From a virus (taxonomy: Duplodnaviria > Caudoviricetes), in IMG/VR virus record IMGVR_UViG_2863357390_000001: a stretch of DNA of 64,000 nt; one strand, given 5' to 3'. The notes under the pieces are model-generated. The model worked only from the letters and a program-made list of their open reading frames with translations. It did not search any database and was not told the DNA's origin. Positions within the stretch are counted from its first letter, which is position 1; each line of letters begins with the position of its first letter. A program made the translations under genes and the position numbers. This document shows positions 1 through 64,000 of this stretch, piece after piece.

Positions 1-3
1 GGG

Positions 4-240
4 GTGAGCTCCGTGCCGGACGGGATACGCCAGCCCGTCCGCCACGACCTCACCACCACAGAACTCGGCGCCCGCCTGCACGTGGTCGAACGCCCGGTCT
101 TCCCGTGCCCCCGGTGCGGCCGGGCCGGGTGGCTGGCCGTGCACCTGCACGGCGTGCGCCGGCCGTGCGGCCACACCCGCAGCCTCCCGCCCCTGACCCC
201 CACACCCGCACACCACCGCCACCACCGAGGAGCAGCATGA
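4..240 (+). CDS. Hypothetical Zn-ribbon-like protein
   Basis: CPRC...CGH motif; ATGA-coupled to the next gene. Confidence 0.5.
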   Translation: MSSVPDGIRQPVRHDLTTTELGARLHVVERPVFPCPRCGRAGWLAVHLHGVRRPCGHTRSLPPLTPTPAHHRHHRGAA

Positions 241-581
241 CCACCGATCCCCTCGCGTACTTCGAGGACGAGACCCTGCCCGACCACTGGTCCAACGGCG
301 ACCTCGCCGCCGAGATCACCAGGAACGACCCCGTCGCAGACGCCCGCGTCGTGTGGATCCTCGCCGCCCGCGTGGCAACGGCCGGCGCGGCGAACACCGA
401 CCCCTTGCACACCCTCCACGACCTCGGCCGCGCCGTCGCCGCGATCACCGTCACGGCCGACGCGATCATCCGAGACCGTTTCGACGACCTCGACGCCGAG
501 GAGACCACCGACTTCCGGTCCACGATCGACCACCTCGTCGCCGCCGCGAAGGGCCTGGACGACTTGTCGGGGTGGTTCTGA
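237..581 (+). CDS. Hypothetical phage protein
   Basis: GAGGAG RBS, ATG at 237, coupled stop/start with the next gene. Confidence 0.7.
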   Translation: MTTDPLAYFEDETLPDHWSNGDLAAEITRNDPVADARVVWILAARVATAGAANTDPLHTLHDLGRAVAAITVTADAIIRDRFDDLDAEETTDFRSTIDHLVAAAKGLDDLSGWF

Positions 582-1111
582 TGGACGCCGCCTCCGCGCG
601 CGGGAACGTCATCGGCCTGGACTTGTCCATCACCGCCACCGGGATCGCCTACCCCGACGGCTCCACCGCCACGGTGAAGACCCGGTCCGCCGACGGCGAC
701 CGCCGTCTGCTGGACATCGTCGTCGCCGTCAATCTCGCCCTCGGCTCCGAGCCCACGCTCGTGGTGATCGAGGACCTCCCGACCCACGCCCACGCCGCCG
801 GGATCACCGGCATGGTCCACGGCGCGGTCCGGGCCGCACTGCTCGACGCGGGCATCCCGTACGTCCTGGTGCCCCCGGCCACGCTCAAGGCGTACGCGAC
901 CGGGAGGGGCAACGCGGACAAGACCGCGATGGCCCTGGCCGCGTTCAAACGCGCCCAGGTCGAGTTCGGCGACGACAACCAGTGCGACGCGTGGTGGCTG
1001 CGCCATGCCGGTCTCGACCACCTCGGCGTCCCGCCGGTCGCGCTGCCCGAAGCCCAGCGGAACAGGCTGTCGGTGCTGCGCTGGCCCGACCTGCCGGCCC
1101 GGGTCGCGTGA
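581..1111 (+). CDS. ruvC: Phage RuvC-like Holliday junction resolvase
   Basis: VIGLDLSITATG, VVIED, LKAYATGRGNADK, DNQCDA acidic RuvC motifs. Confidence 0.9.
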   Translation: MDAASARGNVIGLDLSITATGIAYPDGSTATVKTRSADGDRRLLDIVVAVNLALGSEPTLVVIEDLPTHAHAAGITGMVHGAVRAALLDAGIPYVLVPPATLKAYATGRGNADKTAMALAAFKRAQVEFGDDNQCDAWWLRHAGLDHLGVPPVALPEAQRNRLSVLRWPDLPARVA

Positions 1112-1308
1112 TGAGCTCGGACAACCTGTTCATCCCGAGCGTGCACGCCCGCGTCCACGCGTGGGACCGCGACGACCAGGACGGCTACCTCCAAGACCAG
1201 CGGCACGCGGCCCGGCTGACCGTGGCCCGCCACGCCCACGACCGGGACGACTGCGTGGTCCTGCTCGACATGCTCGGCCTGCTCCCCGACACCAACCCCC
1301 GCCACTGA
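1111..1308 (+). CDS. Small hypothetical protein
   Basis: TGATG coupling to ruvC. Confidence 0.6.
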   Translation: MSSDNLFIPSVHARVHAWDRDDQDGYLQDQRHAARLTVARHAHDRDDCVVLLDMLGLLPDTNPRH

Positions 1309-1321
1309 CAGGAGACACCCC

Positions 1322-1663
1322 GTGACCGTGTTCCGCCGCTACGTGGAAGAGAACGACTGGGAGGGCGAGACCTGGACGTTCTGGCTCCAGGTCGACGGCA
1401 ACGAGGCCGGCCTCGACCGGCTCGCCAGTCTGCTCGCCGACCTCGACCCAAGCAGCCAGTACGACACCGAGGACTCGGAGGAGTCCCCCTACACCCTGGC
1501 CGACGAGGTCGAGCCGGAGCACGTCGTGGACAAGCTCGTCGAGTACTCCGACACCGGCTACATGGCCTCCCACACCAAGGTCCCCGGCCGCCTCGTGCTG
1601 CCCGAGGCGACCGTCGCCGAGACCCTCCACAAGGGCGGGATCAAGGACTTGTTCGTCGCATGA
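1322..1663 (+). CDS. Acidic hypothetical protein
   Basis: AGGAGA RBS, GTG start, coherent codon usage. Confidence 0.7.
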   Translation: MTVFRRYVEENDWEGETWTFWLQVDGNEAGLDRLASLLADLDPSSQYDTEDSEESPYTLADEVEPEHVVDKLVEYSDTGYMASHTKVPGRLVLPEATVAETLHKGGIKDLFVA

Positions 1664-2166
1664 CCGCCGGGACCACCGCGGCCCTGGTGTTCGTCGCGCT
1701 CTACACGGCCCACCACCTGGCCGACCACTGGGTACAGACCGACCACCAAGCCATCCACAAAGGACTCCCCGGTTGGCGGGGACGCCTGGCCTGTGCCCGG
1801 CACGTCGCCACCTACACCCTCACCACCCTCGCCGCCGTCCTGGCCGTGCTCTGGCTGCCGCTGGGCCTGCACGCCACCTGGACCGGCATCGCCGTGGGCC
1901 AGGCCGTGTCGGCGGTCACCCACTACGTGATCGACCGGCGCACCCCGCTGGCCCGACTCGCGCACGCCACCGGCAAAGGCGACTACCACGACCGCGGAAC
2001 CCCACGGCCGCACCGGGTGTTCGCGTACCGGCCGGACGTGGAGGACGACCCGACGGCCGACCTCCCGCTCGACCAGGCCCCGGTGGTGCGGGGCGCGTAC
2101 TTCCTGGACCAGTCTTTGCACATCGCCGTGCTGTTCGCGGCGGCCTTGATCACCGCCCTGCTCTGA
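1660..2166 (+). CDS. DUF3307-like membrane protein
   Basis: HxxADHWVQT, THYVIDRR and DQSLH motifs with hydrophobic helices. Confidence 0.8.
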   Translation: MTAGTTAALVFVALYTAHHLADHWVQTDHQAIHKGLPGWRGRLACARHVATYTLTTLAAVLAVLWLPLGLHATWTGIAVGQAVSAVTHYVIDRRTPLARLAHATGKGDYHDRGTPRPHRVFAYRPDVEDDPTADLPLDQAPVVRGAYFLDQSLHIAVLFAAALITALL

Positions 2167-2191
2167 CCCAACGCACCGAGGAGACCCGCCA

Positions 2192-2824
2192 GTGATCATG
2201 ACCAAGGTGGTGCTGGACCACCGCAACCCGCAGACCGTCGAGGATCTCCGAAACGCCTACCAAATGCACGTCCGCGTCCGGGAGATCGCCGAGGGCCTGC
2301 CCGACCCGGACGGCGGCAGGCTGCTGTGGGGCCTGCACGGCACGACCCTGCTCGTGCAGACCGGAGCGGCGGTGTCCCCGCTCGCCCTGCCCGCCGGGTA
2401 CGCCGTCTCGGTCCACTCCGCGAACCTGGCATCCCGCCTCGACCGGATCACCGCCGGTTCGGTCGTGCGGTGGGCGGTCATCGCCAACCCGACCCGGGCA
2501 CGGGCCAAGGCCACCGCCGTCGGCCCCGACGGCGTCCCGGTGCGCAAGTCGAGGGGCCAGCCCACCCCGGTCGCCCTGGGCGAACGCAACGAGTGGATCA
2601 CCCGCAGGCTCGCCCCGGCACTGGAGATCACCGCGCTGACCGGCAGGCCGCTGCCCGCCGCCGCCGGCACCCAGATCCGCACGAGGCACCGCGTGCACCA
2701 CTCCCGGCACCTGTGGCAGGGCACCGCGACCGTGGCCGACCCGGACGTCCTGCGCGGTCTGGTGTCGTCCGGGATCGGCCACGGCAAGGCGTTCGGCTGC
2801 GGCCTGCTGCTGGTGGCGTCGTGA
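2192..2824 (+). CDS. cas6e: Type I-E-like Cas6e (Cse3/CasE) crRNA-processing endonuclease
   Basis: N-terminal AYQMH, IANPT, C-terminal G-loop GIGHGKAFGCGLLLV. Confidence 0.9.
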   Translation: MIMTKVVLDHRNPQTVEDLRNAYQMHVRVREIAEGLPDPDGGRLLWGLHGTTLLVQTGAAVSPLALPAGYAVSVHSANLASRLDRITAGSVVRWAVIANPTRARAKATAVGPDGVPVRKSRGQPTPVALGERNEWITRRLAPALEITALTGRPLPAAAGTQIRTRHRVHHSRHLWQGTATVADPDVLRGLVSSGIGHGKAFGCGLLLVAS

Positions 2825-3579
2825 CCTCGCCGACCCGACTCGTCTGGGGACTGGCCGGACACCCCGAGCCGACCGGGGCCGTCGCGAACCTGTTCGCCGA
2901 CCGGCCCGGGATGTGCGTGATGTGCGGGCTGTCCGCCGACCGCACCGCCGACGCCGCCCGTGCGACCGGCGCGAACTTCACCGACCAGTACCTGTACCGC
3001 CGGCCGGACTCGGACCGGATCTGCCCGGCGTGCGTGTGGTGCTGCTCGGGGAAACCCCCGGCGACGCTGCGCATGTGGACGGTCGTCGCCGCGATCGGCG
3101 CGACCCTGCCCGACAACCACCCCAAGTGCTGGCTGCCCAGCCAACCAGGTTTGTGCCTGACCAACCGGGCCGCGCCCGGTGTCGTCGCCGACATCCTCGC
3201 CGCCCCACCGGAGGGGGCGTGGCTGGTCACCGTCGCGACCTCCGGGCAGAAACACGTCCTGCCCTACGGGAAAGTCAACCACGGCGGTCCCGAGTGGACG
3301 GTCCGAATGGAGAACACCACGATCACCTCCAACGCCCCCACGTGGCGCCGCGTCCTGGGCCACGCCGCCACACTGCGCGCGGCCCGCCACACCGGCGACG
3401 ACCTCGCCGCCGGGCGGCCCACCCTCGCCGCGATCCGCACCGCCGACGACCTCGACACGTGGAACCACCACCACGCCGGACTCGCCGACCACGTCGGCTC
3501 ACCACTACTCGACCTAGCCCTCTGGTGCCTGACCAAGGAGACGATCCATGACCACGCCCACGCCGCCCCCGTCGCCTGA
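2821..3579 (+). CDS. csf1: Type IV Csf1 (Cas8-like) subunit
   Basis: Zn-finger CVMCG...CPACVWC and SGQKHVL motif; first gene of the IV-B order. Confidence 0.8.
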   Translation: MTSPTRLVWGLAGHPEPTGAVANLFADRPGMCVMCGLSADRTADAARATGANFTDQYLYRRPDSDRICPACVWCCSGKPPATLRMWTVVAAIGATLPDNHPKCWLPSQPGLCLTNRAAPGVVADILAAPPEGAWLVTVATSGQKHVLPYGKVNHGGPEWTVRMENTTITSNAPTWRRVLGHAATLRAARHTGDDLAAGRPTLAAIRTADDLDTWNHHHAGLADHVGSPLLDLALWCLTKETIHDHAHAAPVA

Positions 3580-3907
3580 CGAGCTGATCCAGGCCACCGT
3601 CGCCTGGCTCAACGCGCTGCTCGACTCGGCCTCGGCCGACGTGCTCGGCGTCGCCCACTACTGGGACCGCGCCCAGTCCGCGCTGATCACCGCCGCCACC
3701 GCCGACACGGTCGGGGAGGCGGTCACCACCGCCGCCCGCAAACTCCAGATCGAGACCACCCAGGCCCGCACCGACACCGCGCTGCTGGAGGCGTGCGCGG
3801 TGATCGCCGCCGACTACCCCGCCTGGCAGGCGAGGGTGGAACGCGAAGCCGTCTACCTCGTCGCCCTCGCCCGTGTCGCCCGCACCGCCCGGAAGGCCAC
3901 CCGATGA
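3548..3907 (+). CDS. cas11: Type IV-B small subunit (Cas11-like)
   Basis: Small all-helical protein (YWDR...ARKLQI) between csf1 and csf2. Confidence 0.75.
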   Translation: MTTPTPPPSPDELIQATVAWLNALLDSASADVLGVAHYWDRAQSALITAATADTVGEAVTTAARKLQIETTQARTDTALLEACAVIAADYPAWQARVEREAVYLVALARVARTARKATR

Positions 3908-4794
3908 CCACCACGCTGACGATCCCGTTCACCGCCACCCTGGTGGCGCCGCTGCACCACGGCGCCGGCACCGCCGGCAACACCAGCCTCATCCGCACCC
4001 AGCGGATGGTCCGCCCCGACGGCACCGTAGCGCAGGTGCCGTTCGTGTCCGGGAACTCGCTGCGCCACGGCCTGCGCGCCGGCCTGGCCTGGCACGCCGT
4101 GCGCACCCTGGGCGTCGAGGACGGCGGCCTGTCCAAGGCCGTGGTCGACCTGCTGTGGTCCGGCGGCGCGATCACCCGCACCGGCTCCCAGACCGACCTC
4201 GCGCTGCTGCGCCGGGTCGAGCACCTGTACCCGCCGCTCGCCCTGATGGGGTACAGCGCCGCGGCCGACATGACCGCGGGCACCCTCGCCGTCGACCAGC
4301 TGCACCTGGTCTGCGCCGAGAACGCGTGGCGGCTGCCCGGGCGGCTGGCCGGCGACCCACGCGCCGCACGGCCGGCGTCGGCGTTCCGCGGCGAGGAATT
4401 CGGGACTCGCCACGACGTCGCCGGGACCCCGGTCGACCGGTACACCGCGCTGGCCGACGAGCTGGTCCCCACCACCACCCAGATGATCTACGAGCACCAG
4501 GTCGTGCTGCCCGGTGCCGCCCTGTACGGCGGGCTCGTGCTGACCCCGGCGGCCACCGACGCACAGCTCAGGGTCCTGCTCGTCGCCCTCGACGAGATCA
4601 TGCCCGCCGACCGGGACGGCGTCCGCGTCCTGCAACTTGCCGCGAAGCGCGGCGTCGGCTACGGCACCTGCCGGGTCGACCTCGACCTGCCGGACGGCCT
4701 GCCCACCCCCGCCGACGCCCGCGCCTGGTGGGAAGCCCACCTCGTCGAGCACGCCGAGGAGATCACCGCCCTGTGGCAGGAGATCGTCGCGTGA
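3904..4794 (+). CDS. csf2: Type IV Csf2 (Cas7-like backbone RAMP)
   Basis: TLVAPLHHG, VPFVSGNSLRHGLR, LLWSGG, G-rich AKRGVGYG. Confidence 0.9.
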   Translation: MTTTLTIPFTATLVAPLHHGAGTAGNTSLIRTQRMVRPDGTVAQVPFVSGNSLRHGLRAGLAWHAVRTLGVEDGGLSKAVVDLLWSGGAITRTGSQTDLALLRRVEHLYPPLALMGYSAAADMTAGTLAVDQLHLVCAENAWRLPGRLAGDPRAARPASAFRGEEFGTRHDVAGTPVDRYTALADELVPTTTQMIYEHQVVLPGAALYGGLVLTPAATDAQLRVLLVALDEIMPADRDGVRVLQLAAKRGVGYGTCRVDLDLPDGLPTPADARAWWEAHLVEHAEEITALWQEIVA

Positions 4795-5504
4795 GCCCGG
4801 TCGTCCCCGCCGGCACCGTGGTCGACACCACCGACGACCCGCGCTGGCAGCCACTGGTCGTCACCGCGACCCTGACCGAGCCGGTCGTCGGCCTGGACTC
4901 GCAGCCGCTGTGCCTGGACGGGCCGCTGGCGTGGTGCGCCGCGCAGCTCGCCCTGGCCGACGAGGCCGGCCTGCCGCCGCTGCGGCACGACTGGGCACCC
5001 GACCTCGCCCTGCCCCTGGCCACGTGGACCGCCGCGCCCTCCCGGCCCGACACCGACTCGCGGCTGCGCGCCGCCGACGGCGAACGGGTGTGGGGGTGGG
5101 CGTGCTCGGCCGCGTCGTGGACCGCGCTCGGCCACACCACCGTCGAGATCCGCCGCCGTCCCCCGGTCGGAGAGATGGCCCGGTTCACCGCGGACGGCAA
5201 GCACCACTCCGGGTTGGGCCCGTACAAGGCCCGGGACACGCCGATGGCCGCGACCTGGGTCGACACGGTCGTCTGGCACGCCCTGGGCGACCCCGACGCC
5301 GTCGCCGGGCTGCTCGCCCACCTGGGACACCTGGGCCGGGCGACCCGGCACGGCCACGGCCGCATCCAGACGATCACCGTCGAACCCGGCCGGGACCGGG
5401 ACGCGTGGCGGTCCCGGCCGCTGCCCGACCCGACCGGCCCGGCCGGGTCGATCCGCGCCCCCTACCACCACCACTCCCGGAGGATGCCGTGCCGCACCCC
5501 GTGA
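4791..5504 (+). CDS. csf3: Type IV Csf3 (Cas5-like RAMP)
   Basis: LDGPLAW, WACS, G-loop LGRATRHGHGRI. Confidence 0.85.
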   Translation: MSPVVPAGTVVDTTDDPRWQPLVVTATLTEPVVGLDSQPLCLDGPLAWCAAQLALADEAGLPPLRHDWAPDLALPLATWTAAPSRPDTDSRLRAADGERVWGWACSAASWTALGHTTVEIRRRPPVGEMARFTADGKHHSGLGPYKARDTPMAATWVDTVVWHALGDPDAVAGLLAHLGHLGRATRHGHGRIQTITVEPGRDRDAWRSRPLPDPTGPAGSIRAPYHHHSRRMPCRTP

Positions 5505-6394
5505 TCGCCTGGGACGGGCAGCCGGTCGGCGACCGCTACCCGGCGATGGACGTCGTCCCCGGCGTGCTGCCCTGGTCCACCCTGGACCAGGACTCCCGGC
5601 CGTGGCAGGACCGCAAGAAGCACTGGCACGACCTGGGCGTCCGCGACACCACGCCCCGCGACCACGCCGCGGGGATGATGACCACCGGACGGCACGGCGC
5701 CCTCTCGGGCGGGGTGTCGCGGTTCGACCCGGTGCTCGCCGAGGTCCTGTACCGGTGGTACTGCCCGCCGGGCGGGCGGGTGCTCGACCCGTGCGCGGGC
5801 GGACCCGTACGCGGCCTGGTCGCCTCCCACCTGGGCCTGGAGTACGTCGGCGTCGACCTGGACGCCGACCAGGTCGACGCGAACACCGCCGTCGCGGCGG
5901 GTTCGCCGTACCCGTCCCCGGCCTGGTTCGCCGGGGACGCGCTGACCTACGCCTGGCCGGTCTCCGACGGGGACGCGGACATGGTGCTGACCTGCCCGCC
6001 CTACCACGACCGGGAGCGCTACTCCGACGACCCCCGCGACCTGTCCACCATGGACTGGCCCGCGTTCCTCGACGCCCACCGCGCCGTGGTCGGCCGGGCC
6101 GCCGCGGCGCTGCGCGAGGACCGGTTCCTCGCGTGGGTGATCTCCGACGTCCGCGACCGGCACGGCCACCTGCGCGGCCTGCCCCGCCACGCCTGGCAGC
6201 ACCTGGAGGACGCCGGACTGCACGTCGTCAACGAGCACGTGCTGCGTGCCCCGGTCGGCACCGCGCACAAACGCATGCGCCCGCCGTGGCAGGCGTGCCG
6301 CACCGCGACCCGCCGCCACCAGATCGTCCTGGTCGCGGTCAAGGGCGACCGGCGTGCCGCGACCCGCGCCGTGTCCGGGGGTGGCGGGTGCTGA
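5501..6394 (+). CDS. Phage-type N4C/N6A DNA methyltransferase
   Basis: FDPVLAE, SAM-binding VLDPCAGG, catalytic TCPPY followed by ERYSDDPRDLS. Confidence 0.85.
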   Translation: MIAWDGQPVGDRYPAMDVVPGVLPWSTLDQDSRPWQDRKKHWHDLGVRDTTPRDHAAGMMTTGRHGALSGGVSRFDPVLAEVLYRWYCPPGGRVLDPCAGGPVRGLVASHLGLEYVGVDLDADQVDANTAVAAGSPYPSPAWFAGDALTYAWPVSDGDADMVLTCPPYHDRERYSDDPRDLSTMDWPAFLDAHRAVVGRAAAALREDRFLAWVISDVRDRHGHLRGLPRHAWQHLEDAGLHVVNEHVLRAPVGTAHKRMRPPWQACRTATRRHQIVLVAVKGDRRAATRAVSGGGGC

Positions 6395-7161
6395 TCGACT
6401 CGACCCGGATCACCGACCGCGACCGCGACCACTGGGACGCGCTGGAGCGCTACGACCGGATGCTCGCCGCCGACCCGGCCCTGGACCGCAAGGCCGAGAG
6501 CGCCGTCGCCGAGGTCCGGGCGTTCCTGGACGCGGGCGAGGCGTACGTGTCGGTGTCCTGGGGCAAGGACTCCGTCGTCGTCGCCCACCTGGCAGCCCTG
6601 GCCGAGCTGACGGTCCGGGTGGTGTGGGTCCGGTCGGTCCTGTTCGAGACCCCCGAGTGCGACGCGGTGCGCGACGCGTTCCTCGACGCCCACCCGCAGG
6701 TGCGCTACGAGGAGATCGCGGTCGAAATGCGGAACCCGAAACGCGGCGAACCGGGCTACGACACCCGGCACGCCGACCCGCACGCCGACCACCAGGACGT
6801 CCTCCGGGAGACCCTGACCGGCCGGTGGATCTCCGGGCTGCGCGGCGAGGAGTCCCGGATGCGCCGCATGTCCATCGCCCACCGGGGCCTGTCCACGAAG
6901 AACACGTGCCGGCCGATCGGCCGGTGGGACGCCACGCACGTGTTCGCCTACCTGTGGCGCGAGAAACTCCCGGTGCACCCGGTGTACGCGATGACCGCCG
7001 GCGGACACTACGACCGCCGCTGGCTGCGGGTGCACCCGCTGGGGTCGGCACCCCCGGCCCGGTCCGCCGTGCACGGCCGGGACATGGACTCGTGGGAGGA
7101 CGCCTACTACGGGGACGTGCTCGCCGCCGCGAGGCAGGCCCGCGCCCACCTGTGGCGGTGA
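6388..7161 (+). CDS. CysH-like (PAPS reductase / PP-loop) protein, type IV-B associated
   Basis: PP-loop VSWGKDS, GLRGEESRMR, PIGRW...VFAYL. Confidence 0.85.
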   Translation: MLIDSTRITDRDRDHWDALERYDRMLAADPALDRKAESAVAEVRAFLDAGEAYVSVSWGKDSVVVAHLAALAELTVRVVWVRSVLFETPECDAVRDAFLDAHPQVRYEEIAVEMRNPKRGEPGYDTRHADPHADHQDVLRETLTGRWISGLRGEESRMRRMSIAHRGLSTKNTCRPIGRWDATHVFAYLWREKLPVHPVYAMTAGGHYDRRWLRVHPLGSAPPARSAVHGRDMDSWEDAYYGDVLAAARQARAHLWR

Positions 7162-7174
7162 CCGGCTGAACGAC

Positions 7175-7207
7175 CAACGCCCCGCCCGACAACCGGGCGG
7201 GGCGTTG
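7175..7207. terminator. Intrinsic terminator closing the cas operon
   Basis: 13-bp inverted repeat CAACGCCCCGCCC/GGGCGGGGCGTTG between convergent genes. Confidence 0.8.
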
Positions 7208-7224
7208 CGCACGCCGGCGGAAGC

Positions 7225-7686
7225 TCAGGGGCCGTCGGGGTAGACGACGGCGCGGAGTGCCGCGGCACCGATCCTGTAGATGGCCTCGGCCGCGTCGTCG
7301 CTGTGGTCGATCCACCAGCGGGCATCGGTCCGACCGGTCAGCACCTCGCGCATGGCGTCGATCCAGACGTCGCAGAACGCCGGGGTGAATCCGTTGACGC
7401 CGATCGACGCGACCAGCTCTTCGACGTGGCGTTCGACAGCGGGCGCGGCCCTGCCTCGGATGGCTTCGGCCCAGGCGATCTGTTTGGTGCTGCCGGTGAG
7501 CGGGGGCAGGTCGAGGTCGGCGGTGACCCGGGCGCCGGCGCGGTGTTCGGCGGCGGTGTGGCAGGCGAGGCAGGCGCGGCGTTCCTGGCGGCGGACTTCG
7601 CCGCGGTGTTGGTTGCGGACGTTGGTGCCGGTGATGTTGATGGTGTCCTCGTGTCCGCAGGTGCGGGTGATCGTGTACTGGGCCAT
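7225..7686 (-). CDS. Hypothetical phage protein
   Basis: CGH...CLAC and LTGSTKQIAWAEAIR motif; GGAGG RBS. Confidence 0.75.
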   Translation of the reverse strand: MAQYTITRTCGHEDTINITGTNVRNQHRGEVRRQERRACLACHTAAEHRAGARVTADLDLPPLTGSTKQIAWAEAIRGRAAPAVERHVEELVASIGVNGFTPAFCDVWIDAMREVLTGRTDARWWIDHSDDAAEAIYRIGAAALRAVVYPDGP

Positions 7687-7709
7687 GGTGTCCTCCGTCG
7701 CTCACCCAA

Positions 7710-7754
7710 ACCGTACAAGTCATGCTTGCAATACACAAGTGGTGCTTGTACGGT
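7710..7754. promoter_or_regulatory. Palindromic divergent promoter pair
   Basis: + strand TTGCAA-17-TACGGT with ATG 6 nt later; - strand TTGTGT-17-TACGGT; 10-bp inverted repeat. Confidence 0.75.
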
Positions 7755-7760
7755 CGTGCC

Positions 7761-8345
7761 ATGCGATTCGACACCACCCGCCCCGCCGCCGCCTCGCCCC
7801 AGCACTACCACGCCACCCCACCCGAACGACCGTTGCCCGAGTACGCCGAGCTGACCGACGACGAGTTCACGGCGCTGTACCGCGACACCCTCGGCCAGGG
7901 CGAAGCCCCCGCCGAGTACTTCGCCGCCGAGCTGCTCCGCCGATTCCCCGGCCTGCAGTTCGCCCACCGCCAGTACAAGGACTCGTTTCGCCGCGACATG
8001 GACGAAACCACCGCGACCGAGAAGGCCGCCGGCACGTGGAACGTGATGAAGGTCGTCCCGGTCGAGCCGTCGGAGCAGACGCAGCGACTCGCCGAGGCGT
8101 TCGCCGCGCTGGTCCGGGCGACCGCCTACGACGACGACACCAGCCTGCGCGCCCGACCCACCATCACCCTCGACGAGATCCTGGAACGCGCGCAGATCAA
8201 GCGCGACACCTGGCACGGCTACATCAGCCGCGGGCAGGTCGGCGGCAGGATCGGCCACGACTGGCACACCGGAGAGCCGGTATGGGACCGGGACGTGGTC
8301 GAGTACTGGATGCGCCGGCGCCGTACCCCGGCCCGCAGCCGGTAG
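7761..8345 (+). CDS. Protein with C-terminal AlpA/MerR-like HTH, probably leaderless
   Basis: ITLDEILERAQIKRDTWHGYISRGQ...VWDRDVVEYW. Confidence 0.7.
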   Translation: MRFDTTRPAAASPQHYHATPPERPLPEYAELTDDEFTALYRDTLGQGEAPAEYFAAELLRRFPGLQFAHRQYKDSFRRDMDETTATEKAAGTWNVMKVVPVEPSEQTQRLAEAFAALVRATAYDDDTSLRARPTITLDEILERAQIKRDTWHGYISRGQVGGRIGHDWHTGEPVWDRDVVEYWMRRRRTPARSR

Positions 8346-8365
8346 CCGCGCCCGCGAACAGACCT

Positions 8366-8395
8366 GTGCCCCGCCACCTCCGGGTGGCGGGGCAC
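8366..8395. terminator. Intrinsic terminator
   Basis: 13-bp perfect stem followed by TTT. Confidence 0.8.
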
Positions 8396-8414
8396 TTTCG
8401 CTCGTCCCGATCCG

Positions 8415-8660
8415 TCAGTCGAGGGTGTCGCGCACCGATTCGGCGTGCTGGCGTGCCGACTGCTCGGCAACACTCGTCAGCCCGCCTCCGATAGCCGAGG
8501 CTTCGGCGTTCGTCAGCGAGATGGTGGCCCACTGCCCCCCGGCGTCGGAAATCCGAAGCCGCACGTCACCGCCGGCTTCGGGTGTGACCGAGAATTCGAT
8601 CGGGCCTTTCCACAAGACAGGGCAGCTCGGCGGCCCGTATGGCCGTGGCGTGTCGCACAT
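8415..8660 (-). CDS. Small hypothetical protein
   Basis: AGGAGG RBS before ATG. Confidence 0.6.
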   Translation of the reverse strand: MCDTPRPYGPPSCPVLWKGPIEFSVTPEAGGDVRLRISDAGGQWATISLTNAEASAIGGGLTSVAEQSARQHAESVRDTLD

Positions 8661-8691
8661 GGCGTCCTCCTGGTCCGAATCGGTCGTGCGG

Positions 8692-9216
8692 TCAAGCGCC
8701 CGAAACCTGTCCGGGGCGCGGAAAACTCCCCGGCACCGGCCAGTGCTCGATGTCCCCGCCGTCGATCAGCCACAGGTGCCCGTCGACGTCGGCGTAGTTG
8801 TCCCGACAGGTCTGCGGCGCGGCCTGGCGGATCGCGGCGAGCCGGGCGGGATCGACTTCCGCGCCGCTGTCGGGCAGGTACGGCATCGCCACGACGACAC
8901 ACTCGAAGCCCCACTCGTCCAGCACCGTCCACAGCGTGGTCGGCGGTGCCCACGGGGCACCCGCTTGACGCCACGCGGTCAGCGCCTCGTGCTCGTACCG
9001 GTTGCCGGCGTCGCGCCCGACCTTGTAGACGACTCCGTCGATCAGCCACGCCACGCACCGCTCGCCCCGGCCGATCAACCGCTTGTGCAGGCGCGGATCG
9101 TCCTCGTGCGCGTCGTCGTGGAGCATGAGCGAGATGTCGTGGTCGTCGTAGTCGTGGTAGCCCAGTGCCGCCGAGGCCGCGTCGCGCCGGTTTCCGACGG
9201 GGCGGTCAGACCTCAA
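8692..9216 (-). CDS. Minimal protein-kinase-like fold protein (putative)
   Basis: TTG start coupled to the upstream stop; IGRG, VYKV, YE, AMPYL, DN, WLIDGG in kinase order. Confidence 0.5.
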   Translation of the reverse strand: MRSDRPVGNRRDAASAALGYHDYDDHDISLMLHDDAHEDDPRLHKRLIGRGERCVAWLIDGVVYKVGRDAGNRYEHEALTAWRQAGAPWAPPTTLWTVLDEWGFECVVVAMPYLPDSGAEVDPARLAAIRQAAPQTCRDNYADVDGHLWLIDGGDIEHWPVPGSFPRPGQVSGA

Positions 9217-9938
9217 AGGATCTCCCCCCACAGGCTCTCCGCGGTCACCTCGTCGGTGATGTGGCCGTCGTTCCGCAGGCTGGTGCGGGCGGGGCTGGTC
9301 ATCGTCAGCACCAGCGGCTGCTGCTGCCGGACCTCCTCGACCGTCATCCCGGCCACCTCCGCGATCTGCTCCACGGTCAGCGGGCACGGCTCGAGCGTGC
9401 GTACCCGACGCACGGCGTACCGGCGGGCCGCGAAGGCCTCCAGCAGCCCGGTTCGGTCCGGACGCGCGTACGAGGAGGCGACCCGGTCGGCTTCCGCGCG
9501 CAGCAGTGCCAGCGAGTCGGCGTGGGCCTCGGCCCGCGCACGCTGTTCGGCCTCGCGTTCCCTCTCGTGGAGGGCCTGGTCCAGGCGGGCCCGGGCGACG
9601 ACCGTCACGAGCGCGTCCAGGACCTGGTCGGGGTCGGACAGGTCGAAGCCGTACTCCCAGCGGCGCGTCCCGTAGACGTACGGGTGGTCCGGGTCGTCGT
9701 TGTGGTTCTCCTCGGTCAGATGCGGCGCCGCGGCCTGCACCCAGTCCAGGCGTTCCGTGCCGACCACGCCGGCCTGGCCGGTCTCGACCAGCTCCTGCTG
9801 GTGCCAGGCGGCCAGGACGGTGACGCCGTCGGCCAGGGTCGCGCGCAGCCGCCACCGGGTGCGCGGGAGCGGTGCCTCCTCGACGATGCGGTGGGCGAGG
9901 GCGACGAGTTCGCCACGGCCCTCGGGCGTGTCGGTCAT
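9213..9938 (-). CDS. Hypothetical phage protein
   Basis: 241-aa ORF with RBS. Confidence 0.7.
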   Translation of the reverse strand: MTDTPEGRGELVALAHRIVEEAPLPRTRWRLRATLADGVTVLAAWHQQELVETGQAGVVGTERLDWVQAAAPHLTEENHNDDPDHPYVYGTRRWEYGFDLSDPDQVLDALVTVVARARLDQALHEREREAEQRARAEAHADSLALLRAEADRVASSYARPDRTGLLEAFAARRYAVRRVRTLEPCPLTVEQIAEVAGMTVEEVRQQQPLVLTMTSPARTSLRNDGHITDEVTAESLWGEIL

Positions 9939-9996
9939 GGAGTGTCCTCTCGGTGGTCGTCGGGGTGTCGGGTGGTGACGTCGGCGCGCGGCGCGG

Positions 9997-10092
9997 TCAC
10001 GCGGTCCTCTCGGCGGTGTCCTCGGCGCGGCCGCGGATGTCCACGTCGGCGCGCGCGTACTCCTGCTGGACGTCCGAGGACGCCAACGGCAT
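9997..10092 (-). CDS. Possible 31-aa peptide
   Basis: TGATG coupling to the upstream gene. Confidence 0.35.
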   Translation of the reverse strand: MPLASSDVQQEYARADVDIRGRAEDTAERTA

Positions 10093-10490
10093 CAGTTCGC
10101 CTCCAGCCAGCCGAGCACGGTGGACCGCTCCACCCCGGCCCGGCGGGCGAACGCGCCGGGCGAGTCCGGGTTGTGCCGCCCACGGACACCGACCCGGACG
10201 GTCATCACGGCGACTTGGCGCAGCGCGGCCAGCGCTTCGATCTCGGCCCGGCGTGCCCTGGTCCGCTCGGCCGCGAGGGTTTCGACGAGGTCGTCCTCGC
10301 CGAGCAGGACGCGGTAGGCGGCGGTGAGCGCGGCGGTGCGTTCGTCCTCGTTGTCGGGGTCGGGCCACGTGGCGGCGATCCGGTCGGCCTCGTCGCGCAG
10401 CCGTGCGAGCCGTTCGTCGTCGAGGCCGTGGTCGTCGCCGAGCCACGCCTCGATCTGGTAGTCCTGCACGGGTCGGGGGGTGTCAGTCAT
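10092..10490 (-). CDS. Actinophage protein with C-terminal HTH
   Basis: GAFARRAGVERSTVLGWL HTH; GAGGAAG RBS. Confidence 0.75.
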   Translation of the reverse strand: MTDTPRPVQDYQIEAWLGDDHGLDDERLARLRDEADRIAATWPDPDNEDERTAALTAAYRVLLGEDDLVETLAAERTRARRAEIEALAALRQVAVMTVRVGVRGRHNPDSPGAFARRAGVERSTVLGWLEAN

Positions 10491-10830
10491 CGTCTTCCTC
10501 GTCGTCGATGGTGTCGCAGGCGAAGCAGTCGCACGGGTAGTCGGCGACGGGGCCGCCGACCGCCCGTGCGAACGCGTCGCCCTCCTCGGTGCGGTGTCCG
10601 GCCGGGGCGTGGAAGACCCCGACCTGGGTGTCCGCGGCCCGATAGAGGGCGCGGGCGAGCCCTTCGCCGCGTCGGTCGGATCGGGTCTCGATGTTGGCGA
10701 TCTCGTGGGTGTCGACGAAGACGTACAGCTCGGCGGCGACACCTCGACCGTCGAGGATTTCCCAGATGAGGTACCGGCCCCCGTCTCCGAGGTAGTCGCC
10801 GGCGCGTCGGGCGATCGTCTCCGTCATCAT
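10483..10830 (-). CDS. GNAT-like acetyltransferase, probably leaderless
   Basis: IANIET...RRGEGLARALY motif A. Confidence 0.6.
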   Translation of the reverse strand: MMTETIARRAGDYLGDGGRYLIWEILDGRGVAAELYVFVDTHEIANIETRSDRRGEGLARALYRAADTQVGVFHAPAGHRTEEGDAFARAVGGPVADYPCDCFACDTIDDEEDDD

Positions 10831-10870
10831 GTTGTACACACTACATGACTCATGCGGTGTGCACAACATG
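10828..10870. promoter_or_regulatory. Palindromic promoter cassette
   Basis: 13/14-bp inverted repeat; - strand TTGTGC-17-TAGTGT, 7 nt before ATG 10830. Confidence 0.7.
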
Positions 10871-10971
10871 ATGGTTGCCGCTGGACGCAGCGTCCCGACC
10901 ACATCATTCGGTCTCCGGACGGCACTGGCCCACCATGGCTTCGAGGCCGGCGCGCGTCGGTGTGCAGAGAT

Positions 10972-11283
10972 CTACTCGCCGTCGCCGTTCCCGTGGTCGC
11001 GGTACCACCGCAGCCACGACCAGGGCCTCACCCACACACCCCACGGCATCATCGACTCCTCGGTCCCGGTCAACCCCGCGACCCCGACCTCGATCAGCCG
11101 CATCCCGCCCAGGACGACCACCACGACCGCGGGCGCGACGGCCGGGGCCAGCCACCACGGCCACCGGACGTCCCGGGCCACGTCGGACCACCTGTCCGCC
11201 TCGACCGCGACGACCACGCACCACCCCAGGCCCAAGGCCGCGCTGACGGTTTCCCTGAGCAGCTCCCGGTTCGTCTTCTTCAC
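10972..11283 (-). CDS. Small membrane protein
   Basis: GTGA coupling to cas8e; two hydrophobic segments. Confidence 0.6.
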   Translation of the reverse strand: MKKTNRELLRETVSAALGLGWCVVVAVEADRWSDVARDVRWPWWLAPAVAPAVVVVVLGGMRLIEVGVAGLTGTEESMMPWGVWVRPWSWLRWYRDHGNGDGE

Positions 11284-13151
11284 GACGACTCCTCTCCTTC
11301 CCGTTCCGTGTCGTCCGGTGCGGCGCCCGGAGCACGTCGCCCCGGCGTGGTCAGCGCCGCCTCGGGATCCCACCCGTTGATCAGCCGCGACCGCAGCGCC
11401 GACACCGAGACCACGCAGCGCTCGTCACGCGCCCACTGCGCCTGGGTCTTCTCCTCCCCGAACGCCACCAGCATCGGCGACGGCCTCCCCCCGCCCGCAC
11501 CGCGTCCGGACCCGGGCTTCCGCCCGCCGGACCGCCGGGCCCTCGCGCCCGCCGCCGCGGCGGCGAACGCCCGCGCCTGTACCGGGGTGACCTTTCTCGG
11601 ATAGGGCTTGGTGGGCAGGTCGGTGAAGTACGCCACGTACCGCTCCAACGCGACCCCGGCCTTCGCACGCATCAACATGCCCGACGAGCCGCCGAACGGC
11701 AGCCGGTCCAAGGCCTGCGCGCACAGCCCGACCAGTCGCCGGCCGTAGTCCAGGCACACCCCGGCCAGCTCCTCGTGGGACGGGTCGGTGTCCAGCGCGG
11801 CCAGCCGGCGGGTCGTGTCGGACCACAGCCGCTCCAGCGCGTAGGCGTCGGGCGTGAGCCTGTCGCCGAGGGTGACGTGCGGCAGCGCCTCGGCCGCGGC
11901 GACGGCCAGGCCGCGCAGCGTGGCCGCCGTCTGGTGGTCGAGGAACGCCACCACGCGCGCGGTGGGCTCGGCGGCGTGCACCCCGACCGGTCCCAGGTCG
12001 ACCCGGCCGTTGTGGTCGCCGACGGCCACGGAGCCGTGCGTGTTGTAGACGGCCTGGGACACCCACACCCGCAGCGGCAGGTCGGCGGGCAGCAGGCCGC
12101 GCCGGGCCGCGCCGACGGCGTGCACCAGTGCGCCGCTGTGCCAGCGGCGGGGGTCGGCGGCGGGCGGGACGTGCAACGGCCGGGTGAGCAGCCACCACCG
12201 GGGCTGGTGGCCGTACGGGTCGAACGCGTCGGGGTCCGCCGTGCCCTGGCCGTCCCGGGAGTCGCGGCACAGCAGGGTCGGGTCCAGGCGGTGGTAGTGG
12301 TTCCAGTACCCGGCGACCCGGTCCCCGTCGTGCCACGCCCACCGGGCCACCCGGCCGTCCCGGTCGGGGAACAGCCTCAGCCGGCGCGCGGGCATCGTGG
12401 CCAGCTCCAGCCGCCCGGCCGGGACGCGGTCGACGCGGATGCCCGCCGGCGGGCCCTCGTCGCGTTCCCACTCCGGGGCGTCGCCCGGCGCGCGGGGCGC
12501 GGGCGGCAGGTTGAGCAGCAGCGTGTCCTTGAGGGTGGCGCCGAGCACGACCAGCCGGACGGTGGCGCCCAGCGGGCCGATCCGGGACCCGTAGACCTTG
12601 TTCCCCTTCCCGGCGGGGTCGCCGGGCGCGGCGGGTTTGATCCCGCCGGTGTCGTAGGCCATGCGGACGAGCAGGTTCCGGGCCGCCTCGCCCGGCTCCC
12701 ACGGCGGGTGGTCCGCGCCCCGGTACAGGCCGGGGTGGAACCACGCCGCGCCCTGCCCGCCCAGCCAAGCGGGGTGCAGCTCGACCGCGCCCCGGTTCGG
12801 CTCGGCCAGGTGGGCGCACTGGGCGAAGGGCCGGTCGGGGTCGTACAGGTCGAACCGGTTCGCCCACCGGTCGAGGTAGTCGGCGATCCGGCCGTGCGGG
12901 TCCAGGGTCGGCGCCCGCCAGGCGGCGTCCCACCCGTCGTCGTCGACGGGTCCGGCGGCGGCCTCGTAGACGGCCAGCAGCAGCCGCAGCAGGACCAGGC
13001 CCTCGCCGGACAGGCCGAGGCGGGCGAGGTTGTGCCGGTGCGCGGACTGCAGCGCCTCGCGCAGTCCCACCTCCCGTTCGCCCTCGCCCCCGGTGGTGTA
13101 CACCGGGATCCAGGGCCGGGAGAGCAGGTCGTAGGACGGGGCGCCGGTCAC
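11280..13151 (-). CDS. cas8e: Orphan type I-E Cas8e (Cse1/CasA) homolog with C-terminal extension
   Basis: YDLLSRPWIPV, EVGLREAL, LLRLLLAV, RFDLYDPDRPFAQ, EAARNLL...AYDTGGIK, LGATLKDTLLLNL. Confidence 0.85.
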   Translation of the reverse strand: MTGAPSYDLLSRPWIPVYTTGGEGEREVGLREALQSAHRHNLARLGLSGEGLVLLRLLLAVYEAAAGPVDDDGWDAAWRAPTLDPHGRIADYLDRWANRFDLYDPDRPFAQCAHLAEPNRGAVELHPAWLGGQGAAWFHPGLYRGADHPPWEPGEAARNLLVRMAYDTGGIKPAAPGDPAGKGNKVYGSRIGPLGATVRLVVLGATLKDTLLLNLPPAPRAPGDAPEWERDEGPPAGIRVDRVPAGRLELATMPARRLRLFPDRDGRVARWAWHDGDRVAGYWNHYHRLDPTLLCRDSRDGQGTADPDAFDPYGHQPRWWLLTRPLHVPPAADPRRWHSGALVHAVGAARRGLLPADLPLRVWVSQAVYNTHGSVAVGDHNGRVDLGPVGVHAAEPTARVVAFLDHQTAATLRGLAVAAAEALPHVTLGDRLTPDAYALERLWSDTTRRLAALDTDPSHEELAGVCLDYGRRLVGLCAQALDRLPFGGSSGMLMRAKAGVALERYVAYFTDLPTKPYPRKVTPVQARAFAAAAAGARARRSGGRKPGSGRGAGGGRPSPMLVAFGEEKTQAQWARDERCVVSVSALRSRLINGWDPEAALTTPGRRAPGAAPDDTEREGEESS

Positions 13152-13864
13152 GCGTCGTCACCGGTGGGCCGGGCGGCGTGGACGGTGTCGTGGCCCTCGG
13201 TGGTGACGGTGACCACGAGGATCGGGTCGTCGCCGTCCCGGCGGACGGTGACGCGCACGGCGTCGTAGGCGGCGGTGTCGTCGAGGTCCCACTCGTCGAC
13301 GTACCGTCCGGCTAGGCGCAGCGCGGCGTCCTCGTGGTCCTCCTGCCCGCCGTACTCGTTCTCGCCCAGCATGTCGCGGTCGGATTCGACGCGCTGCCAG
13401 TCGCCGTCGATCTCGTGGGTCTCGATGGTGTAGGCGAACTTGCACTGGGGGACGCCGTCGACGTCGGTGCGGTGCCACCAGACGGTGCCCTGCTCGGCGC
13501 AGTCGGCGAGCTGGCGGACCTCGTACTCGTAGCGGGCGTCGGCTTCGGTCCGGTCGTCGGTGTCGGCGTAGTGGGTGCCGTTGTTGTCCATGGTGCGCAC
13601 GGCCCACCGGACGACCTGCTCGGCGTGTCCGCGTCGGGAGAGCACGGTGTCGGTGTTCGGGTCGGTCACGGGCGGCTCCTCGACCCAGACGCGGCCGGCG
13701 ACGTACTGGATGAGGTCGACGCCGAAGGTGGTCTGGCCGATCTTGTCGGTGCAGTCGGAGGAGCGCTTGACCGATCCCCGGTTGATGGTCTCGACGAGGG
13801 CGTCGACGGTCTCTTTCAGGGCTTCGACGACGGTGGTCTCGTAGTCGCTGCGGAGGATGCGCAT
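13148..13864 (-). CDS. Acidic hypothetical protein
   Basis: GGAG RBS; GTGA-coupled to cas8e. Confidence 0.7.
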   Translation of the reverse strand: MRILRSDYETTVVEALKETVDALVETINRGSVKRSSDCTDKIGQTTFGVDLIQYVAGRVWVEEPPVTDPNTDTVLSRRGHAEQVVRWAVRTMDNNGTHYADTDDRTEADARYEYEVRQLADCAEQGTVWWHRTDVDGVPQCKFAYTIETHEIDGDWQRVESDRDMLGENEYGGQEDHEDAALRLAGRYVDEWDLDDTAAYDAVRVTVRRDGDDPILVVTVTTEGHDTVHAARPTGDDA

Positions 13865-13894
13865 CGGGGCTCCGGTGGTGTGGCGGTCGGTTGT

Positions 13895-13974
13895 GTGCCA
13901 CCACCGTAGCCAAACCAACAAAACATAGTCAACTAATTGCGGAGGTTTTGTTGTTTGAACTAGGGTGGTGGCAC
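13895..13974. promoter_or_regulatory. Palindromic divergent promoter pair
   Basis: 25/30-bp inverted repeat; + strand TTGCGG-18-TAGGGT, - strand TTGACT-18-TACGGT. Confidence 0.8.
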
Positions 13975-13993
13975 GACAACCTCGGAGGCCCGC

Positions 13994-14332
13994 GTGATCA
14001 CCACCGACCTGGACACCGTCCTGGCCACCCTCGACCGCACCGACCTGCACTGCCGCTGCCCCCGCCCCGACACCTGCCGCGACGTCCACGCCGAGCACGA
14101 GGACCTCCCGCGCGGCGAGTACGGCCTGGCCTTCGTCCACCCCGACGGCCGCCTGCACCGCGCCGCCAACGCCGAGGCGTTCGGCCAGCAGGGCGCCCAG
14201 TACGCGACCCTGGCCGACGTGCTCGCCGCACTCGACGACTGGACCGAGTACCTGCACGAGCTGGTCGTGGTCCACCGCGACACCCGACAGACCCGCCCCG
14301 CCGCCGACGTCCACCGCGCCCGGGCCTGGTAA
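13994..14332 (+). CDS. Hypothetical phage protein
   Basis: GGAGG RBS, GTG start. Confidence 0.7.
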   Translation: MITTDLDTVLATLDRTDLHCRCPRPDTCRDVHAEHEDLPRGEYGLAFVHPDGRLHRAANAEAFGQQGAQYATLADVLAALDDWTEYLHELVVVHRDTRQTRPAADVHRARAW

Positions 14333-14376
14333 GCCCGACCCGGGGCCCGGGGGATGCGTCCGCGTCGCGGGGCGGT

Positions 14377-15102
14377 TCAGGGGGTGTGCGCCGGGTCCGG
14401 CGCGAACCCGTCTCGGTACGGCCTGCGCGGGGCGTAGGTGCGCCCGACGAGTCCGGCCAGCTCCCAGGGCACCTCCGCCTCGCTGATGCGCAGGTGGTAG
14501 CAGGGGCACCAGTGGTCGTGCACGGAGGACCTGAGGTCGGCGTCCGTGCACCGGTGCACGCCGTCCGCGTTGGCCGTGCACCGGTGGGTGTCCGACCACG
14601 CGGCCCAGCACTGGCCGGCCCGGTCGATCACCGCGCGCAGCAGGTCGACGACTGCGGTACGCGGGTGGAACTCGGCGCCGTACTCCACGCCGAGCGCGTA
14701 GCGGGCCCGGTCCGGGTCGTCACCGACCACGGCGGCGAGCGCGGCCAGGTCGACGACCTCCGGGTCGACAAGCAGGGCGGAAAGTTCGGCGACGATGTCG
14801 CCGGGGGCATGGGGGCGGGTGTCGGTCATCTGTCCTCCACGGGGGTCAGGGCCGCGCTGCCCGGTGATTCGCATCCCGGCCGTGTCGAGCACGTAGTAGA
14901 GACCGTGCTCGCCGCTGATGAAGTCGCTGTCGTCCAGGTCGTCACACCGTGCCAGGCGGTAGCCGCGAGGGAACGGGGCGCCTGGGTCCGGGTCGTCGAC
15001 GGCCCAGAGCCGCCACATGCTGCCCTCGGGGTCTGGTGCCTCGAAGACGCCGCTGCCGATGCCGCCGATCGGCTCCCATTGCGGGAGCGGCTTGGAATTC
15101 AT
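14377..15102 (-). CDS. Hypothetical protein (internal RBS and ATG at 14829)
   Basis: GGAGG RBS at both starts. Confidence 0.6.
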   Translation of the reverse strand: MNSKPLPQWEPIGGIGSGVFEAPDPEGSMWRLWAVDDPDPGAPFPRGYRLARCDDLDDSDFISGEHGLYYVLDTAGMRITGQRGPDPRGGQMTDTRPHAPGDIVAELSALLVDPEVVDLAALAAVVGDDPDRARYALGVEYGAEFHPRTAVVDLLRAVIDRAGQCWAAWSDTHRCTANADGVHRCTDADLRSSVHDHWCPCYHLRISEAEVPWELAGLVGRTYAPRRPYRDGFAPDPAHTP

Positions 15103-15193
15103 GAAACCTCCAGAGGGTTCGGGGTCAGATCGCGGTGGACCGCGCCCGATCGACGTCGAGTGGAGCAGATACGGAGATCTGCGGGTACATCGG

Positions 15194-15928
15194 TCATCGG
15201 GTGATCCAGGGCCACACGCCGGGCAGCAGCAGCACGGCGGCCACCACGCACACCGGCCACACCACCCACAGCTCGACCCGGCCCCCGGTGCGGAACCTCC
15301 ACCAGGGCGGCGGGCCGAGTTCGTACCACGTCTCCCCGAGGATCGGGACCGGCCAGAGGATCGGGCAGCCGGAGATGGTCATCGCGTCGCCCAGGCAGTG
15401 CACCAGGCAGCCCACGCCGACCGCGATCCCCAGCCAGCCGGTGATGGCGGCGAGTTCGGCGCCCGGGTCGCCGCGGCCGACCCACACCAGCCACACGGTG
15501 ACCACGGCGGCGGCGACCCAGTCGCCGAGGGCGTCGACCGCGAGCAGCACCGCGACCGCGAGCACGACCACCGCCGCCCACGTCCCGGACGAGGACACCC
15601 ACCACGTGGTGGCCGCGCCGACGAGTATGGCGAACGCGAGGGTGTGGGTGAGGTGGCGGTGGGTGCCGTCCAAGTCCTCGTCGCGCGGGCCCCGGGTGGC
15701 CCGGTAGGCCAGCCCGGACAGTCCTTGCACGATCCGGGACAGCAGCCGGGTGACCGGGGCGGCGAACCGGCTCGCGCGGGAGCCGGGGTGGTCGAGGTCG
15801 GGCAGGAGCGCGGACCCGGCGGTCACGGCGGCGACCGTGACGGCCTGGCCCAGGCCGTGGGCGCCGAGCAGCGGGGCGAGGGCCAGTCCGGCGCACCAGC
15901 CGGTGAGCGCGTGCGTGGAACCCAGCAT
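15194..15928 (-). CDS. YdjM-like membrane metal-dependent hydrolase
   Basis: THAL, LPDLDHP, HRHLTHT, HCLGD motifs. Confidence 0.85.
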   Translation of the reverse strand: MLGSTHALTGWCAGLALAPLLGAHGLGQAVTVAAVTAGSALLPDLDHPGSRASRFAAPVTRLLSRIVQGLSGLAYRATRGPRDEDLDGTHRHLTHTLAFAILVGAATTWWVSSSGTWAAVVVLAVAVLLAVDALGDWVAAAVVTVWLVWVGRGDPGAELAAITGWLGIAVGVGCLVHCLGDAMTISGCPILWPVPILGETWYELGPPPWWRFRTGGRVELWVVWPVCVVAAVLLLPGVWPWITR

Positions 15929-15942
15929 CAGGGGTCTCCCGG

Positions 15943-17115
15943 TCAGACGACGGCGCGCAGGCCGTGGCGCAGGTCGGCGTTGAGGGCTTCGCGGATCTCG
16001 CGGGCGCGGGCGGCTCCGACGGACAGGGCTTCACGGACGGCCTGCTCGGTGTAGCTGCCCCGCGCGCCGGGCTGGAGCCGACCCGACTCGATCAGTCGAC
16101 GGGCGGCGTCGAGCTGTCCGTCGAGAGTCGGGTCGGTCGGGTCGGCATCGGAGTCGGGTCGGGTCGGGTCGGGTTCGGTCGACTGCTTCTGAGTCGGGTC
16201 GGCCAGTCGGGTTGCCGGAGTCGGGTCGGCTTCCGGCTCGCCGGTCGGGTCGGGTGAGTCGGCTACCGGGTCGGGTCGGTCGGTCGGGCAGTCGGCTTGT
16301 CGGGTCGGGTCCGGTTCCCGCGCGGTCGGCAGGGTCGGCTTGCCCGACTCGACCGGTCGGGCCGGGTCGGGTCGACTACCCGACTCACCCGACTCTCGCA
16401 GGTCAGGCCCAGAGTCGGGTTCGAGTCGGGTACCCGACTCGGCCACGCGAGTCGGGTACCCGACCCGGCCCGTCGGGTCGGGTGGGACCGGCGAGTCGGC
16501 AGGTGAGTCGGCTACCGGGTCGGGTCGGGTCGGCTTCGCGGAGTCGGCCGGCTCGACGTGGGTCGGGTAGTCGGACAGGCGACCGGTCGGGTAGCCGACC
16601 GGCCCGACCGCGAGTCGGGTACCCGACCCGACCCGACCCGACCGGGAGTCGAGCCAGGCCCGCAGCACCGCGCCGAACGCATGCACCAGCACGCCGACCA
16701 TGATCGGCACGGCGACCGACAGCAGCATCACCACCAGATCCCACCGGCCCGGCAGGTGCCAGCCGGCCATCGAGTCGGGCATCACCGCCCGGGTCGTGCC
16801 GCCGGGCACCGCGATCGAGTGCCCGGCGAGGTTGACCACGACCGACAGGCCGGTGGCGCCGACCAGCAGGCCCAGTCCCCAGGCGCGGACCTGCCGGTCG
16901 CGGGCGACGACGTGCATCACCGCCCCCGCGGAGGCGGCGAGGTCGAGGACGACCGGCCCGAGCGGCGCGGTGCGGGGCCCCCAGCCGCCGAGCATCATCA
17001 CCGGCAACTGCTGCTCGAACGACAGGACGAACGCGCCGCCGGCCAGGGGCAGCAGCAGGGCGCCGAGGACGGCGACGAGCCATCCGGGCGTGGGGGTGGT
17101 GTGGGGTGCGGTCAC
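15943..17115 (-). CDS. Spd/DUF2637-like transfer-spreading membrane protein with C-terminal HTH
   Basis: Four TM helices (AFVLSF...LD...LSVVVN), low-complexity linker, terminal HTH; start could be ATG 17391. Confidence 0.7.
   Translation of the reverse strand: MTAPHTTPTPGWLVAVLGALLLPLAGGAFVLSFEQQLPVMMLGGWGPRTAPLGPVVLDLAASAGAVMHVVARDRQVRAWGLGLLVGATGLSVVVNLAGHSIAVPGGTTRAVMPDSMAGWHLPGRWDLVVMLLSVAVPIMVGVLVHAFGAVLRAWLDSRSGRVGSGTRLAVGPVGYPTGRLSDYPTHVEPADSAKPTRPDPVADSPADSPVPPDPTGRVGYPTRVAESGTRLEPDSGPDLRESGESGSRPDPARPVESGKPTLPTAREPDPTRQADCPTDRPDPVADSPDPTGEPEADPTPATRLADPTQKQSTEPDPTRPDSDADPTDPTLDGQLDAARRLIESGRLQPGARGSYTEQAVREALSVGAARAREIREALNADLRHGLRAVV
16081..16642. repeat. Dense GTCGG/CCGAC pentamer array with palindromes
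   Basis: Tandem (GTCGG)n; GTCGGGTACCCGAC palindrome three times. Confidence 0.85.
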
Positions 17116-17139
17116 GGCGTCTTCCTGGTGTTTTGCCTG

Positions 17140-17303
17140 GTGAATGGGGGTGTGAAGGGGGTGAATGCGAGGGTGAGTCGGTTCGGTGTCACCGGGTCTC
17201 ACTCCGCTCTCACTCCGCATCACTGCGGCTTTCACCCCCGTGTCACCCCGTATCACTGCGGTCTCACCTCCGGTCTCACCCCGCTTGTCACCCCCGCTCT
17301 CAC
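17140..17303. repeat. Helically phased TCAC/GTGA repeat array (clt-like candidate)
   Basis: 11 TCAC motifs spaced 10-12 nt plus 4 inverted GTGA motifs, directly downstream of traB. Confidence 0.7.
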
Positions 17304-17387
17304 CCCCTCCGACCTGTAACTGCGTGTCCGTCGGCCGGGGTGACGCGTCGACGGACGGACCGGCCGCCTCCGGGACTTCGGCGCGGA

Positions 17388-19400
17388 TCATGCCGGGACC
17401 AACTCGCGCACGAACCTGAACCCGGTGTCGGTGCGCTCCAGTTGCCCGGTGTCCACACGGCCGTTCAGCGACTTGTAGACCCACGCCGGGGACCGGACCG
17501 CCTTTCGGGCCACGTCGACCAAATCCCCGGCCCGGATCTCCTCCACGCCCTGGGCCTGGAGTTCGAGCAGCCGCTGCTCGAACAGCGCGGCGGCCTCGGC
17601 GGGCGTGGCTTTGGGTCCGGCGGGTCGCTCCCAGTCGCCGTCCGTGCCGCCGATGGGCAGCGGGTCGTCGATGCCCGGCTGCACGGAAGGGTCCGGGTCG
17701 TCGGCACCGGGCCGCCACGGCTCCTCGAAGTCGTCGCCGAGCAGATCCCGCACCGGCGCCTCGTCGTCTTCGTCGTCCACGACCGGCACCGGCACCGGGG
17801 TGGGCGGCACAACGGGTGCTGCGGGTGCGCTCGGGGCCGCGCCGACCATGCTCTCGACCGGAACCCGGGTGGTGTACAGCTCGCCGAACGCCGCCGTGGT
17901 CATCGCGTCCAAATCGTCGCCGTGCAGCCGTGCCCAGCGGGCCAGCATCCGGAGCTGGTCGTCGGAGATCCCCAGGGTCCGGCCAGGGGTGGTCCACAGC
18001 GCCCGGTCGACGCCGGGGGCGACCAGGTAGCAGCACGCGGGCCGTTCGTTCTTCCACCGTGACGGGTCGGCACCGGCCTCCAGGACCTCGTCGGGCATGG
18101 CGAACGCGGCGTCTTCCTGCTCGGCGACGCCGAAGCAGAGCACCGCGCCGAACTGCGCGCGCGCGGCCACGTCGAGCGACACGTACGAGGGCCTCTGCAT
18201 GGACAAGGTGAACTCGACGCCCACCGACCGGATGCGCTCCATGGACTGGACGAACGCCTTGTCGCCCAGGAACAGGCCGGATCCCTCCTCGATGTGCACG
18301 CGCAGCCGGGGAATGCCGCACCCGGGCTCCCAGTTCTTCAGGCCGCGGCGGCCGAGGTAGTCGGCCCGCGCCGGTACGACCTTGTCCCGCAGAGCCCGCA
18401 TCAGCGCGTGGGCCTCGGCCTCGGTGCGGATGACCCACCGGATCCCCTCGGCCAGCGGCCCCAGGGACTGCGCGCCCTTCACCGTGTCGACGTAGATCGT
18501 GTAGGTGTCCCGGCGGGTGAACTCCTCGGCGAAGATCACGTAGGCGCCGAAGGTCTTGCCCGCACCGGTCATTCCCATGATCAGGAGCGCGGTCTCGCCC
18601 CATCCGGGTCGGTGCAACGGCAGCATCATCGGCCGCCCGTCCTCGTACACCCCGATCCGGTACGGCTGCGCCGGCGTGCCGCCCAGCGCGGACGGTTCGG
18701 TGTACGGGGTGGACTCGCGCAGCATGTCCCGGCGGACCAGGGTCAGCTCGGCCTGCGACGAGTCGTCCGGGGACGGGGTGATGCGCGCACCGCCCGGCGG
18801 GAGCCGGAGCACCGACTCGAGCTTGGACAGGGAGCGCTGGGCGTCGTCGACGGTCTCGCCGCCCTCCAGCGACAGCGGCCCGGCCAGCCGGTCCTCCGAC
18901 TTCTCCTTCGGCGTGTAGGCCGAGCCCTCGAGCGCACCGCCGACCTTGGTGGACACCTCGTCCCACAGCGACCGGCGGGCGCCCTCGGTCGCGTCCTGGG
19001 TGCGGCGCAGCACCCGGCGTACGATCCACGCCCCGGTCACCGACGCCCCCGCCCACCCCCACACGCCCAGCAGCGGCTGCGACACCGGCCCGGCCATCAC
19101 CGCGGCGATCTGGTGGGCGCCGACCAGGATCGGCGTGCCCAGCGCGAACACCCGGCCCAGCATGTTGCGCCGTCGGTCCAGGTGGTGGACCAGGACGACC
19201 ATGCCCGCGGTCGTGGCCCCGATGCCCAGGGTCATCCACGGCAGCGACTCCGGCGTGGCCAGTCCCCACAGGGTGCACGACAACGCGAAGTCGCCGGCCA
19301 GTCCGGCGACGGGCGCGGCGGCCACGGCCAGGCGGGACGCGGCGTGCTTGGCCACCCGGCCCCCGGCGTCCTTCGACGCTCTGATCAGCGGGTTAACCAC
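17388..19400 (-). CDS. traB: FtsK/SpoIIIE-like TraB plasmid-transfer DNA translocase
   Basis: N-terminal TM region, Walker A GMTGAGKT, Walker B VHIEEG, SMQRPS, C-terminal wHTH. Confidence 0.85.
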   Translation of the reverse strand: MVNPLIRASKDAGGRVAKHAASRLAVAAAPVAGLAGDFALSCTLWGLATPESLPWMTLGIGATTAGMVVLVHHLDRRRNMLGRVFALGTPILVGAHQIAAVMAGPVSQPLLGVWGWAGASVTGAWIVRRVLRRTQDATEGARRSLWDEVSTKVGGALEGSAYTPKEKSEDRLAGPLSLEGGETVDDAQRSLSKLESVLRLPPGGARITPSPDDSSQAELTLVRRDMLRESTPYTEPSALGGTPAQPYRIGVYEDGRPMMLPLHRPGWGETALLIMGMTGAGKTFGAYVIFAEEFTRRDTYTIYVDTVKGAQSLGPLAEGIRWVIRTEAEAHALMRALRDKVVPARADYLGRRGLKNWEPGCGIPRLRVHIEEGSGLFLGDKAFVQSMERIRSVGVEFTLSMQRPSYVSLDVAARAQFGAVLCFGVAEQEDAAFAMPDEVLEAGADPSRWKNERPACCYLVAPGVDRALWTTPGRTLGISDDQLRMLARWARLHGDDLDAMTTAAFGELYTTRVPVESMVGAAPSAPAAPVVPPTPVPVPVVDDEDDEAPVRDLLGDDFEEPWRPGADDPDPSVQPGIDDPLPIGGTDGDWERPAGPKATPAEAAALFEQRLLELQAQGVEEIRAGDLVDVARKAVRSPAWVYKSLNGRVDTGQLERTDTGFRFVRELVPA

Positions 19401-19401
19401 G

Positions 19402-19782
19402 TCACCCCTCCCACGTCGTCTTCTTGCGCTTCTGCTCCGGGGTCATGCCGCGTTTGAAGTACTTGAAGTACAGGGCGTACGACTTGACGGCCATGCGTCC
19501 GGCGTGCAGCACCGCGTCGGCGGACTGCCGCAGCGCCCAGGCGACGATCTTCGCCCGGGCCTTGGCGGTCAGGCGGCCGAACGGGTCGCTGATCTGGCGG
19601 CCCTCCTCGTCGTAGCGGCGGAACTGGAAGGTCGCCAGGCTCACCTGGACCTGGTCGGCCTGGTAGGAGAGCAGGAACGCGAACTCCCGGCACGCGTCGC
19701 GTACCACCACGGTGAATGCCTCCAGGCTGGCGCCGGATTGCAGTTCCACCCGGTACAGGTCGTCGAAGCGGTCGTCACTCAC
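19402..19782 (-). CDS. TraA-like plasmid transfer protein
   Basis: Basic helical protein (AKARAKIVAWAL...YFK) directly upstream of traB. Confidence 0.55.
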   Translation of the reverse strand: MSDDRFDDLYRVELQSGASLEAFTVVVRDACREFAFLLSYQADQVQVSLATFQFRRYDEEGRQISDPFGRLTAKARAKIVAWALRQSADAVLHAGRMAVKSYALYFKYFKRGMTPEQKRKKTTWEG

Positions 19783-20051
19783 CGCTGGTCCTTTCCGGTG
19801 TCGAGCGCGGGGGAATGGGGAGGGAAGAACTCGGGGTCGTCGGGATGCGGGTCGCGGCCGAAGTCGCGGACGGCGAGGATCGTGTGCACGGCCTGGGCAC
19901 GTCCGGCGCACCACCGGCCGGCCCGCTCGACCACGGCCACGGCGGCCAGCAGCACGGCCCGTGTCGTGGCCAGCACGAGCACGGCGGCCAGCCACCCGTG
20001 GTAGGAAGCCAGCCACCACGCCGTGACCAGACGGATGCGCATTCCGATCAC
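19779..20051 (-). CDS. Small hypothetical membrane protein
   Basis: Coupled within the transfer operon. Confidence 0.55.
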   Translation of the reverse strand: MIGMRIRLVTAWWLASYHGWLAAVLVLATTRAVLLAAVAVVERAGRWCAGRAQAVHTILAVRDFGRDPHPDDPEFFPPHSPALDTGKDQR

Positions 20052-20551
20052 CGGGTCAGCCGATCCAGGTCACGGCGCTCCAACCGGCCGTGGTCACGCA
20101 ACGCGGCGGCCACGGCGGTCACCGCGTCCCAGTTGAGGTCGAGCAGACCCTCGACCTCGACGTCGAGCCCGGCCGCGTCCAACTCGGACTCCCGATCGCG
20201 CAGCGCCGCGGCGACCTCCCGGAAATCGCCGCGGTTGCACCGGGCCCGGTGCACCTGGCGGCGGGCGGCCGAGGGCCGGACGCCCCGGGCGACGCGGCAG
20301 CGGATCTCGGCGGCCGGTCCGACCGCGGCGACCACGGCGGCGACGTCGGGGTGCTCGTCCACGCGGCGGGACAGCTCGCTGCGGCCCTGCACGTGCCAGT
20401 CGGACAGCCACGGCTTGCGCCAGGCCAGCCATACTCGGGCGACGGGCAGCCCGAGCAGTATGCCGATCACGGCGTGCGCGGCCTCGTGGACGGAGATCGC
20501 GTGCAAGTCGTCGGCGAGGCGTTCGGCGACGGCGGCGGGCGGGGCGGTCAC
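20048..20551 (-). CDS. HExxH zinc-metalloprotease-like protein (M41/M50-like)
   Basis: VHEAAHAVI, AVGPAAE, GDF motifs. Confidence 0.7.
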   Translation of the reverse strand: MTAPPAAVAERLADDLHAISVHEAAHAVIGILLGLPVARVWLAWRKPWLSDWHVQGRSELSRRVDEHPDVAAVVAAVGPAAEIRCRVARGVRPSAARRQVHRARCNRGDFREVAAALRDRESELDAAGLDVEVEGLLDLNWDAVTAVAAALRDHGRLERRDLDRLTR

Positions 20552-21159
20552 CGGTCGTCCCCGGTCTGCGGGGTGGACAGCCAGTCGGCGAGCCGGGTGA
20601 TCACGACGGGGTCGTTCGAGCCGGACAGCCGCCGGGCCTGCTCGTAGCGGTCGGTGTTCTCGGCGGACACGGGGGCGAGGACGGGAGCGGCGAGCCGTTT
20701 GGCCGTCTTGATCGCGTCGCGCACGATCCGGGCGTGGTCGAACCCGAGCCGGTCGTACAGGCCGTCGTCGACGCGCCGCCATTCGGCGGTGGCCGCGTCG
20801 TCCCCGGCGACCGGGACGGGCAGGAACGTGGCCACGGTGACGTAGGCGAGGGTGGCGTAGTCGCCCCGGGGGTCGCGGCCCGGGTCGGCGTAGCCGCCGA
20901 CGTGGTGCCAGCGGCCGGGCACGACGATCCCGGTCTCCTCGGCGAGTTCGCGGATCGCGGCGGCCAGCGGGGTCTCGTCGGGGTGGACGTGCCCGCCGGG
21001 CAGCGCGGGTTGGCCCTGGTAGGGGTCCTTGCCGCGGGCGACGGTGAGCACCCACCAGTCGTGGCCGACGCGGTGCAGGACGACGGCGTCGGCGGTGAGC
21101 GCGGGATGCCGGCGGTCCGGCCGGTCCGGGTTGTGGGGTGTGCTGGTACCCGGGAGCAT
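20548..21159 (-). CDS. NUDIX hydrolase
   Basis: ALPGGHVHPDETPLAAAIRELAEETG, RDPRG, GDDA, LGFDH. Confidence 0.93.
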   Translation of the reverse strand: MLPGTSTPHNPDRPDRRHPALTADAVVLHRVGHDWWVLTVARGKDPYQGQPALPGGHVHPDETPLAAAIRELAEETGIVVPGRWHHVGGYADPGRDPRGDYATLAYVTVATFLPVPVAGDDAATAEWRRVDDGLYDRLGFDHARIVRDAIKTAKRLAAPVLAPVSAENTDRYEQARRLSGSNDPVVITRLADWLSTPQTGDDR

Positions 21160-21212
21160 CGGGGTCCCTCCTGGCTGTCGGTGGCGTTGCGGTTGTCGTG
21201 GTCGGGGTGGGG

Positions 21213-21264
21213 CCCGGTCGGGGCGGGGACGTGCCGGTCAGCGTGTCGACCCGCCCCGACCGGG
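21213..21264. terminator. 15-bp inverted repeat (terminator or RNA stem)
   Basis: CCCGGTCGGGGCGGG / CCCGCCCCGACCGGG. Confidence 0.6.
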
Positions 21265-21276
21265 GGCATGGCGGGG

Positions 21277-21717
21277 TCAGCCGGGGATCAGCCCGGCATC
21301 GACCAGGTAGGTGCGGCGGTCCTGTGCGGATTCGGCGTAGGCGTGGCCGATGGTCACGATCCGGTCCGGCAGGTCCAGGTAGTCGGCGACCGGGCGGACG
21401 AGGACCCACTCCTGCCCGTCCGGCTCGGCCGAGTCCAGCGTGATCCGCCCGCCGAGTTCCGGGTGCTCGCCCAGGAGGGGCCGTGCCTGGGCGGTGTGGG
21501 CCTCCCGCACGATGTCCCGGAGGGCCTTGACGAGGCGCTGGGCGGCTTTGCCGAGGTGGTGGTGCTGGTCGCGGTGCCGCAGCAGGCTCTGCTGCCACGG
21601 GCGGGTCGGGTCGCGCAGGTCCTGCCAGGCCTGGTTGGACTCGGTGGCTTCCTTGGCGAGCGCCCGCCAGGCCGTGGCCACGGCCTCGACGGCGGTCTGC
21701 GCTGCGACGATCGTCAT
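21277..21717 (-). CDS. Hypothetical protein
   Basis: AGGAG RBS. Confidence 0.65.
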   Translation of the reverse strand: MTIVAAQTAVEAVATAWRALAKEATESNQAWQDLRDPTRPWQQSLLRHRDQHHHLGKAAQRLVKALRDIVREAHTAQARPLLGEHPELGGRITLDSAEPDGQEWVLVRPVADYLDLPDRIVTIGHAYAESAQDRRTYLVDAGLIPG

Positions 21718-21788
21718 GACTGCTCCTGGATCAGGTACGGGTCGGCGGGCGATTTCGGTGCCGGTACCGGTGGTCACGGGTGGTCTGC

Positions 21789-22748
21789 TCACGGCAGCAG
21801 GCGGTGGTCTTCGAACATGTCGGTGGCGTGAAACTGGCCGAGGACCATGCAGCGCAGGTCCGCGTCCCGCTCCATGACCGGCGGCACCCCGAACACGACC
21901 GCGCCGACCACCACCAGGAACGTCCGGATCACCGCGTCGGACCCCTTCTTGGTGCGCGGGGACTGGTAGAGCAGGAACCGGGCCCACTGCCAGGCGCGCA
22001 AGGCCTTGTCGGGGTGGTCGAGGTAGGCCTGGGCGAGCAGGTCCAGGGCGGCGGTGAACATCCGGTCGGCGTGGTCGGGGTCGGCGGTGACGCAGTACAT
22101 CGGGTCGCCGCCGGTCTCGACCTGTCCGGTGTCGGCGCGGCGCGCGCGGATGCGGGCGTACAGGTGTTCGGCGACTTCGCGGGCCGCCGCGCCGCGCACG
22201 ATCCGGTTGCCGGGCAGGGTGGCCCCGCCGGGCAGGGTGACCGTGGTGACCAGCTCGTCGGCACGCGGCGCCTCGGCGGCGAACCTGCGCTCGGCCTGCT
22301 CGCCGTAGTGCTCCATGATCTCGCTGGCCGGGGTCGACAGCCCGCCGTCGAACGTCCGCGTGGCCGGGCTCCACACGGCCGCGTCGCGCAGCCGGCCGAA
22401 CGCGCCGATCCGGTCGTAGTTCGGCCCGCCCGCGCGCAGCGACAGCCGGTAGCGGCCGTGGTCGGCGGGCAGCAGGTAGCCCGGCCGGACCGTGTCCCCG
22501 CCGGTGCGGGCCCGGTCGAACTCCAACTCCCACCGCCAGCGGATCAGGTCGGCGTACAGGTCGTGCAGGTACGCGATCCGGGCGGCGTGGTCGTGCCCGG
22601 CACGCTCGAACTCGTCGGCGAGGCGGACCCGCATGTGCTCGGCGACCGCTGCCTGGAGGCAGGCGAACGCGTGCACGTCGGCCCGCTTGGCGGCGTTGTT
22701 GGTGCGCAGGGCGAGGTGGGGGGTGGGGAACGAGTCGGCGGTGATCAC
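21789..22748 (-). CDS. Hypothetical protein, possible degenerate Fic/fido-like C-terminus
   Basis: FLLYQSPRTKKGSDAVIRTFL resembles a Fic loop between helices. Confidence 0.5.
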   Translation of the reverse strand: MITADSFPTPHLALRTNNAAKRADVHAFACLQAAVAEHMRVRLADEFERAGHDHAARIAYLHDLYADLIRWRWELEFDRARTGGDTVRPGYLLPADHGRYRLSLRAGGPNYDRIGAFGRLRDAAVWSPATRTFDGGLSTPASEIMEHYGEQAERRFAAEAPRADELVTTVTLPGGATLPGNRIVRGAAAREVAEHLYARIRARRADTGQVETGGDPMYCVTADPDHADRMFTAALDLLAQAYLDHPDKALRAWQWARFLLYQSPRTKKGSDAVIRTFLVVVGAVVFGVPPVMERDADLRCMVLGQFHATDMFEDHRLLP

Positions 22749-22945
22749 GGGTTCCTCCGGGCGTGCTGGGCGGCCAGGGCGGCGGTGAGCTGGGCGTTGA
22801 GCGCGTGGACCTGTCCGGCCTTGTCGTACTGGATGCTGGCGATGCCGTTGCAGGTGTTGCAGTAGCGCACGGCGTCCTTGTTGTGTACGCGCCAGTCGCT
22901 GTCGGCTCCGTGCCCGGTGGACCCGGGGCAGGTGGTGTTGGTCAT
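22745..22945 (-). CDS. Small Cys-containing hypothetical protein
   Basis: CxxC; AAAGGG RBS; coupled to the next gene. Confidence 0.55.
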   Translation of the reverse strand: MTNTTCPGSTGHGADSDWRVHNKDAVRYCNTCNGIASIQYDKAGQVHALNAQLTAALAAQHARRNP

Positions 22946-22962
22946 CGGCTGAGTCCCTTTCG

Positions 22963-23319
22963 TTACTGCCAGGTGGAGTGGATGAGGAGGTCGGGGAGTC
23001 GGGTGTCGTCGAGGTGGTCGACGGCGGCGGTGAGCGCGGCGATGAGGGTGCGGGCCTGGTCGGCGGTGACGGTGAGGTCGTGCCAGCCCTCGCCGTCGAC
23101 GTGGGCGAGGTTGATCCAGGCGTGGACGCCGTCGTCGGGGTCGGCGGTGCGGGTCACGGAGACGCACACCGCGTTCGGGTTGGTGTTGGTCTCGTGCGGG
23201 GTGCGGCCGAACACGCGGGTGGCGGTGCACTCGCCGGGGCCGAGGTCAGGGGTTTCGAGGTGGCGGCCGTCACAGCCACGGAGGCACTGGGGGATGACGG
23301 TGATGAGAGACTGGGACAC
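22963..23319 (-). CDS. Hypothetical protein
   Basis: AGGAG RBS; CxxGCxGxH N-terminus. Confidence 0.65.
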   Translation of the reverse strand: MSQSLITVIPQCLRGCDGRHLETPDLGPGECTATRVFGRTPHETNTNPNAVCVSVTRTADPDDGVHAWINLAHVDGEGWHDLTVTADQARTLIAALTAAVDHLDDTRLPDLLIHSTWQ

Positions 23320-23353
23320 AGGTCCGCTCCTGGTGATGCAGGTGGTGGGCTGA

Positions 23354-23389
23354 GAAGGGCCGTTCGGGGTGCTGTCCCGGCGGCCCTTC
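23354..23389. terminator. Hairpin/terminator
   Basis: 9-bp stem GAAGGGCCG/CGGCCCTTC. Confidence 0.5.
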
Positions 23390-23403
23390 GTCCATCGCGG
23401 GGG

Positions 23404-23727
23404 TCAGTGGTCGTGGTCGGGTTCGGGTTGGGGTTCGGGTAGGGCCAGGAGGCCGGCCACGGCGTCGGCGAGCGTTCCGTCGTGGTGCCAGGTGGCGTGT
23501 TCGCCGTCGCGGCGGTGGGCGGTGGCGTCGTCCGGGCCTCGGGTGGCCATGACGTCCACTACCGCCGTGCCGGGCCACACGCGCATGCCGGAGAAGCCGC
23601 ATTTGCCGTCCTCGTAGGCGATACGCAGCGGGAACCACTTCCACGGGCCTTGTGTGGCGAGCAGGTCGAGGTCGGGTACGTCGGCTAGCCATTCGGCGAG
23701 CGCTTCGGGGGTCAGGTCGTCGGCCAC
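23404..23727 (-). CDS. Hypothetical protein
   Basis: GGAG RBS before GTG. Confidence 0.65.
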   Translation of the reverse strand: MADDLTPEALAEWLADVPDLDLLATQGPWKWFPLRIAYEDGKCGFSGMRVWPGTAVVDVMATRGPDDATAHRRDGEHATWHHDGTLADAVAGLLALPEPQPEPDHDH

Positions 23728-23894
23728 GGCGTCGGCTCCGTTTTCGCGTGGGTCGGGTGGTTCTGGGGTGGTGCGGCGGCGGGGTCCCGGTGGGGGGTGT
23801 CCGGGTCCGCCGCCGCACCCGCCGCCCTGTCGGGGGAGGCTCGGGCGGCGCCCACACGCGGCGCGTACCACGTGCGAGTTCTCGGGGCTGGGTG

Positions 23895-24119
23895 TCAGGA
23901 ACCGCTTCGCTTCGACTCTGTCGACCCGCCGAACGCCAAGTGCTGGCGGCACTTACGCAGGGCATCGATTAGCTGGTCCAGCTGAGCTAGATCGAAGTGA
24001 CCTGCGGTAGGGGACGGGGTGTGCACGGTCACGTACCGCATGTCCAAGTTGACCGCCACGACGGCGGTTCCTCTGCGATCGGATGGGATGCGGCACGGGA
24101 TCGCGGCTCGGTACTTCAT
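23895..24119 (-). CDS. Small protein divergent from the XRE regulator
   Basis: 74-aa ORF in a typical position opposite XRE/DUF5753. Confidence 0.5.
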   Translation of the reverse strand: MKYRAAIPCRIPSDRRGTAVVAVNLDMRYVTVHTPSPTAGHFDLAQLDQLIDALRKCRQHLAFGGSTESKRSGS

Positions 24120-24268
24120 TGCGGATCGAACCCGCTGGTGCCAGCGGCTTGTTTCCACGCTATCGTGTCTGTTGCCGTCAGGGCGTCTTGTTTCCGAAAC
24201 ACGCCGGAACCATCGCACTGTTTCGACAACGCCGCAAGGCGCGATCGGGTGAAGCGGGAGGGCACTAC

Positions 24269-25144
24269 ATGCCAAGAAGGTCACCGGGCCCACGCGAGCG
24301 GGCGCTCGGCGCCAAGCTGCGGACACTGCGTGAAGCAATCGAGCCTCGTATGACGCTCGGTCACGCGGCGCAGCGGGCCGGGCTCTCCAAAGGCGTCATG
24401 TCGAAGCTGGAGAACGGCTTGCGCTTCATCCGCAGCGACGAGGTGCGAGCGCTGTGCACGCTCTACGGCGTGCCCTCGGACGTCCAGGAGCAACTCGTCA
24501 AAGAGGCATCCGACGAGTCCTCAGCCCATCTCGAGAAGAGCCTGCCCGGCGTCCCGAAGGAGTCAAACACGCTCGCCTCCTACGAAGGCGACGCGTGCCG
24601 CATGACGAGCTGGCAGCCTCTGTTGGTTCCGGGACTGCTTCAGACGTTCAGGTACACCGAAGCGTTCATGGCTGCAGACGGCATACCGGCAGACGAGATC
24701 GAGGCACGCGCGGTGGCGCGCCTACGCAGACAGGAGGTCCTGAAGAGCCGCGTCAGGTACACCGCGTACATCGGGGAGTTCGCCCTCGGGGTACCTGTGG
24801 GCGGACCGGCCGTCATGGCTCAGCAGCTACGGGAGCTGATCATCGCTGGCCAACGGCCGAATGTCACCATCCGGGTCGTCCCGTCCGACGCGGTGCATTC
24901 AGGGCTTCTCGGTCAGTGGTTGCTGCTGGAGTTCCCGCACGCCCGGCCTGTCGCCCACGTGGAGCAGCTCAGAAGTGCCCTGTTCCTTGCCGGGCCCGAC
25001 GCTCAGCCGTATGCCGATGCCGCCGCCCGCCTCGTGGATGTTTCGATGAACGCGACAGATTCGGTGCGGATCATCGAACAGATGGCCGAGACGATGGAGG
25101 GTCGAGCAGGTGGAGGCACAGCGACGGTGGAGGAAGTCGACTAG
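24269..25144 (+). CDS. XRE-HTH + DUF5753 transcriptional regulator
   Basis: ALGAKLRTLRE HTH; WQPLLVPGLLQT, IGEFAL, QQLREL, YADAAARL. Confidence 0.92.
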   Translation: MPRRSPGPRERALGAKLRTLREAIEPRMTLGHAAQRAGLSKGVMSKLENGLRFIRSDEVRALCTLYGVPSDVQEQLVKEASDESSAHLEKSLPGVPKESNTLASYEGDACRMTSWQPLLVPGLLQTFRYTEAFMAADGIPADEIEARAVARLRRQEVLKSRVRYTAYIGEFALGVPVGGPAVMAQQLRELIIAGQRPNVTIRVVPSDAVHSGLLGQWLLLEFPHARPVAHVEQLRSALFLAGPDAQPYADAAARLVDVSMNATDSVRIIEQMAETMEGRAGGGTATVEEVD

Positions 25145-25301
25145 ATCGGGCTCAACGTCTGACTGCGTAGAGGTCAGCCGGTCCGAGGGCCAAGCCGGCA
25201 TCCGGGACAGCAAGCGCCCCGGACCCGAGTTGGCGTTCACCCCAGGCGGCATGGACGCATTCCTCGCGGCCATTCGTGGGGGGAACTTCGACCGCCGGTG
25301 A
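25110..25301 (+). CDS. DUF397 protein 1
   Basis: WRKSTRS...CVEV...IRDSK. Confidence 0.92.
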   Translation: MEAQRRWRKSTRSGSTSDCVEVSRSEGQAGIRDSKRPGPELAFTPGGMDAFLAAIRGGNFDRR

Positions 25302-25303
25302 TA

Positions 25304-25352
25304 CAGAAGGCCGCGCCCACCGTTACTGGGCGCGGTCTCCGCGCTAGTGTGG
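25304..25352. repeat. 49-nt hairpin cassette, copy 1
   Basis: Near-identical to 25612-25660; stem plus TAGTGT. Confidence 0.8.
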
Positions 25353-25420
25353 TGCCGGTCACTTCCGCCGCTCAAGCACACCCGACGAGGAAACCAGCCC
25401 CGACCCAAGGCAGGTCCACG

Positions 25421-25600
25421 ATGAGCAAGGACGAAGCGCCGGACTGGCGTGTCAGCAGTTGGAGCGCGTCGGAGTCGAACTGCGTCGAGATCCACCGTGA
25501 CCTTGGCGCGGTGCGCGATTCGAAGAACCGAATGGGCCCGGAGTTGAGGTTCCGCCCCGGCGCCCTGGCGGCGTTCGTGCAGGGGGTCCGGCAGCAGTAG
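25421..25600 (+). CDS. DUF397 protein 2
   Basis: WRVSSWS...NCVEI...VRDSKN. Confidence 0.92.
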   Translation: MSKDEAPDWRVSSWSASESNCVEIHRDLGAVRDSKNRMGPELRFRPGALAAFVQGVRQQ

Positions 25601-25611
25601 GCCGGACGTGT

Positions 25612-25660
25612 CAGAAGGCCGCGCCCAGGGCTGTTGGGCGCGGCCTTCGCGCTAGTGTGG
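25612..25660. repeat. 49-nt hairpin cassette, copy 2
   Basis: Near-identical to 25304-25352. Confidence 0.8.
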
Positions 25661-25743
25661 CCGCGATCACCTCAGGCTTCACCCCCCTGTCGCCCCCTCG
25701 ACGGATGCGAGCGTTCGTTTCGATCGGAAGGTGCTCCCAGGCG

Positions 25744-25911
25744 ATGATCAAACCCGAATGGCGAAAATCAAGTCGCAGCACCAACACGGACTCCTGCGTC
25801 GAGGTCCGCAACGATCTCGCTGCCGTCAGGGACAGCAAGAACCCGAGCGGACCGCAGTTGGAGTTCACGCCACGATCACTGAAGGCGTTCGTGGCGGCAG
25901 TACGCCGCTGA
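25744..25911 (+). CDS. DUF397 protein 3
   Basis: WRKSSRS...CVEV...VRDSKNP. Confidence 0.92.
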   Translation: MIKPEWRKSSRSTNTDSCVEVRNDLAAVRDSKNPSGPQLEFTPRSLKAFVAAVRR

Positions 25912-25939
25912 CCACCCTGTCGAAGGAGCATGAACGACG

Positions 25940-26110
25940 ATGCCCAAACTCCGATGGAAGAAGTCCAGCAAGTCCGGCTCGAACACCGGCTGCGTGGAGA
26001 TCAGCAACCGGTTCGACGCCGTCCGCGACTCGAAGAACCCCGGCGGTCCCGCACTGGAGTTCCCGGCCGGCGCGGTGAAGTCCTTCGTCGCGGCGCTCCG
26101 GCAGAGCTAG
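25940..26110 (+). CDS. DUF397 protein 4 (56 aa, absent from the ORF track)
   Basis: Manual translation MPKLRWKKSSKSGSNTGCVEISNRFDAVRDSKNP. Confidence 0.9.
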   Translation: MPKLRWKKSSKSGSNTGCVEISNRFDAVRDSKNPGGPALEFPAGAVKSFVAALRQS

Positions 26111-26116
26111 CCGCCC

Positions 26117-26572
26117 ATGGACGAAGACCCCGACGCCGACCGGCTGACCGCGCTCACCCGCCGCCTCCACGACCTCCACCCCGCCCACGACCACGCCACG
26201 ATCGAGAGCATCGCCCACGCGATCGACCGCGACGGCCACGGCGGCTCGGGCCTCGTGCCCGACCCGCTCTACTGGGACCCCCGGTACCGGGACCAGCCCG
26301 AGCTGTGGGACTGGCTGGAGTCCGACTACCAGGTGTACGACTCGGCCGACCCCCGCCGGCTGTGGCGCATCCCCACCACACCGGACACCCCGACGGTCCG
26401 CGCGCCGCGTCCCCGCTTCCGGTTGGAGAAAAGGTTGCGCGTCCGGCCGGCGCCGTACGTGGGCCGGGCGTTCGTGTACGCGTGGTACGTCGGCGTGTCC
26501 CTGGCGGGCCGGTGCGTCGCCAGCGAGGTGTGGAGGGAGTACCAGGACCGAGGGCAGCCGACCCCGGCTTGA
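26117..26572 (+). CDS. Hypothetical protein
   Basis: 151-aa ORF. Confidence 0.6.
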   Translation: MDEDPDADRLTALTRRLHDLHPAHDHATIESIAHAIDRDGHGGSGLVPDPLYWDPRYRDQPELWDWLESDYQVYDSADPRRLWRIPTTPDTPTVRAPRPRFRLEKRLRVRPAPYVGRAFVYAWYVGVSLAGRCVASEVWREYQDRGQPTPA

Positions 26573-26603
26573 CGGTGTCCCTTCCGGACGCAAAGCTGTC
26601 GCC

Positions 26604-26747
26604 GTCGAACGCCGTTCAGCGCGGGTACCCCACGCGGGGTTGGCGGGTGGCACTCCGGTCAACGGCCCGCCAGCGGCTGTGACACCGGCTCAGGCGCCCG
26701 GCGGGAACCGCTGGCACTGGTCCCCCTCGCGCTGATCGACGTTCGAC
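26604..26747. ncRNA. Candidate structured ncRNA
   Basis: Nested closing stems 26604-11/26740-47 and 26616-23/26728-35 with internal hairpins, followed by a terminator. Confidence 0.5.
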
Positions 26748-26750
26748 AGT

Positions 26751-26785
26751 GAAGCCCCGGCCGCCTGACATACGGCCGGGGCTTC
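26751..26785. terminator. Intrinsic terminator
   Basis: 13-bp perfect stem. Confidence 0.8.
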
Positions 26786-26977
26786 GTCATTGTGTGAACG
26801 GCTCGGCGGGTTGTCCACACAGGACCGTACCGGCCTGGCAAACGCTTGACCGTACTGGCAGACAGCCAGATCACATTCCCGTCACCACCACCCCCGCCCA
26901 TGCCCTCCCACATGGATACCCCCGCCCACCCCACCTACCCTGCGGGCACGCTCCCCATCCGCCGTAGGGAGGACCAC

Positions 26978-27175
26978 GTGACCACCCCAACACCCCACGC
27001 CACCACCGCACTGATCACCACCACCGACGACGTCTACAACCTGCACGCCGAGATCGCCTCGATCCTCGACCGCAGACTCGCCACGATCACCACTCGGACC
27101 CGCACCGACATCGCCGACGACCTCGACGCCGCCGGCTACACCGAAGCCGCCGCGTACCTCCGCTCCCAGCCGTGA
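26978..27175 (+). CDS. Small hypothetical protein
   Basis: GGGAGG RBS, GTG start. Confidence 0.6.
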   Translation: MTTPTPHATTALITTTDDVYNLHAEIASILDRRLATITTRTRTDIADDLDAAGYTEAAAYLRSQP

Positions 27176-27999
27176 CCGGCATGGACATCGTCGCCGCGAT
27201 CGACCAGGCGATCGGCTGCGAACAGTGCGGCCGGCCCCTCGACGACTCCCCGTCGGACCTGTGGTGCAGCGAGGGATGCCAGCAGGCGTGGCAGTCCGCG
27301 CGCACCACGCCGCTCACCGGCTACCGCGAGCCGTGGGGCGGGTACTACCCGGAGGATTACGAGACCGGCCGCGTTCCTCGGTCGGCAGCAGAGAACCGAG
27401 TCGGCGTGTCCGTGTCGGCGTGGTTCTCGGCGTACCACGCCGGCATTGTCGGCGTCGCGGACGCGTTCACAGCGATGGGCTACTCCGAGTCCGAGGCGCA
27501 GCGGTTGTCCCAGCGGTTCTCGGAACGCCGCGACGCTTCACTCGCACCTCGGGTGTTGGTGCACGACGCGGGCACGTTGTTCACCGGCTCCGTCGACGGC
27601 TGGCGTGAGATCGGCGCTGTGGCAGGGTCGGTGCTCGTGGACGTCGCCGCGTCCACCCCTGGGACCGACGTCGACCAAAGGCGCGGTCTGGACGCGCTCC
27701 GCGAGCACGGCGCGGACTTGGACGTCGAGGACGTCGAGTTCCTGAGCCACCACGGCCACGAGATCCGCACTCGCCTGTCCGACACGATCCGCGGTGTCGA
27801 GTTCACCGCGGCGTTCGTCGACGAGGCGTTCGTGGACAGCCTGTTCCGGGCGTCCGAGGGGATGGCCGAACTCGCCGCCGTCGTGCGCGAGGTGGACGAC
27901 CGGCAGGCCAGGGCGTTGGAGGCCCGGCGTAACCGCAACACCGGGCCCCGACGAACACCGCGTCCACCTCGGTCGATCAACGCCAACAAGGCGCGTTGA
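27172..27999 (+). CDS. Hypothetical protein with N-terminal Zn finger
   Basis: CEQC...WCSEGC. Confidence 0.65.
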   Translation: MTGMDIVAAIDQAIGCEQCGRPLDDSPSDLWCSEGCQQAWQSARTTPLTGYREPWGGYYPEDYETGRVPRSAAENRVGVSVSAWFSAYHAGIVGVADAFTAMGYSESEAQRLSQRFSERRDASLAPRVLVHDAGTLFTGSVDGWREIGAVAGSVLVDVAASTPGTDVDQRRGLDALREHGADLDVEDVEFLSHHGHEIRTRLSDTIRGVEFTAAFVDEAFVDSLFRASEGMAELAAVVREVDDRQARALEARRNRNTGPRRTPRPPRSINANKAR

Positions 28000-28000
28000 C

Positions 28001-28186
28001 ATGCCCCGCTTCCTTGCCACCGTGCTCAGGACCTGTTTCGTGGTCGTGGTCGTGTTCAACGTCGTCGGCGCGGTCGGCAACCTGGTCACCGGCCAGCCGA
28101 CCACCGGCTACATCGCGAACCTGGCGTTCGCACTGAGTGTGTACAACCTCGCCCGCCCCGGCGACCCGCACTGGGCGCGAGCATGA
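28001..28186 (+). CDS. Small membrane protein
   Basis: Two hydrophobic segments. Confidence 0.5.
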   Translation: MPRFLATVLRTCFVVVVVFNVVGAVGNLVTGQPTTGYIANLAFALSVYNLARPGDPHWARA

Positions 28187-28290
28187 CCGCCCCGCCCCCA
28201 CCGGACCCGTTGGACCCCGCCGCCTGGGTCCTGCTGGTCGTGGCCCTGCTGTTGATCCTGCTCGCTGTCGGAGTCGCCGCCGTCCACTAG
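28183..28290 (+). CDS. 35-aa membrane peptide
   Basis: ATGA coupling; single TM helix. Confidence 0.45.
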   Translation: MTAPPPPDPLDPAAWVLLVVALLLILLAVGVAAVH

Positions 28291-28300
28291 GGAGCCGCGC

Positions 28301-28525
28301 ATGAAGCCGTTCCTGTTCCTCCTGCTCGTCCTGGCCGTGCTCGCGTTGCTCGCCTTGGCCGTGTGGGCTGCCCACCACCGGACCGGGGTGCGCAGCCGCA
28401 CGCTGGCCCGCTACCGGGCGGCGGTGCGCGACATCGAGGCCAAGGCCGACCTGTACCGGGACATCGACTCCGTACTCGCCACCGAAGTCCGCGCCATCCT
28501 CCGCACTCTCAGGGAGCACACGTGA
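28301..28525 (+). CDS. Small membrane protein
   Basis: GGGAG RBS; N-terminal TM helix. Confidence 0.6.
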   Translation: MKPFLFLLLVLAVLALLALAVWAAHHRTGVRSRTLARYRAAVRDIEAKADLYRDIDSVLATEVRAILRTLREHT

Positions 28526-29418
28526 TCCGCCCTCTCACGCTCGCCGTCCTGCTGTTCCTGGCCGCCGCCGTGCTCCTGCTGTCGGGGTGTTCGATCGCGA
28601 ACACCACCGCGTCCGAGGTCGCGTTGCAGTACGGAGGCGGCCCGTTCGACTCGCGTGTGTTCGTGCAGTGTGTGCCGAACGGCACCCGCGAGGTCAACGA
28701 CGTCGCGGACGACCACTTCTACTACCCGGCCGGGCAGCGGGACTTCACCTTCGGCCCCGACCAGGGGTTGGACTCGGCGCCGCTGACGTCCACGACCGGC
28801 GACGCGCAGGAGATCAGCGTCTCGGGCACGGTCAAGTTCACGGTGAACACCGACTGCTCGGAGTTCGTCGACCCGTCCGGCAAGAGGTGGCCGGGCGGGA
28901 AGTTGCAGATGTTCCACGAGCTGATCGCCGCCAAGTACGACGCCGCCCCGACCGACGGCGGCGAGTCGATGCCGAACGGGTGGAAGACGCTGCTGCGCAA
29001 CTACATCGGCGCCGCCGTCGACCGGGCAACGGACAACGAGGCGCTCAAGTACGGGTGGCAGGACCTGTACACGGACACGGCGAAGAAGGCCCAGTGGGAG
29101 AAGGACGTGCTCGCGCAGCTCCCGGCGATCCTGTCCACGCTGACGCAGGGCGTCGACCTGATCCAGATCAACGCGGTCCTGCTGCAGAAGCCCGGCATCC
29201 AACCGGCCCTGGTGTCGGGGCTGACGGACAAGCAGGCCGCCGAACTGCGCAACCAGGCCGCCGAGGTGGACAAGAAGGCCGCGGAGAACTTCCCGGGCGG
29301 ACTGGCCGGGTATCAGGCGTACCAGCAGCAGCAGGCGATCAACCAGGCGATCAAGGACGGCAAGGTCCAGGTGCTGCCGGTGCCGCAGGGCTCGCCGGTG
29401 ATCGTCGGCGGCAAGTGA
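28522..29418 (+). CDS. SPFH/Band-7 domain lipoprotein
   Basis: Lipobox LSGC, SPFH-like core and coiled-coil tail. Confidence 0.75.
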   Translation: MIRPLTLAVLLFLAAAVLLLSGCSIANTTASEVALQYGGGPFDSRVFVQCVPNGTREVNDVADDHFYYPAGQRDFTFGPDQGLDSAPLTSTTGDAQEISVSGTVKFTVNTDCSEFVDPSGKRWPGGKLQMFHELIAAKYDAAPTDGGESMPNGWKTLLRNYIGAAVDRATDNEALKYGWQDLYTDTAKKAQWEKDVLAQLPAILSTLTQGVDLIQINAVLLQKPGIQPALVSGLTDKQAAELRNQAAEVDKKAAENFPGGLAGYQAYQQQQAINQAIKDGKVQVLPVPQGSPVIVGGK

Positions 29419-29681
29419 TGGCCGCCGCCGTCGTGTCCCTGGTCCTGGCCGTGGCCGCGCTGGTGGTGGTGCAGCGGAACTGGCTGACTCTCGCCGACAC
29501 CGAACGCATCCTGGGCGACAACGCCAGGACGTTGGCGTCGGTGACCGGGGATCGGGAGACGTGGATGGCGTCCGCCGTGCGCCACTACGCGCGGGCCCGT
29601 GCGTTCGAGCGCCGCGCCTGGCCGTTCAGGCCGAAGCGGCGCGGGGTCCGTGAGTCCGATCCGTCCACAGAGGAGGCGTGA
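29418..29681 (+). CDS. Small membrane-anchored protein
   Basis: TGATG coupling. Confidence 0.55.
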   Translation: MAAAVVSLVLAVAALVVVQRNWLTLADTERILGDNARTLASVTGDRETWMASAVRHYARARAFERRAWPFRPKRRGVRESDPSTEEA

Positions 29682-30304
29682 TGACCGACTTCTGCTCGAC
29701 CCCGACCTGTGCGTCCCGTGACACCCCGCCCTGGGCGGCCGAAGGGGCGACCGTGTGCGCCCGGTGCGTCACCCGGCTCCGGGAGGACTGCACCGCCATC
29801 CCCACGCTGTGGAGACCCTGGACGGCCACCGCCGCGCTCTACCCCACCCGTGCCGCATCCGGCCGGCGCGCTCCGGGCGTGGCCCCGGCCGCACCGGCCA
29901 ACTTGGTGGCCCTGGTCATGACCGACGTGCGCACGTCGTGGGACGAGCCCGGTGACCTGCTCAACCCTCAGCGGGCGTTGGCCGAGGTGTCCGCGCGCAT
30001 CCTCCGCGACGGCGCAGGCCAAGCGCGGGCGTTGGGGTCGCTGTCGGTGGCCGAGTCCTGTGCGGTCATCGGCGTCGGCCCGCTGCACTGGTGGGCGCTG
30101 GCGCAGGAGTGGGCGGGGGCGATGTGCTGGACGGTCCGCCTGGTCCGCCACCAGCTCGGCGGCCTGGCGCACGAGGTCCGGCCGCGCCCGGTCGGGACGT
30201 GCGAAGGGTGTCAGGGTCCGTTGTGGGTGTCGGGCATGTCGGTGGTGTGCCGGGCGTGCCGCACGGACAGGTCGGGGTTCGAGCTGCTCGGGCTGTCGGC
30301 ATGA
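29678..30304 (+). CDS. Cys-rich hypothetical phage protein
   Basis: N-terminal and C-terminal CxxC pairs. Confidence 0.7.
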   Translation: MMTDFCSTPTCASRDTPPWAAEGATVCARCVTRLREDCTAIPTLWRPWTATAALYPTRAASGRRAPGVAPAAPANLVALVMTDVRTSWDEPGDLLNPQRALAEVSARILRDGAGQARALGSLSVAESCAVIGVGPLHWWALAQEWAGAMCWTVRLVRHQLGGLAHEVRPRPVGTCEGCQGPLWVSGMSVVCRACRTDRSGFELLGLSA

Positions 30305-30435
30305 GCGGCGACGACGCGGGCTTGCGCCGCCACGCCGCGAGAACCGTCATGTCCGAGTGGTGGCCTGGAACCGCATGGTTCCAGTACGGCAACGTCGGCG
30401 CCTTGCCATCGGAGGTAGGTAGCGCCCGTGCATGA
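30301..30435 (+). CDS. Small hypothetical protein
   Basis: ATGA coupling. Confidence 0.4.
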   Translation: MSGDDAGLRRHAARTVMSEWWPGTAWFQYGNVGALPSEVGSARA

Positions 30436-30682
30436 CATCGCCAGGTGGCTTCGTGACCAGATCTCGGCCGACGCCGACGTGCTCGCCATGTGCGACGCGC
30501 ACGCCGCAATCCTTGCCGTCCACTACGTCGACGAGAAGGACCCTGCCAGCGAATGCGTAGGCTGCCTCACCACCCGCTGGCGTGAGCCCTGGGCGCCCAA
30601 CATCAACGAGTGCCCCACTCTGCGAGCGCTCGCTTTGGCCTACCAGCACCGCCCCGGCTACCGCGAGGAGTGGAGGCCATGA
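30428..30682 (+). CDS. DUF6221-like protein
   Basis: LRALALAYQHRPGYREEWRP C-terminus. Confidence 0.75.
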   Translation: MHDIARWLRDQISADADVLAMCDAHAAILAVHYVDEKDPASECVGCLTTRWREPWAPNINECPTLRALALAYQHRPGYREEWRP

Positions 30683-31413
30683 CGGGCGAGGTGTACGTCC
30701 TGGTCTCCGATGACGAGGCCGGGTTGCAGGTGCACGGTGTGTTCGAGGCCGAAGCCGACGCCCGCCGTATCGCCAACGAACTCGACGAGGACGGTGACTG
30801 CGGCTACGACGTCCGCCCGCTCGGATACTGGCCGTCGGGGACCGCGCCCACGGTCTACGAGGAGTGGGAAGTCGCCATCATCCGCGACTCCCCGGACGGC
30901 CAGAGCATCTACACGGAGGCCCGACGCTGCCTCGAATCCGACCTGCGGCCGGGCCGGGCCACCGTCGAACGCGACGAGTCCGGCCGCGTTCTCTCGATCA
31001 CTGCGACCGCTGCCACCAAAGCCGCCGCGCTCGCCAAGGCCGAGGCCACCGCCGACGCATACCGCGGCCCGCGCTGTCTGGCCCACCGCCAGGACGGCCC
31101 CTGCTGGTCCGACCGAAACTGGTGTCTCCTGCCTGCGGCACACGGCGAAGACTGCGAGTTCGGCGCTTTCCCCGAGCCGGTGGTCGTGGACAGCGACTCC
31201 GACGTCCTGTACTTCAGGTTGTTCGACCAGCGCCATCGGGTGCCCCGGAACGGCGGGGGCGTGGTCGCCCTCGCCGACGCCGGTCCGTATCTGGTGTACG
31301 AGCCGTCCCTGCCGCGGATGTGGTACCCGTGCGTCGACGAGGCCGAGGCGCGGGTGGTCCAGGCGAGCCGTCAGGTGCAACGGGGTCGCATACCGCGCGG
31401 CGACGGCGGGTGA
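30679..31413 (+). CDS. Hypothetical phage protein
   Basis: GGAGG RBS; coupled. Confidence 0.65.
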   Translation: MTGEVYVLVSDDEAGLQVHGVFEAEADARRIANELDEDGDCGYDVRPLGYWPSGTAPTVYEEWEVAIIRDSPDGQSIYTEARRCLESDLRPGRATVERDESGRVLSITATAATKAAALAKAEATADAYRGPRCLAHRQDGPCWSDRNWCLLPAAHGEDCEFGAFPEPVVVDSDSDVLYFRLFDQRHRVPRNGGGVVALADAGPYLVYEPSLPRMWYPCVDEAEARVVQASRQVQRGRIPRGDGG

Positions 31414-31420
31414 CCCGGCT

Positions 31421-31669
31421 GTGCCGCCCGCCAGAGACCGGCCGTCCCGTGAGGACGTGTGGCTGCCCGCCGACCTGCTGCTCGTGCTGCTCACCCAGGA
31501 AGCGGTCCGGACCGGCGACAGGCGCCTGCGCGTGACCCGCAAGGCCATCAACACGTGGGTGCGCCGGCGGCACGTGCGGTACGAACGCGGCCGGGGCTAC
31601 CACGTCGCCTCGGTGATCGACTACCTGACCAACCGGGGACGACGCGGCCTGCACCGCCGGTCGTCTTGA
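31421..31669 (+). CDS. Small HTH protein, putative late-gene regulator
   Basis: VTRKAINTWVRRRHV...YHVASV; last gene before the late promoter. Confidence 0.55.
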   Translation: MPPARDRPSREDVWLPADLLLVLLTQEAVRTGDRRLRVTRKAINTWVRRRHVRYERGRGYHVASVIDYLTNRGRRGLHRRSS

Positions 31670-31695
31670 CCAGCGGCGACGCGATGTGTCACCAT
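31666..31695 (+). promoter_or_regulatory. Putative late promoter
   Basis: TTGACC-18-CACCAT. Confidence 0.45.
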
Positions 31696-31942
31696 CCGTG
31701 ACAGCGCCACACGTGTGCCCACCGCACCACACGACGCGCGCGAAACCCCCTTGAGGCCCCGGCATCCACCCGCCGGGGCCTCACCCATGTCTTCCCCGGA
31801 AAACGGGCCTGGGCGGCCCTGTGTGGCGGGCCGGGGAACAACGCGGTCGGGAAGCACCTGCCGGGAACTCCACCCCCGGCGCTTCCCGACCGCCCCCATC
31901 CGAACCGCACCCCCGAACAGCAGGAAAGGGGGGTGAGACCCC

Positions 31943-32161
31943 GTGGCCGACACCCGACTGCTGCGCACCTGCATCGGCTGCGCGCAGACCGACGACCACC
32001 CCCGCCACGTGGTGTGGCAGCCCGGTGACGTCGAGGTCACCTGGCACATGGACTGCCACGTCATCGCCACCGGCTGCCCCGTCTGCGAGGGGCAGTTGGC
32101 CGGGGCGGACGGGCTCACCGGGGACGCACTCCGCGCCCACCTGACCACAAAGGACGGATGA
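31943..32161 (+). CDS. Small Cys/His-rich phage protein
   Basis: CIGC...DHPRH...HMDC...CPVC. Confidence 0.7.
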   Translation: MADTRLLRTCIGCAQTDDHPRHVVWQPGDVEVTWHMDCHVIATGCPVCEGQLAGADGLTGDALRAHLTTKDG

Positions 32162-32165
32162 CACG

Positions 32166-32549
32166 ATGCCCGCTCTGGTCACCACCGAGGCCAACAGGTT
32201 GCTGGACGCGAGCCTCGGCGTCGCCACGTACACCGCGCCCACCGGCTCCATGAAGGTCGCACTCGCCACCTCCGCGTCCAGCGCTTCGGCCGCGGGCACC
32301 GAGGTGTCCGGCGGTTCCTACGCCCGCCAGAACGTCACCTTCGGGTCGGCGTCGGCGGGCTCCACGAGCAACACCGGCGCGGTCACGTTCACGAGCATGC
32401 CCGCGGCGACCGTGACGCACGTGGACATCTACGACTCCAACGGCACGCCGCGCCGCGCCTGGTACGGCGCGCTGACCGCCAGCAAGACCACTGCCAGTGG
32501 CGACACGCTCAGCTTCGCCATCGGCGCGCTCACGATCAGCCTGTCCTGA
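32166..32549 (+). CDS. Phage fibre-associated structural protein
   Basis: EVSGGSYARQNVTF...GAVTF...SKT...GDT motif. Confidence 0.75.
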   Translation: MPALVTTEANRLLDASLGVATYTAPTGSMKVALATSASSASAAGTEVSGGSYARQNVTFGSASAGSTSNTGAVTFTSMPAATVTHVDIYDSNGTPRRAWYGALTASKTTASGDTLSFAIGALTISLS

Positions 32550-32577
32550 CCGACACACGACATTCCGGGGGAACGAG

Positions 32578-32874
32578 TTGGCCGGCTTACAGCCCACCAG
32601 CGGAAACGACGTCAACACCCAGCTCGGGGTTATCGCGCGCAACGTGTTCGCGGCCCTGGCCGACGTCAAGCAGGCCAAGGACTGGCTCGACACCATGCCC
32701 GACAACACCCTCACCTCCCCGCCGTTCAACATGACGTCGGGTGACGTCGCGGTCCTCAAGTCCGCTTTCGCCGACCTGGCCAAGCTCGCCGCGGTCTTCG
32801 AGGGGACCCAGCCGCACAGCCCGGCGGCTGACCTCCGCGGGTTCGCCCGGCAGACGATCGGCATCAACTCCTGA
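32578..32874 (+). CDS. Hypothetical protein
   Basis: TTG start after GGGGGA. Confidence 0.55.
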   Translation: MAGLQPTSGNDVNTQLGVIARNVFAALADVKQAKDWLDTMPDNTLTSPPFNMTSGDVAVLKSAFADLAKLAAVFEGTQPHSPAADLRGFARQTIGINS

Positions 32875-32888
32875 CGAGGTAGGTCGCG

Positions 32889-34766
32889 ATGGCGGCTCCC
32901 GCGTACGGCAGCGCCGGCACCTACTACAACCCCGGCGGCACCGGCACCTCGGCGGTGGTGGCGGTGCCGTCCGGCGTGGTCTCCGGCGACGTCGTCCTGG
33001 TCGCGCTCTACAAGGAGAACAGCGCCACGGTCACCCCGCCGTCGGGTTTCACCGAGGTGTCGTCCACCCCGGTCACGACCACGTCGTCGGGCGTGCACAC
33101 GCTGCACGTGTTCTGGAAGCGGGCGACCGGCGCCGACTCGGGCACCTACACGTTCTCGTGGACCGGCGCGGTCTACCGCGAGGGGTCCGCGCAGCGATAC
33201 ACCGGCGTCGTCACCAGCGGAAACCCTTTCGACGTCCAGAACTCGGCGCAGCGCTCCAGCAACGGCACCGCCACCCCTGCGGTCACTGTCACCACCACGG
33301 GCGCCGACCGGCTGCTCGTCTGGGCCGCGACGAGCTGGGCCGGTGGCGCGTGGACCCCGCCGACCGGGTACACCGAGCGCGTCGACACCTCGGCCGACCT
33401 CACCGTGGCCACGGTGGTGCAGGCGTCGTCCGGGTCGTCGGGCAGCGTCACGGGCACGTGTGCCGGGTCCAGTGCGCAGACCGCGTGGCTGGGAGCGCTG
33501 CTCCCGGTCTCGGGTGCGTCCACGGTGGACGCCACCGCCACGCTGGCCGCGTCGTCCACGCTGGCCGCCGCGGGGACGGTCACCACGCCGGCCACTGCCG
33601 CGCTCGTCGCGTCGAGCACCCTGTCCGCCGCGGCGACCACGACCACGAGTGCCACGGCCACGCTCGCGGCCGACTCGGCGTTCACCGCTGCGGCGGCGAT
33701 CGCCCGCCCGGCCGCCGTGACCTTGGCGGCGGACTCCGCGCTGACCGCCGTCGGAACGGTCGACCGGCCTGCGACCGCGACGCTGCCCGCCGAGTCGACG
33801 CTCACCGCGATCGTCGACCGCACCGCCGTCACCACGACGCTCCTGGCCGGAACCGCAACGCTTACGGCGGACGCGGTCGCGACCCGCACCACGGGCGCCA
33901 CGCTGACCGCGTCGTCCTCGCTCAGCTCGGGCGCGGACCGCACGGCCACCACAACCGTGGGCCTGTCCGCCACGTCGACCGTCACCGCCGACCCGACCGT
34001 GGTTCGGCCTGCGGCAGCCACGCTGACCGCGACCGGCACCCTCACGGCCGGCGCCGACCGCACCGCCGTCACGTCCGCCGTCCTCGCCGGTACCAGTGGT
34101 CTCACCGCGGACGCCGCCGTCACCCGGCCCGCGACGGCTGTCCTCACCGGCACGTCGACGCTCACGGCCGACCCCGGCGGCGCACTCCCGGCCACGGCCG
34201 GCCTGACCGGCTCCACGACCCTGGCCGCGACCGCCGTCCGGTCCACGCACCCCGACGCCCAACTCGCCGCCACGTCCACCCTGACCACGACGGCGACACG
34301 CACCACGACCGGCGCTGCCCAGGCGGTGGCCGACAGCCAGCTCGCCGCGACCGCCGGCCTCACCACTACCGCCTCGGGAACGCTCACCGCGAGTTCGAGC
34401 CTCACCGCGGCGGCGGTGGTCTCGGCGGGTGGTGTCGGGGCGTCGCTGACCGGCGGGTCGTCGCTGACCGCGACCGCCGTGCGCGACGCACCCGCCCTGG
34501 CCGTGCTCGTCGGCGCGGCCACGCTCACCACCTCCGGAGCCGTCCACGCCCCGGCCGTCGCACTCCTGGCCGGAACGTCCGCGCTGGCCGCGTCCACGAC
34601 CTCGACCCACACGGCCACCGCGACCCTGACCGCGACGAGCGCCCTGGCCGCCACGGCCACGGGTGAGAGCGGTGAGCTGGACGACGTGTTCGCTCTCGGC
34701 CGAATCGGCACCGGGTGGACGCTCGGCCGGTTCGGGAGCGGGTGGCGGGCCGGACGCGTCGACTGA
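32889..34766 (+). CDS. Ala/Thr-rich fibre/adhesin-like virion protein
   Basis: N-terminal beta domain plus about 19 repeats of 20 aa. Confidence 0.75.
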   Translation: MAAPAYGSAGTYYNPGGTGTSAVVAVPSGVVSGDVVLVALYKENSATVTPPSGFTEVSSTPVTTTSSGVHTLHVFWKRATGADSGTYTFSWTGAVYREGSAQRYTGVVTSGNPFDVQNSAQRSSNGTATPAVTVTTTGADRLLVWAATSWAGGAWTPPTGYTERVDTSADLTVATVVQASSGSSGSVTGTCAGSSAQTAWLGALLPVSGASTVDATATLAASSTLAAAGTVTTPATAALVASSTLSAAATTTTSATATLAADSAFTAAAAIARPAAVTLAADSALTAVGTVDRPATATLPAESTLTAIVDRTAVTTTLLAGTATLTADAVATRTTGATLTASSSLSSGADRTATTTVGLSATSTVTADPTVVRPAAATLTATGTLTAGADRTAVTSAVLAGTSGLTADAAVTRPATAVLTGTSTLTADPGGALPATAGLTGSTTLAATAVRSTHPDAQLAATSTLTTTATRTTTGAAQAVADSQLAATAGLTTTASGTLTASSSLTAAAVVSAGGVGASLTGGSSLTATAVRDAPALAVLVGAATLTTSGAVHAPAVALLAGTSALAASTTSTHTATATLTATSALAATATGESGELDDVFALGRIGTGWTLGRFGSGWRAGRVD

Positions 34767-34781
34767 GGAAAGGGGACATCG

Positions 34782-35105
34782 GTGGACAAGCGCCTGTCCC
34801 GTGACTCGGTCGAGCTGCTGCGCGTCGAGGTCCTCCACACCAGACCCGACGGCACCCCGGCCGACCCGACGATCTACCCGGTCGCCGTCGCGGTCACCCC
34901 GGCCGACGTGCGCTACGTGCTGTCCACCGACTTCAAGCCTGCCCAGTGGCAGCACGGCCCGGCCGGTCCGGTGGCGGTGGTGCTCGTGGGTACCGGGTCG
35001 GACGTCGGCACCCTCGCGCTCGGCCGCAACGCCGTGTGGGTACGGGTGCAGGCAGACCCGGAGATCCCGGTGATGCGCGCCGACATGACCCTCGTCGTCT
35101 ACTGA
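34782..35105 (+). CDS. Phage adaptor-like (BppU-like) small beta protein
   Basis: GAGGAAAGGGG RBS; VWVRVQADPEIPV. Confidence 0.55.
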   Translation: MDKRLSRDSVELLRVEVLHTRPDGTPADPTIYPVAVAVTPADVRYVLSTDFKPAQWQHGPAGPVAVVLVGTGSDVGTLALGRNAVWVRVQADPEIPVMRADMTLVVY

Positions 35106-35192
35106 CCGGACGTGACGCTGCGTGGTCGAGGTGTCGGAAAACACCGGGCCGAGACCCGTACCAGCCAGTAACTCCGGTGGACGGAGAGTGAC

Positions 35193-35555
35193 ATGCCCCA
35201 GCGTGCGGGCAAACGCTGCCCCACCCCCGGCTGCACCAACCCCACCGGCCCCGACGGCTACTGCGCCGAACGCTGCGCACGCCGCCGCAACGCCGCCGCC
35301 CACCGCACCACACCCACCAAGGTCGCCAGGGCCAGCCGCGAGGTCCGCCGCCACCGCGCCGAAGCGGTCCGAGCCCACCTCGACCAGCACGACGACGGCA
35401 TGGGCCACTGCCCCGGCTACGGCCGCGAACCACACGACGTGTTCCCGGGCGAACTCACCGCCGACGACCCGGTCCCGATCGCGCGCGGCGGCGACCCGCT
35501 TCAGCAGATGGCCGTCCTGTGCAGGTCGTGCAACAGCCGCAAGGGAGCCCGATGA
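35193..35555 (+). CDS. HNH endonuclease (packaging-associated)
   Basis: CPGY...ADDPVP...MAVLCRSCNSRK. Confidence 0.85.
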   Translation: MPQRAGKRCPTPGCTNPTGPDGYCAERCARRRNAAAHRTTPTKVARASREVRRHRAEAVRAHLDQHDDGMGHCPGYGREPHDVFPGELTADDPVPIARGGDPLQQMAVLCRSCNSRKGAR

Positions 35556-35932
35556 CCGCCGCCATCACGCCCACCGACAGCAACCTCGTCGCCCACGCCC
35601 GACGCGAACTCCAGCGCCTCGGCGAGGACCCTGACACCATCGACGGCATCGTCGCCGTGGTCCAGGCTTTCGCCGACTGCGGCCACTCCGGTGGCTCCGC
35701 TCCGCACGCGATCGCCTACCTCGAACGCCTGCTTCGCTTCGAGCCCCTGTCCCCGATCACGGACGACCCCGACGAGTGGATCGACCGCTCGGAGATGAGT
35801 GGGATGCCGTGCTGGCAGAACCTTCGCCACTCCCGTGCCATGTCCCACGACGGGGGCAAAACCTACTGGCTGGTCGAGGACAACGTTCCCGTCGACGGCG
35901 TCACCCCGACCTACGTGAGCGAACCGGCGTAA
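35552..35932 (+). CDS. Conserved hypothetical phage protein
   Basis: HARREL...GHSGGSA...PLSPITDDPDEW. Confidence 0.75.
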   Translation: MTAAITPTDSNLVAHARRELQRLGEDPDTIDGIVAVVQAFADCGHSGGSAPHAIAYLERLLRFEPLSPITDDPDEWIDRSEMSGMPCWQNLRHSRAMSHDGGKTYWLVEDNVPVDGVTPTYVSEPA

Positions 35933-35947
35933 GGGGGCAGTATCCGG

Positions 35948-36023
35948 ATCATCAAGGGCGTGAAGGGCGAGTTCTACCCGTGAAGCCGAGGGGTTCACCG
36001 CGACCTACGAAGCCGTCCGGTAG
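35948..36023 (+). pseudogene. Remnant of a small phage PGDxII-GEFYP family gene
   Basis: IIKGVKGEFYP then frameshifts then FTATYEAV; no start codon. Confidence 0.6.
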
Positions 36024-36045
36024 AGCCCAAACGAGAGGACCCGCA

Positions 36046-36177
36046 GTGTACGAGCACGAGTCTTGGCCCGAGGTCATAGCCGACGCCCTCGCCGGACTGT
36101 TCGGGTTCGTGTTCTTCTTCGCCGTGCAGTTCTTGTTCATGTGGGGTCTTCTAGAACTGGTGGAGGCGGTGGCATGA
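36046..36177 (+). CDS. Small membrane peptide
   Basis: GAGGA RBS; TM helix; coupled to the next gene. Confidence 0.45.
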   Translation: MYEHESWPEVIADALAGLFGFVFFFAVQFLFMWGLLELVEAVA

Positions 36178-36740
36178 GGTACTGGTACGACACCGAATTC
36201 TTGGAGGACGGCCGCACGATCGACCTGATCTCCATCGGGATCGTCGCCGAGGACGGCCGCGAGTACTACGCGGTCAACGAGGACGCCACGTACGGCAAGC
36301 TCAACCGGCGCATCCGCCGCCACCAGTGGCTGATGGACAACGTCGTGCCCGGCCTGCCGAAGCCGCACGGCGACCGGATTCTCCACATGCCCGACCGGTG
36401 GCTGTTCGACTACCACGCGCCCGAGGTCAAGCCGCACCACCGCATCGCCGACGAGGTACGCGACTTCCTCCTTGCCACCGACAGCCCGGTGTTGTGGGCC
36501 GACTACGGCGCCTACGACCACGTCGTCCTGTGCCAGTTGTGGGGGCCCATGGTCGACCTTCCGAAGGGCCTGCCGATGTTCACCCGTGACATCCAGCAGG
36601 AAGCCGCCCGGCTCGGCATCGGCTGGGATGAACTGCCCCAGCAGGAGTCCGGCCACCACAACGCGCTCGCCGACGCCAGGCACTGCCGACTCAGGTGGCG
36701 GTATCTGGACGAGGTCCGTAGTGCCGAAGGGACCCGATGA
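36174..36740 (+). CDS. DEDDh 3'-5' exoribonuclease (RNase AS/DUF5051-like)
   Basis: YDTEF, SIGIV, AYDHV, HNALADA. Confidence 0.9.
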   Translation: MRYWYDTEFLEDGRTIDLISIGIVAEDGREYYAVNEDATYGKLNRRIRRHQWLMDNVVPGLPKPHGDRILHMPDRWLFDYHAPEVKPHHRIADEVRDFLLATDSPVLWADYGAYDHVVLCQLWGPMVDLPKGLPMFTRDIQQEAARLGIGWDELPQQESGHHNALADARHCRLRWRYLDEVRSAEGTR

Positions 36741-37267
36741 CCGCGCCCGACGAGACCCGGTGCATGCCCGGCTCCACAGTCCCGGAACTGCGAGACCGGA
36801 TCGCCCAGCTCACCGCCGGCGCCGACCCCACCCCGTACGACCCGGGCGTATGGCCCACCCCGGCCCAGTACGTGCACCGCTGGAACCTGATGACCGGCCC
36901 CGAACGCCTCGCCGAGGCAGACCGGACGATCAGCCTGCTCAAAGAACTCGGGCCGCCCAACTGGCTCGACATCCGAGGCAGGGTCGTCGATCCGGAATCC
37001 GCGCCGCTCGGCACGACGCTGCTGTTCCCGGAGCAGCAGGACGAGCACCACTGGCCCGAGATCGCCATCCGCTGGTCCCCGCCCGGGGCATCGGACGAGC
37101 CTTACCCGTGGCTGATCGTCGGCAGCGAAGGCCCGCAGAAGCTGAGCCACGACGTCGTCGTCGGCTGCACCGTCCTCACCGGACGGCTCACCACCCTGTG
37201 CCAAGCGGTGGAGGCAGAGACCCAAGCGCGGGCGTCACGACACGGAGATCGCGGTACGGTCGCCTGA
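36737..37267 (+). CDS. Hypothetical protein
   Basis: ATGA coupling. Confidence 0.6.
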   Translation: MTAPDETRCMPGSTVPELRDRIAQLTAGADPTPYDPGVWPTPAQYVHRWNLMTGPERLAEADRTISLLKELGPPNWLDIRGRVVDPESAPLGTTLLFPEQQDEHHWPEIAIRWSPPGASDEPYPWLIVGSEGPQKLSHDVVVGCTVLTGRLTTLCQAVEAETQARASRHGDRGTVA

Positions 37268-37301
37268 TAGACGCCCCCACACTTCCATCGGAGCCGCCCC
37301 G

Positions 37302-37649
37302 ATGAACGAGTACCCCTACGCCACGTGCACGCGCTCGATCCCGTCGTGGGTGATGTTCGGCGTCGAGCGCCCTGGGCATGTCGTCCTGTTCGCCAGCAAC
37401 GAACTCACCCAGGCCGAGCTTCGATCGCACGTCCTGGGGGAACCGCTGCTCTGGGAGTCGTCGCCGGTCGAGTGGGAGTACGTGCTCACGACGACCACGA
37501 GTTCGTTCGTGAAGATCCTCGCTCCGGACTGGCCGGCTGCGTTCAAGGGCCCCTTCGCACGCTGGTCGCCCGACGCGCAGAACCGGGACACCACCAACCC
37601 GGCTGGCCTCTTGGGACACGACATGGCACAGGCCCAGCTCCCGCAGTGA
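37302..37649 (+). CDS. Hypothetical protein
   Basis: GGAG RBS. Confidence 0.55.
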   Translation: MNEYPYATCTRSIPSWVMFGVERPGHVVLFASNELTQAELRSHVLGEPLLWESSPVEWEYVLTTTTSSFVKILAPDWPAAFKGPFARWSPDAQNRDTTNPAGLLGHDMAQAQLPQ

Positions 37650-37712
37650 CCGACGGCAGCACGGGAGCCCCGAGGTTTGGACGGCACGAAGTCACGCGAG
37701 AAGCGGGTGGGG

Positions 37713-37943
37713 ATGATGGACAGCCCCAAAGACGTCACCGTTCAGGAGTTCCTCGACGACCTGTGTGACGCCCTCGCCCACATCGACGTGGTCCAACCCG
37801 CAGACCTCCGCGAGCCCTTGAGCCTGTGGCTCCGCGCCACCGAGGAACGCGCACTCCGTGACGGTTGGACGCACCTGCTGGGCCGGTCGGTCACCGCCGA
37901 GTGGAACGCGACCCGAGCGATCCTCCGCGCCGCAAGAGAGTGA
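37713..37943 (+). CDS. Hypothetical protein
   Basis: Short ORF in the + strand run. Confidence 0.5.
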   Translation: MMDSPKDVTVQEFLDDLCDALAHIDVVQPADLREPLSLWLRATEERALRDGWTHLLGRSVTAEWNATRAILRAARE

Positions 37944-37950
37944 GGCGTCG

Positions 37951-38127
37951 ATGCGCTGCATCATGCAGAACCCCGGCGTCAACGAACACGAACCTGCAGT
38001 TGCGGTCATCGTCACCCACGTCGAAGACGGCAACCGCATCCCGATCTGCAAGCGGGACCTGGACTGGTGGCTGGACGACGCCGACGACAATCCCGGCATG
38101 GAACCGGCAGACCTCGTTTTCCTCTGA
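37951..38127 (+). CDS. Small hypothetical protein
   Basis: GAGG RBS. Confidence 0.45.
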   Translation: MRCIMQNPGVNEHEPAVAVIVTHVEDGNRIPICKRDLDWWLDDADDNPGMEPADLVFL

Positions 38128-38145
38128 TCTCGACGGAGATGCCCG

Positions 38146-38613
38146 ATGTCTGACCTCCCGCGCAACCTCGTGATCCGCGACCCCGGCGAGGAATTCACGT
38201 TCCGGATCGGCGACCACGACCTCACCGACCTCCCGATCGCCCAGCACGGGCCGATCATCGAGAACCTCACGCCCGGCCACGCCAACCCGCTTTACCGCGC
38301 GTGGGTGCCGTTCATGGTCGAGGGCACGATCGAGGACCCGCAGGGCCTGTGCCGTCTCGTCCACGACGGAGAAGCCGAACTCGTGGGCCTGCCCAGCGGC
38401 GAGCAGGAACTGACCCTGCGCCTACCCGCCGAGCCACCCGAGGGCTGGCACGCCATACCCCGAGGCGGACCCCACGCCCGACGTACCTTCACCCGAGCCG
38501 GCAGCCGCTGGGCCCACACCACCGATGGTGACAAGCCGACGTGGCCGGAACTTCTCGCATCGGCTGGCAGCGCGGGCGTCGCGGTCATAAGCCCCTTGGT
38601 CCCCGGCATCTGA
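38146..38613 (+). CDS. Hypothetical protein
   Basis: GGAG RBS. Confidence 0.6.
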   Translation: MSDLPRNLVIRDPGEEFTFRIGDHDLTDLPIAQHGPIIENLTPGHANPLYRAWVPFMVEGTIEDPQGLCRLVHDGEAELVGLPSGEQELTLRLPAEPPEGWHAIPRGGPHARRTFTRAGSRWAHTTDGDKPTWPELLASAGSAGVAVISPLVPGI

Positions 38614-38634
38614 CCCGACAGGGAGGGTGACAGC

Positions 38635-38859
38635 GTGGGCACCTTCACCGTTCCCTGCCCGGACTGCGGCCACTCGTTCCCCATGACCACGACCACCACG
38701 CGACGCGGCGTCGATACCGACGGGCACCCGGTCGTCAACCTCACCCTCGACCTCACCGACGCGAAGACCCGCTTCGCCGCACACGTCCTGCTCAACCCCG
38801 ACCAACATCCCACCTTCACCATCGACACCCAGCCCGACAGCAGGGAGACGGCCACGTGA
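38635..38859 (+). CDS. Small Zn-ribbon protein
   Basis: CPDCGH; GGGAGG RBS. Confidence 0.55.
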   Translation: MGTFTVPCPDCGHSFPMTTTTTRRGVDTDGHPVVNLTLDLTDAKTRFAAHVLLNPDQHPTFTIDTQPDSRETAT

Positions 38860-39110
38860 CCGGCCAGCCCCGACCCATCGGCGATCTGCTCGACGCACTC
38901 GGCGTCACCGCCCAGCTCGGCGACCACGACCGCATCACCGAAGCAGTCGTCATCGCCAAGGTCGTCGAACTCGACAGCTCCACAGGAGACCCACTGCTGG
39001 GCGTCTACACCGCTGCCGGTACGGACTGGATCGCACAGCGGGGACTGGTGCACGCGGCACGCGAGGTGCTGGAGGCCACGCCACCGGTCGGGTCGGACGA
39101 CCCCGACTGA
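38856..39110 (+). CDS. Hypothetical phage protein
   Basis: GTGA coupling. Confidence 0.6.
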   Translation: MTGQPRPIGDLLDALGVTAQLGDHDRITEAVVIAKVVELDSSTGDPLLGVYTAAGTDWIAQRGLVHAAREVLEATPPVGSDDPD

Positions 39111-39159
39111 CCGGACGGCACCCACACCAGCACCCTCAAAACGATCAAGACAACGACCA

Positions 39160-39260
39160 TACCCCCAGGGGTAGTCCCCCGTACCGGGGGTGTTTCCGCA
39201 GGTCGCCTCGGGCAAGGGCCGCGCAGGTGCCGGCAGAAGTTCGGAAGACCCTTTGAGGCG
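39160..39260. other. Possible cos/packaging region
   Basis: Non-coding G/C-run region immediately upstream of a P27-type terS in a phage with an HNH gene. Confidence 0.35.
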
Positions 39261-39269
39261 GTGATCGTG

Positions 39270-39761
39270 ATGGGTCGTGGAGGTCAGGGAAGGCCGAGGA
39301 TGCCGACCGCGGTGGCCGAACTGAACGGCTACCGCAAGGACCGGATCAACCACGACGAGCCAGTCCCGGCCGCGGGTGAGGTGGAGCCGCCGGCCTGGAT
39401 GGTCGCCGTGCATCAGTTGGCCGACGACGGTGAGGAGTCGGCACTGCAGGTGTGGCGCCGGCTGGCCCCGGACCTGATCGCGAAGAAGGTCCTCACGCCG
39501 TGGGACGTCGAGGCGTTCGCCGTGTACTGCACCTCGGTGGTCGGCTACCGGCGGGCTGCGATCGAGGTGGCCGTGGAGGGCATGACGACCCGGGGGTCGC
39601 AGGGGGTCGTGAAGAACCCGGCGGTGACGGCGATGAAGGACTGCGCGGACCTGATGAACCGGTACGGCGCGAAGTTCGGTCTGACCCCCTCGGACCGGGC
39701 GGCGTTGGCGATCAAGCCCGACGAGGGCAAGGGCAAGGGGGCGGAACGCCTGCTCGGCTGA
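39270..39761 (+). CDS. Terminase small subunit (P27 family)
   Basis: GRPRMPT...PPAW...KNPAV...KFGLTPSDR. Confidence 0.9.
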   Translation: MGRGGQGRPRMPTAVAELNGYRKDRINHDEPVPAAGEVEPPAWMVAVHQLADDGEESALQVWRRLAPDLIAKKVLTPWDVEAFAVYCTSVVGYRRAAIEVAVEGMTTRGSQGVVKNPAVTAMKDCADLMNRYGAKFGLTPSDRAALAIKPDEGKGKGAERLLG

Positions 39762-39771
39762 GGAGGGCGCG

Positions 39772-41451
39772 GTGGCTCTCCCGAGATGCGGGTACGTCCT
39801 GGACGACCTGGAGTGCCGGGAGCGCGGGGACCACTTCTGCGAGCCGCGGGCGTTGCACGCGAAGGCGTTTTTCGAGGAGATCCTGGTCCACACCAAGGGC
39901 ACGTGGGCGCGGAAAAGGTTCGTCCTGTCGGCGTGGCAGGACACCGAGATCATCGCCCCGATCTTCGGTCCGGTGCGGTGGTCGGAGGAGTTCGGCTGCT
40001 ACGTGCGCGTGATCCGGATCGTGTGGATCGAGCTGGCGCGCAAGCAGGGCAAGTCCGAGATCCTGGCCGGGATCGCGCTGTACATGCTGTGCGCGGACGG
40101 CGAGGAGCAGGCCGAGGTCTACGGGGCGGCGTGCGACAAGGACCAGGCGCGGAAGGTGTTCGACGTCGCGGCGCGGATGGTGCAGTTGTCACCGGTGCTG
40201 TCGAAGCGGCTGGTGGTCAAGCAGCACGAGAAGCGGATCGTGGACGAGCGGACGGGTTCGTACTACGAGGTGATCGCGGCGGACGCGGCGGGCAACCTGG
40301 GGCACAACCCGCACTGCATCGTGTTCGACGAGGTGTTGACGCAGAAGAACGGTGCGCTGTGGGACTCGCTGCGCACGGCGATGGGCACGCGGACGCAGGC
40401 GTTGATGGTCGCGGCGACCACGCCGGGGGACGATCCGTCGTCGTGGTGCGGCGGGATGCACGACGAGATGCAGCGCGTCGCGGACCAGCCGGAGCGGGCT
40501 CCGCACATCCACGTGTTCCTGCGCAACACGCCGCCGGACGCGGACCCGTGGGACGAGACCCTGTGGGGTTACGCGAATCCGGCGCTCGGCGAGTTCCTGT
40601 CGATCCAGGCGTTGCGGGACGAGGCGGTCGAGGCGCGCAACGACCCGTCGAAGGAGAACTCGTTCCGCCAGTACCGGCTCGCGCAGTGGGTGCGGCAGTC
40701 GCATCGGTGGATGCCGATGCACCTGTACGAGGACTGCGTCGGCGAGCCGTGGCTGGCCCCGGACTACCGGCGGCGGGAGTTGTCGGGGCGGGTGGCGTGG
40801 GCCGGGTTCGACCTCGCCGCGAAGTTCGACCTCGTCTCGTGGTGCCTGCTGGTGCCCGATGGCCACGAGGTGCACGCGTTGTGGCGGTTCTGGCTCCCGG
40901 AGTCGGGACTGGCCTTTTTGGACAAGCACAACGAGGGGAAGTTCTCCCGGTGGGCGCGTGAGGGCTGGTTGACGGTGACCGAAGGGGACGTCGTCGACTA
41001 CGACCGCGTCTACACCGACATCGAAACGGACGCCCGGGACTTCGACATTCGCGCGTCGGACGCGGACCAGTGGTCGATGGCGCCGGTGATCCAGGAGATC
41101 GAGAAGCGCACCGGGGTGTGGGAGATCGATGCCTACAACAACACCTACCAGCGCATGTCCCCGGGGATGACGGAGCTGATGGCGCTGGTGAAAGCGCGCC
41201 GATTCCGGCACCACGGGAACCCGGTCGCCCGGTTCTGCTTCGACGCGGTCGAGGTGCGCAAGGCCCCGTACGACCCGGAGCTGATCCGGCCGGACAAGCC
41301 CGAGCGTGACAAGTCCGGGAAGCGGATCGACGCGGTGCCGTCGGCGGCGATGGCGGTGTCGGCGTGGAAACGGGACCCGCTGCCCGAGACGAAACCGACC
41401 GAGCCTGGTCGGCGGATCGTGGTGTCGTCGCGGAGAGGGAGGTCCGCGTGA
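39772..41451 (+). CDS. Terminase large subunit
   Basis: ARKQGKS Walker A, FDEV Walker B, AGFDLA, KRIDAV. Confidence 0.95.
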   Translation: MALPRCGYVLDDLECRERGDHFCEPRALHAKAFFEEILVHTKGTWARKRFVLSAWQDTEIIAPIFGPVRWSEEFGCYVRVIRIVWIELARKQGKSEILAGIALYMLCADGEEQAEVYGAACDKDQARKVFDVAARMVQLSPVLSKRLVVKQHEKRIVDERTGSYYEVIAADAAGNLGHNPHCIVFDEVLTQKNGALWDSLRTAMGTRTQALMVAATTPGDDPSSWCGGMHDEMQRVADQPERAPHIHVFLRNTPPDADPWDETLWGYANPALGEFLSIQALRDEAVEARNDPSKENSFRQYRLAQWVRQSHRWMPMHLYEDCVGEPWLAPDYRRRELSGRVAWAGFDLAAKFDLVSWCLLVPDGHEVHALWRFWLPESGLAFLDKHNEGKFSRWAREGWLTVTEGDVVDYDRVYTDIETDARDFDIRASDADQWSMAPVIQEIEKRTGVWEIDAYNNTYQRMSPGMTELMALVKARRFRHHGNPVARFCFDAVEVRKAPYDPELIRPDKPERDKSGKRIDAVPSAAMAVSAWKRDPLPETKPTEPGRRIVVSSRRGRSA

Positions 41452-42878
41452 AGCTGTCCGACCTCACCCCCGAGGAGTGGTACGCGCGGCTGACCACGAA
41501 GACGCTGCACCAACGCAGGACCGCGTTGAAGTGGTGGCAGTACATGAACCTCGAACAGGAACTCGTGTACGTCGCCCGGATCATCGCCGAGCAGGACGAC
41601 CGGTTCCCGCCGCTGTTGCTGCCGTGGGCTGAACTGGTCGTCGAGTCGGTGATCGAACGCCTGCGGCTGGAGAGCTTCCTGTCCGGTGAGGCGCCGGTCG
41701 ACGCGCTGGTGAAGTCGTGGAACGACAACGACCTAGCCGTCAACAGCGACGAGGCGCACAAGGCGTCGAGTGTCTCCGGCCTGCACTTCCTGATGGTCGG
41801 TCCGGACGGGGCCGGTGGTTCGCCGATGGTGACCACCGAGTACTGCGACCAGGTCGCGGTCGAGTTGGACCCGCGGACCCGGCAGCCGCTGGTGGGGCTG
41901 AAGTTGTGGACCGAGGACCTCGATGGCTTCGGAGAGGGGCACGCGGCTCTCTACATCCCCGAGGTGCCGACGTTGACCCAGCGGAGGCCTGGCCGGTGCA
42001 GGGTATTCGAGCTGGACGAGAACGGCGCCCTGTTCGAGACGGAGCCGCTGGGCGACTGGTCGCGGGTGATCGCCGAGGACCCGTCGTTGCCGAGTGTTCC
42101 GTTCGTGCCGATGCTCACCAACCCGGTGCGAGGCCATGGCACCTCCGACCTGCTGCAGCTCAAGCCGACGCTGGACGGGGCGAACCAGATCGCCACGAAC
42201 ATGATGGCGGCGGTGGAGCATCACGCGGTGGGCCGGAAGTGGGTCGTCGGCGCGTCGGAGAAGGACTTCGTCGACGAGAACGGGAACCAGATCCCGTTGT
42301 GGCGGATCGCGATGGGCGACGTGTGGGCGATCCCGCATGCGAAACAGGAACAGCGCAACGAGAAGCCGCCGGAGACCAAGGTCGGCCAGTTCGCGGCGTC
42401 GGACCTGCGGAACTTCCACGAGTCCCTGAAGACCCTGGCGCAGGTCGCGGCCTCGAAGTACGGGCTGCCGCCGCTGTACATGGGCTACTCCAGCGACAAC
42501 CCGGCGTCGGCCGAGGCCATCCAGTTCTCGCTGGAGCGGCTCGTGCTACGCGCGGAGAAGCGGCAGTTGTGGTACGGCGGCGCGTGGGAACGCGCGGGAC
42601 GTATCCAGTGGGCGATCCTCGGTAAGGACCCGACGGAGATTTCCGGCATGGAGTCGAAGTGGCGCAACGCGGCCACGCCGACGATGGCGTCCAAGATGGA
42701 CGCGGCGGTGAAGGCGGTCGGTGGTCCGGTGATCGACCAGGAGCAGGCGTGGAACGACATCGGCTACTCCGAGGCGGCCAAGGCCGGGATGCGCGAGCGG
42801 ATGCGTCTGCGTGGTGTGACAGCGGCCCAGTCGCTGCGTGACCTCGATGCCACGGCGACACCCCGCGGGGGTGCCTAG
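41448..42878 (+). CDS. Portal protein (SPP1 Gp6-like)
   Basis: Position after terL; portal-like length and motifs (SSDNPASAEAI). Confidence 0.9.
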   Translation: MKLSDLTPEEWYARLTTKTLHQRRTALKWWQYMNLEQELVYVARIIAEQDDRFPPLLLPWAELVVESVIERLRLESFLSGEAPVDALVKSWNDNDLAVNSDEAHKASSVSGLHFLMVGPDGAGGSPMVTTEYCDQVAVELDPRTRQPLVGLKLWTEDLDGFGEGHAALYIPEVPTLTQRRPGRCRVFELDENGALFETEPLGDWSRVIAEDPSLPSVPFVPMLTNPVRGHGTSDLLQLKPTLDGANQIATNMMAAVEHHAVGRKWVVGASEKDFVDENGNQIPLWRIAMGDVWAIPHAKQEQRNEKPPETKVGQFAASDLRNFHESLKTLAQVAASKYGLPPLYMGYSSDNPASAEAIQFSLERLVLRAEKRQLWYGGAWERAGRIQWAILGKDPTEISGMESKWRNAATPTMASKMDAAVKAVGGPVIDQEQAWNDIGYSEAAKAGMRERMRLRGVTAAQSLRDLDATATPRGGA

Positions 42879-43804
42879 TGCTCCCGTCCTCCGTAGCTGA
42901 GGTCGCCGGCACCTACAGCCGCCTGGTGGACGAGCTTGTGGTCGAGGCGATGGCAGTGCTGGACCAGGCGCTGTCGCGTGGCCGGTCGTCACCGGAGGCG
43001 TGGCGGGACGCGGTGCAGGCGATCGGTGACCGGCTACTCGCACTGCAGGTGACGGCCGCGTCGTACGCGGACCCGTACCTCAACGACGTGCTCGACGCCC
43101 AGGACACCGACCCTGTCGCGGATGCCGTGGTGCAGCCGGCGGCGTTCGCGGACACAACAGACGGCGGCGGGTCCTGGCTGCAGGGGCTGGTGTTCGCGCC
43201 GAACTCGGTGCGGGAGCCGGGTGTGGAGTGGGCGTCGCGGTTCGCTTTCGTGGCCCGGTCGATCACGGCGACGGGGATCACCGACGTCGCGCGCGGGTCG
43301 GTGCAGGCGGGCATGCAGGCCCGTCCGGCGACCCGCTGGTACGTGCGGATGCTGACCGGCAAATCCTGTGCGCGGTGCGCGATCCTCGCGGGCCGCCAGT
43401 ACCGGTCCTCGGTGGCGTTCAAACGCCACAGGCGCTGTGACTGCCGGGTGGTGCCCGCGGCCGAGTCCGTGCGGGACTGGACGGTCGACCCCGACGAGTA
43501 CTTCCGCTCCCTGACCACGGAGGAGCAGGACGAGCGGTTCGGCAAGGCCAACGCGGAGGCGATCCGGCTGGGTGCGGACGTCGCGCAGGTCGTCAACGCC
43601 GAGTCCGGGGTGTACGTGGCCTCGGCGCACGGCCGCGAGTACCTGGCGACCACCACCGGTACGACCCGACGAGGTCTGGCCGGGCAGCGGCTCGATGGCG
43701 CCGCCCGCCTGCTACCGGACGAGATCTTCCTCCAGGCCGAGCGGCTTGGTTGGGACCGCGAGGAGATCCTCGCGCAGCTCAGGCGTAACGCCTACCTCAT
43801 CTGA
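42878..43804 (+). CDS. MuF-like minor head / maturation protein
   Basis: CARCAILAG...FKRHRRCDC. Confidence 0.8.
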   Translation: MLPSSVAEVAGTYSRLVDELVVEAMAVLDQALSRGRSSPEAWRDAVQAIGDRLLALQVTAASYADPYLNDVLDAQDTDPVADAVVQPAAFADTTDGGGSWLQGLVFAPNSVREPGVEWASRFAFVARSITATGITDVARGSVQAGMQARPATRWYVRMLTGKSCARCAILAGRQYRSSVAFKRHRRCDCRVVPAAESVRDWTVDPDEYFRSLTTEEQDERFGKANAEAIRLGADVAQVVNAESGVYVASAHGREYLATTTGTTRRGLAGQRLDGAARLLPDEIFLQAERLGWDREEILAQLRRNAYLI

Positions 43805-43893
43805 CCTACTCGAACAGTCCTGTGTGGACGTGCCGGACGACGGCGGCACACCCGGTTCGAGGTTTCCGTCGGTACTCCGCTCCGGAGGATGCA

Positions 43894-44517
43894 GTGACCC
43901 AGCCCCAGGCTGTTCCGTCCGACCCTGCCCAGACCACGCCGCCGGCCCCCGGACCGACGACTGGGTCTCCCGCTCCCGCGACGACCGACTCGCCGTCTGC
44001 GAAGACGTTCACGCAGGAGCAGGTGAACGAGATGTTCGCCCGGGAGAAGCGGCGGCTGGCGGACAAGTACGCCGACTACGACACCGCGAAGACCAAGGCC
44101 GCGGAGCTGGACAGGCTCCAGGAAGCCAGCGCCACCGAGTTGGAGAAGGCGGTCAAGGCCGCGGACGCGGCGGCGCGTGCCGACGTGACCGCGAAGACCA
44201 ACGCCCGCCTGGTCGGCGCGGAGGTCAAGGCGGCGGCGGCGCACGCCGGGTTCAACGACCCCGGTGACGCGGTGATCCAGCTCGGCGCGCAGATCGCGGG
44301 CGTGAAGGTCGGCGACGACGGCCAGGTCGACGAGGACGCCGTGAAGGCACTCGTAGCCGAGTTGGCGCAGGCCAAGCCGTACCTGGTGAAGCAGGCGGAC
44401 GCCAGGCAGCAGCCACTTCCCGGGCAGGGACTGCACCAGCCATCACGCACTGCGGGCAGTGACGAGGGCAAGGCCGAAGCCGCACGCCGGTTCGGCAAGC
44501 CACCGGCCCGCCCCTGA
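43894..44517 (+). CDS. Capsid scaffolding protein
   Basis: KTFTQEQVNE...KYADYD...ELEKA. Confidence 0.85.
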   Translation: MTQPQAVPSDPAQTTPPAPGPTTGSPAPATTDSPSAKTFTQEQVNEMFAREKRRLADKYADYDTAKTKAAELDRLQEASATELEKAVKAADAAARADVTAKTNARLVGAEVKAAAAHAGFNDPGDAVIQLGAQIAGVKVGDDGQVDEDAVKALVAELAQAKPYLVKQADARQQPLPGQGLHQPSRTAGSDEGKAEAARRFGKPPARP

Positions 44518-44533
44518 CGATGAAAGGCAACCC

Positions 44534-45238
44534 ATGACCGACATCTCGGTCCGCTGGAACGACTACCAGGTCGAGAAGCGGGACTGGTTGGCGGGCGAGC
44601 ACGGAACCGGCCCGGGCGACAACCCGTCCGTCGTGCTCGACGTCTCCCTGTTCACGCAGAACATCCACTACCCCAACGGTTACATCCCGTCGGGCACCCC
44701 GCTGGCGAAGGTGACGGCGACCGGATTGTACGGGCCGTACAGCGTCACCGACGAGGTGCAGACCATCACCGAGGGCGGCTCCGGTCTCACCTCGTTCACG
44801 TTGACCCTGTCGGGTCAGACCACGGGGTCCATCGCCGCCGCGGCGACCGCGGACACGGTGAAGGCCGCGATCGAGGCCCTGTCGAACGTCGGCGCGGGCA
44901 ACGTCGCGGTCACCGGCAACGCGGGCGGGCCGTACACGGTGACGTTCACCGGCGCGTTGGCGGACACCAACGTCGCGCAGATGACCGCAACCCCGACCGG
45001 TGGCACCGGCACCGTCACGATCGCCACGACCACCGGCGGCGGCACCGAGGGCACCGGCGGCCTGGAGACCTGTGCGGGTCTGCTGTTCGGCTTCGCCACG
45101 GTCGTACGCGGGACCACCACGCTGGCCAAGGTCGGCGGGGCGCTGTTCGTGCACGGGTTCGTGCGCCGCTCACGGCTGCCGTTCACGTTGGACACCAACG
45201 GGCAGAACGACCTCAAGCTGATCCACTTCACCGACTGA
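44534..45238 (+). CDS. Head decoration protein with inserted Ig-like domain
   Basis: NGYIPSGTPLAK...GLYGPY...GLLF, interrupted by an EVQTIT...YTVTF module. Confidence 0.75.
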   Translation: MTDISVRWNDYQVEKRDWLAGEHGTGPGDNPSVVLDVSLFTQNIHYPNGYIPSGTPLAKVTATGLYGPYSVTDEVQTITEGGSGLTSFTLTLSGQTTGSIAAAATADTVKAAIEALSNVGAGNVAVTGNAGGPYTVTFTGALADTNVAQMTATPTGGTGTVTIATTTGGGTEGTGGLETCAGLLFGFATVVRGTTTLAKVGGALFVHGFVRRSRLPFTLDTNGQNDLKLIHFTD

Positions 45239-45253
45239 TCGGAGGGACTGATC

Positions 45254-46300
45254 ATGGCTATCGTCTTCGACGGCCCGGTTTCCCCCGACGCCGTCACGAG
45301 TTTCATCCGTCTGGTCCCGGCCACCACCGGGTTCATCCTCAACGAACTCCTGCCCGACAAGGAGTTCCAGGACATCGAAGTCGACTTCGAGGAACTGGTC
45401 CTCACCAACCGGGTGGCCCGGTTCCGCAGCTACGACGGCCGAGTGCACGTCTCCCAGCGGGACGGCATGCGGTCGGGCAAGGTCAGGCTGCCCCCCGTGT
45501 CCTCGTCGCTGAACATGGGCGAGTACGAACGGCTGCTGCTGGAGTTCGAGCGCATCGGCGGTACCCGCACCGACGCGCTCAAGCAGGCGATCTACAACGA
45601 CGCCCTGCGCCTGGTCCGCGAGGTCCGCAACCGCATGGAGTTGGCGCGCGGGGACGTGCTCACCGACTTCAAGCTGTCGATGCTCGCAGGCGGCAACGAG
45701 CCCGCCGGTCTGGAGGCCGACTACGGCGCCCCGGCCGGGCACCTCGTCGCCCCCTCCACGCTGTGGAGCAACACCACCACGGCCACGCCGCTGAGCGACC
45801 TGGTCGCCTGGTGCGACCGGTGGAAGACCGACAACGGCGGCGCCGGAGCCGGTGCGCTGTGGACCTCCAACCGTGTGCTGCGTCTGGCGCAGCGCAACAA
45901 GGAGATCATCGACGCGGTCTACGGAGCCACCCAGGGACGTACCCGGGTCACCGTGGAGGAGCTGAACAACCTCCTGGAGTCCGAGGGCATCCCGACCATC
46001 CGTACCTACGACGCGTCGGTGGACGTGGACGGGGTCACCACGCCGATCATCCCGGACGACCGGTTGCTGATCGCTCCCGCCAACGGCGAGGAGCTGGGCT
46101 TCACGGCCTGGGGCATCTCGGCGACCGCGCTGGAGCTGGTCCGATCGAACGAAGCGGAGATGAACTTCGCCATCGCACCCGGTGTCGTCGGCCTGGTCGT
46201 CAAGGAAGGTCCGCCGTTCCGGGAGTTCACCTACGTCGACGCGGTCGGCATGCCCGTGATCTCCAACCCGCGCGCGCTGATCGTCGCCGACGTCCTGTGA
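45254..46300 (+). CDS. Major capsid protein (lambda gpE-like)
   Basis: Follows the decoration protein; ELARGDVL, GMPVISNP. Confidence 0.9.
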   Translation: MAIVFDGPVSPDAVTSFIRLVPATTGFILNELLPDKEFQDIEVDFEELVLTNRVARFRSYDGRVHVSQRDGMRSGKVRLPPVSSSLNMGEYERLLLEFERIGGTRTDALKQAIYNDALRLVREVRNRMELARGDVLTDFKLSMLAGGNEPAGLEADYGAPAGHLVAPSTLWSNTTTATPLSDLVAWCDRWKTDNGGAGAGALWTSNRVLRLAQRNKEIIDAVYGATQGRTRVTVEELNNLLESEGIPTIRTYDASVDVDGVTTPIIPDDRLLIAPANGEELGFTAWGISATALELVRSNEAEMNFAIAPGVVGLVVKEGPPFREFTYVDAVGMPVISNPRALIVADVL

Positions 46301-46313
46301 GGAGGGTGACCGT

Positions 46314-46643
46314 ATGGCACGGCTGAACACGCACGTGTCCGTGAACGGCGACTGGTACGGGCCCGACGACGACGTGCCGGACGAGGTGGCGGACCGGATC
46401 ACCAACCCGGACGTGTGGTCCGAGCCGCCTTCCCGACGCGTCCAGGAGTCGGAGCCCGACGCCGAGGGTGAGGGCGAAGGGCCGGCCGACATGCCGGTTC
46501 CGCCTCCTCGGCGTGGCCCGGGTTCGGGAGGCCCGGCGTGGATCGAGTACGCCCGACAGGTCGGCGTCACCGGCGAGTTCGACTCCAAGGACGCGCTGAT
46601 CGGCGAGCTGGAACGGCGCGGCCTGCTGCCGAAGGAGGCGTGA
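46314..46643 (+). CDS. Head-associated protein with C-terminal helix-turn module
   Basis: WIEYARQVGV...KDALI. Confidence 0.7.
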   Translation: MARLNTHVSVNGDWYGPDDDVPDEVADRITNPDVWSEPPSRRVQESEPDAEGEGEGPADMPVPPPRRGPGSGGPAWIEYARQVGVTGEFDSKDALIGELERRGLLPKEA

Positions 46644-46647
46644 CGCG

Positions 46648-47037
46648 GTGGCCACGTACGCCCTCCCGTCGGACGTGGCCACCCGCCTCGGCCTCGGTGG
46701 CAGCGGTTTCGACGAGGACGAGGAATCCCAGGCGCTCGCGCTGCTGGAGGACGTGTCTGCGGTCATGCGGTCACGTCTGCCGCTGCTGGACACGTGGATC
46801 ACGGCCGGGCTGGTCGGCGCCGACACCGCCAAGGCCGTGGCCTGCTGGCTGGCGATGGAGTGCATCACCGTCGCCACCACCGGCGTCGGCAAATCCGGCG
46901 AGACCCACCCGGAGCACGCGGTGACGATCCGCTCGGCCGCAGGGCTGGACCTCTCCGACGCCCAGGTCGCCCAGCTCACCCCCGCCGGCGCGCGGGGCAG
47001 CGGGAGGCCGTTCTCGATCCGACCCGGAGGTGACTGA
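46648..47037 (+). CDS. Head-to-tail adaptor
   Basis: YALPSDVATRL...ALLED; position. Confidence 0.75.
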   Translation: MATYALPSDVATRLGLGGSGFDEDEESQALALLEDVSAVMRSRLPLLDTWITAGLVGADTAKAVACWLAMECITVATTGVGKSGETHPEHAVTIRSAAGLDLSDAQVAQLTPAGARGSGRPFSIRPGGD

Positions 47038-47040
47038 CTG

Positions 47041-47298
47041 GTGAGCATCATCCGACTCAGGGACGTCGACGGCGACGTCCACTACACCGAGCAGGGTTCG
47101 CAGGCCGCGCGGCGGCTGCTGGACGAAGGCGCGGTCGACCTGGACGCGCCGACCACCGGAGGGGAGGTGGCGGCCGATGCCGCACCTGCCGGACCGGGTG
47201 ACGATCACGACCCCGCGCCCGCCGACGACGGACCCGGACAGCGGAAACGAGCTGCCCGGACCGCCGATCGTGGAGCGGAACCGCCCGGCGCGGCTTAG
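47041..47298 (+). CDS. Hypothetical protein overlapping the head-closure gene
   Basis: GGAGG RBS; acidic. Confidence 0.45.
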   Translation: MSIIRLRDVDGDVHYTEQGSQAARRLLDEGAVDLDAPTTGGEVAADAAPAGPGDDHDPAPADDGPGQRKRAARTADRGAEPPGAA

Positions 47299-47533
47299 CC
47301 AGCAGCCGGTCGCGAACGTCGGCGGCCAGACCGAACTCGTTGCGGCACAGGACACCACGGTGTCGCTGTGGACGATCCTCGTCGGCCCTCGCACCACGCT
47401 GACGGCCGAGTCCGTCGTGGTCGACGAGGCCACCAAACGCAAGTGGGTCGTCGTCGGCGCCGTGGCCCGCCGGCCCGAACATCACCCCAAGTACTTGGCC
47501 GCCGGCGCGCGGCTCATCTCCGACATGCAGTAG
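47177..47533 (+). CDS. Head closure/stopper protein
   Basis: GGAGG RBS; DRVTI...W.VVG... Confidence 0.7.
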   Translation: MPHLPDRVTITTPRPPTTDPDSGNELPGPPIVERNRPARLSQQPVANVGGQTELVAAQDTTVSLWTILVGPRTTLTAESVVVDEATKRKWVVVGAVARRPEHHPKYLAAGARLISDMQ

Positions 47534-47544
47534 GGAGCCCACGC

Positions 47545-48051
47545 ATGCCGCTCCAGACCAACCTCGGCGCCGCGATCACGGCGCTGCTGACCGGCACCAC
47601 AGACCTCGGACCCGCGTCCACCCCGCAGAACCTGTCCTACGCGCGTACCTGGACCAGCGGTACCGCAGCCGGACAGGCAGACCTCGTGTGGGGCGACACC
47701 AACACGCTGGCCGCGTCGGCGACCACCGACGTCGACCTGGCCGGGTCGCTGACCGGACCGCTCGGCGGGACGATCACGTTCGCCCGGGTCAAGGCGATCC
47801 TGTTGACCGCCGACGCCGGGAACGCCAACAACGTCGTGCTGGGCGCGGCGGCGTCGAACGCGTTCGTCGGCCCGTTCGGGGCGTCGACGCACACCGTCGC
47901 CGTCCAGCCCGGCGGCAGCGTCCTGCTGGTCGCGCCCGGCGCCACGGCGTGGCCGGTCACCGCGTCGACCGCGGACCTGCTCCGGGTGGCGAACTCCGGC
48001 GCGGGCACGGCCGTCACCTACAGCCTGCTGATCGTCGGCGCGAGCGCCTGA
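47545..48051 (+). CDS. Structural hypothetical protein
   Basis: GGGAG RBS; beta-rich. Confidence 0.65.
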   Translation: MPLQTNLGAAITALLTGTTDLGPASTPQNLSYARTWTSGTAAGQADLVWGDTNTLAASATTDVDLAGSLTGPLGGTITFARVKAILLTADAGNANNVVLGAAASNAFVGPFGASTHTVAVQPGGSVLLVAPGATAWPVTASTADLLRVANSGAGTAVTYSLLIVGASA

Positions 48052-48356
48052 TGGGCGCGAAGGTCACCGTCTACTCGGGACAGGCCGTCGCGGAGGCGAA
48101 CCGCATCTCCACCGAGTATCGGCGGCGGATCGCCGAGCGGATCGCCGCCGACGCCCGCGCCGAAGCACCGGTGCGCACGGGCGAGTACCGCGAGGGCATC
48201 GGCACACGCTCGGACGGCGACCGGGTGTTCGTCGAGGACACCGACCCCGAGTCCGTGTTCAAGGAGTACGGCACGGTCGACACCCCGCCTCATGCCGTGG
48301 TCACCGACGCGGCACGCCGGTACGGCCGGTACAGCGGGTGGCAGCCTCGGGGGTGA
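48051..48356 (+). CDS. HK97 gp10-like neck protein
   Basis: APVRTGEY...EYGT. Confidence 0.8.
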   Translation: MGAKVTVYSGQAVAEANRISTEYRRRIAERIAADARAEAPVRTGEYREGIGTRSDGDRVFVEDTDPESVFKEYGTVDTPPHAVVTDAARRYGRYSGWQPRG

Positions 48357-48359
48357 GCC

Positions 48360-48788
48360 GTGGAATCGGTGCTCCCGTGGATACCGCCGGCGATCCGACG
48401 CCTGCTGCTGGCCGACCCACTCTTCGCCGCGGCGGTGCCCGGTGGCCGGGTGTCCACACGCGCCCCCGGCGACGTGACCACGCCGTTCGTCACCATCCAA
48501 CTGCCGACACCTCTCGGTGCGATGGGCGGCGGCGGGTACAAGCCCCTCGTCCAGGTCGACGCGTGGTCCGCGACGGTCGGCGGTGACGACCCGGAGGGCG
48601 TGGTGTGGCGGATCGCCATGACCGCGAAGAACACGCTGGAGCGGGCGCGGAACGTGCCGTACCAGTCGATGCACTACTCGTGCCGGGTCCTGGACGCCGG
48701 CCCGCTTCCCCCGGATACCTCGCGCGGCACCTCGTCGCCGCTGTACCGGGCGATGGTCCGCGTCGAGATGACCGTGCACAACACCTGA
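48360..48788 (+). CDS. Tail terminator
   Basis: Position; VQVDAW. Confidence 0.75.
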   Translation: MESVLPWIPPAIRRLLLADPLFAAAVPGGRVSTRAPGDVTTPFVTIQLPTPLGAMGGGGYKPLVQVDAWSATVGGDDPEGVVWRIAMTAKNTLERARNVPYQSMHYSCRVLDAGPLPPDTSRGTSSPLYRAMVRVEMTVHNT

Positions 48789-48917
48789 CCCCGGCCCGCC
48801 GTGGGCTGGCCGCCTTGCGCGGCGGGCCGGACCTCCCTGCGGCGGCCACGAGATGACACCTCCAAGGCGGCCGGCCATCAACGAGCCCGACTGACGGGCC
48901 TTGAGTAGGAGGTTGCA

Positions 48918-49466
48918 GTGAGCACCTACGCAGACCCGTCCAAGGCGGTCGTGTGGCTGGACGGAGACGCTTTCCGCGCACCCGCCGGTACCGCGCTGCC
49001 GGCCGACATTTTCGCCGCCAGCCTTTCCGGCTGGGAGGCGTTCGGCGGCATCAAGGCCGGTTTTACCGTCCAGCGCACGCAGGAAATCACCAAGTTCACG
49101 ATCTTCAACGCCAACGGCACTTACCTGTCGGTCAAGGGCGACGAGGACGGAACGATCAAGATGCGCCCGGTGGACATGTCCAAGGCCACCGCGCTCACCC
49201 TGCTCACCGGTGGTTCCATCGTGGCCGCCGCCGGCGGCTACGAGTGGGTCAAGGGTGACGACGAGAAGTTCGCCTACATCTGCCGGGTGTCCGCCGGAAC
49301 CAGGCGAAAGGCGTACTTCCTCAAGAAGTCCGAGCTGGCCAACATTCCCGACGACGTGCTCAACGACGAAGACCTCGCCGGTTGGGACATGGAGATCAGT
49401 CCGTTGATCCCCGACGACGGGTCCCGGTTCATCCGCGTGTTCACCGAATCCAACCCTCTCGCCTAG
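48918..49466 (+). CDS. Major tail protein
   Basis: AGGAGG RBS; position before the chaperones. Confidence 0.85.
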   Translation: MSTYADPSKAVVWLDGDAFRAPAGTALPADIFAASLSGWEAFGGIKAGFTVQRTQEITKFTIFNANGTYLSVKGDEDGTIKMRPVDMSKATALTLLTGGSIVAAAGGYEWVKGDDEKFAYICRVSAGTRRKAYFLKKSELANIPDDVLNDEDLAGWDMEISPLIPDDGSRFIRVFTESNPLA

Positions 49467-49475
49467 GAGTGAGAC

Positions 49476-49883
49476 ATGACGCAAGGCGGCCACGACGTGC
49501 TCGACCTCGACGACGACACCCCCATCCCGCTGGCACCGATCGAGGTCTCGGTGTTCGGTCGCGTGTGGACCGTGCGACGGGAGTGGACCCCGGCCGACGC
49601 CATGCGGTACTGGGTACTGGCCCATCGGCGTAAGGACGCCGAGGCGATGGCGCTGCTGGTCGGCGACGGCGACGCGGCGGCGTTCGCCGAGATCATCGCC
49701 GCGGTGCCGTTGGAACGCAGCCAGGGCAAGCTCCGCCGACTGCTCAAGATCGCCGGGCTGCTCGCGCGTGACGCGCAGGACGAGGAGTCGGAGGGAAAAT
49801 CCTCGGCTACCTCGCCGCCGCCCGGGGAGGATGGCGGGACGCACTCATCGCCGACTTCCGACAGTGGTACCGGGTCTCCCTGA
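49476..49883 (+). CDS. Tail assembly chaperone (gpG)
   Basis: Position; contains slippery GGGAAAA. Confidence 0.8.
   Translation: MTQGGHDVLDLDDDTPIPLAPIEVSVFGRVWTVRREWTPADAMRYWVLAHRRKDAEAMALLVGDGDAAAFAEIIAAVPLERSQGKLRRLLKIAGLLARDAQDEESEGKSSATSPPPGEDGGTHSSPTSDSGTGSP
49793..49799 (+). other. Programmed -1 frameshift site GGGAAAA
   Basis: The -1 frame stays open to 50302. Confidence 0.85.
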
Positions 49884-50302
49884 ACGCGGCGTGGACGTCG
49901 TGGCCGGTCGCCGAGTTCGTGGCGTGCGTCGACAGCCTGCTGCACCGACCGGATTCGGCGCTGGCCCGACATCTCGGCCTGGACTGGTCCGCGCACGAGG
50001 AGAACACCGCGCGGCTGTACGAGGTGCTGCACTACGGCCTGCAGCTGACGTGGGCTGACCGGACCGTCGATCCCGACGATCCCGAGGTGCGCCGCCGTCG
50101 CATGCAGGACGAACGCAACGGTGTCCGCCCGCCGAAGGCCCCGATCCTGCCGCCGGTCGCCGTGCGTCCCGCCGCTGCCGCAGAGCGTGCCCGCGAGTCG
50201 TATCTGGCGGAACTGGCCGCGTGGACCGCTCCCGTCGCGTCCGAGCGGGTGATGGTCGACTCGGACGAGTTCGACCGCATCCTCGGCCTGGACTCGGAAT
50301 AG
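49799..50302 (+). CDS. Tail assembly chaperone frameshift extension (gpGT)
   Basis: ILGYL...WRDALIADFRQWYRV...DSALAR. Confidence 0.8.
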   Translation: MLGYLAAARGGWRDALIADFRQWYRVSLNAAWTSWPVAEFVACVDSLLHRPDSALARHLGLDWSAHEENTARLYEVLHYGLQLTWADRTVDPDDPEVRRRRMQDERNGVRPPKAPILPPVAVRPAAAAERARESYLAELAAWTAPVASERVMVDSDEFDRILGLDSE

Positions 50303-50324
50303 CCGGGTGAGGGGGTGACCCCTC

Positions 50325-53300
50325 GTGGCCGGTGGCCGGATCGACATCGAGGTCGCTCCAGACCTGTCCAGGTTCCCAGGGGACCTGTCGTCCGGGCTGA
50401 AAGCGCAGACCGGACTGGCGTCATCGCTGGGCCGGGGACTGGGGCTCGCAGTCGCCGCCGGAGCCACCGTCGCCGCGGTCGGCCTGAAGAAGGTCATCGA
50501 CCTCGGAGTCCAGTACACCGCGAACCTGAACGAGTTGCAGGCGGTCACGTCCGCGACCGGGTTCGAGATGGCCCGGGTCGGCGAGACCGCCAAGGCGTTG
50601 GGCGCGGACATCTCCCTGCCGGGCACCAGTGCGGCCGACGCCGCTGCGGCGATGAAGGAGCTGGCCAAGGGCGGCTTGGACGTCAACGAGGCCATGACGG
50701 CGGCCAAGGGGACGCTGCAACTGGCCGCCGCCGCCCAGGTCGAGGCCGCGCAGGCCGCGGAGATCCAGTCCGACGCGCTCAACCAGTTCGGCCTCGCAGC
50801 CGACCAGGCCGGGCACGTCGCCGACGTGCTGGCCAACACCGCGAACGCCGCCTCGGGCGAGATCACCGACGTCGCCAACGCCCTGAAATATGTGGGTCCG
50901 GTCGCCAAGACGGTCGGCGTGGACATCGACAACGTCGCCACGGCGATCGGCGTGGTCGCCACCCAGGGCATTCGCGGCGAGCAGGCCGGTACGTCGCTGC
51001 GTGGCGTGCTGGCGTCGCTGGCGGCACCGTCCAAACCGGCCGCCGAGGGCCTCAAGGCACTCGGGATCGAGGCGTTCACCGCCGAGGGCAAGTTCGTCGG
51101 CCTGCGGGCGATCACCGAACAGCTCGCCGCCGCCAAGGGTCGGTTGTCCGAAGCGGAGTTCACCGCAGCGGCAGCGACCGCGTTCGGCAACGAAGGCCTG
51201 ACGGTCGCGTCGGCGCTGGCGTCGTCGGGCGCGGCGGCGTTCGACTCGATGGCCGGGGCCGTCACACGTGCCGGGGGGGCGGCGGACGTCGCCGCCGCGA
51301 AGACCAAGGGTCTGGGCGGGGCGTGGGAGGGGTTCAAGTCCCAGGCCGAGACCTTCGGAATCGAGATTTTCGAGGCGATCGACGGGCCGTTGGAGCAGGC
51401 CGTGCGCGCGGCCACAGACCAGCTTTCCAAGCTGGGCCCGGCCATCGCGGACGGCATCGACACTGCGGTCGCGGTCGGCGAGCTGTACGGACCTCGGATC
51501 GCGGCGGCGATCGAGGCCCGCGCGGACGTGGTGGCGCAGGCAGGTCGGGACGTGCTCGGTCCGCTGGTCGAGGGCGCGATCGGCCCGCTCAACGCGGCCG
51601 TGAACACCGCACTAGGCCTGTGGGGCAACTTCACCGGTGTCCTGGACAACGCGGTCGACGCAGCCGCTCCGGCCGCCCAGGGCCTGGGCGCGGTGGCACA
51701 GGCTGCGGCCGATGGGGACGGGCCGGTGTCGGCGCTGGCGTCCGGTCTCGGGCTGGTCGGTGACGCGGCCCAGGCCGCGTCGGGTCTGCTGGTCCCGATC
51801 GGCGAGATCGTCGGGGTGATCGCGGCCGGATTCGCCGCCCTGCCCGGCCCGGTCCAGAGCGCGGCCGTGGCGATGGGCTTGGTCGCCGCGTTCCGCGGCC
51901 CACTGACCAACCTGGGCACCACGGTCCGGGACCGGGTCACCATGCCGTTCCAGCGGCTCAACGAAACCGTCCGGCTCCAGCAGGCACTGCTGACCGGGTC
52001 GACACAGATCGCTACGACCCAGGTCGGCCGTCTGGGGTTGGCGTTCGCCGCGCTGGAGGCCCGTGTCCCGGTCATCGGGCGCATGGCCGACTCGTACCGG
52101 ACTGCGTCGACGGCCGCGCAGGGGTTCGTGACCCAGCAGTCTGCGGTCGCGCAGGTCGCGGCCGGGATCAGTGGCCAGTACACGGGTGTCGCGAACGTCA
52201 TCCAGCGCACCGAAGGGGCGCTTCGGGCCACGGCCGGTGCCGCCGCCGGCACGGCGGCGGCGCTCGGGACGGGGCTCCAGTCCGCTGCGACGGGCCTGGT
52301 CGGCGCGCTCGGCGGCCCGTTCGGGGTCGCGATCGCCGCCGCGTCCGTAGGGCTGTCCCTCATCGCGGACCGGCAGGCCAAGGCCGCGCAGCAGGCGCAG
52401 CAGCACGCGAGCCAGGTGGACAGCCTTACGGCCGCGCTGGTCGAGTCCAACGGCGCCATCACCGAGTCGGTTCGTGCCGCGCAGGCGAAGACGTTGCAGG
52501 GCACGAAGGTGGCCGACACCGACCGGAACGTGGCCGACGCCGCCCGTGAAGCGGGGATCAGTCTGTCCGACCTGACGGACGCGACGCTCGGCAACGGCAC
52601 CGCGCTCGACGGTCTACGCCACAAGCTGGAAGAGGTCGTCAAGGCCGGTACCAAGTATCAGGACACGGCGACGGGCTGGAAGTCCGGGCAGGTCGAGACC
52701 GTCAAGACCATGTCGGACGAGGCACGGGCCGCGGAGTCCCTGCTCGGTGAGATCAACAAATTGGCCGACGTCTACGGCGAGTCCAAGCGCAAGCAGGAGG
52801 AGTTCGACCGGGCCGTCCGCGAAGGTCGTGCGTCCATAGTGGATGCGACGTCGTCCGGACGCGCGTTGGCCGGGGCGATGACGACGCTGTCGGACGCGAC
52901 CGCGTCCGCCGACGACAAGGCCCGCGCGCTCAAGAACGCGCTCGACGCGCTGTCCGGCGGACAGATCGACCTCGAGGAGGCCACGTTCCAGGTCGAGGAG
53001 GTACTCGACCGGCTCGGCGAGACGTTCAACAAGAACACGGACAAAAGCAAAGGGTGGGGCACCGAACTCAACAACGCCGGCGCCGCCCTGATCAAAGCGG
53101 ACGGGTCGATCAACGGAGCGACGCAGAACGGCCGGCTGCTGCGGGACACGCTCGAAAGCCTGACCGAGGCAAGCGCTTCGGTCGCGCAGAGCACCTACGA
53201 CATGGCCATCGCCCAGGGCGACTCGGTGCCTACGGCGACGGCGAAAGCCACTGCCGCGGTCAAGCATTCCCGCGACGCTTTCATCGCTCTCGCCGAGGAC

Positions 53301-54095
53301 ATGGGTCTGAGCGCGACCGAGGCGGCCAACCTCGCGACGAAAGCCGGGTTGATCCCGGAGAACGTGGCGATTCTGGTGTCCACGCCGGGCAGTGACAAGA
53401 CCCGTCAGGAACTGATCATGGTCAAGGGGCTGGCCGACGCCCTCCCTCCGGACAAGCCGATCACGGTGAGATCGCTGTCCGACGAGGCCAAGGCCAAGTT
53501 GATCGAACTCGGCTACACCGTGGTCACCACGCCGAACAGCGTGACGATCACCGCCAACTCCGACAAGGCCCAGCAACAACTCAACGCGTGGCTCAGCACA
53601 CCCGCGACGAAAACCGTCTACGTCAACTACGTCCTACCGGGCAACGCGGGTTCGACCGAGCGGATCGGTACGCCCGGCACCGGCGGACTCGCGGCGGGCG
53701 GCATCGTGGCCGCGGCCTACGCCTCGGGTGGCGTGCACAAGCTGACGCCGATGCGCGCCGGATTGGCGCGGATCGTCCCGCCGAACACCTGGCGCATCGT
53801 CGGTGACCGGGTGGTCGACGACGAGGCGTACATCCCGATCAACAGCTCGGTGCGGTCGGCGTCGCTGCTCGCGGAGACCGCGTCACGCATGGGCTACGAC
53901 CTGATCCGCAGGTTCGCAGTCGGCGGCTTCGCCCGCGGCGGCGAGGGAAGCGGGTCGGCCCCGGTTCTGCCCGGTGTGGACGGATGGCGGATCTCCGGCG
54001 AGCTGCGGGTCAACGGCCTGGACGGGCACATCGACGGCCGGATCGGCACGGCCATGGACCGCGCGGGCACCGCGCTCACCAGAAGGACGAGGTAA
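50325..54095 (+). CDS. Tape measure protein (TP901-like)
   Basis: 1256 aa, Ala-rich; GTLQLAAA, ADVLA, AGTSLR motifs. Confidence 0.95.
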   Translation: MAGGRIDIEVAPDLSRFPGDLSSGLKAQTGLASSLGRGLGLAVAAGATVAAVGLKKVIDLGVQYTANLNELQAVTSATGFEMARVGETAKALGADISLPGTSAADAAAAMKELAKGGLDVNEAMTAAKGTLQLAAAAQVEAAQAAEIQSDALNQFGLAADQAGHVADVLANTANAASGEITDVANALKYVGPVAKTVGVDIDNVATAIGVVATQGIRGEQAGTSLRGVLASLAAPSKPAAEGLKALGIEAFTAEGKFVGLRAITEQLAAAKGRLSEAEFTAAAATAFGNEGLTVASALASSGAAAFDSMAGAVTRAGGAADVAAAKTKGLGGAWEGFKSQAETFGIEIFEAIDGPLEQAVRAATDQLSKLGPAIADGIDTAVAVGELYGPRIAAAIEARADVVAQAGRDVLGPLVEGAIGPLNAAVNTALGLWGNFTGVLDNAVDAAAPAAQGLGAVAQAAADGDGPVSALASGLGLVGDAAQAASGLLVPIGEIVGVIAAGFAALPGPVQSAAVAMGLVAAFRGPLTNLGTTVRDRVTMPFQRLNETVRLQQALLTGSTQIATTQVGRLGLAFAALEARVPVIGRMADSYRTASTAAQGFVTQQSAVAQVAAGISGQYTGVANVIQRTEGALRATAGAAAGTAAALGTGLQSAATGLVGALGGPFGVAIAAASVGLSLIADRQAKAAQQAQQHASQVDSLTAALVESNGAITESVRAAQAKTLQGTKVADTDRNVADAAREAGISLSDLTDATLGNGTALDGLRHKLEEVVKAGTKYQDTATGWKSGQVETVKTMSDEARAAESLLGEINKLADVYGESKRKQEEFDRAVREGRASIVDATSSGRALAGAMTTLSDATASADDKARALKNALDALSGGQIDLEEATFQVEEVLDRLGETFNKNTDKSKGWGTELNNAGAALIKADGSINGATQNGRLLRDTLESLTEASASVAQSTYDMAIAQGDSVPTATAKATAAVKHSRDAFIALAEDMGLSATEAANLATKAGLIPENVAILVSTPGSDKTRQELIMVKGLADALPPDKPITVRSLSDEAKAKLIELGYTVVTTPNSVTITANSDKAQQQLNAWLSTPATKTVYVNYVLPGNAGSTERIGTPGTGGLAAGGIVAAAYASGGVHKLTPMRAGLARIVPPNTWRIVGDRVVDDEAYIPINSSVRSASLLAETASRMGYDLIRRFAVGGFARGGEGSGSAPVLPGVDGWRISGELRVNGLDGHIDGRIGTAMDRAGTALTRRTR

Positions 54096-54098
54096 CCG

Positions 54099-54845
54099 AT
54101 GCCCACCTATCGCGCGCCCAAGGACTACCTTTTCGGACAACTGTCCGCGTCGGCGACGAACTCCACGACCACGTTGACCAGCAACGACTTCACGAATCTG
54201 CCCACCACGTACAGCTCGACCTACGTGCTGCCGCTGGCGCTGTCGGACGACACGCTCAAGGTCTACGAGGTCGTGTGGGTCACCGGACACGCCTCCAGCT
54301 CCAACCAAGTCACCGTGGTCCGCGGCAAGGAAGGCAGCACGGCACAGACGTGGTCGTCGGGTACGCGATGGCAGTGCGCGCCGATGCAGTACGACGGCCT
54401 GGGGGTCACGTCGCGGGCCGGCCTGAACGCGGATCCGCACGTCGGTCAGCGGCGCATGCTCAACGACGAGGGCTTCGTGGTCCAGTCAACGTATGCGCAA
54501 GGCTGGCAGGCTGATGTCGGCCTGGCGAACCCTTCGGAGTACGGCAAGACCATCGCCGGCGGCGCGATACCGACCTGGGCTTCGGTGATCGCCCGGGGAA
54601 ACATCGTCAACGGCACCACCAACGGCTCCGGTCAGATCCCGGTCACCTACACCACGCCGTTCCCCACCGCGACGCTGACCGTGGTGACGACGTGGATCAC
54701 CGGCTCGGCGTCCTGTGACACGCGCCTGTATCCGGGCTCTCAGACCGCGAGCGGGTTCAGCGTGTACGTGGTCGCGATGGCCACCGGCAGCACGGTCGGC
54801 TCGGGCATCACGGCGACGTTCAACTACATCGCCCACGGCTACTAG
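54099..54845 (+). CDS. Minor tail protein
   Basis: VTVVRGKEGSTA; beta-rich. Confidence 0.75.
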   Translation: MPTYRAPKDYLFGQLSASATNSTTTLTSNDFTNLPTTYSSTYVLPLALSDDTLKVYEVVWVTGHASSSNQVTVVRGKEGSTAQTWSSGTRWQCAPMQYDGLGVTSRAGLNADPHVGQRRMLNDEGFVVQSTYAQGWQADVGLANPSEYGKTIAGGAIPTWASVIARGNIVNGTTNGSGQIPVTYTTPFPTATLTVVTTWITGSASCDTRLYPGSQTASGFSVYVVAMATGSTVGSGITATFNYIAHGY

Positions 54846-54859
54846 GAGCGGGGGGCGGC

Positions 54860-56284
54860 ATGGGCTGGGCTTCCGACGCCTACGGACTCGCTCCCTGGGC
54901 GGGCGGCTACATACCGAACGTGCTGCCGCCGGGCTGGACTCCGGTTCCGCCGCCGGTACCGGGCGCGACGACGGTCTACACCGTCGCCGCGCCGACCGGC
55001 ACCGGTCCGTGGGGGGTGCGGACGTGGGGCGGGGCGATGCCGTCGGTGGCATCGCTGCCCGGCGGGGTCAGCGTCGCCCCCGATCCCGAGGCCGGGGTGG
55101 TGCGGGTGTGGGCGTGGTGGCCGGACGCGGCGACTCTGCAACTGGTCCGGGTCGGCGAGGACGGCGTCCGCACCCCGGTGCGTGGCGCGTACGGGCTGAC
55201 CGTCACCGAGCAGACCCGGCGCAACCTGGTCCCCAACCCGTCGATGGAGGCCGGGCTCAACGGCTACCTGCCCGTCGACGGCAACACGACGCTGTCCTCG
55301 GTCGTCGACCCTGTGTGGGCGGCGGCGGGCACGGTCGCGCTGCGCATGGCGTCCACCACCACGACCACCGGCGTGGTCGTGCCCGGCACGCTGCCCGGCA
55401 CGGGCGGCTACACCCTCGCCCTCAACCTGGGCCTGACCGCCGTGCCGTCGACGGTGACCGTGACAGTGGCCTGGCTCAACGCCGCCGGGACGTCGGCCGG
55501 TACCACCACGCTGACCGCGACGGCCGATCAGATCGCGGCCAGTGTGAACCGCACCAACCGTCTGGTGTGGACGTTCTCCGCGCCGGGTACGGCGGTCACC
55601 GGCGCCGCGACCCTCACGATCACCGGCCTGACCGTCGGCCAGTACGCCCACCTCGACGCCGTCGTCGCCGAACGCGGCACCACGGCGGGCGACTACTACG
55701 ACGGCGACACGCTCGGCGGACTGTGGACCGGGACCGCGGAGCTGTCCACGTCCGTCCTGTCCCCGGTGCGGCAGATCGTGGACGGCGAGTGCCCGCTGGA
55801 CGTGCCCGTCCGCTACGAGGTGGCCTCCCCGGCGATCATCGGCGGCAGGGCCACGTCCACCCCGGTGATCCTGGAGTCCGGCGACCGGACGTGGCTCACC
55901 CACCCCGAGTACCCCGAGTCCCCGGTCCAGGCGCACGCCACCGCCACACCGACACGTGACCACGTGCTGCGCCAGGCGCTGCACCCGATCCTCGACTCGC
56001 CCTATCCGGTGGCGGTGTCGGCCGCCCAGCGGTCCGCGCCCGGCGGCGAGATCCAGCTCGTCACCTCGACCTTCGAGAAGCGCGACCAGGCTTTGGCGCT
56101 GCTCGGGTCGGGCACGCCGGTGCTGTGGCGCACCCCGGCCGGGTTCGGCGACGGCGACGGCCAGTGGATCACGCTCGGCACGGTCGTCGAGGATCCCGTC
56201 GGCCAGAAAGGCTGGGGGTCCGTGCGTCTGCTCACCGCGCCCTACCAGGTCGTCGAGGCCCCGGCCGACGTGCTGGTGGCCTGA
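54860..56284 (+). CDS. Minor tail protein with carbohydrate-binding-like domain
   Basis: RRNLVPNPSMEAG; DGECPLDVPVRY. Confidence 0.8.
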   Translation: MGWASDAYGLAPWAGGYIPNVLPPGWTPVPPPVPGATTVYTVAAPTGTGPWGVRTWGGAMPSVASLPGGVSVAPDPEAGVVRVWAWWPDAATLQLVRVGEDGVRTPVRGAYGLTVTEQTRRNLVPNPSMEAGLNGYLPVDGNTTLSSVVDPVWAAAGTVALRMASTTTTTGVVVPGTLPGTGGYTLALNLGLTAVPSTVTVTVAWLNAAGTSAGTTTLTATADQIAASVNRTNRLVWTFSAPGTAVTGAATLTITGLTVGQYAHLDAVVAERGTTAGDYYDGDTLGGLWTGTAELSTSVLSPVRQIVDGECPLDVPVRYEVASPAIIGGRATSTPVILESGDRTWLTHPEYPESPVQAHATATPTRDHVLRQALHPILDSPYPVAVSAAQRSAPGGEIQLVTSTFEKRDQALALLGSGTPVLWRTPAGFGDGDGQWITLGTVVEDPVGQKGWGSVRLLTAPYQVVEAPADVLVA

Positions 56285-57384
56285 TGTGGGCCCAGTCCAC
56301 CCGGGCCGCCGCGACGATCACCCGGTCGCACTCGGTCCGGGTCCGGGCCACCGCCTACGGCCGCACGATCGGCACCCTGGCCGGGCTGCCCGTGGTGGAC
56401 GGCGAGGTGACGGTGGACTCCGGCTCCCAGGTCCGCCGGACCGGCACGGTCGAGCTGGCCTCGCCGTCGCTGTGGCCGTACGACCCGGCGGACATCCTGG
56501 CCCCCTACGGCACCGAGGTGCTCGTCGAGTACGGCATCGTCGTGTCCCGCACGGTCACCGAGTGGGTGCCGATCATCCGGGGCCTGATCACCCAGGCCAC
56601 GCGCACCCGCGGCGCCGGGGGCAGCGGGCCGATCACGCTGTCGCTGGCGGACCGGTCGATCAGGGTCGCCGAGGACCGGTTGGACGCACCGGCCCAGACC
56701 GTGTCCGGCGCGACCACCGTCGCCGAGATCACCCGGCTGATCCAGGAGAGCATCCCGACCGCGACCGTGGTCGACCGGACCGGGTCCACCCAGGTGGCGG
56801 CCGTGCTCGAAATCGAGCGGGAGCGGTGGGCCGACGGCGTCGAGAAGCTCGCCGACAGCATCGGCGCGGAGGTGTACGCCGATCCGATCGGGACGTTCGT
56901 GATCCGCCCGCAGCCGCTGCTCACCGATCCGGTGGTGTGGCAGGTCGCCTCCGGACGCGGCGGCATCCTCGTGGAGCGCACGGACGACCTCACCCGCGAG
57001 CGGGTCTACAACCGGGTGGTGGCCACCGGGGAACGCACCGACGGCACCCCGCCGGTCCGCGCCGTGGTCTCCGACACCGACACCACCAGCCCCACCTACT
57101 ACGGCGGCGATTTCGGCAAAAAGCCGTACTTCTACACCTCGCCGCTGCTGACCAGCACGGGCATGGCCACGACCGCGGCGACCACGATCCTCGCCCGCGC
57201 CCGCGGCATGCAGGCGTCGGTCACCCTCGACGCGATCGTCAACCCGGCCCTGGACGCCGGGGACGTGATCCGCGTGGTCGACGAAGGCCGCACCACCACC
57301 CACATCGTCGACAAGCTCACCGTCCCGCTGGGGGTGGGCGGCGTGCAGACGATCTCCACCCGCTCGGTCGACCTGGAGCCGTGA
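56284..57384 (+). CDS. Minor tail protein (DUF5047-like)
   Basis: VTVDSGSQVRRT...VYNRVVATG. Confidence 0.8.
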   Translation: MWAQSTRAAATITRSHSVRVRATAYGRTIGTLAGLPVVDGEVTVDSGSQVRRTGTVELASPSLWPYDPADILAPYGTEVLVEYGIVVSRTVTEWVPIIRGLITQATRTRGAGGSGPITLSLADRSIRVAEDRLDAPAQTVSGATTVAEITRLIQESIPTATVVDRTGSTQVAAVLEIERERWADGVEKLADSIGAEVYADPIGTFVIRPQPLLTDPVVWQVASGRGGILVERTDDLTRERVYNRVVATGERTDGTPPVRAVVSDTDTTSPTYYGGDFGKKPYFYTSPLLTSTGMATTAATTILARARGMQASVTLDAIVNPALDAGDVIRVVDEGRTTTHIVDKLTVPLGVGGVQTISTRSVDLEP

Positions 57385-57608
57385 TGGACCTGCACGCCGC
57401 GATCGACATCGCCTTGGCCGAGCTGCGCCGGTCCGCGCGCGCGACCGGGACCGTGTCCGGCACGTCGGGCACCAAGGTCGTGGTCGCCGTCTCGGGCGGC
57501 ACGCTCACCCTGCCCCGGCTCGCCTCCTACACGCCGACCGTCGGGGACGTGGTCGTCATCGACACCCTCCAACCCGGCGCGTGGCTCGTGCTGGGAAAAC
57601 CCGCCTGA
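57384..57608 (+). CDS. Small tail protein
   Basis: LASYTPTVGDVV. Confidence 0.7.
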   Translation: MDLHAAIDIALAELRRSARATGTVSGTSGTKVVVAVSGGTLTLPRLASYTPTVGDVVVIDTLQPGAWLVLGKPA

Positions 57609-57624
57609 CGAAAGGGGAAATCCC

Positions 57625-57942
57625 GTGGCCGCGACCCTGGCCGAGTCCTACACCCTGACCCGTGTGGCCTCGTTCGTCGAACGTGTCGCTGTGGCGGTGG
57701 CCAACGCCGCCGTCGCGGTCGCCACCGAGACCCCGGAGAACACCGAGCGGTCCCGGCTGCGCCGGGCACTCGCCGCGCGGATCGCCGAGAACCGCGACGG
57801 CCTGGACTACGCCGCCCGGTTCGCGCTCCTGGTCGCCCGCAACCCGGCCATCGTCCTGGGCTCGTCCGACAACGACATCCAGTTCACCGTGAACTCGGTG
57901 TGGGACGCGGTCGCCGGCGCCGAACCCCCGCCGCAGCCCTGA
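57625..57942 (+). CDS. Hypothetical phage protein
   Basis: DNDIQFTVNSVWD motif. Confidence 0.7.
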   Translation: MAATLAESYTLTRVASFVERVAVAVANAAVAVATETPENTERSRLRRALAARIAENRDGLDYAARFALLVARNPAIVLGSSDNDIQFTVNSVWDAVAGAEPPPQP

Positions 57943-57965
57943 CCGACGAGACGAGGACGGCACCG

Positions 57966-58388
57966 ATGATCGTGATACCCAGCGGCCGGCACCCGCACGA
58001 AATCCTCCTGATGGCCGTGTTCGTCCTCGCCGGGGTCGCCGGGCTCATCGCTCCGCGGCGCTTCAGCGGGCAGACCCTCCAGGCGCTGCCGCACTCGACC
58101 CTGCTGCTGTTCTACGGCGTGCTCGCCGCAGGCGGACTGCTCGCCCTGGTCGGCGTTTTCCTGCCCGGTCTGCGCGGGCCGACGGTGGAGATGTACGGGC
58201 TGACGCTGCTCGCGGTCGTGCTGATCGGCTACGGCGCCGCCGTGTGGTGGGCGTTCGGCGCACGAGGCTTTTTCTTCGCGCTGATCACGATCGGGATCGG
58301 CGCCGCGAACGTGTGGAGGGCCGCGCAGATCAACGCCAGCATCGCCGCCGCCCGCAGGACCCTCAGAGCGCTCGGTGACGCCCCGTGA
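57966..58388 (+). CDS. Four-TM membrane protein (lysis region)
   Basis: Hydrophobic helices. Confidence 0.7.
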   Translation: MIVIPSGRHPHEILLMAVFVLAGVAGLIAPRRFSGQTLQALPHSTLLLFYGVLAAGGLLALVGVFLPGLRGPTVEMYGLTLLAVVLIGYGAAVWWAFGARGFFFALITIGIGAANVWRAAQINASIAAARRTLRALGDAP

Positions 58389-58741
58389 GCGCCGCCGTCC
58401 TGCTCCAGTGGGCCAGCGCGATCGGAGGCATCGGGGCGGTCGGCACCGCCGTGGCCCTGCCCCTGACCCTGCGCCGGATGCGCGCCGAGGTCCGCAAGGC
58501 CGAGACCGAGAGCGACAAGGTCGAGGCCGAGGTCGCCCAGGTGCTCTCCAGCACCGCCTTGGCACTGCTGGCACCGGCCCGCGCCGAGATCGAGGAGCTG
58601 GAGCGTCGGCTGCGCCTGGCCACCGACCGCGCCACGGCGTTGGAGGCCGAGGTGCAGACGCTGCGCGGCCAGGTCACGGCCATGTCCCGCGAGATCACCG
58701 GCCTGCGCGAGGAGAACACCGCCCTGCGCTCACATCACTGA
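58385..58741 (+). CDS. Membrane-anchored coiled-coil protein (lysis region)
   Basis: N-terminal TM helix and long heptad repeat. Confidence 0.7.
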   Translation: MSAAVLLQWASAIGGIGAVGTAVALPLTLRRMRAEVRKAETESDKVEAEVAQVLSSTALALLAPARAEIEELERRLRLATDRATALEAEVQTLRGQVTAMSREITGLREENTALRSHH

Positions 58742-58783
58742 CCACTCTCCCAACCCCCCCACCCACACCTCCGAGGAGGTGGC

Positions 58784-59875
58784 ATGGCCCAAGTCCTCGA
58801 CTACTCCGCAGGCATCCCCGGCGGCGCCGCGATCAAGGCCGCCGGTTACGCGGGCGCGGTCCGCTACATCGGACTGCCCGGCTACACCAAGAGCACCACA
58901 CGGTCCGAACTGGACGACTTCACCGCGCACGGCCTTGGCATGGCTTTGGTGTTCGAGCACCTGGCCAGCGACTGGCGGGGTGGCTACCTCGCCGGGTCCG
59001 AGAACTACCGGCGTGCACGACAGCACGCGACCGCCATCGGATTCCCCGCCGACAGGCCGATCTACATGGCCGTCGACCAGGACGTGGTCACCAACGCCGA
59101 GTTCGGTGTCGCGCTGGCCTACATCCGGGGCGCCCGCGACGCGGCCGGAGGCGATCCCGGCCTGGTCGGGGTGTACGGCGAGTACGACGTGTGCGCGGCC
59201 GTGGCCGCGTGGCGCGGACCGACCGGCGACCGGCTGTGCGACTGGTACTGGCAGTGCCGGGCCTGGTCCGGCACACCCGTACGGCTGCTCGACGCACGAC
59301 ACCTGTACCAGCGTGTCGGCACCGTCACCGTGGGCGGCGTCGACTGCGACATCAACGACGTGCTCCAGGACGACTGGGGCCAGCACCTGGAGGACTCCGT
59401 GGGCGTGAACGACTCGCTCGGCGAGGTGACGGTCGGAGGCAACACGTTCTCCCTCACCCTCGCCAAGGCGGTGAAGGAGCTGTACCTCGGCGCCTACGAG
59501 GGGGGCGGGGACGCGGGCAGGCTGCCCGCCTACATCGCGGCGAACACCGCCGCAGCGGCGTGGGACACGCCGCTCGACAACAGATACGGCGGCCAGGTCA
59601 CCGCGAAGACGATGCTCGCCTACATCGACCAGCACGTGAACGACGTGCGCGCCGAGCAGGCCGCGCAGCGCGAGATCCTGGCCCAGCTCGCCCAGCACCC
59701 GGACATCACCCCGGAACGGCTGGAGCAGGTCGTCCGGGACGCGGTCCAGGCAGCGAACACCGCCCACCTGGCCGAGGTGACCGCCGTGGTCCGTGAGATC
59801 GTCGGCGCCCGCGACGAGAACCTGGCGGACGAGGTCGTCGACGAGATCGGCCGCCGTACCGCGAGGGCTGCCTGA
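58784..59875 (+). CDS. Endolysin, DUF1906/GH25-like
   Basis: VLDYS, GAVRYI, IYMAVD, GVYG, WQCRAWS, DCDIN. Confidence 0.85.
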   Translation: MAQVLDYSAGIPGGAAIKAAGYAGAVRYIGLPGYTKSTTRSELDDFTAHGLGMALVFEHLASDWRGGYLAGSENYRRARQHATAIGFPADRPIYMAVDQDVVTNAEFGVALAYIRGARDAAGGDPGLVGVYGEYDVCAAVAAWRGPTGDRLCDWYWQCRAWSGTPVRLLDARHLYQRVGTVTVGGVDCDINDVLQDDWGQHLEDSVGVNDSLGEVTVGGNTFSLTLAKAVKELYLGAYEGGGDAGRLPAYIAANTAAAAWDTPLDNRYGGQVTAKTMLAYIDQHVNDVRAEQAAQREILAQLAQHPDITPERLEQVVRDAVQAANTAHLAEVTAVVREIVGARDENLADEVVDEIGRRTARAA

Positions 59876-60273
59876 TGCGCGTGCTCGGCCGGGAGCCGGC
59901 CTACTGGATGAGCCTGTGCGCCGCGCTGCTCGCGCTGGCCGGTGCGTTCGGGTTGCCGCTGACCGTGGAGCAGCAGGGCCTGCTCAACGCCTTGTTGGCT
60001 GCGGTGTTCGGCGCGATCACCGCCGCGCTGGTGGCCGCCGAGAAGTCGGTGCCTGCCTTGGTGGGCGTGTTCAAGGCCGCGATCGCCGTCGGGTTGGCAT
60101 TCGGCCTGCGCCTAGCCCCTGAGGTCCAGGCGTCCGCGCTGGTCGTGGTCGAGCTGGTGTTGACCGGTCTTCTGGTGCGGCCCAACGTGGTCGCGTCCGT
60201 GCCGCCGTCGGAGAGGCTGGCCATGGTCGGCCCGGACGGTGTCCAGCACGCGACGTTCGGGTTGCGCGGCTAG
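59875..60273 (+). CDS. Holin
   Basis: GREPAYW; multiple TM helices; follows the endolysin. Confidence 0.8.
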   Translation: MRVLGREPAYWMSLCAALLALAGAFGLPLTVEQQGLLNALLAAVFGAITAALVAAEKSVPALVGVFKAAIAVGLAFGLRLAPEVQASALVVVELVLTGLLVRPNVVASVPPSERLAMVGPDGVQHATFGLRG

Positions 60274-60319
60274 CCTCATCCCTACGTCCACGGGTTTACG
60301 TCTCGTGTCCGTCTCGCAG

Positions 60320-60354
60320 CAACGCCCCGTCCACCTCTGGTGGGCGGGGCGTTG
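60320..60354. terminator. Terminator after the lysis cassette
   Basis: CAACGCCCCG...CGGGGCGTTG hairpin, similar to 7175-7207. Confidence 0.75.
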
Positions 60355-60365
60355 TCGTGTATCGG

Positions 60366-60393
60366 TTGACACCGGTCCGCCCCCGGGTACAGT
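60366..60393 (+). promoter_or_regulatory. Housekeeping-type promoter for the Y RNA-rsr unit
   Basis: TTGACA-16-TACAGT. Confidence 0.65.
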
Positions 60394-60403
60394 GAAGTCC
60401 GCA

Positions 60404-60469
60404 CTCCCGGTGCGCAGCTGGCGGTTACTTCATGGCGTTGAACACCGCAGGCGACTTTGATCTCGGGAG
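60404..60469 (+). ncRNA. Short Y RNA (YrlB-like)
   Basis: 5' CTCCCGGTGCGCAG pairs with 3' GACTTTGATCTCGGGAG; same termini as the neighbouring RNA; upstream of Ro60. Confidence 0.75.
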
Positions 60470-60486
60470 CCCACAACTCCACACGT

Positions 60487-60618
60487 GCCCGGTGCGCAGG
60501 CGAGGGTTACTTCCACTACTAATGGGCGGTCGCAGGTTCGAGTCCTGCCAGCGGCTTCGGCCGTTGTAGCTCAGTTGGCCAGAGCAGCTACGTCACCTTC
60601 GCCGACTTGATCTCGGGC
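60487..60618 (+). ncRNA. yrlA: YrlA-like Y RNA with permuted tRNA-like domain
   Basis: T arm GCAGGTTCGAGTCCTGC (60532-48), cUUCGg stem, D arm TAGCTCAGTTGGCCAGAGC (60567-85), Ro-binding stem. Confidence 0.85.
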
Positions 60619-60659
60619 CGTGTGGGGCTGTATCTCCCTCTCCGTAGAGAGGTCGAGCA

Positions 60660-62237
60660 GTGTCCAGGTTCAACACCGCCACGGCACGCCCGGTCGGCTC
60701 GGGTCCGATCCACACGGAGTCGACGCCGTCGACCCTCACCCACGAGGGCGCCCCCGGGTACGCGCGGGACACCAAGTCCGCGCTGTTCCTGCTCGCGGTG
60801 TCCAACATGGCCGGCGAGGACACCTACTACGAGAAGGCCGGCGACCGCGACGCGCGGTACGCGGACCTCGTTCACGCCGCTGCCCTGGAAGACCCGAAAT
60901 GGACGGCGCGTTTCCTGGCGTGGCTGCGGTCGGAGGCGAACATGCGCTCCGCGCCGCTGGTCGGTGCCTGCGAGTTCGTCCGCGCACGCCTGACCGCGCA
61001 GCGGCGACGGCGTGGTGCCAACCGGGCCGTGATCGCGTCCGTGCTCCAGCGCGCCGACGAGCCGGGTGAACTGCTCGCGTACTGGACCTCCCGGTACGGA
61101 CGGGCGATTCCGAAGCCGGTGAAGCGCGGGGTCGCGGACGCCGTGCTGCGTCTGTACGACGAGCGCTCTCTGTCCAAGTGGGACTCCGCTGGGCGCGGGT
61201 TCCGGTTCGGTGACGTGCTCAACCTCGTCCACCCGACCCCTCGCGCGGACTGGCAGGGCGACCTGTTCCGGTACGCGCTCGACCGCAGGCACGGCAACGC
61301 AGAGGAGATCCCCGAGTCGCTGACAGTGCTTCGTCAGCGCGGCGACATGCTGTCGTGGCCGGTGGAACAGCGACGCGCCCTGTTCGCCAACGACGTCGTT
61401 GCCTCCTCGGTCCTGCGTACGGCGGGGATGACGTGGGAGTCGGTCGCCGGGTGGTTGCAAGGACCGCTCGACGCGCGCGTGTGGGAAGCGCTGATCCCGT
61501 CCATGGGCTACATGGCCCTGCTGCGCAACCTGCGCAACTTCGACGAGGCAGGGGTGTCCGACCAGGTCGCGGCGTCCGTGTCGGCGCGGCTGGCCGACCC
61601 GGGCCAGGTGGCGAGGTCGAGGCAGTTCCCGTTCCGGTTCCTGTCCGCGTACGAGGCCGCGCCGAGCCTGCGCTGGGGCCACGCCCTCGACCAGGCGCTG
61701 CAAGCCTCGCTCGCGCAGCTGCCCGCGCTGCCCGGCCGGTCGTTGATCCTGATCGACACGTCCGCGTCGATGACCGGCACGTCGTTGTCCGCCAGGTCCA
61801 AGGTCACTCCCGCCAAGGCTGCGGCGGTGTTCGGCGTCGCACTGGCCGCCAAGGGTGTCGACGTGGACCTGCGCGGGTTCGCCTCCGGCGAGTTCGTGCA
61901 CACCGTCCCGCGCGGCGGGTCGGTGATCCGCGAGGTCGACCGGTTCCTGTCCCGGATCGGCGAGGTCGGCCACGGCACCGACATCGCCGGCGCCGTCCGC
62001 CGCAGCTACAACGGCCACGACCGGGTGGTCATCGTCTCCGACATGCAGACCATGACCGGCGGCGTCGACACTGCAGTCCCCGGGCACGTGCCGGTCTACG
62101 GGTTCAACCTCGGCGGCTACCGGGCGGCGGCCATGGCCACCGTCGGGAACAGGCACGAGTTCGGCGGGCTGACCGACGCGACGTTCCGCATGGTCCCGCT
62201 GCTCGAAGCAGGCCGGAACGCGGACTGGCCGTTCTGA
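60660..62237 (+). CDS. rsr: Ro60/Rsr TROVE-vWA RNA-binding protein
   Basis: LLAVSN, MGYMALLRNLRN, PFRFLSAY, LIDTSASM, GTD, VSDMQ. Confidence 0.93.
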   Translation: MSRFNTATARPVGSGPIHTESTPSTLTHEGAPGYARDTKSALFLLAVSNMAGEDTYYEKAGDRDARYADLVHAAALEDPKWTARFLAWLRSEANMRSAPLVGACEFVRARLTAQRRRRGANRAVIASVLQRADEPGELLAYWTSRYGRAIPKPVKRGVADAVLRLYDERSLSKWDSAGRGFRFGDVLNLVHPTPRADWQGDLFRYALDRRHGNAEEIPESLTVLRQRGDMLSWPVEQRRALFANDVVASSVLRTAGMTWESVAGWLQGPLDARVWEALIPSMGYMALLRNLRNFDEAGVSDQVAASVSARLADPGQVARSRQFPFRFLSAYEAAPSLRWGHALDQALQASLAQLPALPGRSLILIDTSASMTGTSLSARSKVTPAKAAAVFGVALAAKGVDVDLRGFASGEFVHTVPRGGSVIREVDRFLSRIGEVGHGTDIAGAVRRSYNGHDRVVIVSDMQTMTGGVDTAVPGHVPVYGFNLGGYRAAAMATVGNRHEFGGLTDATFRMVPLLEAGRNADWPF

Positions 62238-62240
62238 CCG

Positions 62241-62279
62241 CCCGGTGCCCGCCCGCGAATCCCGCTGGCGGGCACCGGG
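62241..62279. terminator. Bidirectional terminator
   Basis: 13-bp stem between convergent genes. Confidence 0.75.
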
Positions 62280-62744
62280 TCAGCCGCCCAAGTCCCCGAG
62301 CTGCAGGTCGACCGGCAGCGTCGCCCCGCCCCCGATCAGGATGGTCGTGACGTGCGGCAGACAGTCGACGCCCGAGCACGTCTCGTAGGCGTCGTACGCG
62401 CTTTTGACCTCCCCGATCAAGGCCGTGGCCTTGGCGTAGTGGTCGGGGTTCGGCTGCGATTCGATCGCCTGCTCCACCGCGTACGCCACGTTGACGATCC
62501 AGATCAGCAGAGCAGCGCAGTTCTCCGACTTGACCACAGCCGGGGCGCAAGCGCTCGGCGGTGCGCTGTCGGTGGCCTGCTTGAACAGCGGCCCGTAGCG
62601 GGTGTACAGGTCCCCGGTCGTGGCACTGGAGGTCACGACCGAGGACGTAGTCGCCGAACTAGGTGGTGGGCTCGCGGTGGGCTCGTTCGGTGCGGTGGAG
62701 CAGCCGGCGAGCAGGAGGGCGGCGGCGACAGCGGCGGTACGCAT
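62280..62744 (-). CDS. Lipoprotein
   Basis: Lipobox LLAGC with Ser/Pro linker. Confidence 0.8.
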   Translation of the reverse strand: MRTAAVAAALLLAGCSTAPNEPTASPPPSSATTSSVVTSSATTGDLYTRYGPLFKQATDSAPPSACAPAVVKSENCAALLIWIVNVAYAVEQAIESQPNPDHYAKATALIGEVKSAYDAYETCSGVDCLPHVTTILIGGGATLPVDLQLGDLGG

Positions 62745-62800
62745 GCCTGCCTGTCGCCACCACCGGCCCCGGTCGTTACTCCGCTCACTCGATCAGGGCT

Positions 62801-64000
62801 TCACGCCGAATGCAGGCGGTGGATCGTCGCTGCCGCCCGCCTATTCGGCTCCCCCTTCGCCATGTAGATGTTCTGGGTCATCGACGGGTTGGCGTGCCGC
62901 AAGATGCCCGCGATCTCGCGCGCGGAATGCCCGCCACGGTCCAGTGCCGTGGCGACCGTCTTGCGACCCAGGTGCGTGGTGAATCGCGGATAGCCGATCC
63001 GGATCCGCATCCGCCGCACCGCCCGCTGCACGTTGGACGGCGTGCGCCAGCCTCCCAGAGCCGACGGAAAAATCGCCGTTCCCGGAAAGACCTGGTCGGG
63101 TTTCCGCGCCCGCAGCAGATCGACCAGGAACTCGGGCATCACCACGACGCCGCGCGAAGTCGCGGTCTTGCCCTCGTGGCGGACCACTCCCTTGCCCGTC
63201 ACGGACACCAGGTTCGCGTGGAACCAGACGCCACCGGCTGGAACGACGACCTCCTCTTCGGAGTCGCGCATCCGGATCGCGTCCGAGCCGAGGTTGACGT
63301 CGCCCCATTGCAGGGCCAGCGCCTCGCCGAAACGCGCGCCCGTGCCGAAAAGAAGCCGGATCAGGTCCCGCAGGTCCGCTCGTGCCGAGTACCGGTCGCC
63401 GTCGAGCCGCGCCAGGAAATCCACGAGCTGCTTGTCGTCGTAGGCGGCGACCGCTTTCTTGCGCCCGTCGTCTTTGATCTGTCCCATGTCGCGCACAGGA
63501 TTGCGGCCGAGCAGCCCGCGGTCGACGGCCTCCTGCAGGACTCCGGACAGCACGGTGCGCACGCCGCGGCGAGTGGGGGCGGACAGGCCGTTGGCCTTCA
63601 TCGCGGACAGCACGCGCCCGAGCCTGCCGGGTGTGCACTCGCGTAGGTACAGGTCTCCGATCGCTGGCAGCACGTGGCCTTCGAGGCGGCCCTTGTAGCG
63701 GTCGTAGGTGGTACCGACGTGCTCGGTCCTGATCCGATCGAGCCAGACGGCGGCGACCGCGCGGAACTTGGTGTCCGCCCCGGCCGGGAGGTCCTCGTTG
63801 AGGATTTCGGCGAGGGCGGCCTTCAGTGCGGCCTTGGCCTTGGCCTCGGTGGTCGCACGGCGTTCGAGTCGTCCGACCTTGCCCGCGTAGTCGCGGTAGC
63901 GGCAGTCGGCACGCCATTTGGCGGGCGTGACGTCGCCGGGGGTGAGTCGGGTGGTGTTGATCTCGCCGTAGGTGCCGATTCGGAGCGGTGGGCGTGGCAT
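62801..64000 (-). CDS. int: Tyrosine recombinase/integrase
   Basis: GARFGEAL, HLGRKT, LRH, Y catalytic motifs. Confidence 0.93.
   Translation of the reverse strand: MPRPPLRIGTYGEINTTRLTPGDVTPAKWRADCRYRDYAGKVGRLERRATTEAKAKAALKAALAEILNEDLPAGADTKFRAVAAVWLDRIRTEHVGTTYDRYKGRLEGHVLPAIGDLYLRECTPGRLGRVLSAMKANGLSAPTRRGVRTVLSGVLQEAVDRGLLGRNPVRDMGQIKDDGRKKAVAAYDDKQLVDFLARLDGDRYSARADLRDLIRLLFGTGARFGEALALQWGDVNLGSDAIRMRDSEEEVVVPAGGVWFHANLVSVTGKGVVRHEGKTATSRGVVVMPEFLVDLLRARKPDQVFPGTAIFPSALGGWRTPSNVQRAVRRMRIRIGYPRFTTHLGRKTVATALDRGGHSAREIAGILRHANPSMTQNIYMAKGEPNRRAAATIHRLHSA

Follow-up and report, generated by a model that had tools for sequence, protein, structure and literature searches.

A Cas6e-headed type IV-B cassette of actinobacterial prophages and its possible action on host type I-E guides

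The window analysed here is a stretch of 64,000 nucleotides (IMGVR_UViG_2863357390_000001) that corresponds to G000:C1:1106492-1170491 of the 7.35 Mb chromosome of a high-GC actinobacterium. The window encodes a terminase, portal, capsid, tape measure and endolysin at 39.6-60 kb and an integrase at 62.8-64 kb. The cassette described below was called phage-borne in an initial sequence-only reading, and the phage genes bear this out, yet its carrier is more precisely a prophage within the host chromosome. Other contents of the prophage include an orphan gene resembling Cas8e and numerous small genes without annotation.

Positions 2192-7161 of the plus strand contain seven ORFs, all stop-free on translation, in the order cas6e, csf1, cas11, csf2, csf3, MTase and cysH, with translational coupling throughout. 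Junctions read from the sequence consist of GTGA stop/start overlaps at 2821, 4791 and 5501, an ATGA overlap at 3904, a 32-nt overlap of csf1 and cas11 (cas11 ATG at 3548, csf1 stop at 3577-3579) and a 7-nt overlap of MTase and cysH (6388-6394); the coupled seven-gene set first proposed is thus upheld, with intact frames and a profile match for every gene. A ribosome-binding site, GAGGAG, can be read directly at 2178-2183 (+), 8 nt upstream of the cas6e GTG at 2192, in the 25-nt gap that precedes this gene. As had been described, the cassette follows a RuvC-like gene (in ORF 197-1111; phrog_159, 9.8e-39) and a DUF3307 gene (1660-2166), and at its end stands the single terminator that had been predicted, likely represented by a strong GC-rich 14-bp hairpin at 7175-7207 (-32.9 kcal/mol, z -4.9), which is situated between convergent genes and has no T-run. 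An Rfam search returned no match, and neither a candidate RNA gene nor a conserved hairpin adjoins the cassette, be it in the 25-nt gap before cas6e or beyond cysH, where the terminator lies.

An HMM search, which the sequence-only reading had proposed as a check, gave PADLOC matches to Csf1, type IV Cas11, Csf2, Csf3 and Cas6e. The first gene (2192-2824, +) encodes a Cas6e-like endoribonuclease of 210 aa (PF08798 1.1e-26, at 94.8 bits against a Pfam cut-off of 25; PADLOC Cas6e 1.8e-27), which scores 36.4 bits with the equivalog model TIGR01907, under its cut-off of 45.2, and aligns end to end with the Cas6e proteins of Thermobifida fusca (5U07, 1.3e-14) and Thermus thermophilus. The histidine and the G[IV]GxxKxxGCGL loop are kept across the clade despite overall Cas6e identities of only 21-36%: His26 hardly varies among the relatives, and the loop residues Gly194, Gly196, Gly202 and Gly204 do not vary. 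Judged by these motifs, the protein looks to be a real and catalytically intact member of its family. The type IV subunits follow, all on the plus strand: the large subunit gene csf1 (2821-3579; PADLOC Csf1_0_IV 9.5e-34; TIGR03114 1.1e-06, under cut-off), whose translation has paired CxxC motifs at residues 32-35 and 68-71; the small subunit gene cas11 (3548-3907; PADLOC typeIV_Cas11 1.7e-25); the Cas7 backbone gene csf2 (3904-4794), which matches PADLOC typeIV_Cas7 over its full length (2.2e-86) and the Csf2 of PDB 7JHY (1.1e-10), while reaching only 31.6 bits with NCBIfam TIGR03115 against a cut-off of 130; and the Cas5 gene csf3 (4791-5504; PADLOC Csf3_0_IV 1.9e-28; TIGR03116 2.5e-18).

The two remaining genes encode predicted enzymes. 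Amino-DNA methyltransferases (N6A/N4C) are characterised by an AdoMet-binding motif I and a catalytic motif IV of the form [DNS]PP[YF]. The product of 5501-6394 (+) matches PF01555 (2.7e-06; 27.9 bits against a Pfam cut-off of 26.7), phrog_12517 (5e-86) and phrog_498 (2.9e-48), and falls in an orphan methyltransferase family that is frequent among phages; its motif I, DPxAGG, is present and conserved, and its motif IV is CPPY, with an unusual first residue that is kept in 8 relatives. The last gene (6388-7161, +) encodes a CysH-like PP-loop protein (PF01507, PAPS_reduct, 9.2e-12), in which SWGxDS is invariant across 23 relatives, a Lys is nearly invariant and CRPxxxW is conserved. Its structural model (pLDDT 93) has PAPS/APS reductases as nearest folds (TM 0.5-0.56), and its translation does not contain the ECG[LI]H motif that carries the C-terminal catalytic Cys of true CysH. 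A PHROG profile search of the cassette also gave a match to phrog_2302.

We assign the cassette to type IV, and within it to subtype IV-B, on the basis of its sequence, because Csf1, Cas11, Csf2, Csf3 and a CysH-like protein are present and because DinG is missing, as are Cas1 and an array from the window; this assignment supports that of the sequence-only reading. The csf1, cas11, csf2 and csf3 genes form one operon with overlapping stop/start codons next to the cysH-like gene, and neither a helicase or effector nuclease nor adaptation genes accompany them. The DEAD_2 domain of DinG (PF06733) has no match anywhere in the genome, and helicase or nuclease domains were not found in the 20 ORFs between positions 3 and 28,000 (E<=0.01). 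Cas1 occurs in the genome only at 0.845 and 2.559 Mb. The cassette had further been described as array-less, and indeed no CRISPR array was found between genome positions 0.95 and 2.46 Mb, nor any copy of the host-type repeat (<=6 mismatches), not even a solitary one, in the 86 kb from 20 kb before to 66 kb after the window start. However, the subtype's lack of Cas6 does not extend to this cassette, as a Cas6e-like gene stands first in the operon throughout the clade to which it belongs, whereas the published description of IV-B specifies no Cas6 or crRNA processing, with rare exceptions amounting to 12 instances only (PMC7038947).

A Csf2 phylogeny, another of the checks suggested at the outset, places the Cas6e-bearing loci in one clade (support 100/98). 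In the window, as in 23 other non-redundant loci, csf1 is immediately preceded by a Cas6e-like gene, and these loci comprise every member of the Csf2 clade with upstream DNA retained. Among these cas6e copies one seems broken and another is partly seen at a contig end. The suggested synteny search likewise recovered cas6e directly before csf1 in other phage and prophage loci of actinobacteria and the MTase in only some of them (9/27 clade loci), where it precedes or follows cysH; the MTase is an optional add-on to the cassette. Since the operon is headed by Cas6e across the clade, we regard it as a IV-B variant that departs from the textbook layout; its earlier description as atypical is therefore apt with respect to published layouts, but within this actinobacterial (pro)phage clade an own Cas6e is the rule. 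Across 32 non-redundant loci the cassette genes alone are held in common, and the window's 23 flanking ORFs do not recur among the loci, with the exception of the RuvC-like one in a single locus. Because flanking genes are unshared, the cassette moves as a unit, that is, as a self-contained mobile type IV-B element of temperate actinophages with no array, no nuclease and its own Cas6e in the lead.

Compared with the IV-B reference from the JS623 megaplasmid (PDB 7JHY; PMC7937560, PMC8175902, PMC7038947), the cassette agrees in all five signature genes and in their order, is likewise free of array, adaptation genes, helicase and nuclease, and also resides on a mobile element, while its CysH-like protein resembles the IV-B CasCysH as described in possessing the PP-loop without the Cys of ECG[LI]H. 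It differs in having a Cas6e-family RNase of its own as first gene, and its Csf2 is distant from that of 7JHY (E 1e-10 over 122 residues) and from plasmid IV-B systems in PLSDB (26-34% identity); unlike the latter, it is prophage-borne, and some of its loci include an MTase. Subtype IV-A3 (PMC7038947, 10.1101/2023.06.23.546257) similarly combines a type IV effector with a Cas6e-derived RNase and a tie to host I-E systems, yet it has its own arrays and DinG helicase, does not have Cas11 or CysH and occurs on proteobacterial conjugative plasmids, whereas our cassette has Cas11 and CysH but neither array nor helicase. With the Cas6e of I-E systems (T. fusca 5U07; T. thermophilus 1WJ9, 2Y8W) the cassette protein shares full-length homology, the N-terminal His and the C-terminal Gly loop, but it is coupled to csf1 and not accompanied by cas7e, cas5e or cse2. 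Finally, solitary repeat RNAs (Racr) and the IV-B locus of Fuxivirus (PMC11656645, PMC10848311) are also virus-borne CRISPR parts thought to hamper or exploit the CRISPR immunity of the host; however, the Fuxivirus locus carries a mini-array whereas the cassette has no repeat or mini-array, and the agent that we propose below would be a multi-protein Cas complex.

The cassette is found together with host type I-E systems. The type I-E Cas7e is present in 9/9 cassette-bearing isolate genomes (the host here and 8/8 others, from nine genera), against a background of 61/394 genomes or 30/164 genera (about 15-18%) in a sample of the same class, although this count covers few hosts, and genomes that are related do not make independent samples. 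In this class sample, which is unbiased, 3 genomes contained the clade, and each of them is I-E positive. This differs from IV-B as a whole, for which a published survey reports a negative correlation with other CRISPR types (PMC7038947). The host of the present prophage has two I-E loci with Cas3e, one also with Cas1, and about nine I-E arrays, the repeats of which share the core CCCCGC-N4-GCGGGG.

Many host spacers are directed at the resident prophage. A match in the genome outside arrays exists for 25/168 host spacers, and 20 of these 25 self-matches map to this prophage, whose 75 kb make up 1% of the genome; the remaining five lie outside it. I-E arrays contribute 16 of the prophage-matching spacers, 14 of which have AA immediately upstream of the protospacer. 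Within the window, I-E spacers match over 33/33 nt with an AA PAM at 10087-10119, 23596-23628, 30188-30220, 40561-40593 (in the terminase gene) and 49136-49168. Less complete I-E matches with an AA PAM occur at 7390-7422, nearest the cassette (27/33 nt aligned), 20913-20946 (2 mismatches), 45608-45640 (30 nt aligned) and 60574-60606 (27 nt aligned), and others have CA in place of AA (22758-22790, 1 mismatch) or GA upstream (46460-46492, 30 nt aligned, 1 mismatch). Spacers from arrays with a 37-nt repeat match at 28028-28062 (35/35, CTC upstream) and 56812-56843 (1 mismatch, TTC PAM). Furthermore, I-E spacers against the resident cassette prophage were found in 6/8 hosts tested, the others being Brevibacterium otitidis, a Frankia symbiont, Phytoactinopolyspora limicola, Cutibacterium porci and Corynebacterium phocae, in which several protospacers lie inside csf1, csf2 or cysH and most have AA upstream; no matching spacer was found in Scrofimicrobium and Nocardiopsis, for which 11-21 kb of prophage and the cas-adjacent arrays were covered. 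Tolerated, PAM-flanked self-targeting is by established practice taken as a sign that the targeted element encodes a CRISPR inhibitor. It implies here either the presence of some such inhibitor or a silent host system, without singling out the gene responsible, and the five self-matches outside the prophage would be compatible, too, with a host system that is inactive in general.

The explanation that we favour, at about an even chance, is that the cassette serves counter-defence by acting on host I-E crRNAs. Under this hypothesis, the phage Cas6e would bind and cut I-E repeat hairpins in the host pre-crRNA and remain on the 3' hairpin, whereupon Csf3, Csf2, Cas11 and Csf1 would assemble on the processed RNA. 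Host guides, including those directed at the prophage, would then be held in a complex unable to recruit Cas3, blunting I-E interference against the phage or prophage, and nucleic acid within the complex may be the target of the CysH-like PP-loop enzyme, with the MTase where present. Three of these points are inferred, namely the use of I-E crRNA as substrate, its entry into the Csf complex and the protective outcome. The idea of a guide-binding, counter-defensive complex was already raised in the sequence-only reading, and it now gains circumstantial support from the co-occurrence with I-E and the PAM-flanked self-targeting I-E spacers; the clade-wide position of cas6e directly before csf1, the retention of its catalytic motifs and the mobility of the cassette argue in the same direction. 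With only 23-27% identity to the two Cas6e proteins of the host, the prophage Cas6e can only be assumed to recognise the host repeat. Against the hypothesis stands the only IV-B complex to have been studied, that of Mycobacterium sp. JS623, whose bound RNA was heterogeneous and showed no enrichment of I-E crRNAs despite co-expression of an I-E Cas6 and array (PMC7937560), yet a Cas6 gene is missing from the JS623 operon itself, and the two Csf2 proteins are only distant relatives. The negative correlation that the survey reports for IV-B overall also speaks against it.

The conservation of Cas6e and the co-occurrence with I-E apply equally to an alternative that we consider unlikely, in which the cassette would load host I-E crRNAs for the phage's own ends, to silence or mark competing phages, plasmids or host genes under RNA guidance and without a nuclease, in the manner of CRISPRi by IV-A; the bound target would then be modified by the CysH-like enzyme and MTase, and other anti-CRISPR genes would account for the tolerance of self-targeting. 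IV-A3 offers a precedent, with its I-E-derived Cas6 and its reliance on I-E functions in trans (PMC7038947; 10.1101/2023.06.23.546257), a full Cascade-like subunit set has been retained, and the strict retention of the CysH-like protein, in which SWGxDS is invariant and the Lys nearly so, suggests an effector step that goes further than passive sequestration. However, no helicase or nuclease is available for action after binding, and as many host guides aim at the prophage, such a complex would bind its own genome. The present evidence does not separate this use of host guides from their sequestration.

The RNA bound by the cassette may instead be unrelated to CRISPR, a reading that strikes us as similarly doubtful. 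The Csf proteins would form a filament on other RNAs, the Cas6e-like protein would process or anchor a phage or host hairpin RNA, and CysH and MTase would serve nucleic-acid modification or regulation in the phage cycle, while host range and other anti-CRISPR genes would explain the I-E co-occurrence and the self-targeting. The heterogeneous RNA of the JS623 complex (PMC7937560) is consistent with this, as are the common occurrence of the MTase family as an orphan in phages, the presence of PAPS-reductase-like genes in many phages without Csf (PMC11437467; compare the phrog_2302 match) and the distance between prophage and host Cas6e. Yet neither the Rfam search nor the cassette borders supplied a candidate RNA, the presence of I-E in every one of the hosts, across nine genera, is hard to attain by chance given its frequency in the class, and the flanks represent different phage backbones, making a host range shared by descent unlikely. 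It is, lastly, very improbable that the cassette is an inactive CRISPR-Cas remnant passively carried by prophages: although the missing array, adaptation genes and nuclease and the NCBIfam equivalog scores under cut-offs would suit a relic, the seven frames are intact and coupled, catalytic and structural motifs are kept across >20 loci at 21-66% identity, and gene order is identical on unrelated phage backbones.

The layout is not a one-off but a clade-wide, Cas6e-headed form of IV-B, and action on host I-E crRNAs is retained as our favoured reading. The host I-E spacers directed against the prophage that carries the cassette provide a testable lead on the function of type IV-B systems.

The seven genes proposed in the sequence-only reading (cas6e-csf1-cas11-csf2-csf3-MTase-cysH, window 2192-7161, plus strand) all translate cleanly, and their junctions are exactly as it described: GTGA overlaps at 2821, 4791 and 5501 and an ATGA overlap at 3904, all read from the sequence, a 32-nt overlap between csf1 and cas11, and a 7-nt overlap at the final junction (6388-6394). 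A ribosome-binding site (GAGGAG) lies 8 nt 5' of the GTG at 2192. Profile searches upheld the proposed Cas identities, with the first product matching the Cas6e-family RNases (PF08798, 1.1e-26; PADLOC Cas6e, 1.8e-27) and the following four matching Csf1 (9.5e-34), type IV Cas11 (1.7e-25), Csf2 (2.2e-86) and Csf3 (1.9e-28), while the last two genes encode an N6/N4-type DNA methyltransferase (PF01555, 2.7e-06; phrog_12517, 5e-86) and a PAPS-reductase-like product (PF01507, 9.2e-12). Scores against the NCBIfam equivalogs of Csf1, Csf2 and Csf3 are well under the cut-offs, and the Csf proteins of the cassette are consequently distant from these type IV-A-based seed families. The genes placed upstream by the same reading, for a RuvC-like resolvase and a DUF3307 membrane protein, are indeed present, and the cassette is followed by a 14-bp GC hairpin (-32.9 kcal/mol, z -4.9) with a convergent gene opposite. 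A consensus scan found no promoters, the consensus being ill-suited to high-GC actinobacteria, and Rfam searches over window 1-26,000 gave matches at chance level only.

The window lies inside a single 7.35 Mb chromosome of 72% G+C, and contains genes for terminase, portal, major head, tape measure and endolysin (window 39.6-60 kb) and a tyrosine integrase (62.8-64 kb), which places the cassette in a prophage. On the left of this prophage, spacer matches extend to window -14,662, and no direct repeats longer than 16 nt, as possible att sites, are shared between the integrase end and the region 40-60 kb upstream. ARAGORN calls a 96-nt tRNA-SeC (window 63788-63883, plus strand) inside the integrase open frame (62801-64000, minus strand); the call is either spurious or marks the integration target. 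Elsewhere in the prophage, a leftward run (window 15194-21237, minus strand) encodes a YdjM-like membrane hydrolase, a Nudix protein and a 684-aa member of phrog_24831 that weakly resembles FtsK/SpoIIIE. We find no CRISPR arrays from genome 0.95 to 2.46 Mb, and no host-type repeats at up to 6 mismatches in the span from 20 kb before to 66 kb after the window start, where searches with the repeat core (4-nt loop) and the full repeat gave matches at chance level. Cas1 genes occur only at genome 0.845 and 2.559 Mb, and a domain search of the whole genome detected no DinG-type DEAD_2 domain.

Searching with a Csf2 profile gave 14 loci from species-representative genomes and 21 from IMG/VR viral contigs, together 32 non-redundant loci. 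A Cas6e-like ORF stands directly 5' of csf1 in 23 of these 32, if one broken copy and another truncated at a contig end are counted; three further contigs begin within csf1, and so carry no upstream DNA. In the Csf2 tree, the Cas6e-bearing loci and these three truncated contigs form a single clade (support 100/98), apart from three Cas6e-less loci in which csf1 is preceded by a primase-like gene or an integrase. The Cas6e-like proteins of the clade share 21-36% identity with the window copy, and they retain an N-terminal histidine (His26 in the window), which we take from the E. coli and T. thermophilus enzymes to be the Cas6e catalytic residue, together with a C-terminal G[IV]GxxKxxGCGL loop. 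Furthermore, both T. fusca Cas6e (5U07, 1.3e-14) and T. thermophilus Cse3 match the window protein over its full length. In two related loci, one in a Frankia symbiont (L011, 7710-8795) and one on a viral contig (L021, 705-1781), the Cas6e-like frame runs about 140 residues past the glycine loop to reach csf1, which may reflect a C-terminal extension or fusion to a small gene. In another viral contig (L026, 6111-7084), the gene is divided between two overlapping frames, with the conserved histidine missing, and is probably a broken copy. Among the 23 ORFs flanking the window cassette, none recurs in the flanks of other loci, with the exception of the RuvC-like gene in one locus, and the cassette therefore moves as a unit between different phage backbones.

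The description of the cassette as an atypical IV-B variant captures its gene content, which agrees with that subtype in all but one defining feature, the lack of a Cas6; however, Cas6e is standard for the whole clade rather than a peculiarity of this prophage. The cas6e-csf1 order extends across all those actinobacterial phage and prophage loci of the clade that retain their upstream DNA, whereas the methyltransferase that had been considered alongside it occurs in only 9 of 27 clade rows. These nine are scattered across the Csf2 tree, the gene lying between csf3 and cysH in five (the window's arrangement) and after cysH in four, and it belongs to an orphan methyltransferase family that is common among phages of very diverse kinds. 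In a 2020 survey, 12 IV-B loci stood out as rare exceptions in having a Cas6 (PMC7038947); they may belong to this clade. Csf2 relatives on PLSDB plasmids are only distant (26-34% identity), and include those of the Mycobacterium sp. JS623 megaplasmid and of Rhodococcus plasmids without Cas6e. Against GenBank phages, neither megablast with the cassette nor tblastn with the Cas6e-like and CysH-like proteins gave a match, and tblastn with Csf2 gave one alone, at 30% identity, in the cultured Skermania phage SPI1. This phage apparently carries a distant, unannotated, Cas6-less IV-B set: Orf40-Orf44 (KR011061.1, 4807-8440) carry only hypothetical annotations and correspond in size and order to csf1-cas11-csf2-csf3-cysH, with homology confirmed only for Orf42 (the Csf2 match) and Orf44 (PAPS_reduct, 1e-08). 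The preceding Orf39 (167 aa) has no Pfam match.

Cas8e, Cas7e, Cas6e and Cas3e are encoded at two type I-E effector loci of the host, of which one also has Cas1, and the genome holds about nine I-E arrays in addition to three with a 37-nt repeat. The second locus (L046, genome 3,842,000-3,858,000) gave no Cas1 match and has a shorter Cas3e frame (805 aa, profile positions 23-593 of 680), and may be effector-only or partly decayed. Cas7e of type I-E is present in all eight other cassette-bearing isolate genomes (Phytoactinopolyspora, Nocardia, Brevibacterium, Nocardiopsis, Scrofimicrobium, Corynebacterium, a Frankia symbiont and Cutibacterium), which span nine genera together with this host, although cassette hosts are few and related genomes are not independent samples. 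Two cassette-bearing MAGs, which may be incomplete, lack it. An even sample of the same class has Cas7e in 61 of its 394 good genomes (30 of 164 genera), and the three genomes there with the Cas6e-bearing clade are all I-E positive. This co-occurrence is the opposite of the pattern for IV-B as a whole, which was reported to be negatively correlated with other CRISPR types (PMC7038947). In another genome of the class (G151:C63:9087-16918), one contig carries a weak Csf2-like match (1.9e-19) and, roughly 6 kb away, an I-E-like Cas7e (2.2e-65), which may be an adjacent pairing of types IV and I-E of another kind. The prophage itself contains an orphan Cas8e/Cse1-like gene (window 11280-13157, minus strand; a 625-aa open frame), of which only the N-terminal part matches (PF09481, 1.6e-47, positions 1-277 of 450; PADLOC Cas8e, 2.2e-47), the C-terminal 300 or so residues having no family match. 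None of the 32 related loci has a counterpart within 10 kb of csf2; the gene could be a second I-E-directed decoy of this prophage.

Host spacers are concentrated on this prophage. We extracted 168 spacers, of which 25 have full or near-full matches outside arrays, and 20 of these matches fall within genome 1,091,829-1,167,097 (window -14,662 to +60,606), a stretch that makes up 1% of the genome and flanks the cassette on both sides; none lies within the cassette itself (2192-7161). Sixteen derive from six I-E arrays (seven matching 33/33 and four with one mismatch), and AA, at the I-E PAM position, immediately precedes 14 of the 16. The other four (window 28028-28062, 56812-56843, -3,882 and -13,822) derive from the 37-nt-repeat arrays, with TTC upstream in three. 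Those arrays lie outside the window (genome 846,463-924,112), with a Cas1 at 845,042 beside the first, and six ORFs next to those at 0.918-0.924 Mb gave no cas match with PADLOC. The remaining five self-matches (genome 1,576,384; 2,381,721; 5,606,408; 6,846,685; 6,850,157) indicate that the host tolerates self-targeting beyond this prophage, and two of them, separated by 3.5 kb near 6.85 Mb, may mark another mobile element. Within the 11-21 kb covered of each prophage in other hosts, matches were found in Brevibacterium otitidis (four, csf2 and cysH among the targets), the Frankia symbiont (three, including csf1 and csf2), Phytoactinopolyspora limicola (three), Corynebacterium phocae (two perfect and one with two mismatches) and Cutibacterium porci (one, within csf1), and none in Scrofimicrobium or Nocardiopsis; most of these protospacers are also preceded by AA. 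PAM-flanked self-targeting that is tolerated is an accepted pointer to an anti-CRISPR on the targeted element, yet the pattern does not single out the responsible gene.

Given the conserved Cas6e, the candidate RNA partner of the complex is host I-E crRNA, and the host association and tolerated self-targeting make protection from I-E immunity its candidate role. The most economical reading is that host guides are diverted through Cas6e and crRNA into the Csf complex. The phage Cas6e would recognise the hairpins of host I-E repeats, whose stem (CCCCGC-N4-GCGGGG) is found in arrays of most hosts examined, and would nucleate the assembly of Csf3, Csf2, Cas11 and Csf1 on the cut crRNA, trapping host guides in a complex unable to recruit Cas3. 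It is possible, and we propose it tentatively, that the whole Cas complex thereby serves as an anti-CRISPR, its Cas6e feeding host I-E pre-crRNA to a nuclease-free Csf assembly and so disarming I-E immunity towards the prophage. The IV-B complex of JS623, which has no Cas6 of its own, showed no enrichment of I-E crRNAs (PMC7937560); possession of a Cas6e would give the phage trap a kinetic advantage missing from that complex.

Several alternative hypotheses compete with this diversion. Guides may instead be borrowed for competition among mobile elements, or the cassette may have a role unrelated to CRISPR RNA. That it is a dead remnant is unlikely, because its sequence is conserved. The weakest part of the sequestration model is the CysH-like protein, which it leaves unexplained. 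This protein is an intact PP-loop enzyme: its SWGxDS motif is invariant and a lysine nearly so, and its structural model (pLDDT 93) is nearest to PAPS/APS reductases and PP-loop ATPases. It lacks the C-terminal catalytic cysteine motif of true CysH, consistent with a proposed adenylylating activity (PMC8175902), and might act chemically on the captured RNA or its target.

Reviews and primary papers to 2026 still describe the function and RNA partner of IV-B as unknown (PMC8175902, PMC11656645, PMC13676074), and in the literature searched we found no description of a Cas6e-headed IV-B clade of actinophages, nor of its tie to I-E hosts or its self-targeting pattern. With this cassette, the function of IV-B can be tested directly, and natural test systems exist in lysogens whose I-E loci are intact and whose arrays hold many PAM-flanked spacers matching the resident prophage. 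If confirmed, the negative link reported between IV-B and other CRISPR types would be reversed for this clade. Moreover, diversion of host guides would, if true, be the first function assigned to subtype IV-B and a CRISPR inhibitor made of Cas proteins, and its confirmation would mean that phages can deploy a full Cas complex against CRISPR, beyond small proteins or repeat RNAs.

Follow-up and report, generated by a model that had tools for sequence, protein, structure and literature searches.

[quoted passage not shown] Reviews define these systems as having neither a CRISPR array nor a processing enzyme (PMC8175902), and Pinilla-Redondo et al. described the occurrence of Cas6 in type IV-B as "rare exceptions: only 12 instances" (PMC7038947). 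The one type IV-B complex studied biochemically, that of Mycobacterium sp. JS623, has no linked Cas6; it bound heterogeneous RNA and did not load co-expressed type I-E crRNAs (PMC7937560). A "crRNA sponge" role has been proposed for type IV-B (PMC8175902, PMC7937560).

Here we describe a prophage operon in which a Cas6e gene precedes a type IV-B core, found in a 64,000-nucleotide stretch of DNA (the window; unless marked as genome coordinates, positions are counted from its first letter). In our judgment there is about an even chance that the phage enzyme takes host type I-E pre-crRNA as its substrate in trans, feeds a nuclease-free Csf complex, and blunts I-E immunity against the prophage.

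Results

The window corresponds to positions 1,106,492 to 1,170,491 of a single-contig 7.35-Mb genome with 71% GC, and nearly the whole of it is prophage, with genes for a large terminase, portal, major capsid, and tape-measure protein, together with a tyrosine integrase (positions 62801 to 64000). Prophage genes continue upstream of the window with an ERF recombinase, an HTH protein, and a C5 methylase. Since the left border falls between host serA, which ends at genome position 1,090,316, and the first protospacer at 1,091,829, the prophage measures about 80 kb. The preliminary description of this DNA had proposed looking for the I-E repeat of the host, and the host in fact carries about ten I-E arrays with a 28-nt repeat and a 61-nt period, a complete and open I-E cas operon from cas3 through cas2, and a second I-E effector locus, in which cas3, cse1, cas7e, and cas6e were checked. 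Three further arrays with a 37-nt repeat (type I-C) adjoin Cas8c at genome positions 841,770 to 843,452.

The first gene of the module, cas6e (positions 2192 to 2824, plus strand), encodes a Cas6e-family endoribonuclease of 210 aa. This open reading frame is a genuine gene, with a GC content in frame analysis of 0.95 at third codon positions versus 0.54 at second positions. The product matches PF08798 across its full length (E = 5.3e-27, 95.9 bits; cut-off 25) and scores 38.3 bits with the NCBIfam Cas6e equivalog TIGR01907, below the cut-off of 45.2. Among solved structures it matches the Cas6e chains 5U07, 2Y8W, and 1WJ9, and its Tyr23 and His26 align to Tyr23 and His26 of Thermus thermophilus Cse3 (chain 1WJ9), which we take to be the catalytic pair of that enzyme. 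All members of the phage Cas6e clade, although just 34 to 45% identical to the window protein, retain His26 and the glycines of the G-loop (G194, G196, G202, and G204). An AlphaFold model made from 13 clade members (pLDDT 91) confidently predicts the double ferredoxin-like (RAMP) fold of Cas6e; its best Foldseek matches are Escherichia coli CasE in Cascade and the T. thermophilus Cse3-RNA complex (TM of about 0.7), and the top matches are all Cas6e (4TVX_M, 2Y9H, 2Y8W, and 4DZD; TM 0.64 to 0.72, E of about 1e-13), with the type IV Cas6 (6NJY) reaching a TM of only 0.42. The Cas6e with an intact-looking G-loop that was first noted at these positions is thus borne out by family match, invariant residues, and predicted fold, and to judge from sequence and model the gene product is apparently an active Cas6e. 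It is extremely unlikely that cas6e is instead a functionless passenger or the decaying remnant of a captured I-E operon; such a remnant would agree with the score below the equivalog cut-off and with the lack of an array, but the gene has a strong coding signal, its product has a confidently assigned Cas6e fold, and the catalytic histidine and G-loop are unchanged in a clade that spans at least 10 actinobacterial genera.

The genomic neighbors of the phage cas6e are csf genes; cas7e, cas5e, cas1, and cas2 are not adjacent, nor is any array. The genes form a tight plus-strand run in the order cas6e-csf1-cas11-csf2-csf3-(MTase)-cysH. The GTG start of csf1, which encodes the Cas8-like large subunit (positions 2821 to 3579; TIGR03114, E = 1.1e-6, below cut-off), overlaps the cas6e stop by 4 nt, and csf1 homologs with 37 to 61% identity come after cas6e in every related locus that reaches far enough. 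The next gene (positions 3548 to 3907) is a putative cas11 encoding a small subunit of 119 aa, assigned by its size, its place between csf1 and csf2, and the presence of homologs in all related loci; family and PDB searches with it returned no match. It is followed by csf2, encoding the Cas7 backbone (positions 3904 to 4794; TIGR03115, E = 9.6e-8, below cut-off), whose product matches the Csf2 of the solved type IV-B complex 7JHY (E = 1.1e-10), and by csf3, encoding Cas5 (positions 4791 to 5504), whose product matches the entire TIGR03116 profile with E = 2.5e-18 and 66.5 bits, short of the cut-off at 140. A DNA methyltransferase-like gene (positions 5489 to 6394; PF01555 N6_N4_Mtase, E = 2.9e-6, 27.8 bits, cut-off 26.7) stands between csf3 and cysH and has homologs in the same module of about half of the related loci. 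The run closes with a cysH-like gene of the PAPS reductase family, the signature accessory of type IV-B (positions 6388 to 7161; PF01507, E = 9.2e-12), which is kept in every related locus long enough to show it. Family profile searches found no helicase (DinG or RecD), nuclease, or adaptation gene among the genes of the operon. In gene content, the operon is a type IV-B core (csf1, cas11, csf2, csf3, and the cysH-like gene) with an added Cas6e, and we class it as a type IV-B variant and not as a typical member because cas6e is present, whereas type IV-B is defined without Cas6. The tie between Cas6e and a Csf2 backbone that the preliminary description had drawn therefore takes the concrete form of a cas6e coupled to a type IV-B operon in a prophage.

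A second I-E-derived gene of the prophage lies 4 kb from the module and encodes a solo Cas8e (Cse1) N-terminal-domain protein of 623 aa (positions 11280 to 13151, minus strand), which matches PF09481 over residues 8 to 305 (E = 1.6e-47) and scores 94.4 bits with TIGR02547 (cut-off 70). Its N-domain is 35 to 36% identical to the N-domains of the two Cse1 proteins of the host, its C-terminal half is unrelated, and no such gene is present in the other module loci examined. The phage Cas6e has 22 to 28% identity to the two canonical Cas6e proteins of the host and so represents a divergent lineage; together with the identity of the Cas8e N-domain, this rules out recent capture from the host's own I-E operons.

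The same module recurs in other actinobacteria. A word-index homolog search found one relative only and a full HMMER search was needed, which with Cas6e as the query gave 91 cluster representatives at E <= 1e-10. The six nearer Cas6e relatives that we looked up on Logan and NCBI contigs (E from 1e-39 to 1e-12) all have csf1 as the next gene, and one relative at E = 2e-10 is a canonical I-E Cas6e. The full module is present in 13 of the 14 IMG/VR viral contigs found by Cas6e alignment. Alignment with Csf2 recovered 15 species genomes in GTDB, with carriers in Corynebacterium (5), Nocardia, Nocardiopsis, Brevibacterium, Cutibacterium, Frankia, Scrofimicrobium, Phytoactinopolyspora, and Microbispora and in Pseudonocardiaceae and Mycobacteriales MAGs; cas6e lies upstream of csf1 in all 14 GTDB species loci with enough upstream DNA. 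Altogether about 30 further loci in actinobacterial prophages or phages contain the module, all without an array. A tblastn search against GenBank phages gave no match, and a Csf2 scan of 400 genomes of the same family yielded a single additional carrier, which does not suffice for a test within the family. The shared gene order and the lack of arrays in the related loci indicate that the module is, at the level of sequence, a distinct and conserved type IV-B sub-variant that resides mainly on prophages and viral contigs.

Several lines of search agree that the module has no array of its own. Tandem Repeats Finder, a repeat finder, and Rfam detected no CRISPR array in the 64-kb window; the Rfam CRISPR-DR models also missed the host's own array, used as a control, which makes their silence in the window uninformative, and a custom covariance model was used instead. 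Built from the I-E repeats of twelve arrays, this model scores true host repeats at 25 to 40 bits and nothing in the window above 18.6 bits. A k-mer array finder detected no array between genome positions 985 kb and 1,490 kb, and sequences with up to 8 mismatches to the host repeat form no array within 60 kb of either side of the window. The nearest I-E array (genome positions 949,142 to 949,780) ends about 157 kb upstream, outside the prophage. The claim of an array-free 64 kb thus stands and extends to the prophage of about 80 kb; an array with I-E-like repeats just outside the window in the same element, which had been named as evidence against the use of host crRNAs, was looked for, and none lies within 60 kb on each side. 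Arrays are likewise absent from the related module loci, and I-E-like solitary repeats are absent from the window and from 32 related loci; nor does a solitary repeat stand elsewhere in the prophage or in the 60 kb to each side.

Two candidate repeats and one class of short repeats were considered in this search and set aside. The matches of the covariance model at positions 44826 to 44850 and 46974 to 46997 lie inside coding genes and score 17 to 19 bits, compared with at least 25 for real repeats, and are attributed to chance. Direct-repeat pairs about 80 nt apart, seen downstream of the module in two related loci (L014 and L025) and in the window at 60406 and 60488, were rejected as mini-arrays, being iteron- or operator-like repeats behind an HTH gene. 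The pair in the window flanks a Y RNA-like element.

These searches bear on the view, raised as an alternative in the preliminary description, that the enzyme acts on a phage noncoding RNA. In its broader form this would mean that Cas6e processes a non-CRISPR hairpin RNA of phage or host into a fixed guide or scaffold for a Csf-MTase-CysH assembly whose task has no connection with host CRISPR, for example site-directed DNA modification or gene regulation, with the link to type I-E reflecting only host range. The RNA on which the JS623 complex assembled was not CRISPR RNA (PMC7937560), strict conservation of the CysH-like gene and the frequent MTase suggest an output that modifies nucleic acids, the phage Cas6e clade lies far from the Cas6e of hosts, and there is one isolated I-E-like hairpin at positions 46974 to 46997 (minus strand; 17.5 bits). 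That hairpin, however, is antisense within a structural gene and no better than chance at the local GC content, no conserved hairpin or solitary repeat lies near the module in 32 loci, and evidence of type I-E was found in all 16 carriers (see below). We regard a dedicated non-CRISPR RNA as unlikely.

To return to host I-E transcripts as the substrate, I-E arrays and/or Cas7e were found in 16 of 16 module carriers. Arrays were seen directly in 13 of the 16, and Cas7e is present in 12 of the 15 carriers other than the host of the window; the remaining three have I-E arrays. By comparison, a class-level sample of 401 genomes had Cas7e in 59, and I-E repeats were detected in 20 of 150 genomes (a tally that includes the unpublished genome G816, as a count only), which together give a background of about 13 to 15%. 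The Cas7e background is higher in Corynebacterium (51 of 121 genomes, or 42%), and 16 of 16 would be unlikely even against a background of 40%. Naive Fisher tests gave P values of about 1e-6 to 1e-12, which are inflated by relatedness and host range and uncorrected for phylogeny. The I-E repeat hairpin is invariant across the carrier hosts, so a single Cas6e specificity could serve in all of them. Type IV-B overall has been reported to be negatively correlated with type I-E (PMC7038947), and the I-E association of the present variant is the opposite of that published correlation. In 5 of the 16 carriers cas7e is missing, partial, or interrupted, which could mean that autoimmunity was resolved in this way or that orphan arrays are used by the module. 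Of the three carriers that have I-E arrays but in which Cas7e went undetected, one showed no Cas6e other than the phage type.

The host arrays also target the prophage itself. Of 180 spacers extracted from them, 21 match the prophage, at window positions -14,662 to 60,606, and elsewhere in the host genome only six further self-matches occur. Sixteen of about 130 I-E spacers are among the matches, and seven of these are perfect (33/33), all with a 5' AA flank as expected for an AAN PAM. Perfect protospacers in the window, each flanked by AA, lie at positions 10087 to 10119 (plus strand; array at genome position 949 kb), 23596 to 23628 (plus strand; array at 3.16 Mb), 30188 to 30220 (minus strand; array at 97 kb), 40561 to 40593 (minus strand; array at 2.556 Mb, adjoining the complete I-E cas operon), and 49136 to 49168 (plus strand; the same array at 2.556 Mb). 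A 31/33 match with a 5' AA flank lies directly downstream of the module (positions 7390 to 7422, plus strand), further I-E protospacers start at positions 20913, 22758, 45608, 46460, and 60574, and five more are upstream of the window in the same prophage. Five I-C spacers match as well, with a TTC flank in four cases and CTC in one; these include a 34/34 protospacer at positions 28028 to 28061 (plus strand), matched by a spacer of the 37-nt-repeat arrays and flanked on its 5' side by CTC, and a 32/34 protospacer at positions 56810 to 56843 with a 5' TTC flank.

Self-targeting recurs in other carriers: of 12 genomes tested, 7 have host I-E spacers that match the prophage with the module, and 5 showed no such match in the 4 to 20 kb sampled. 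When the cas-adjacent array alone is compared with the 20 kb surrounding the module, self-targeting spacers number 21 of 99 in C. ulceribovis (most of them perfect, 17 flanked by AA, 18 on the same strand, and several inside the module), 10 of 75 in C. striatum, 4 of 33 in C. megadyptis, 3 of 83 in C. phocae, 2 of 14 in B. otitidis, and 1 of 43 in P. limicola. As a control for specificity, spacer matches across genomes occurred only between copies of the same element. Extensive self-targeting of prophages is known generally, the usual explanations being small Acr proteins or systems that are inactive, and its tolerance has been explained by priming plus some evasion mechanism (PMC7708048); its recurrence on prophages with this module is new. 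The situation is the one by which anti-CRISPRs are recognized, a mobile element that persists despite PAM-flanked matching spacers and intact cas genes, and it demonstrates tolerance, not the gene responsible.

Dependence on host I-E arrays would also follow if host I-E crRNAs were borrowed for prophage defense or exclusion, with Csf complexes, guided by host spacers, binding and silencing related phages or plasmids that come in, in the manner of type IV-A, without a nuclease, and with tolerance of self-targeting owed to another prophage gene or to a silent host system. Type IV-A represses rather than cleaves (PMC11519345, PMC12669027), a preprint reportedly describes spacer acquisition in trans for type IV-A3 (10.1101/2023.06.23.546257), and of the three carriers with arrays in which Cas7e went undetected, the one with the phage-type Cas6e alone could have the module as the sole user of its arrays. 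Many host spacers match the resident prophage, however, so such a complex would bind its own genome; the module has neither DinG nor RecD as a helicase, and survival beside a complete Cascade-Cas3 would be left unexplained. We therefore consider this use of the guides quite unlikely.

Tolerated self-targeting and the intact RNA-binding and catalytic features would both fit a Cas6e that works alone as a decoy, binding or cutting host pre-crRNA hairpins and blocking their hand-over to Cascade without any loading of Csf proteins, its place in the operon serving co-expression only. The strict, translationally coupled synteny with csf1 to csf3 in about 30 loci argues instead for a joint complex, and crRNA processed by a foreign Cas6e might remain usable by the host; a solitary decoy is accordingly highly improbable.

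Discussion

In the reading that we favor, diversion of host guides into a Csf complex, the phage Cas6e, having no array of its own, would act in trans and take the type I-E CRISPR transcripts of the host as its substrate. It would recognize the invariant I-E repeat hairpin (CCCCGC-N4-GCGGGG), cut at its base, and stay on the 3' hairpin, and the co-translated Csf proteins would then assemble on the crRNA, with Csf3 at the 5' handle, Csf2 and Cas11 along the guide, and Csf1 in addition. Because the resulting Csf complexes would have no nuclease, guides would be drawn away from Cascade-Cas3, and matching protospacers may be occupied by the complexes as well. The prophage could thereby live in a host whose I-E arrays target it, with the module acting, in effect, as an anti-CRISPR made from Cas parts. 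The substrate, the loading step, and the outcome are what we infer here; gene identity, residues, synteny and coupling, the absence of an array, I-E co-occurrence, and self-targeting are observations.

The features that count for diversion of host guides are the invariant His26 and G-loop, the coupling to csf1, the conserved gene order, the lack of an array, the I-E co-occurrence, the common hairpin, the self-targeting, and the solo Cas8e. Counting against it are the identity of only 22 to 28% to host Cas6e, the failure of the JS623 type IV-B complex to enrich co-expressed I-E crRNAs (PMC7937560), the chance that tolerance of self-targeting is due to another gene, and the tolerance of five I-C spacers, which a Cas6e-based mechanism does not explain; self-targeting was moreover absent in 5 of 12 genomes, the I-E background in Corynebacterium is already 42%, and this reading does not account for the MTase or the CysH-like protein. 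Taken together, the support for action on host I-E crRNAs is strong circumstantial support. With respect to the preliminary description, which had suggested such action or, alternatively, action on a phage noncoding RNA, the first part gains circumstantial backing from the arrays and operon in the host, the 16 of 16 carriers, the invariant hairpin, and the PAM-flanked self-targeting, and the second found no I-E-like solitary repeat to act on in the window or in the 32 related loci.

The accessory genes allow one further arrangement, which we think improbable: a Csf complex carrying host crRNAs could bind the prophage protospacers, which would then be modified or shielded by the MTase and CysH-like enzyme that it recruits. 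If this RNA-guided self-protection were true, the resident copy would be immune to Cascade-Cas3 and unmodified incoming relatives would still be destroyed, a restriction-modification-like logic for CRISPR that works to the prophage's benefit and would explain the pile-up of self-targeting spacers.

Should the diversion of host guides prove true, the module would be the first anti-CRISPR, or guide-hijacking device, built from a complete Cas effector complex, and the published view of type IV-B as avoiding I-E hosts would be reversed. The module would then mark prophages able to neutralize type I-E in Corynebacterium, Nocardia, Cutibacterium, and other actinobacteria. With a dedicated Cas6e, I-E arrays, and targeted lysogens, the module clade offers a natural system for direct tests of the crRNA scavenging and sponge hypotheses. 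The literature that we searched holds no report linking type IV-B with Cas6e to I-E arrays or to self-targeting.

In phage RNA anti-CRISPRs a solitary repeat serves as a trap for Cas proteins, and there are also Acr proteins that mimic Cas proteins. With these CRISPR-part-mimicking anti-CRISPRs the module shares the principle that a mobile element turns CRISPR-derived parts on the CRISPR system of its host, as well as the self-targeting signature of Acr-bearing prophages (PMC7708048). Whereas RNA decoys take host proteins, the trap proposed here would be a whole protein complex that takes host RNA, the reverse direction. Compared with the canonical Cas6e (CasE/Cse3) of E. coli, T. thermophilus, and T. 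fusca, the phage protein is alike in family, fold, aligned Tyr/His pair, and G-loop, but it is shorter and divergent, falls below the TIGR01907 cut-off, and has no adjacent array. The type IV-A3 systems of enterobacterial plasmids likewise combine a type IV effector with a Cas6 recruited from type I-E and depend functionally on a co-resident I-E system (PMC7038947; 10.1101/2023.06.23.546257). Type IV-A3, however, has its own array and DinG, has no Cas11 or CysH, and borrows adaptation machinery, not guides, whereas the module in the window has neither array nor helicase. The closest counterpart is the type IV-B system of the JS623 megaplasmid (7JHY; PMC7937560, PMC8175902), which is alike in its core genes and their order, its cysH-like gene, its lack of an array and of adaptation, nuclease, and helicase genes, and its location on a mobile element in Actinobacteria. 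Relative to typical type IV-B, the present module differs in that Cas6e comes first, is translationally coupled, and is universal in this Csf2 sub-clade, in that an MTase is often inserted, and in that its carriers are mainly prophages and viral contigs rather than plasmids.

Self-targeting and the state of host CRISPR systems

The prophage tolerates a second CRISPR type in addition to type I-E, since five spacers from the host type I-C arrays, which have 37-nt repeats, also match it; the host Cas8c is encoded at genome position 841,770. Two of these protospacers are located in the window (28028-28061 and 56810-56843) and three upstream of it, all flanked by a TTC PAM except for a single CTC, and this tolerance of type I-C is not explained by Cas6e. 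Six further self-targeting spacers match sites elsewhere on the chromosome (genome 6,846,656-6,850,190; 1,576,384; 1,708,122; 2,381,686; and 5,606,408), which presumably represent other mobile elements. Among the 16 genomes that carry the module, five (G403, G404 [the same genome as G016], G415, G411, and G407) have I-E arrays but a cas7e that is missing in three, partial in one, and interrupted by a stop in one; the sole Cas6e detected in G404 is of the phage type.

Additional CRISPR-related and RNA features of the prophage

A solo gene with a Cas8e/Cse1 N-terminal domain is encoded at window positions 11280-13151 (minus strand), with no adjoining cse2, cas7e, or cas5e. The domain spans residues 1 to 305 or so and has 35 to 36% identity to the host Cse1 N-terminal domains, and the C-terminal half (320 aa) is unrelated. 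This protein is possibly a Cascade decoy; the gene is absent near the module in the approximately 30 related loci. A lone I-E-like hairpin occurs at 46974-46997 (minus strand), antisense within a structural gene, with the sequence CCCCGC-N6-GCGGGG and then GTGAGC. It scored 17.5 bits against the repeat model compared to at least 25 bits for real repeats, and is probably a chance occurrence.

The prophage also encodes a Ro60-like TROVE+VWA protein (60660-62237, plus strand), directly 5' of which lies a Y RNA-like (YrlA) element with tRNA-like arms (60528-60585, plus strand; 35 bits, under the Rfam threshold). Two 26-nt direct repeats (60406 and 60488) precede this element, and positions 60574-60606 are the protospacer of a host I-E spacer (30/33 matches). 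ARAGORN predicted a tRNA-SeC at 63788-63883 (plus strand), wholly within the reading frame of the integrase (62801-64000, minus strand); it is likely either spurious or a portion of the attachment region. Dense GTCGG pentamers and phased repeats of ∼11 nt occur between minus-strand genes (16127-16650 and 17184-17306), and a 670-aa gene product (17388-19400) had no Pfam match at an E value of 0.001.

Variation of the module among related loci

Just downstream of the module in two distant prophages (L014:15120-15240 and L025:14360-14470), an HTH gene is followed by four iteron-like repeats and then a conserved AAAGACAGTAAGTCAACCAGTAA motif common to both, a candidate origin or operator. In several relatives, cas6e and csf1 are separated by a small HTH gene of the GerE/LuxR type or by a similarly sized gap (L004:10594-10983 and L013:1883-2272; similar gaps in L020, L022, L024, L034, L038, and L044), an arrangement reminiscent of the HTH regulators found alongside anti-CRISPR operons.

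What the first reader, a model, noticed from the sequence alone, without database searches (positions are those of the whole stretch)
5501..7161. DNA methyltransferase inserted between csf3 and the cysH-like gene
Seen: an MTase with DPCAGG and TCPPY motifs, translationally coupled on both sides. Established: CysH-like PP-loop proteins include DNA-modification enzymes such as DndC and IbrA-like proteins. Inference: the MTase and CysH may form a DNA-modifying module that the Csf complex recruits, possibly for guided or epigenetic marking, or for protection against restriction. This would offer a function for the unexplained IV-B cysH.
Basis: partly seen in the sequence, partly recalled or inferred. 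Interest (0 to 1): 0.8.

Follow-up and report, generated by a model that had tools for sequence, protein, structure and literature searches.

The report
DNA methylase tied to IV-B cysH
A phage-type DNA methyltransferase gene sits inside a mobile-element type IV-B CRISPR operon next to its unexplained cysH-like gene. Related actinobacterial loci repeat this pairing, even with an unrelated methylase, which gives a testable hint that this CRISPR type works through DNA marks.

Summary
Window 2192-7161 is one tightly packed operon: cas6e-like, csf1, cas11-like, csf2, csf3, methyltransferase (5489/5501-6394), cysH-like (6388-7161).

The methyltransferase has DPCAGG and TCPPY and overlaps both neighbours. 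It is a circularly permuted relative of beta-class amino-DNA-methyltransferases. It belongs to a large phage family that is usually fused to a ParB N-domain and placed before the terminase.

It is not a one-off insertion:
- Among de-duplicated Cas6e-bearing IV-B loci with both flanks visible, 20 of 33 have a DNA methyltransferase touching cysH.
- Fifteen carry this family, on either side of cysH. Five carry an unrelated Dam-like D12 enzyme.
- Only 1 of 43 IV-B loci without cas6 has one.
- Of 29 methyltransferase genes in these loci, 24 flank cysH.
- In the window's subclade the gene is as diverged as the cas genes.

It is also not universal, since 13 of 33 loci lack it. Swapping in an unrelated family argues against specific docking on Csf.

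Best reading (about 0.45): an autonomous DNA-marking enzyme functionally tied to cysH. Main rival (about 0.35): an ordinary anti-restriction orphan methylase sharing the operon. Guided marking by Csf is untested. No paper I could search analyses this link.

The parts
2192..2824 (+). cas6e-like endoribonuclease gene, first gene of the operon
   Evidence: Pfam CRISPR_assoc PF08798 at E 5e-27. PADLOC Cas6e at E 5e-28.
2821..3579 (+). csf1 (type IV large subunit)
   Evidence: TIGR03114 at E 1e-6, below its cut-off. Local profile built from relatives.
3548..3907 (+). cas11-like small subunit
   Evidence: No library hit. Assigned by position, by size, and by homology to the same-position gene in about 120 IV-B loci.
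3904..4794 (+). csf2 (Cas7)
   Evidence: TIGR03115 at E 1e-7, below its cut-off. tblastn gives 44-59% identity to relatives.
4791..5504 (+). csf3 (Cas5)
   Evidence: TIGR03116 at E 2.5e-18 over 219 of 223 profile positions, below its cut-off.
5489..6394 (+). amino-DNA-methyltransferase gene (alternative start 5501). This is the subject of the finding.
   Evidence: AF2 model with mean pLDDT 83.
5786..5803 (+). motif I, DPCAGG (SAM binding)
   Evidence: Read from the sequence. D, P, A, G, G are invariant in the family.
5990..6004 (+). motif IV, TCPPY (catalytic loop, Cys in place of the usual D/N/S)
   Evidence: Read from the sequence. C-P-P is invariant in 22 family members.
6388..7161 (+). cysH-like PP-loop gene (CasCysH)
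   Evidence: PAPS_reduct at E 9e-12. PDB profile hit to E. coli PAPS reductase at E 1e-8. AF2 model with pLDDT 93, nearest PAPS/APS reductases.
6556..6573 (+). PP-loop SWGKDS of the cysH-like protein
   Evidence: Read from the sequence. Invariant in alignment A1.
7180..7202 (.). 9-bp G+C hairpin between the operon end and the convergent gene 7228-7701(-); likely the operon's terminator
   Evidence: Read from the sequence. Not called by the T-tail scan.

Best explanation
The gene at 5489-6394 encodes a probably active, stand-alone amino-DNA-methyltransferase (N6-adenine or N4-cytosine; target unknown). It belongs to a phage-wide family. In one lineage of mobile-element-borne, Cas6e-bearing type IV-B loci of Actinomycetota, this gene has become a long-standing, co-transcribed and translationally coupled partner of the cysH-like gene. 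I infer that it methylates DNA of the element and its host on its own, without being docked on the Csf complex. I also infer that the link to cysH is functional: the methyl mark matters for whatever the Csf/CysH machinery does at DNA level. The simplest version is a 'self' mark kept next to its effector, as in restriction-modification gene pairs. Shown here: the gene, its motifs, its family, the operon, and the recurrent cysH-adjacent placement with two unrelated methyltransferase families. Inferred: enzymatic activity, DNA as the substrate, and any interplay with CysH or Csf.
For: Gene and motifs:
- Both halves match beta-class DNA amino-methyltransferases in swapped order (2zie E 4e-18, N4C-MTases, CcrM, MboIIA, PvuII).

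Recurrence:
- 20 of 33 de-duplicated Cas6e-type loci have a DNA methyltransferase touching cysH, against 1 of 43 loci without cas6 (Fisher p 9e-9, not corrected for relatedness).
- Further examples lie outside that tally: L190, L191, L192, L279, L280.

Placement:
- Of 29 methyltransferase genes in 41 loci, 14 sit in the csf3|cysH junction, 10 right after cysH, 3 before cas6 and 2 elsewhere.

Non-homologous replacement:
- D12/Dam-class enzymes (PF02086, E 1e-14 to 1e-20) occupy the same junction in L007, L021, L043 and L134. A weak D12-like gene follows cysH in L008.

Age:
- The window's methyltransferase clade is monophyletic (8 rows, support 99).
- Its pairwise distances track those of CysH (r 0.89; 0.82 without L133), and it is as diverged as the cas genes.

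Link to the PAPS-reductase family outside CRISPR:
- L189 and L246 carry an IbrA-like protein, this methyltransferase and ParB_N without csf genes.
- Arthrobacter phage Salgado carries ParB, PAPS reductase, ParB, methyltransferase, TerS.
Against: - 13 of 33 Cas6e-type loci, including a 69%-identical CysH relative (L106), have cysH without a methyltransferase. So do essentially all other IV-B loci. Their neighbours show no other methyltransferase family. The enzyme is therefore dispensable for the core IV-B function.
- The family is overwhelmingly an orphan phage methyltransferase with no PAPS-reductase neighbour (about 76 of 80 viral loci). It typically sits in the same cargo-rich region before the terminase where these IV-B cassettes also sit.
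- The csf3|cysH junction also hosts other cargo: HTH genes, Cas6, a cupin and unknown ORFs. It may simply be an insertion-tolerant slot.
- Adjacent genes co-diverge through linkage alone.
- The loci were retrieved with peptide patterns taken from the window's own CysH clade, so the sample is biased.
- No experimental or expression data could be obtained.
Confidence: 0.45

Rival explanations
1. It is an ordinary orphan anti-restriction methyltransferase. The phage or mobile element carries it to protect its DNA from host restriction enzymes. It shares an operon with the IV-B genes only because both are cargo of the same early or pre-terminase region, or of a counter-defence gene cluster. It has no mechanistic interplay with CysH or Csf.
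For: - More than 560 viral contigs encode relatives. Most are ParB-fused and without PAPS-reductase neighbours.
- Relatives sit just before the terminase in Mycobacterium, Listeria and Streptomyces (pro)phages.
- IV-B cassettes lie in the same region: RusA or RuvC upstream, terminase or replication genes downstream.
- The methyltransferase is missing from 13 of 33 related loci.
- No cognate nuclease is adjacent.
Against: - Simple juxtaposition of two cassettes predicts methyltransferases at either end of the operon. Observed: 24 at the cysH end or inside the csf3|cysH junction, against 3 before cas6.
- Two unrelated families were inserted at the same internal junction several times.
- The gene has been kept in the operon over a divergence equal to that of the cas genes.
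Confidence: 0.35
2. The methyltransferase and CysH form one DNA-modifying module that the Csf ribonucleoprotein recruits to RNA-specified sites, giving guided epigenetic marking or a two-step hypermodification.
For: - Translational coupling with csf3 and cysH.
- IV-B-linked forms lack the ParB_N DNA-binding domain that most phage relatives carry, so another targeting partner is conceivable.
- Cas6e is present, and the host genome has two further Cas6e loci that could supply crRNAs.
- One short contig carries an in-frame cas6e-fragment::methyltransferase fusion followed by cysH.
Against: - Replacement by an unrelated D12 enzyme, and placement on either side of cysH, argue against a conserved docking interface.
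- Short ParB-less forms also exist as plain prophage orphans.
- cysH occurs without a methyltransferase in most IV-B loci.
- The fusion contig lacks csf1-csf3, is a single 2.1-kb assembly, and looks like a deletion remnant.
- No interaction test could be run.
Confidence: 0.12
3. It is an RNA (for example m2G-type) methyltransferase that modifies the RNA bound by the Csf complex, not DNA.
For: - The motif order I then IV, and the fold model, superpose best on Trm11, TrmN and PrmA-type enzymes (rmsd 3-4 A, TM 0.43-0.48).
- There is a weak profile hit to archaeal Trm11 (E 7e-5).
- A relative gives a weak RsmD-like Pfam hit.
Against: - The strongest sequence matches of both halves are DNA amino-methyltransferases.
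- The family is usually fused to the DNA-binding ParB N-domain.
- The enzymes that replace it in sister loci are Dam-class DNA adenine methyltransferases.
- The Foldseek ranking reflects chain order, which hides permuted DNA methyltransferases.
Confidence: 0.05

Closest known systems
Type IV-B CRISPR-Cas (csf1-cas11-csf2-csf3 plus cysH-like), as defined by Makarova et al. and reviewed in PMC8175902 and PMC7038947
   Same: It has the same core genes in the same order. The cysH-like gene comes last. There is no CRISPR array in 64 kb and no DinG. It is carried on a mobile element.
   Different: It carries a Cas6e-like gene in front; Cas6 was reported in only 12 IV-B instances (PMC7038947). It carries a DNA methyltransferase between csf3 and cysH. 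No text I could search discusses a methyltransferase in IV-B. Only a figure legend in Shmakov et al. 2018 lists the abbreviation 'N6-MTase'.
Beta-class amino-DNA-methyltransferases (Pfam PF01555; e.g. Thermus TTHA0409 2zie, CcrM, M.PvuII, M.MboIIA)
   Same: Both conserved halves align: the SAM-binding DPFAGG-type motif I and the xPPY catalytic loop.
   Different: The halves are in the opposite order (motif I before motif IV), which is a circular permutation. The catalytic loop reads (S/T)CPPY, with an invariant Cys where D, N or S is usual. Base specificity is unknown.
Phage ParB_N-methyltransferase fusions (phrog_498; e.g. Mycobacterium phage Vincenzo gp1, Listeria phage B054 gp77)
   Same: The methyltransferase domains are homologous (34-41% identity over about 90% of the protein). 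Both are orphans with no nuclease partner and lie in phage early or pre-terminase regions.
   Different: The window's protein and all IV-B-linked forms lack the ParB N-domain. They are embedded in a cas operon instead of standing before the terminase.
IbrA/IbrB-like pairs (PAPS-reductase/DUF3440 plus ParB-like protein) of prophages
   Same: A PAPS-reductase-family PP-loop protein is genetically linked to DNA-associated partners. The same methyltransferase clade occurs inside such a module (L189, L246).
   Different: The window's CysH-like protein is short (257 aa) and has no DUF3440. No ParB protein is in the operon; Csf proteins stand where ParB would be. The function of IbrAB itself is unknown.
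DndC/SspD (DNA phosphorothioation) and BrxP of BREX type 4. These are PAPS-reductase-family enzymes used for DNA marking; this comparison rests on my own knowledge and on PMC8175902.
   Same: The PP-loop superfamily is the same, and DNA modification is the idea in common.
   Different: There are no Dnd, Ssp or BREX partner genes in the operon. The window's protein has no cysteine after residue 174, so the reductase and phosphorothioation chemistry proposed for those enzymes is unlikely (PMC8175902).

Membership tests
[quoted passage not shown] | csf1, csf2 and csf3 present | tested here: met
   TIGR03114/5/6 hits at E 1e-6, 1e-7 and 2.5e-18. All are below the curated cut-offs. They are backed by 40-59% identity to the same genes in dozens of IV-B loci.
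[quoted passage not shown] | cas11-like small-subunit gene between csf1 and csf2 | tested here: inconclusive
   The 119-aa ORF at 3548-3907 has no library hit. A local profile links it to the same-position gene in about 120 loci.
[quoted passage not shown] | cysH-like accessory gene adjacent | tested here: met
   PF01507 at 45.8 bits against a cut-off of 22.5. Its relatives lie next to csf3 in about 170 loci.
[quoted passage not shown] | no CRISPR array, no Cas6/Csf5, no DinG | tested here: not met
   No array was found in 64 kb, and no DinG is in the operon. A Cas6e-like gene is present, so this is an atypical IV-B variant.
Beta-class N6/N4 amino-DNA-methyltransferase (PF01555) | SAM-binding motif I (FxGxG type) | tested here: met
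   DPCAGG is present; D, P, A, G, G are invariant. It aligns to motif I of 2zie, CcrM and PvuII.
Beta-class N6/N4 amino-DNA-methyltransferase (PF01555) | catalytic (D/N/S)PP(Y/F) motif IV | tested here: inconclusive
   The motif is TCPPY. PPY is kept, but the first residue is an invariant Cys. It aligns to TSPPY of 2zie.
Beta-class N6/N4 amino-DNA-methyltransferase (PF01555) | motif order IV ... TRD ... I | tested here: not met
   Motif I (residues 100-105) precedes motif IV (168-172). The PDB profile alignment maps query 150-227 to chain 23-101 and query 81-134 to chain 219-272, which shows a permuted order.
Phage ParB_N-methyltransferase family (phrog_498 / phrog_12517) | full-length similarity of the methyltransferase domain | tested here: met
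   phrog_12517 at E 5e-86 over 283 of 316 positions. phrog_498 at E 3e-48 to its C-terminal half.
Phage ParB_N-methyltransferase family (phrog_498 / phrog_12517) | N-terminal ParB_N domain | tested here: not met
   The protein is 301 aa and the match begins at about residue 19. There is no ParB hit.
Type II restriction-modification system | cognate restriction endonuclease gene adjacent | tested here: not met
   The neighbours are csf3 and cysH. The next gene is a convergent phrog_16123 ORF of unknown function. PADLOC gives only methyltransferase models.
PAPS/APS reductase (CysH, EC 1.8.4.8/10) | PAPS-reductase fold | tested here: met
   Profile hit to 2o8v and 1sur at E 1e-8. The AF2 model has pLDDT 93, and its nearest structures are PAPS/APS reductases at TM 0.5-0.56.
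PAPS/APS reductase (CysH, EC 1.8.4.8/10) | C-terminal catalytic cysteine (ECGLH) | tested here: not met
   The match ends at residue 202. There is no Cys after residue 174 in the window's protein, and none is conserved in A1. This agrees with PMC8175902.
IbrA-like (PAPS_reduct + DUF3440) with ParB-like IbrB | DUF3440 C-terminal domain and adjacent ParB_N gene | tested here: not met
   Only PF01507 hits the 257-aa protein, and no ParB is in the operon. The module does exist with this methyltransferase clade elsewhere.

The most novel reading that the evidence does not exclude
The methyltransferase-cysH pair is an epigenetic self/non-self unit with the logic of a restriction-modification pair. 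The methyl mark protects the element's own DNA, while the Csf complex (array-less, or loaded by Cas6e with host type I-E crRNAs) brings the adenylating CysH-like enzyme to unmarked competitor or host DNA. That would give type IV-B its first mechanism. It would also explain why cysH and a DNA methyltransferase travel together, and why any methyltransferase family will do.
Probability: 0.2. Interest if true: 0.85.

Novelty: new variant of a known kind. Interest (0 to 1): 0.62.

Why it matters
Type IV-B is the one CRISPR-Cas subtype whose function is still unknown. A 2026 paper still calls the biological role unclear and CysH only 'proposed to AMPylate' (PMC13676074). A DNA methyltransferase that repeatedly sits beside cysH is the first comparative clue that CysH/Csf activity concerns DNA and its modification state. 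The clue is strengthened because the methyltransferase comes in two unrelated families and has been kept for a long time in a whole lineage. It also names a tractable set of loci in culturable actinomycetes (Nonomuraea, Corynebacterium, Nocardia, and this 7.35-Mb genome). In these, simple knockouts plus methylome sequencing can test the idea. If the methyltransferase proves to be a plain anti-restriction gene, the result still defines a Cas6e-bearing IV-B variant with a cargo slot at the csf3|cysH junction.

Tried and rejected
- Foldseek of the methyltransferase model: only generic Rossmann methyltransferases at TM 0.4-0.5, because the chain order hides permuted DNA methyltransferases. It is uninformative on DNA versus RNA substrate.
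- Comparing PP-loop integrity of CysH in loci with and without a methyltransferase: SWGKDS is identical everywhere. The loci were retrieved with that very pattern, so the test is circular.
- Looking for another methyltransferase family in the 'none' loci: neighbours are a replication initiator, an AAA_33 kinase, a resolvase, DnaT-like proteins and unknowns.
- CRISPR array search in the window: nothing.
- Even sample of 400 other Actinomycetota species for this CysH clade: no hit, so the element is rare and gave no extra loci.
- Promoter and terminator scan: no sigma-70-like promoter, and no internal terminator between csf3, the methyltransferase and cysH.
- cas6-methyltransferase fusion (P0167/L281): considered as Rosetta-stone evidence for recruitment. 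Set aside because it is a single 2.1-kb contig that lacks csf1-csf3 and looks like a deletion remnant.
Full report
**What is there**

The window is 73% G+C, so ORF lists are full of spurious frames. A third-position GC plot resolves 2192-7161 into seven back-to-back plus-strand genes:

| Coordinates | Gene | Library support |
|---|---|---|
| 2192-2824 | Cas6e-like | PF08798 E 5e-27; PADLOC Cas6e E 5e-28 |
| 2821-3579 | csf1 | TIGR03114 E 1e-6 |
| 3548-3907 | cas11-sized ORF | no library hit |
| 3904-4794 | csf2 | TIGR03115 E 1e-7 |
| 4791-5504 | csf3 | TIGR03116 E 2.5e-18 |
| 5489/5501-6394 | methyltransferase | PF01555, 27.8 bits against a cut-off of 26.7 |
| 6388-7161 | PAPS-reductase-family gene | PF01507 E 9e-12 |

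The finding's range, 5501-7161, therefore holds two genes in two frames. The methyltransferase ends at 6394.

Translation shows VLDPCAGG and LTCPPY. The csf3 stop (5502-5504) lies inside the methyltransferase start region. The cysH GTG (6388) overlaps the methyltransferase stop (6392-6394). A 9-bp G+C hairpin at 7180-7202 separates the operon from a convergent gene. No CRISPR array exists anywhere in the 64 kb.

The locus lies on a mobile element. It has a RuvC-like resolvase just upstream, an FtsK/TraB-like gene, terminase, portal and an integrase further right.

**What kind of methyltransferase**

A 22-member family alignment keeps D100-P101-x-A103-G104-G105 and C169-P170-P171 invariant. A profile search of solved structures hits DNA amino-methyltransferases for both halves, but in swapped order. 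Query 150-227 aligns to residues 23-101 of Thermus TTHA0409 (2zie), and query 81-134 aligns to residues 219-272. N4-cytosine methyltransferases, CcrM, M.MboIIA, DpnA and M.PvuII follow in the list.

The protein is thus a circular permutation of the beta class. Its unusual (S/T)CPPY catalytic loop aligns to TSPPY. Base specificity (N6-adenine or N4-cytosine) cannot be read from sequence.

The AF2 model is good (pLDDT 83). Foldseek returns only same-order Rossmann methyltransferases such as Trm11, TrmN and PrmA at TM below 0.5. That says nothing decisive about substrate.

The family is a phage family:
- phrog_12517 matches over the full length at E 5e-86, and phrog_498 'DNA methyltransferase' matches its C-terminal half.
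- tblastn finds ParB_N-fused relatives in Mycobacterium, Listeria, Enterococcus and Clostridium phages. They sit just before the terminase.
- More than 560 viral contigs carry relatives.
- Relatives at about 45% identity are plain ParB-less orphans in Streptomyces prophages.

**The cysH-like protein**

It has the PP-loop SWGKDS and a confident PAPS-reductase-like model (pLDDT 93). Its nearest structures are PAPS/APS reductases at TM 0.5-0.56, followed by TtuA, NcsA and LarE. There is no cysteine after residue 174, so the reductase's C-terminal catalytic Cys is missing. This was already noted for CasCysH in PMC8175902.

**Is the methyltransferase sporadic?**

Homologue lists of the two proteins already share contig lengths in at least 36 clusters.

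I fetched about 180 loci encoding CysH relatives from genomes, viral contigs and metagenomes. I built local profiles for every operon gene, de-duplicated at 97% CysH identity, and scored only loci with both flanks visible.

| Locus type | Methyltransferase touching cysH | Breakdown |
|---|---|---|
| Cas6e-bearing | 20 of 33 | 9 this family between csf3 and cysH; 6 this family just after cysH; 4 D12/Dam-class between csf3 and cysH; 1 weak D12-like after cysH |
| Without cas6 (many phyla) | 1 of 43 | 1 partial hit of this family about 1 kb after cysH (L175) |

- The four D12/Dam-class loci are L007, L021, L043 and L134 (Pfam E 1e-14 to 1e-20). L043 and L134 are near-duplicates.
- The weak D12-like gene after cysH is in L008.
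- Fisher's p is 9e-9. The Cas6e trait is clade-level, so this is not a count of independent events.
- Thirteen Cas6e-type loci have none, and their neighbours show no other methyltransferase family.
- Extra contexts outside the tally agree. Nonomuraea (L279), L280 and L190/L191 have csf3-methyltransferase-cysH. Nocardia (L192) has csf3-HTH-cysH-methyltransferase.

**Placement and history**

Of 29 methyltransferase genes seen in 41 such loci, 14 lie in the csf3|cysH junction and 10 directly after cysH. Three lie within 1.6 kb before cas6 and 2 lie elsewhere. The enzyme therefore goes with cysH, not with the operon as a block.

On a CysH tree the methyltransferase-bearing loci fall in two well-supported Cas6e clades. 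At least 9 presence/absence changes and 15 state changes are needed.

On a methyltransferase tree the window's form belongs to an 8-row clade (support 99) made only of csf3-methyltransferase-cysH loci. The after-cysH forms make another clade. L047, L130 and L114 are separate captures. The sister group is the plain Streptomyces prophage orphans.

Within the window's arrangement, pairwise distances of the methyltransferase and CysH correlate at r 0.89 (0.82 without the outlier L133). The methyltransferase is as diverged as the cas genes, with mean p-distance 0.40-0.44 against 0.45-0.60. It has therefore been an operon member since the ancestor of that subclade.

**A wider link to PAPS-reductase-family proteins**

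One member of the same methyltransferase clade (L189) lies in a module of HNH, IbrA-like PAPS_reduct+DUF3440, GNAT, methyltransferase and ParB_N, with no csf genes. L246 is similar.

Actinophages carry ParB and PAPS-reductase-like genes before the terminase. In Arthrobacter phage Salgado a methyltransferase is also present.

In the family at large the link is rare: about 4 of 80 viral loci.

**Weighing the readings**

Three facts limit how far it can be taken:
- The enzyme is dispensable, because many loci lack it.
- An unrelated family can replace it, and on either side of cysH. This fits selection for methylated DNA rather than for a docking partner of Csf.
- Both the methyltransferase family and the IV-B cassettes live in the same cargo-rich phage region, and the csf3|cysH junction also takes other cargo.

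My estimates are:

| Reading | Probability |
|---|---|
| Autonomous DNA-marking enzyme functionally tied to cysH (self-mark logic) | about 0.45 |
| Ordinary anti-restriction orphan sharing the operon | 0.35 |
| Csf-recruited joint modification module | 0.12 |
| RNA methyltransferase | 0.05 |

No interaction or expression test could be run.

**Literature**

The papers I could search describe cysH as the key unexplained IV-B gene and speculate on epigenetic roles (PMC7038947, PMC8175902, PMC11656645). A 2026 paper still calls the function unclear (PMC13676074). None discusses a methyltransferase in IV-B loci. The only trace is the abbreviation 'N6-MTase' in a figure legend of Shmakov et al. 2018.

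The element is rare. None of 400 evenly sampled Actinomycetota species has this CysH clade.

**Caveats**

- Loci were retrieved with peptide patterns from the window's own CysH clade.
- Many contigs are short.
- Relatedness inflates simple counts.
- The trees are FastTree or quick IQ-TREE runs.
- All functional statements are inference.

First-reader notes of this scan exist on the same stretch. They did not change this reading.

Noticed in passing
window 11283-13157 (-): There is a lone Cas8e/Cse1 gene (Pfam E 1.6e-47, PADLOC Cas8e E 2e-47, matching only about the first 310 of its 625 residues). No cse2, cas7, cas5 or cas3 was recognised beside it; the neighbouring ORFs have no Pfam hit.
   Followed up: partly
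own genome G000:C1:2559917-2560567 and 3846045-3846692 (L273, L274): The host chromosome has two further, much stronger Cas6e matches (E 7e-67 and 3e-58). It therefore probably carries type I-E systems whose crRNAs the element's Cas6e-like protein and Csf complex could use.
   Followed up: no
L105:7202-7924, L104, L106, L004:1484-2284, L024:2741-3409, L026:5895-7109: A second recurrent cysH neighbour is an unknown protein of about 220-240 aa (13 copies before de-duplication). It lies in the csf3|cysH junction or after cysH, with or without the methyltransferase. It has no Pfam, PHROG or PADLOC hit. The protein atlas gives only a weak lead: phage clusters in which 12-17% of members carry Glyco_transf_25.
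   Followed up: partly
L281:673-1995 (protein P0167): An in-frame fusion joins about 145 residues of Cas6e to a full methyltransferase and is followed by the start of cysH. csf1-csf3 are missing. It comes from a single 2.1-kb metagenome contig and is probably a deletion remnant that kept the methyltransferase-cysH pair.
   Followed up: partly
L189:3546-7814 and L246:2020-6894: Modules without csf genes carry HNH, IbrA-like PAPS_reduct+DUF3440, GNAT, this methyltransferase clade and a ParB_N protein. This may be an ancestral or parallel context for the methyltransferase/PAPS-reductase pairing.
   Followed up: partly
L069, L071, L072, L075, L081, L082 (between csf3 and cysH): Several IV-B loci without cas6 have a second, shorter ORF matching the CysH profile, plus other unknown genes, in a 1.7-3 kb gap between csf3 and cysH.
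   Followed up: no
L003:4028-5062; L019:6298-7455; L087 and L160 just before cysH: Some loci carry a Cas6 of another family in the csf3|cysH junction (PF01881 or PF10040 in L003 and L019; a hit to the local cas6 profile in L087 and L160). In L003 this is in addition to the Cas6e in front.
   Followed up: partly
L138:5228-6076: In one metagenome contig the methyltransferase between csf3 and cysH is split by a stop into two pieces. This is either a pseudogene or an assembly error.
   Followed up: no
window 17391-19442 (-) and 20551-21237 (-): An FtsK/TraB-like gene (phrog_24831, E 1.5e-103) and a NUDIX gene lie between the IV-B locus and the phage structural genes (TerL 39685-41448, portal 41310-42875, integrase 62804-64000). 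The element may be composite.
   Followed up: no
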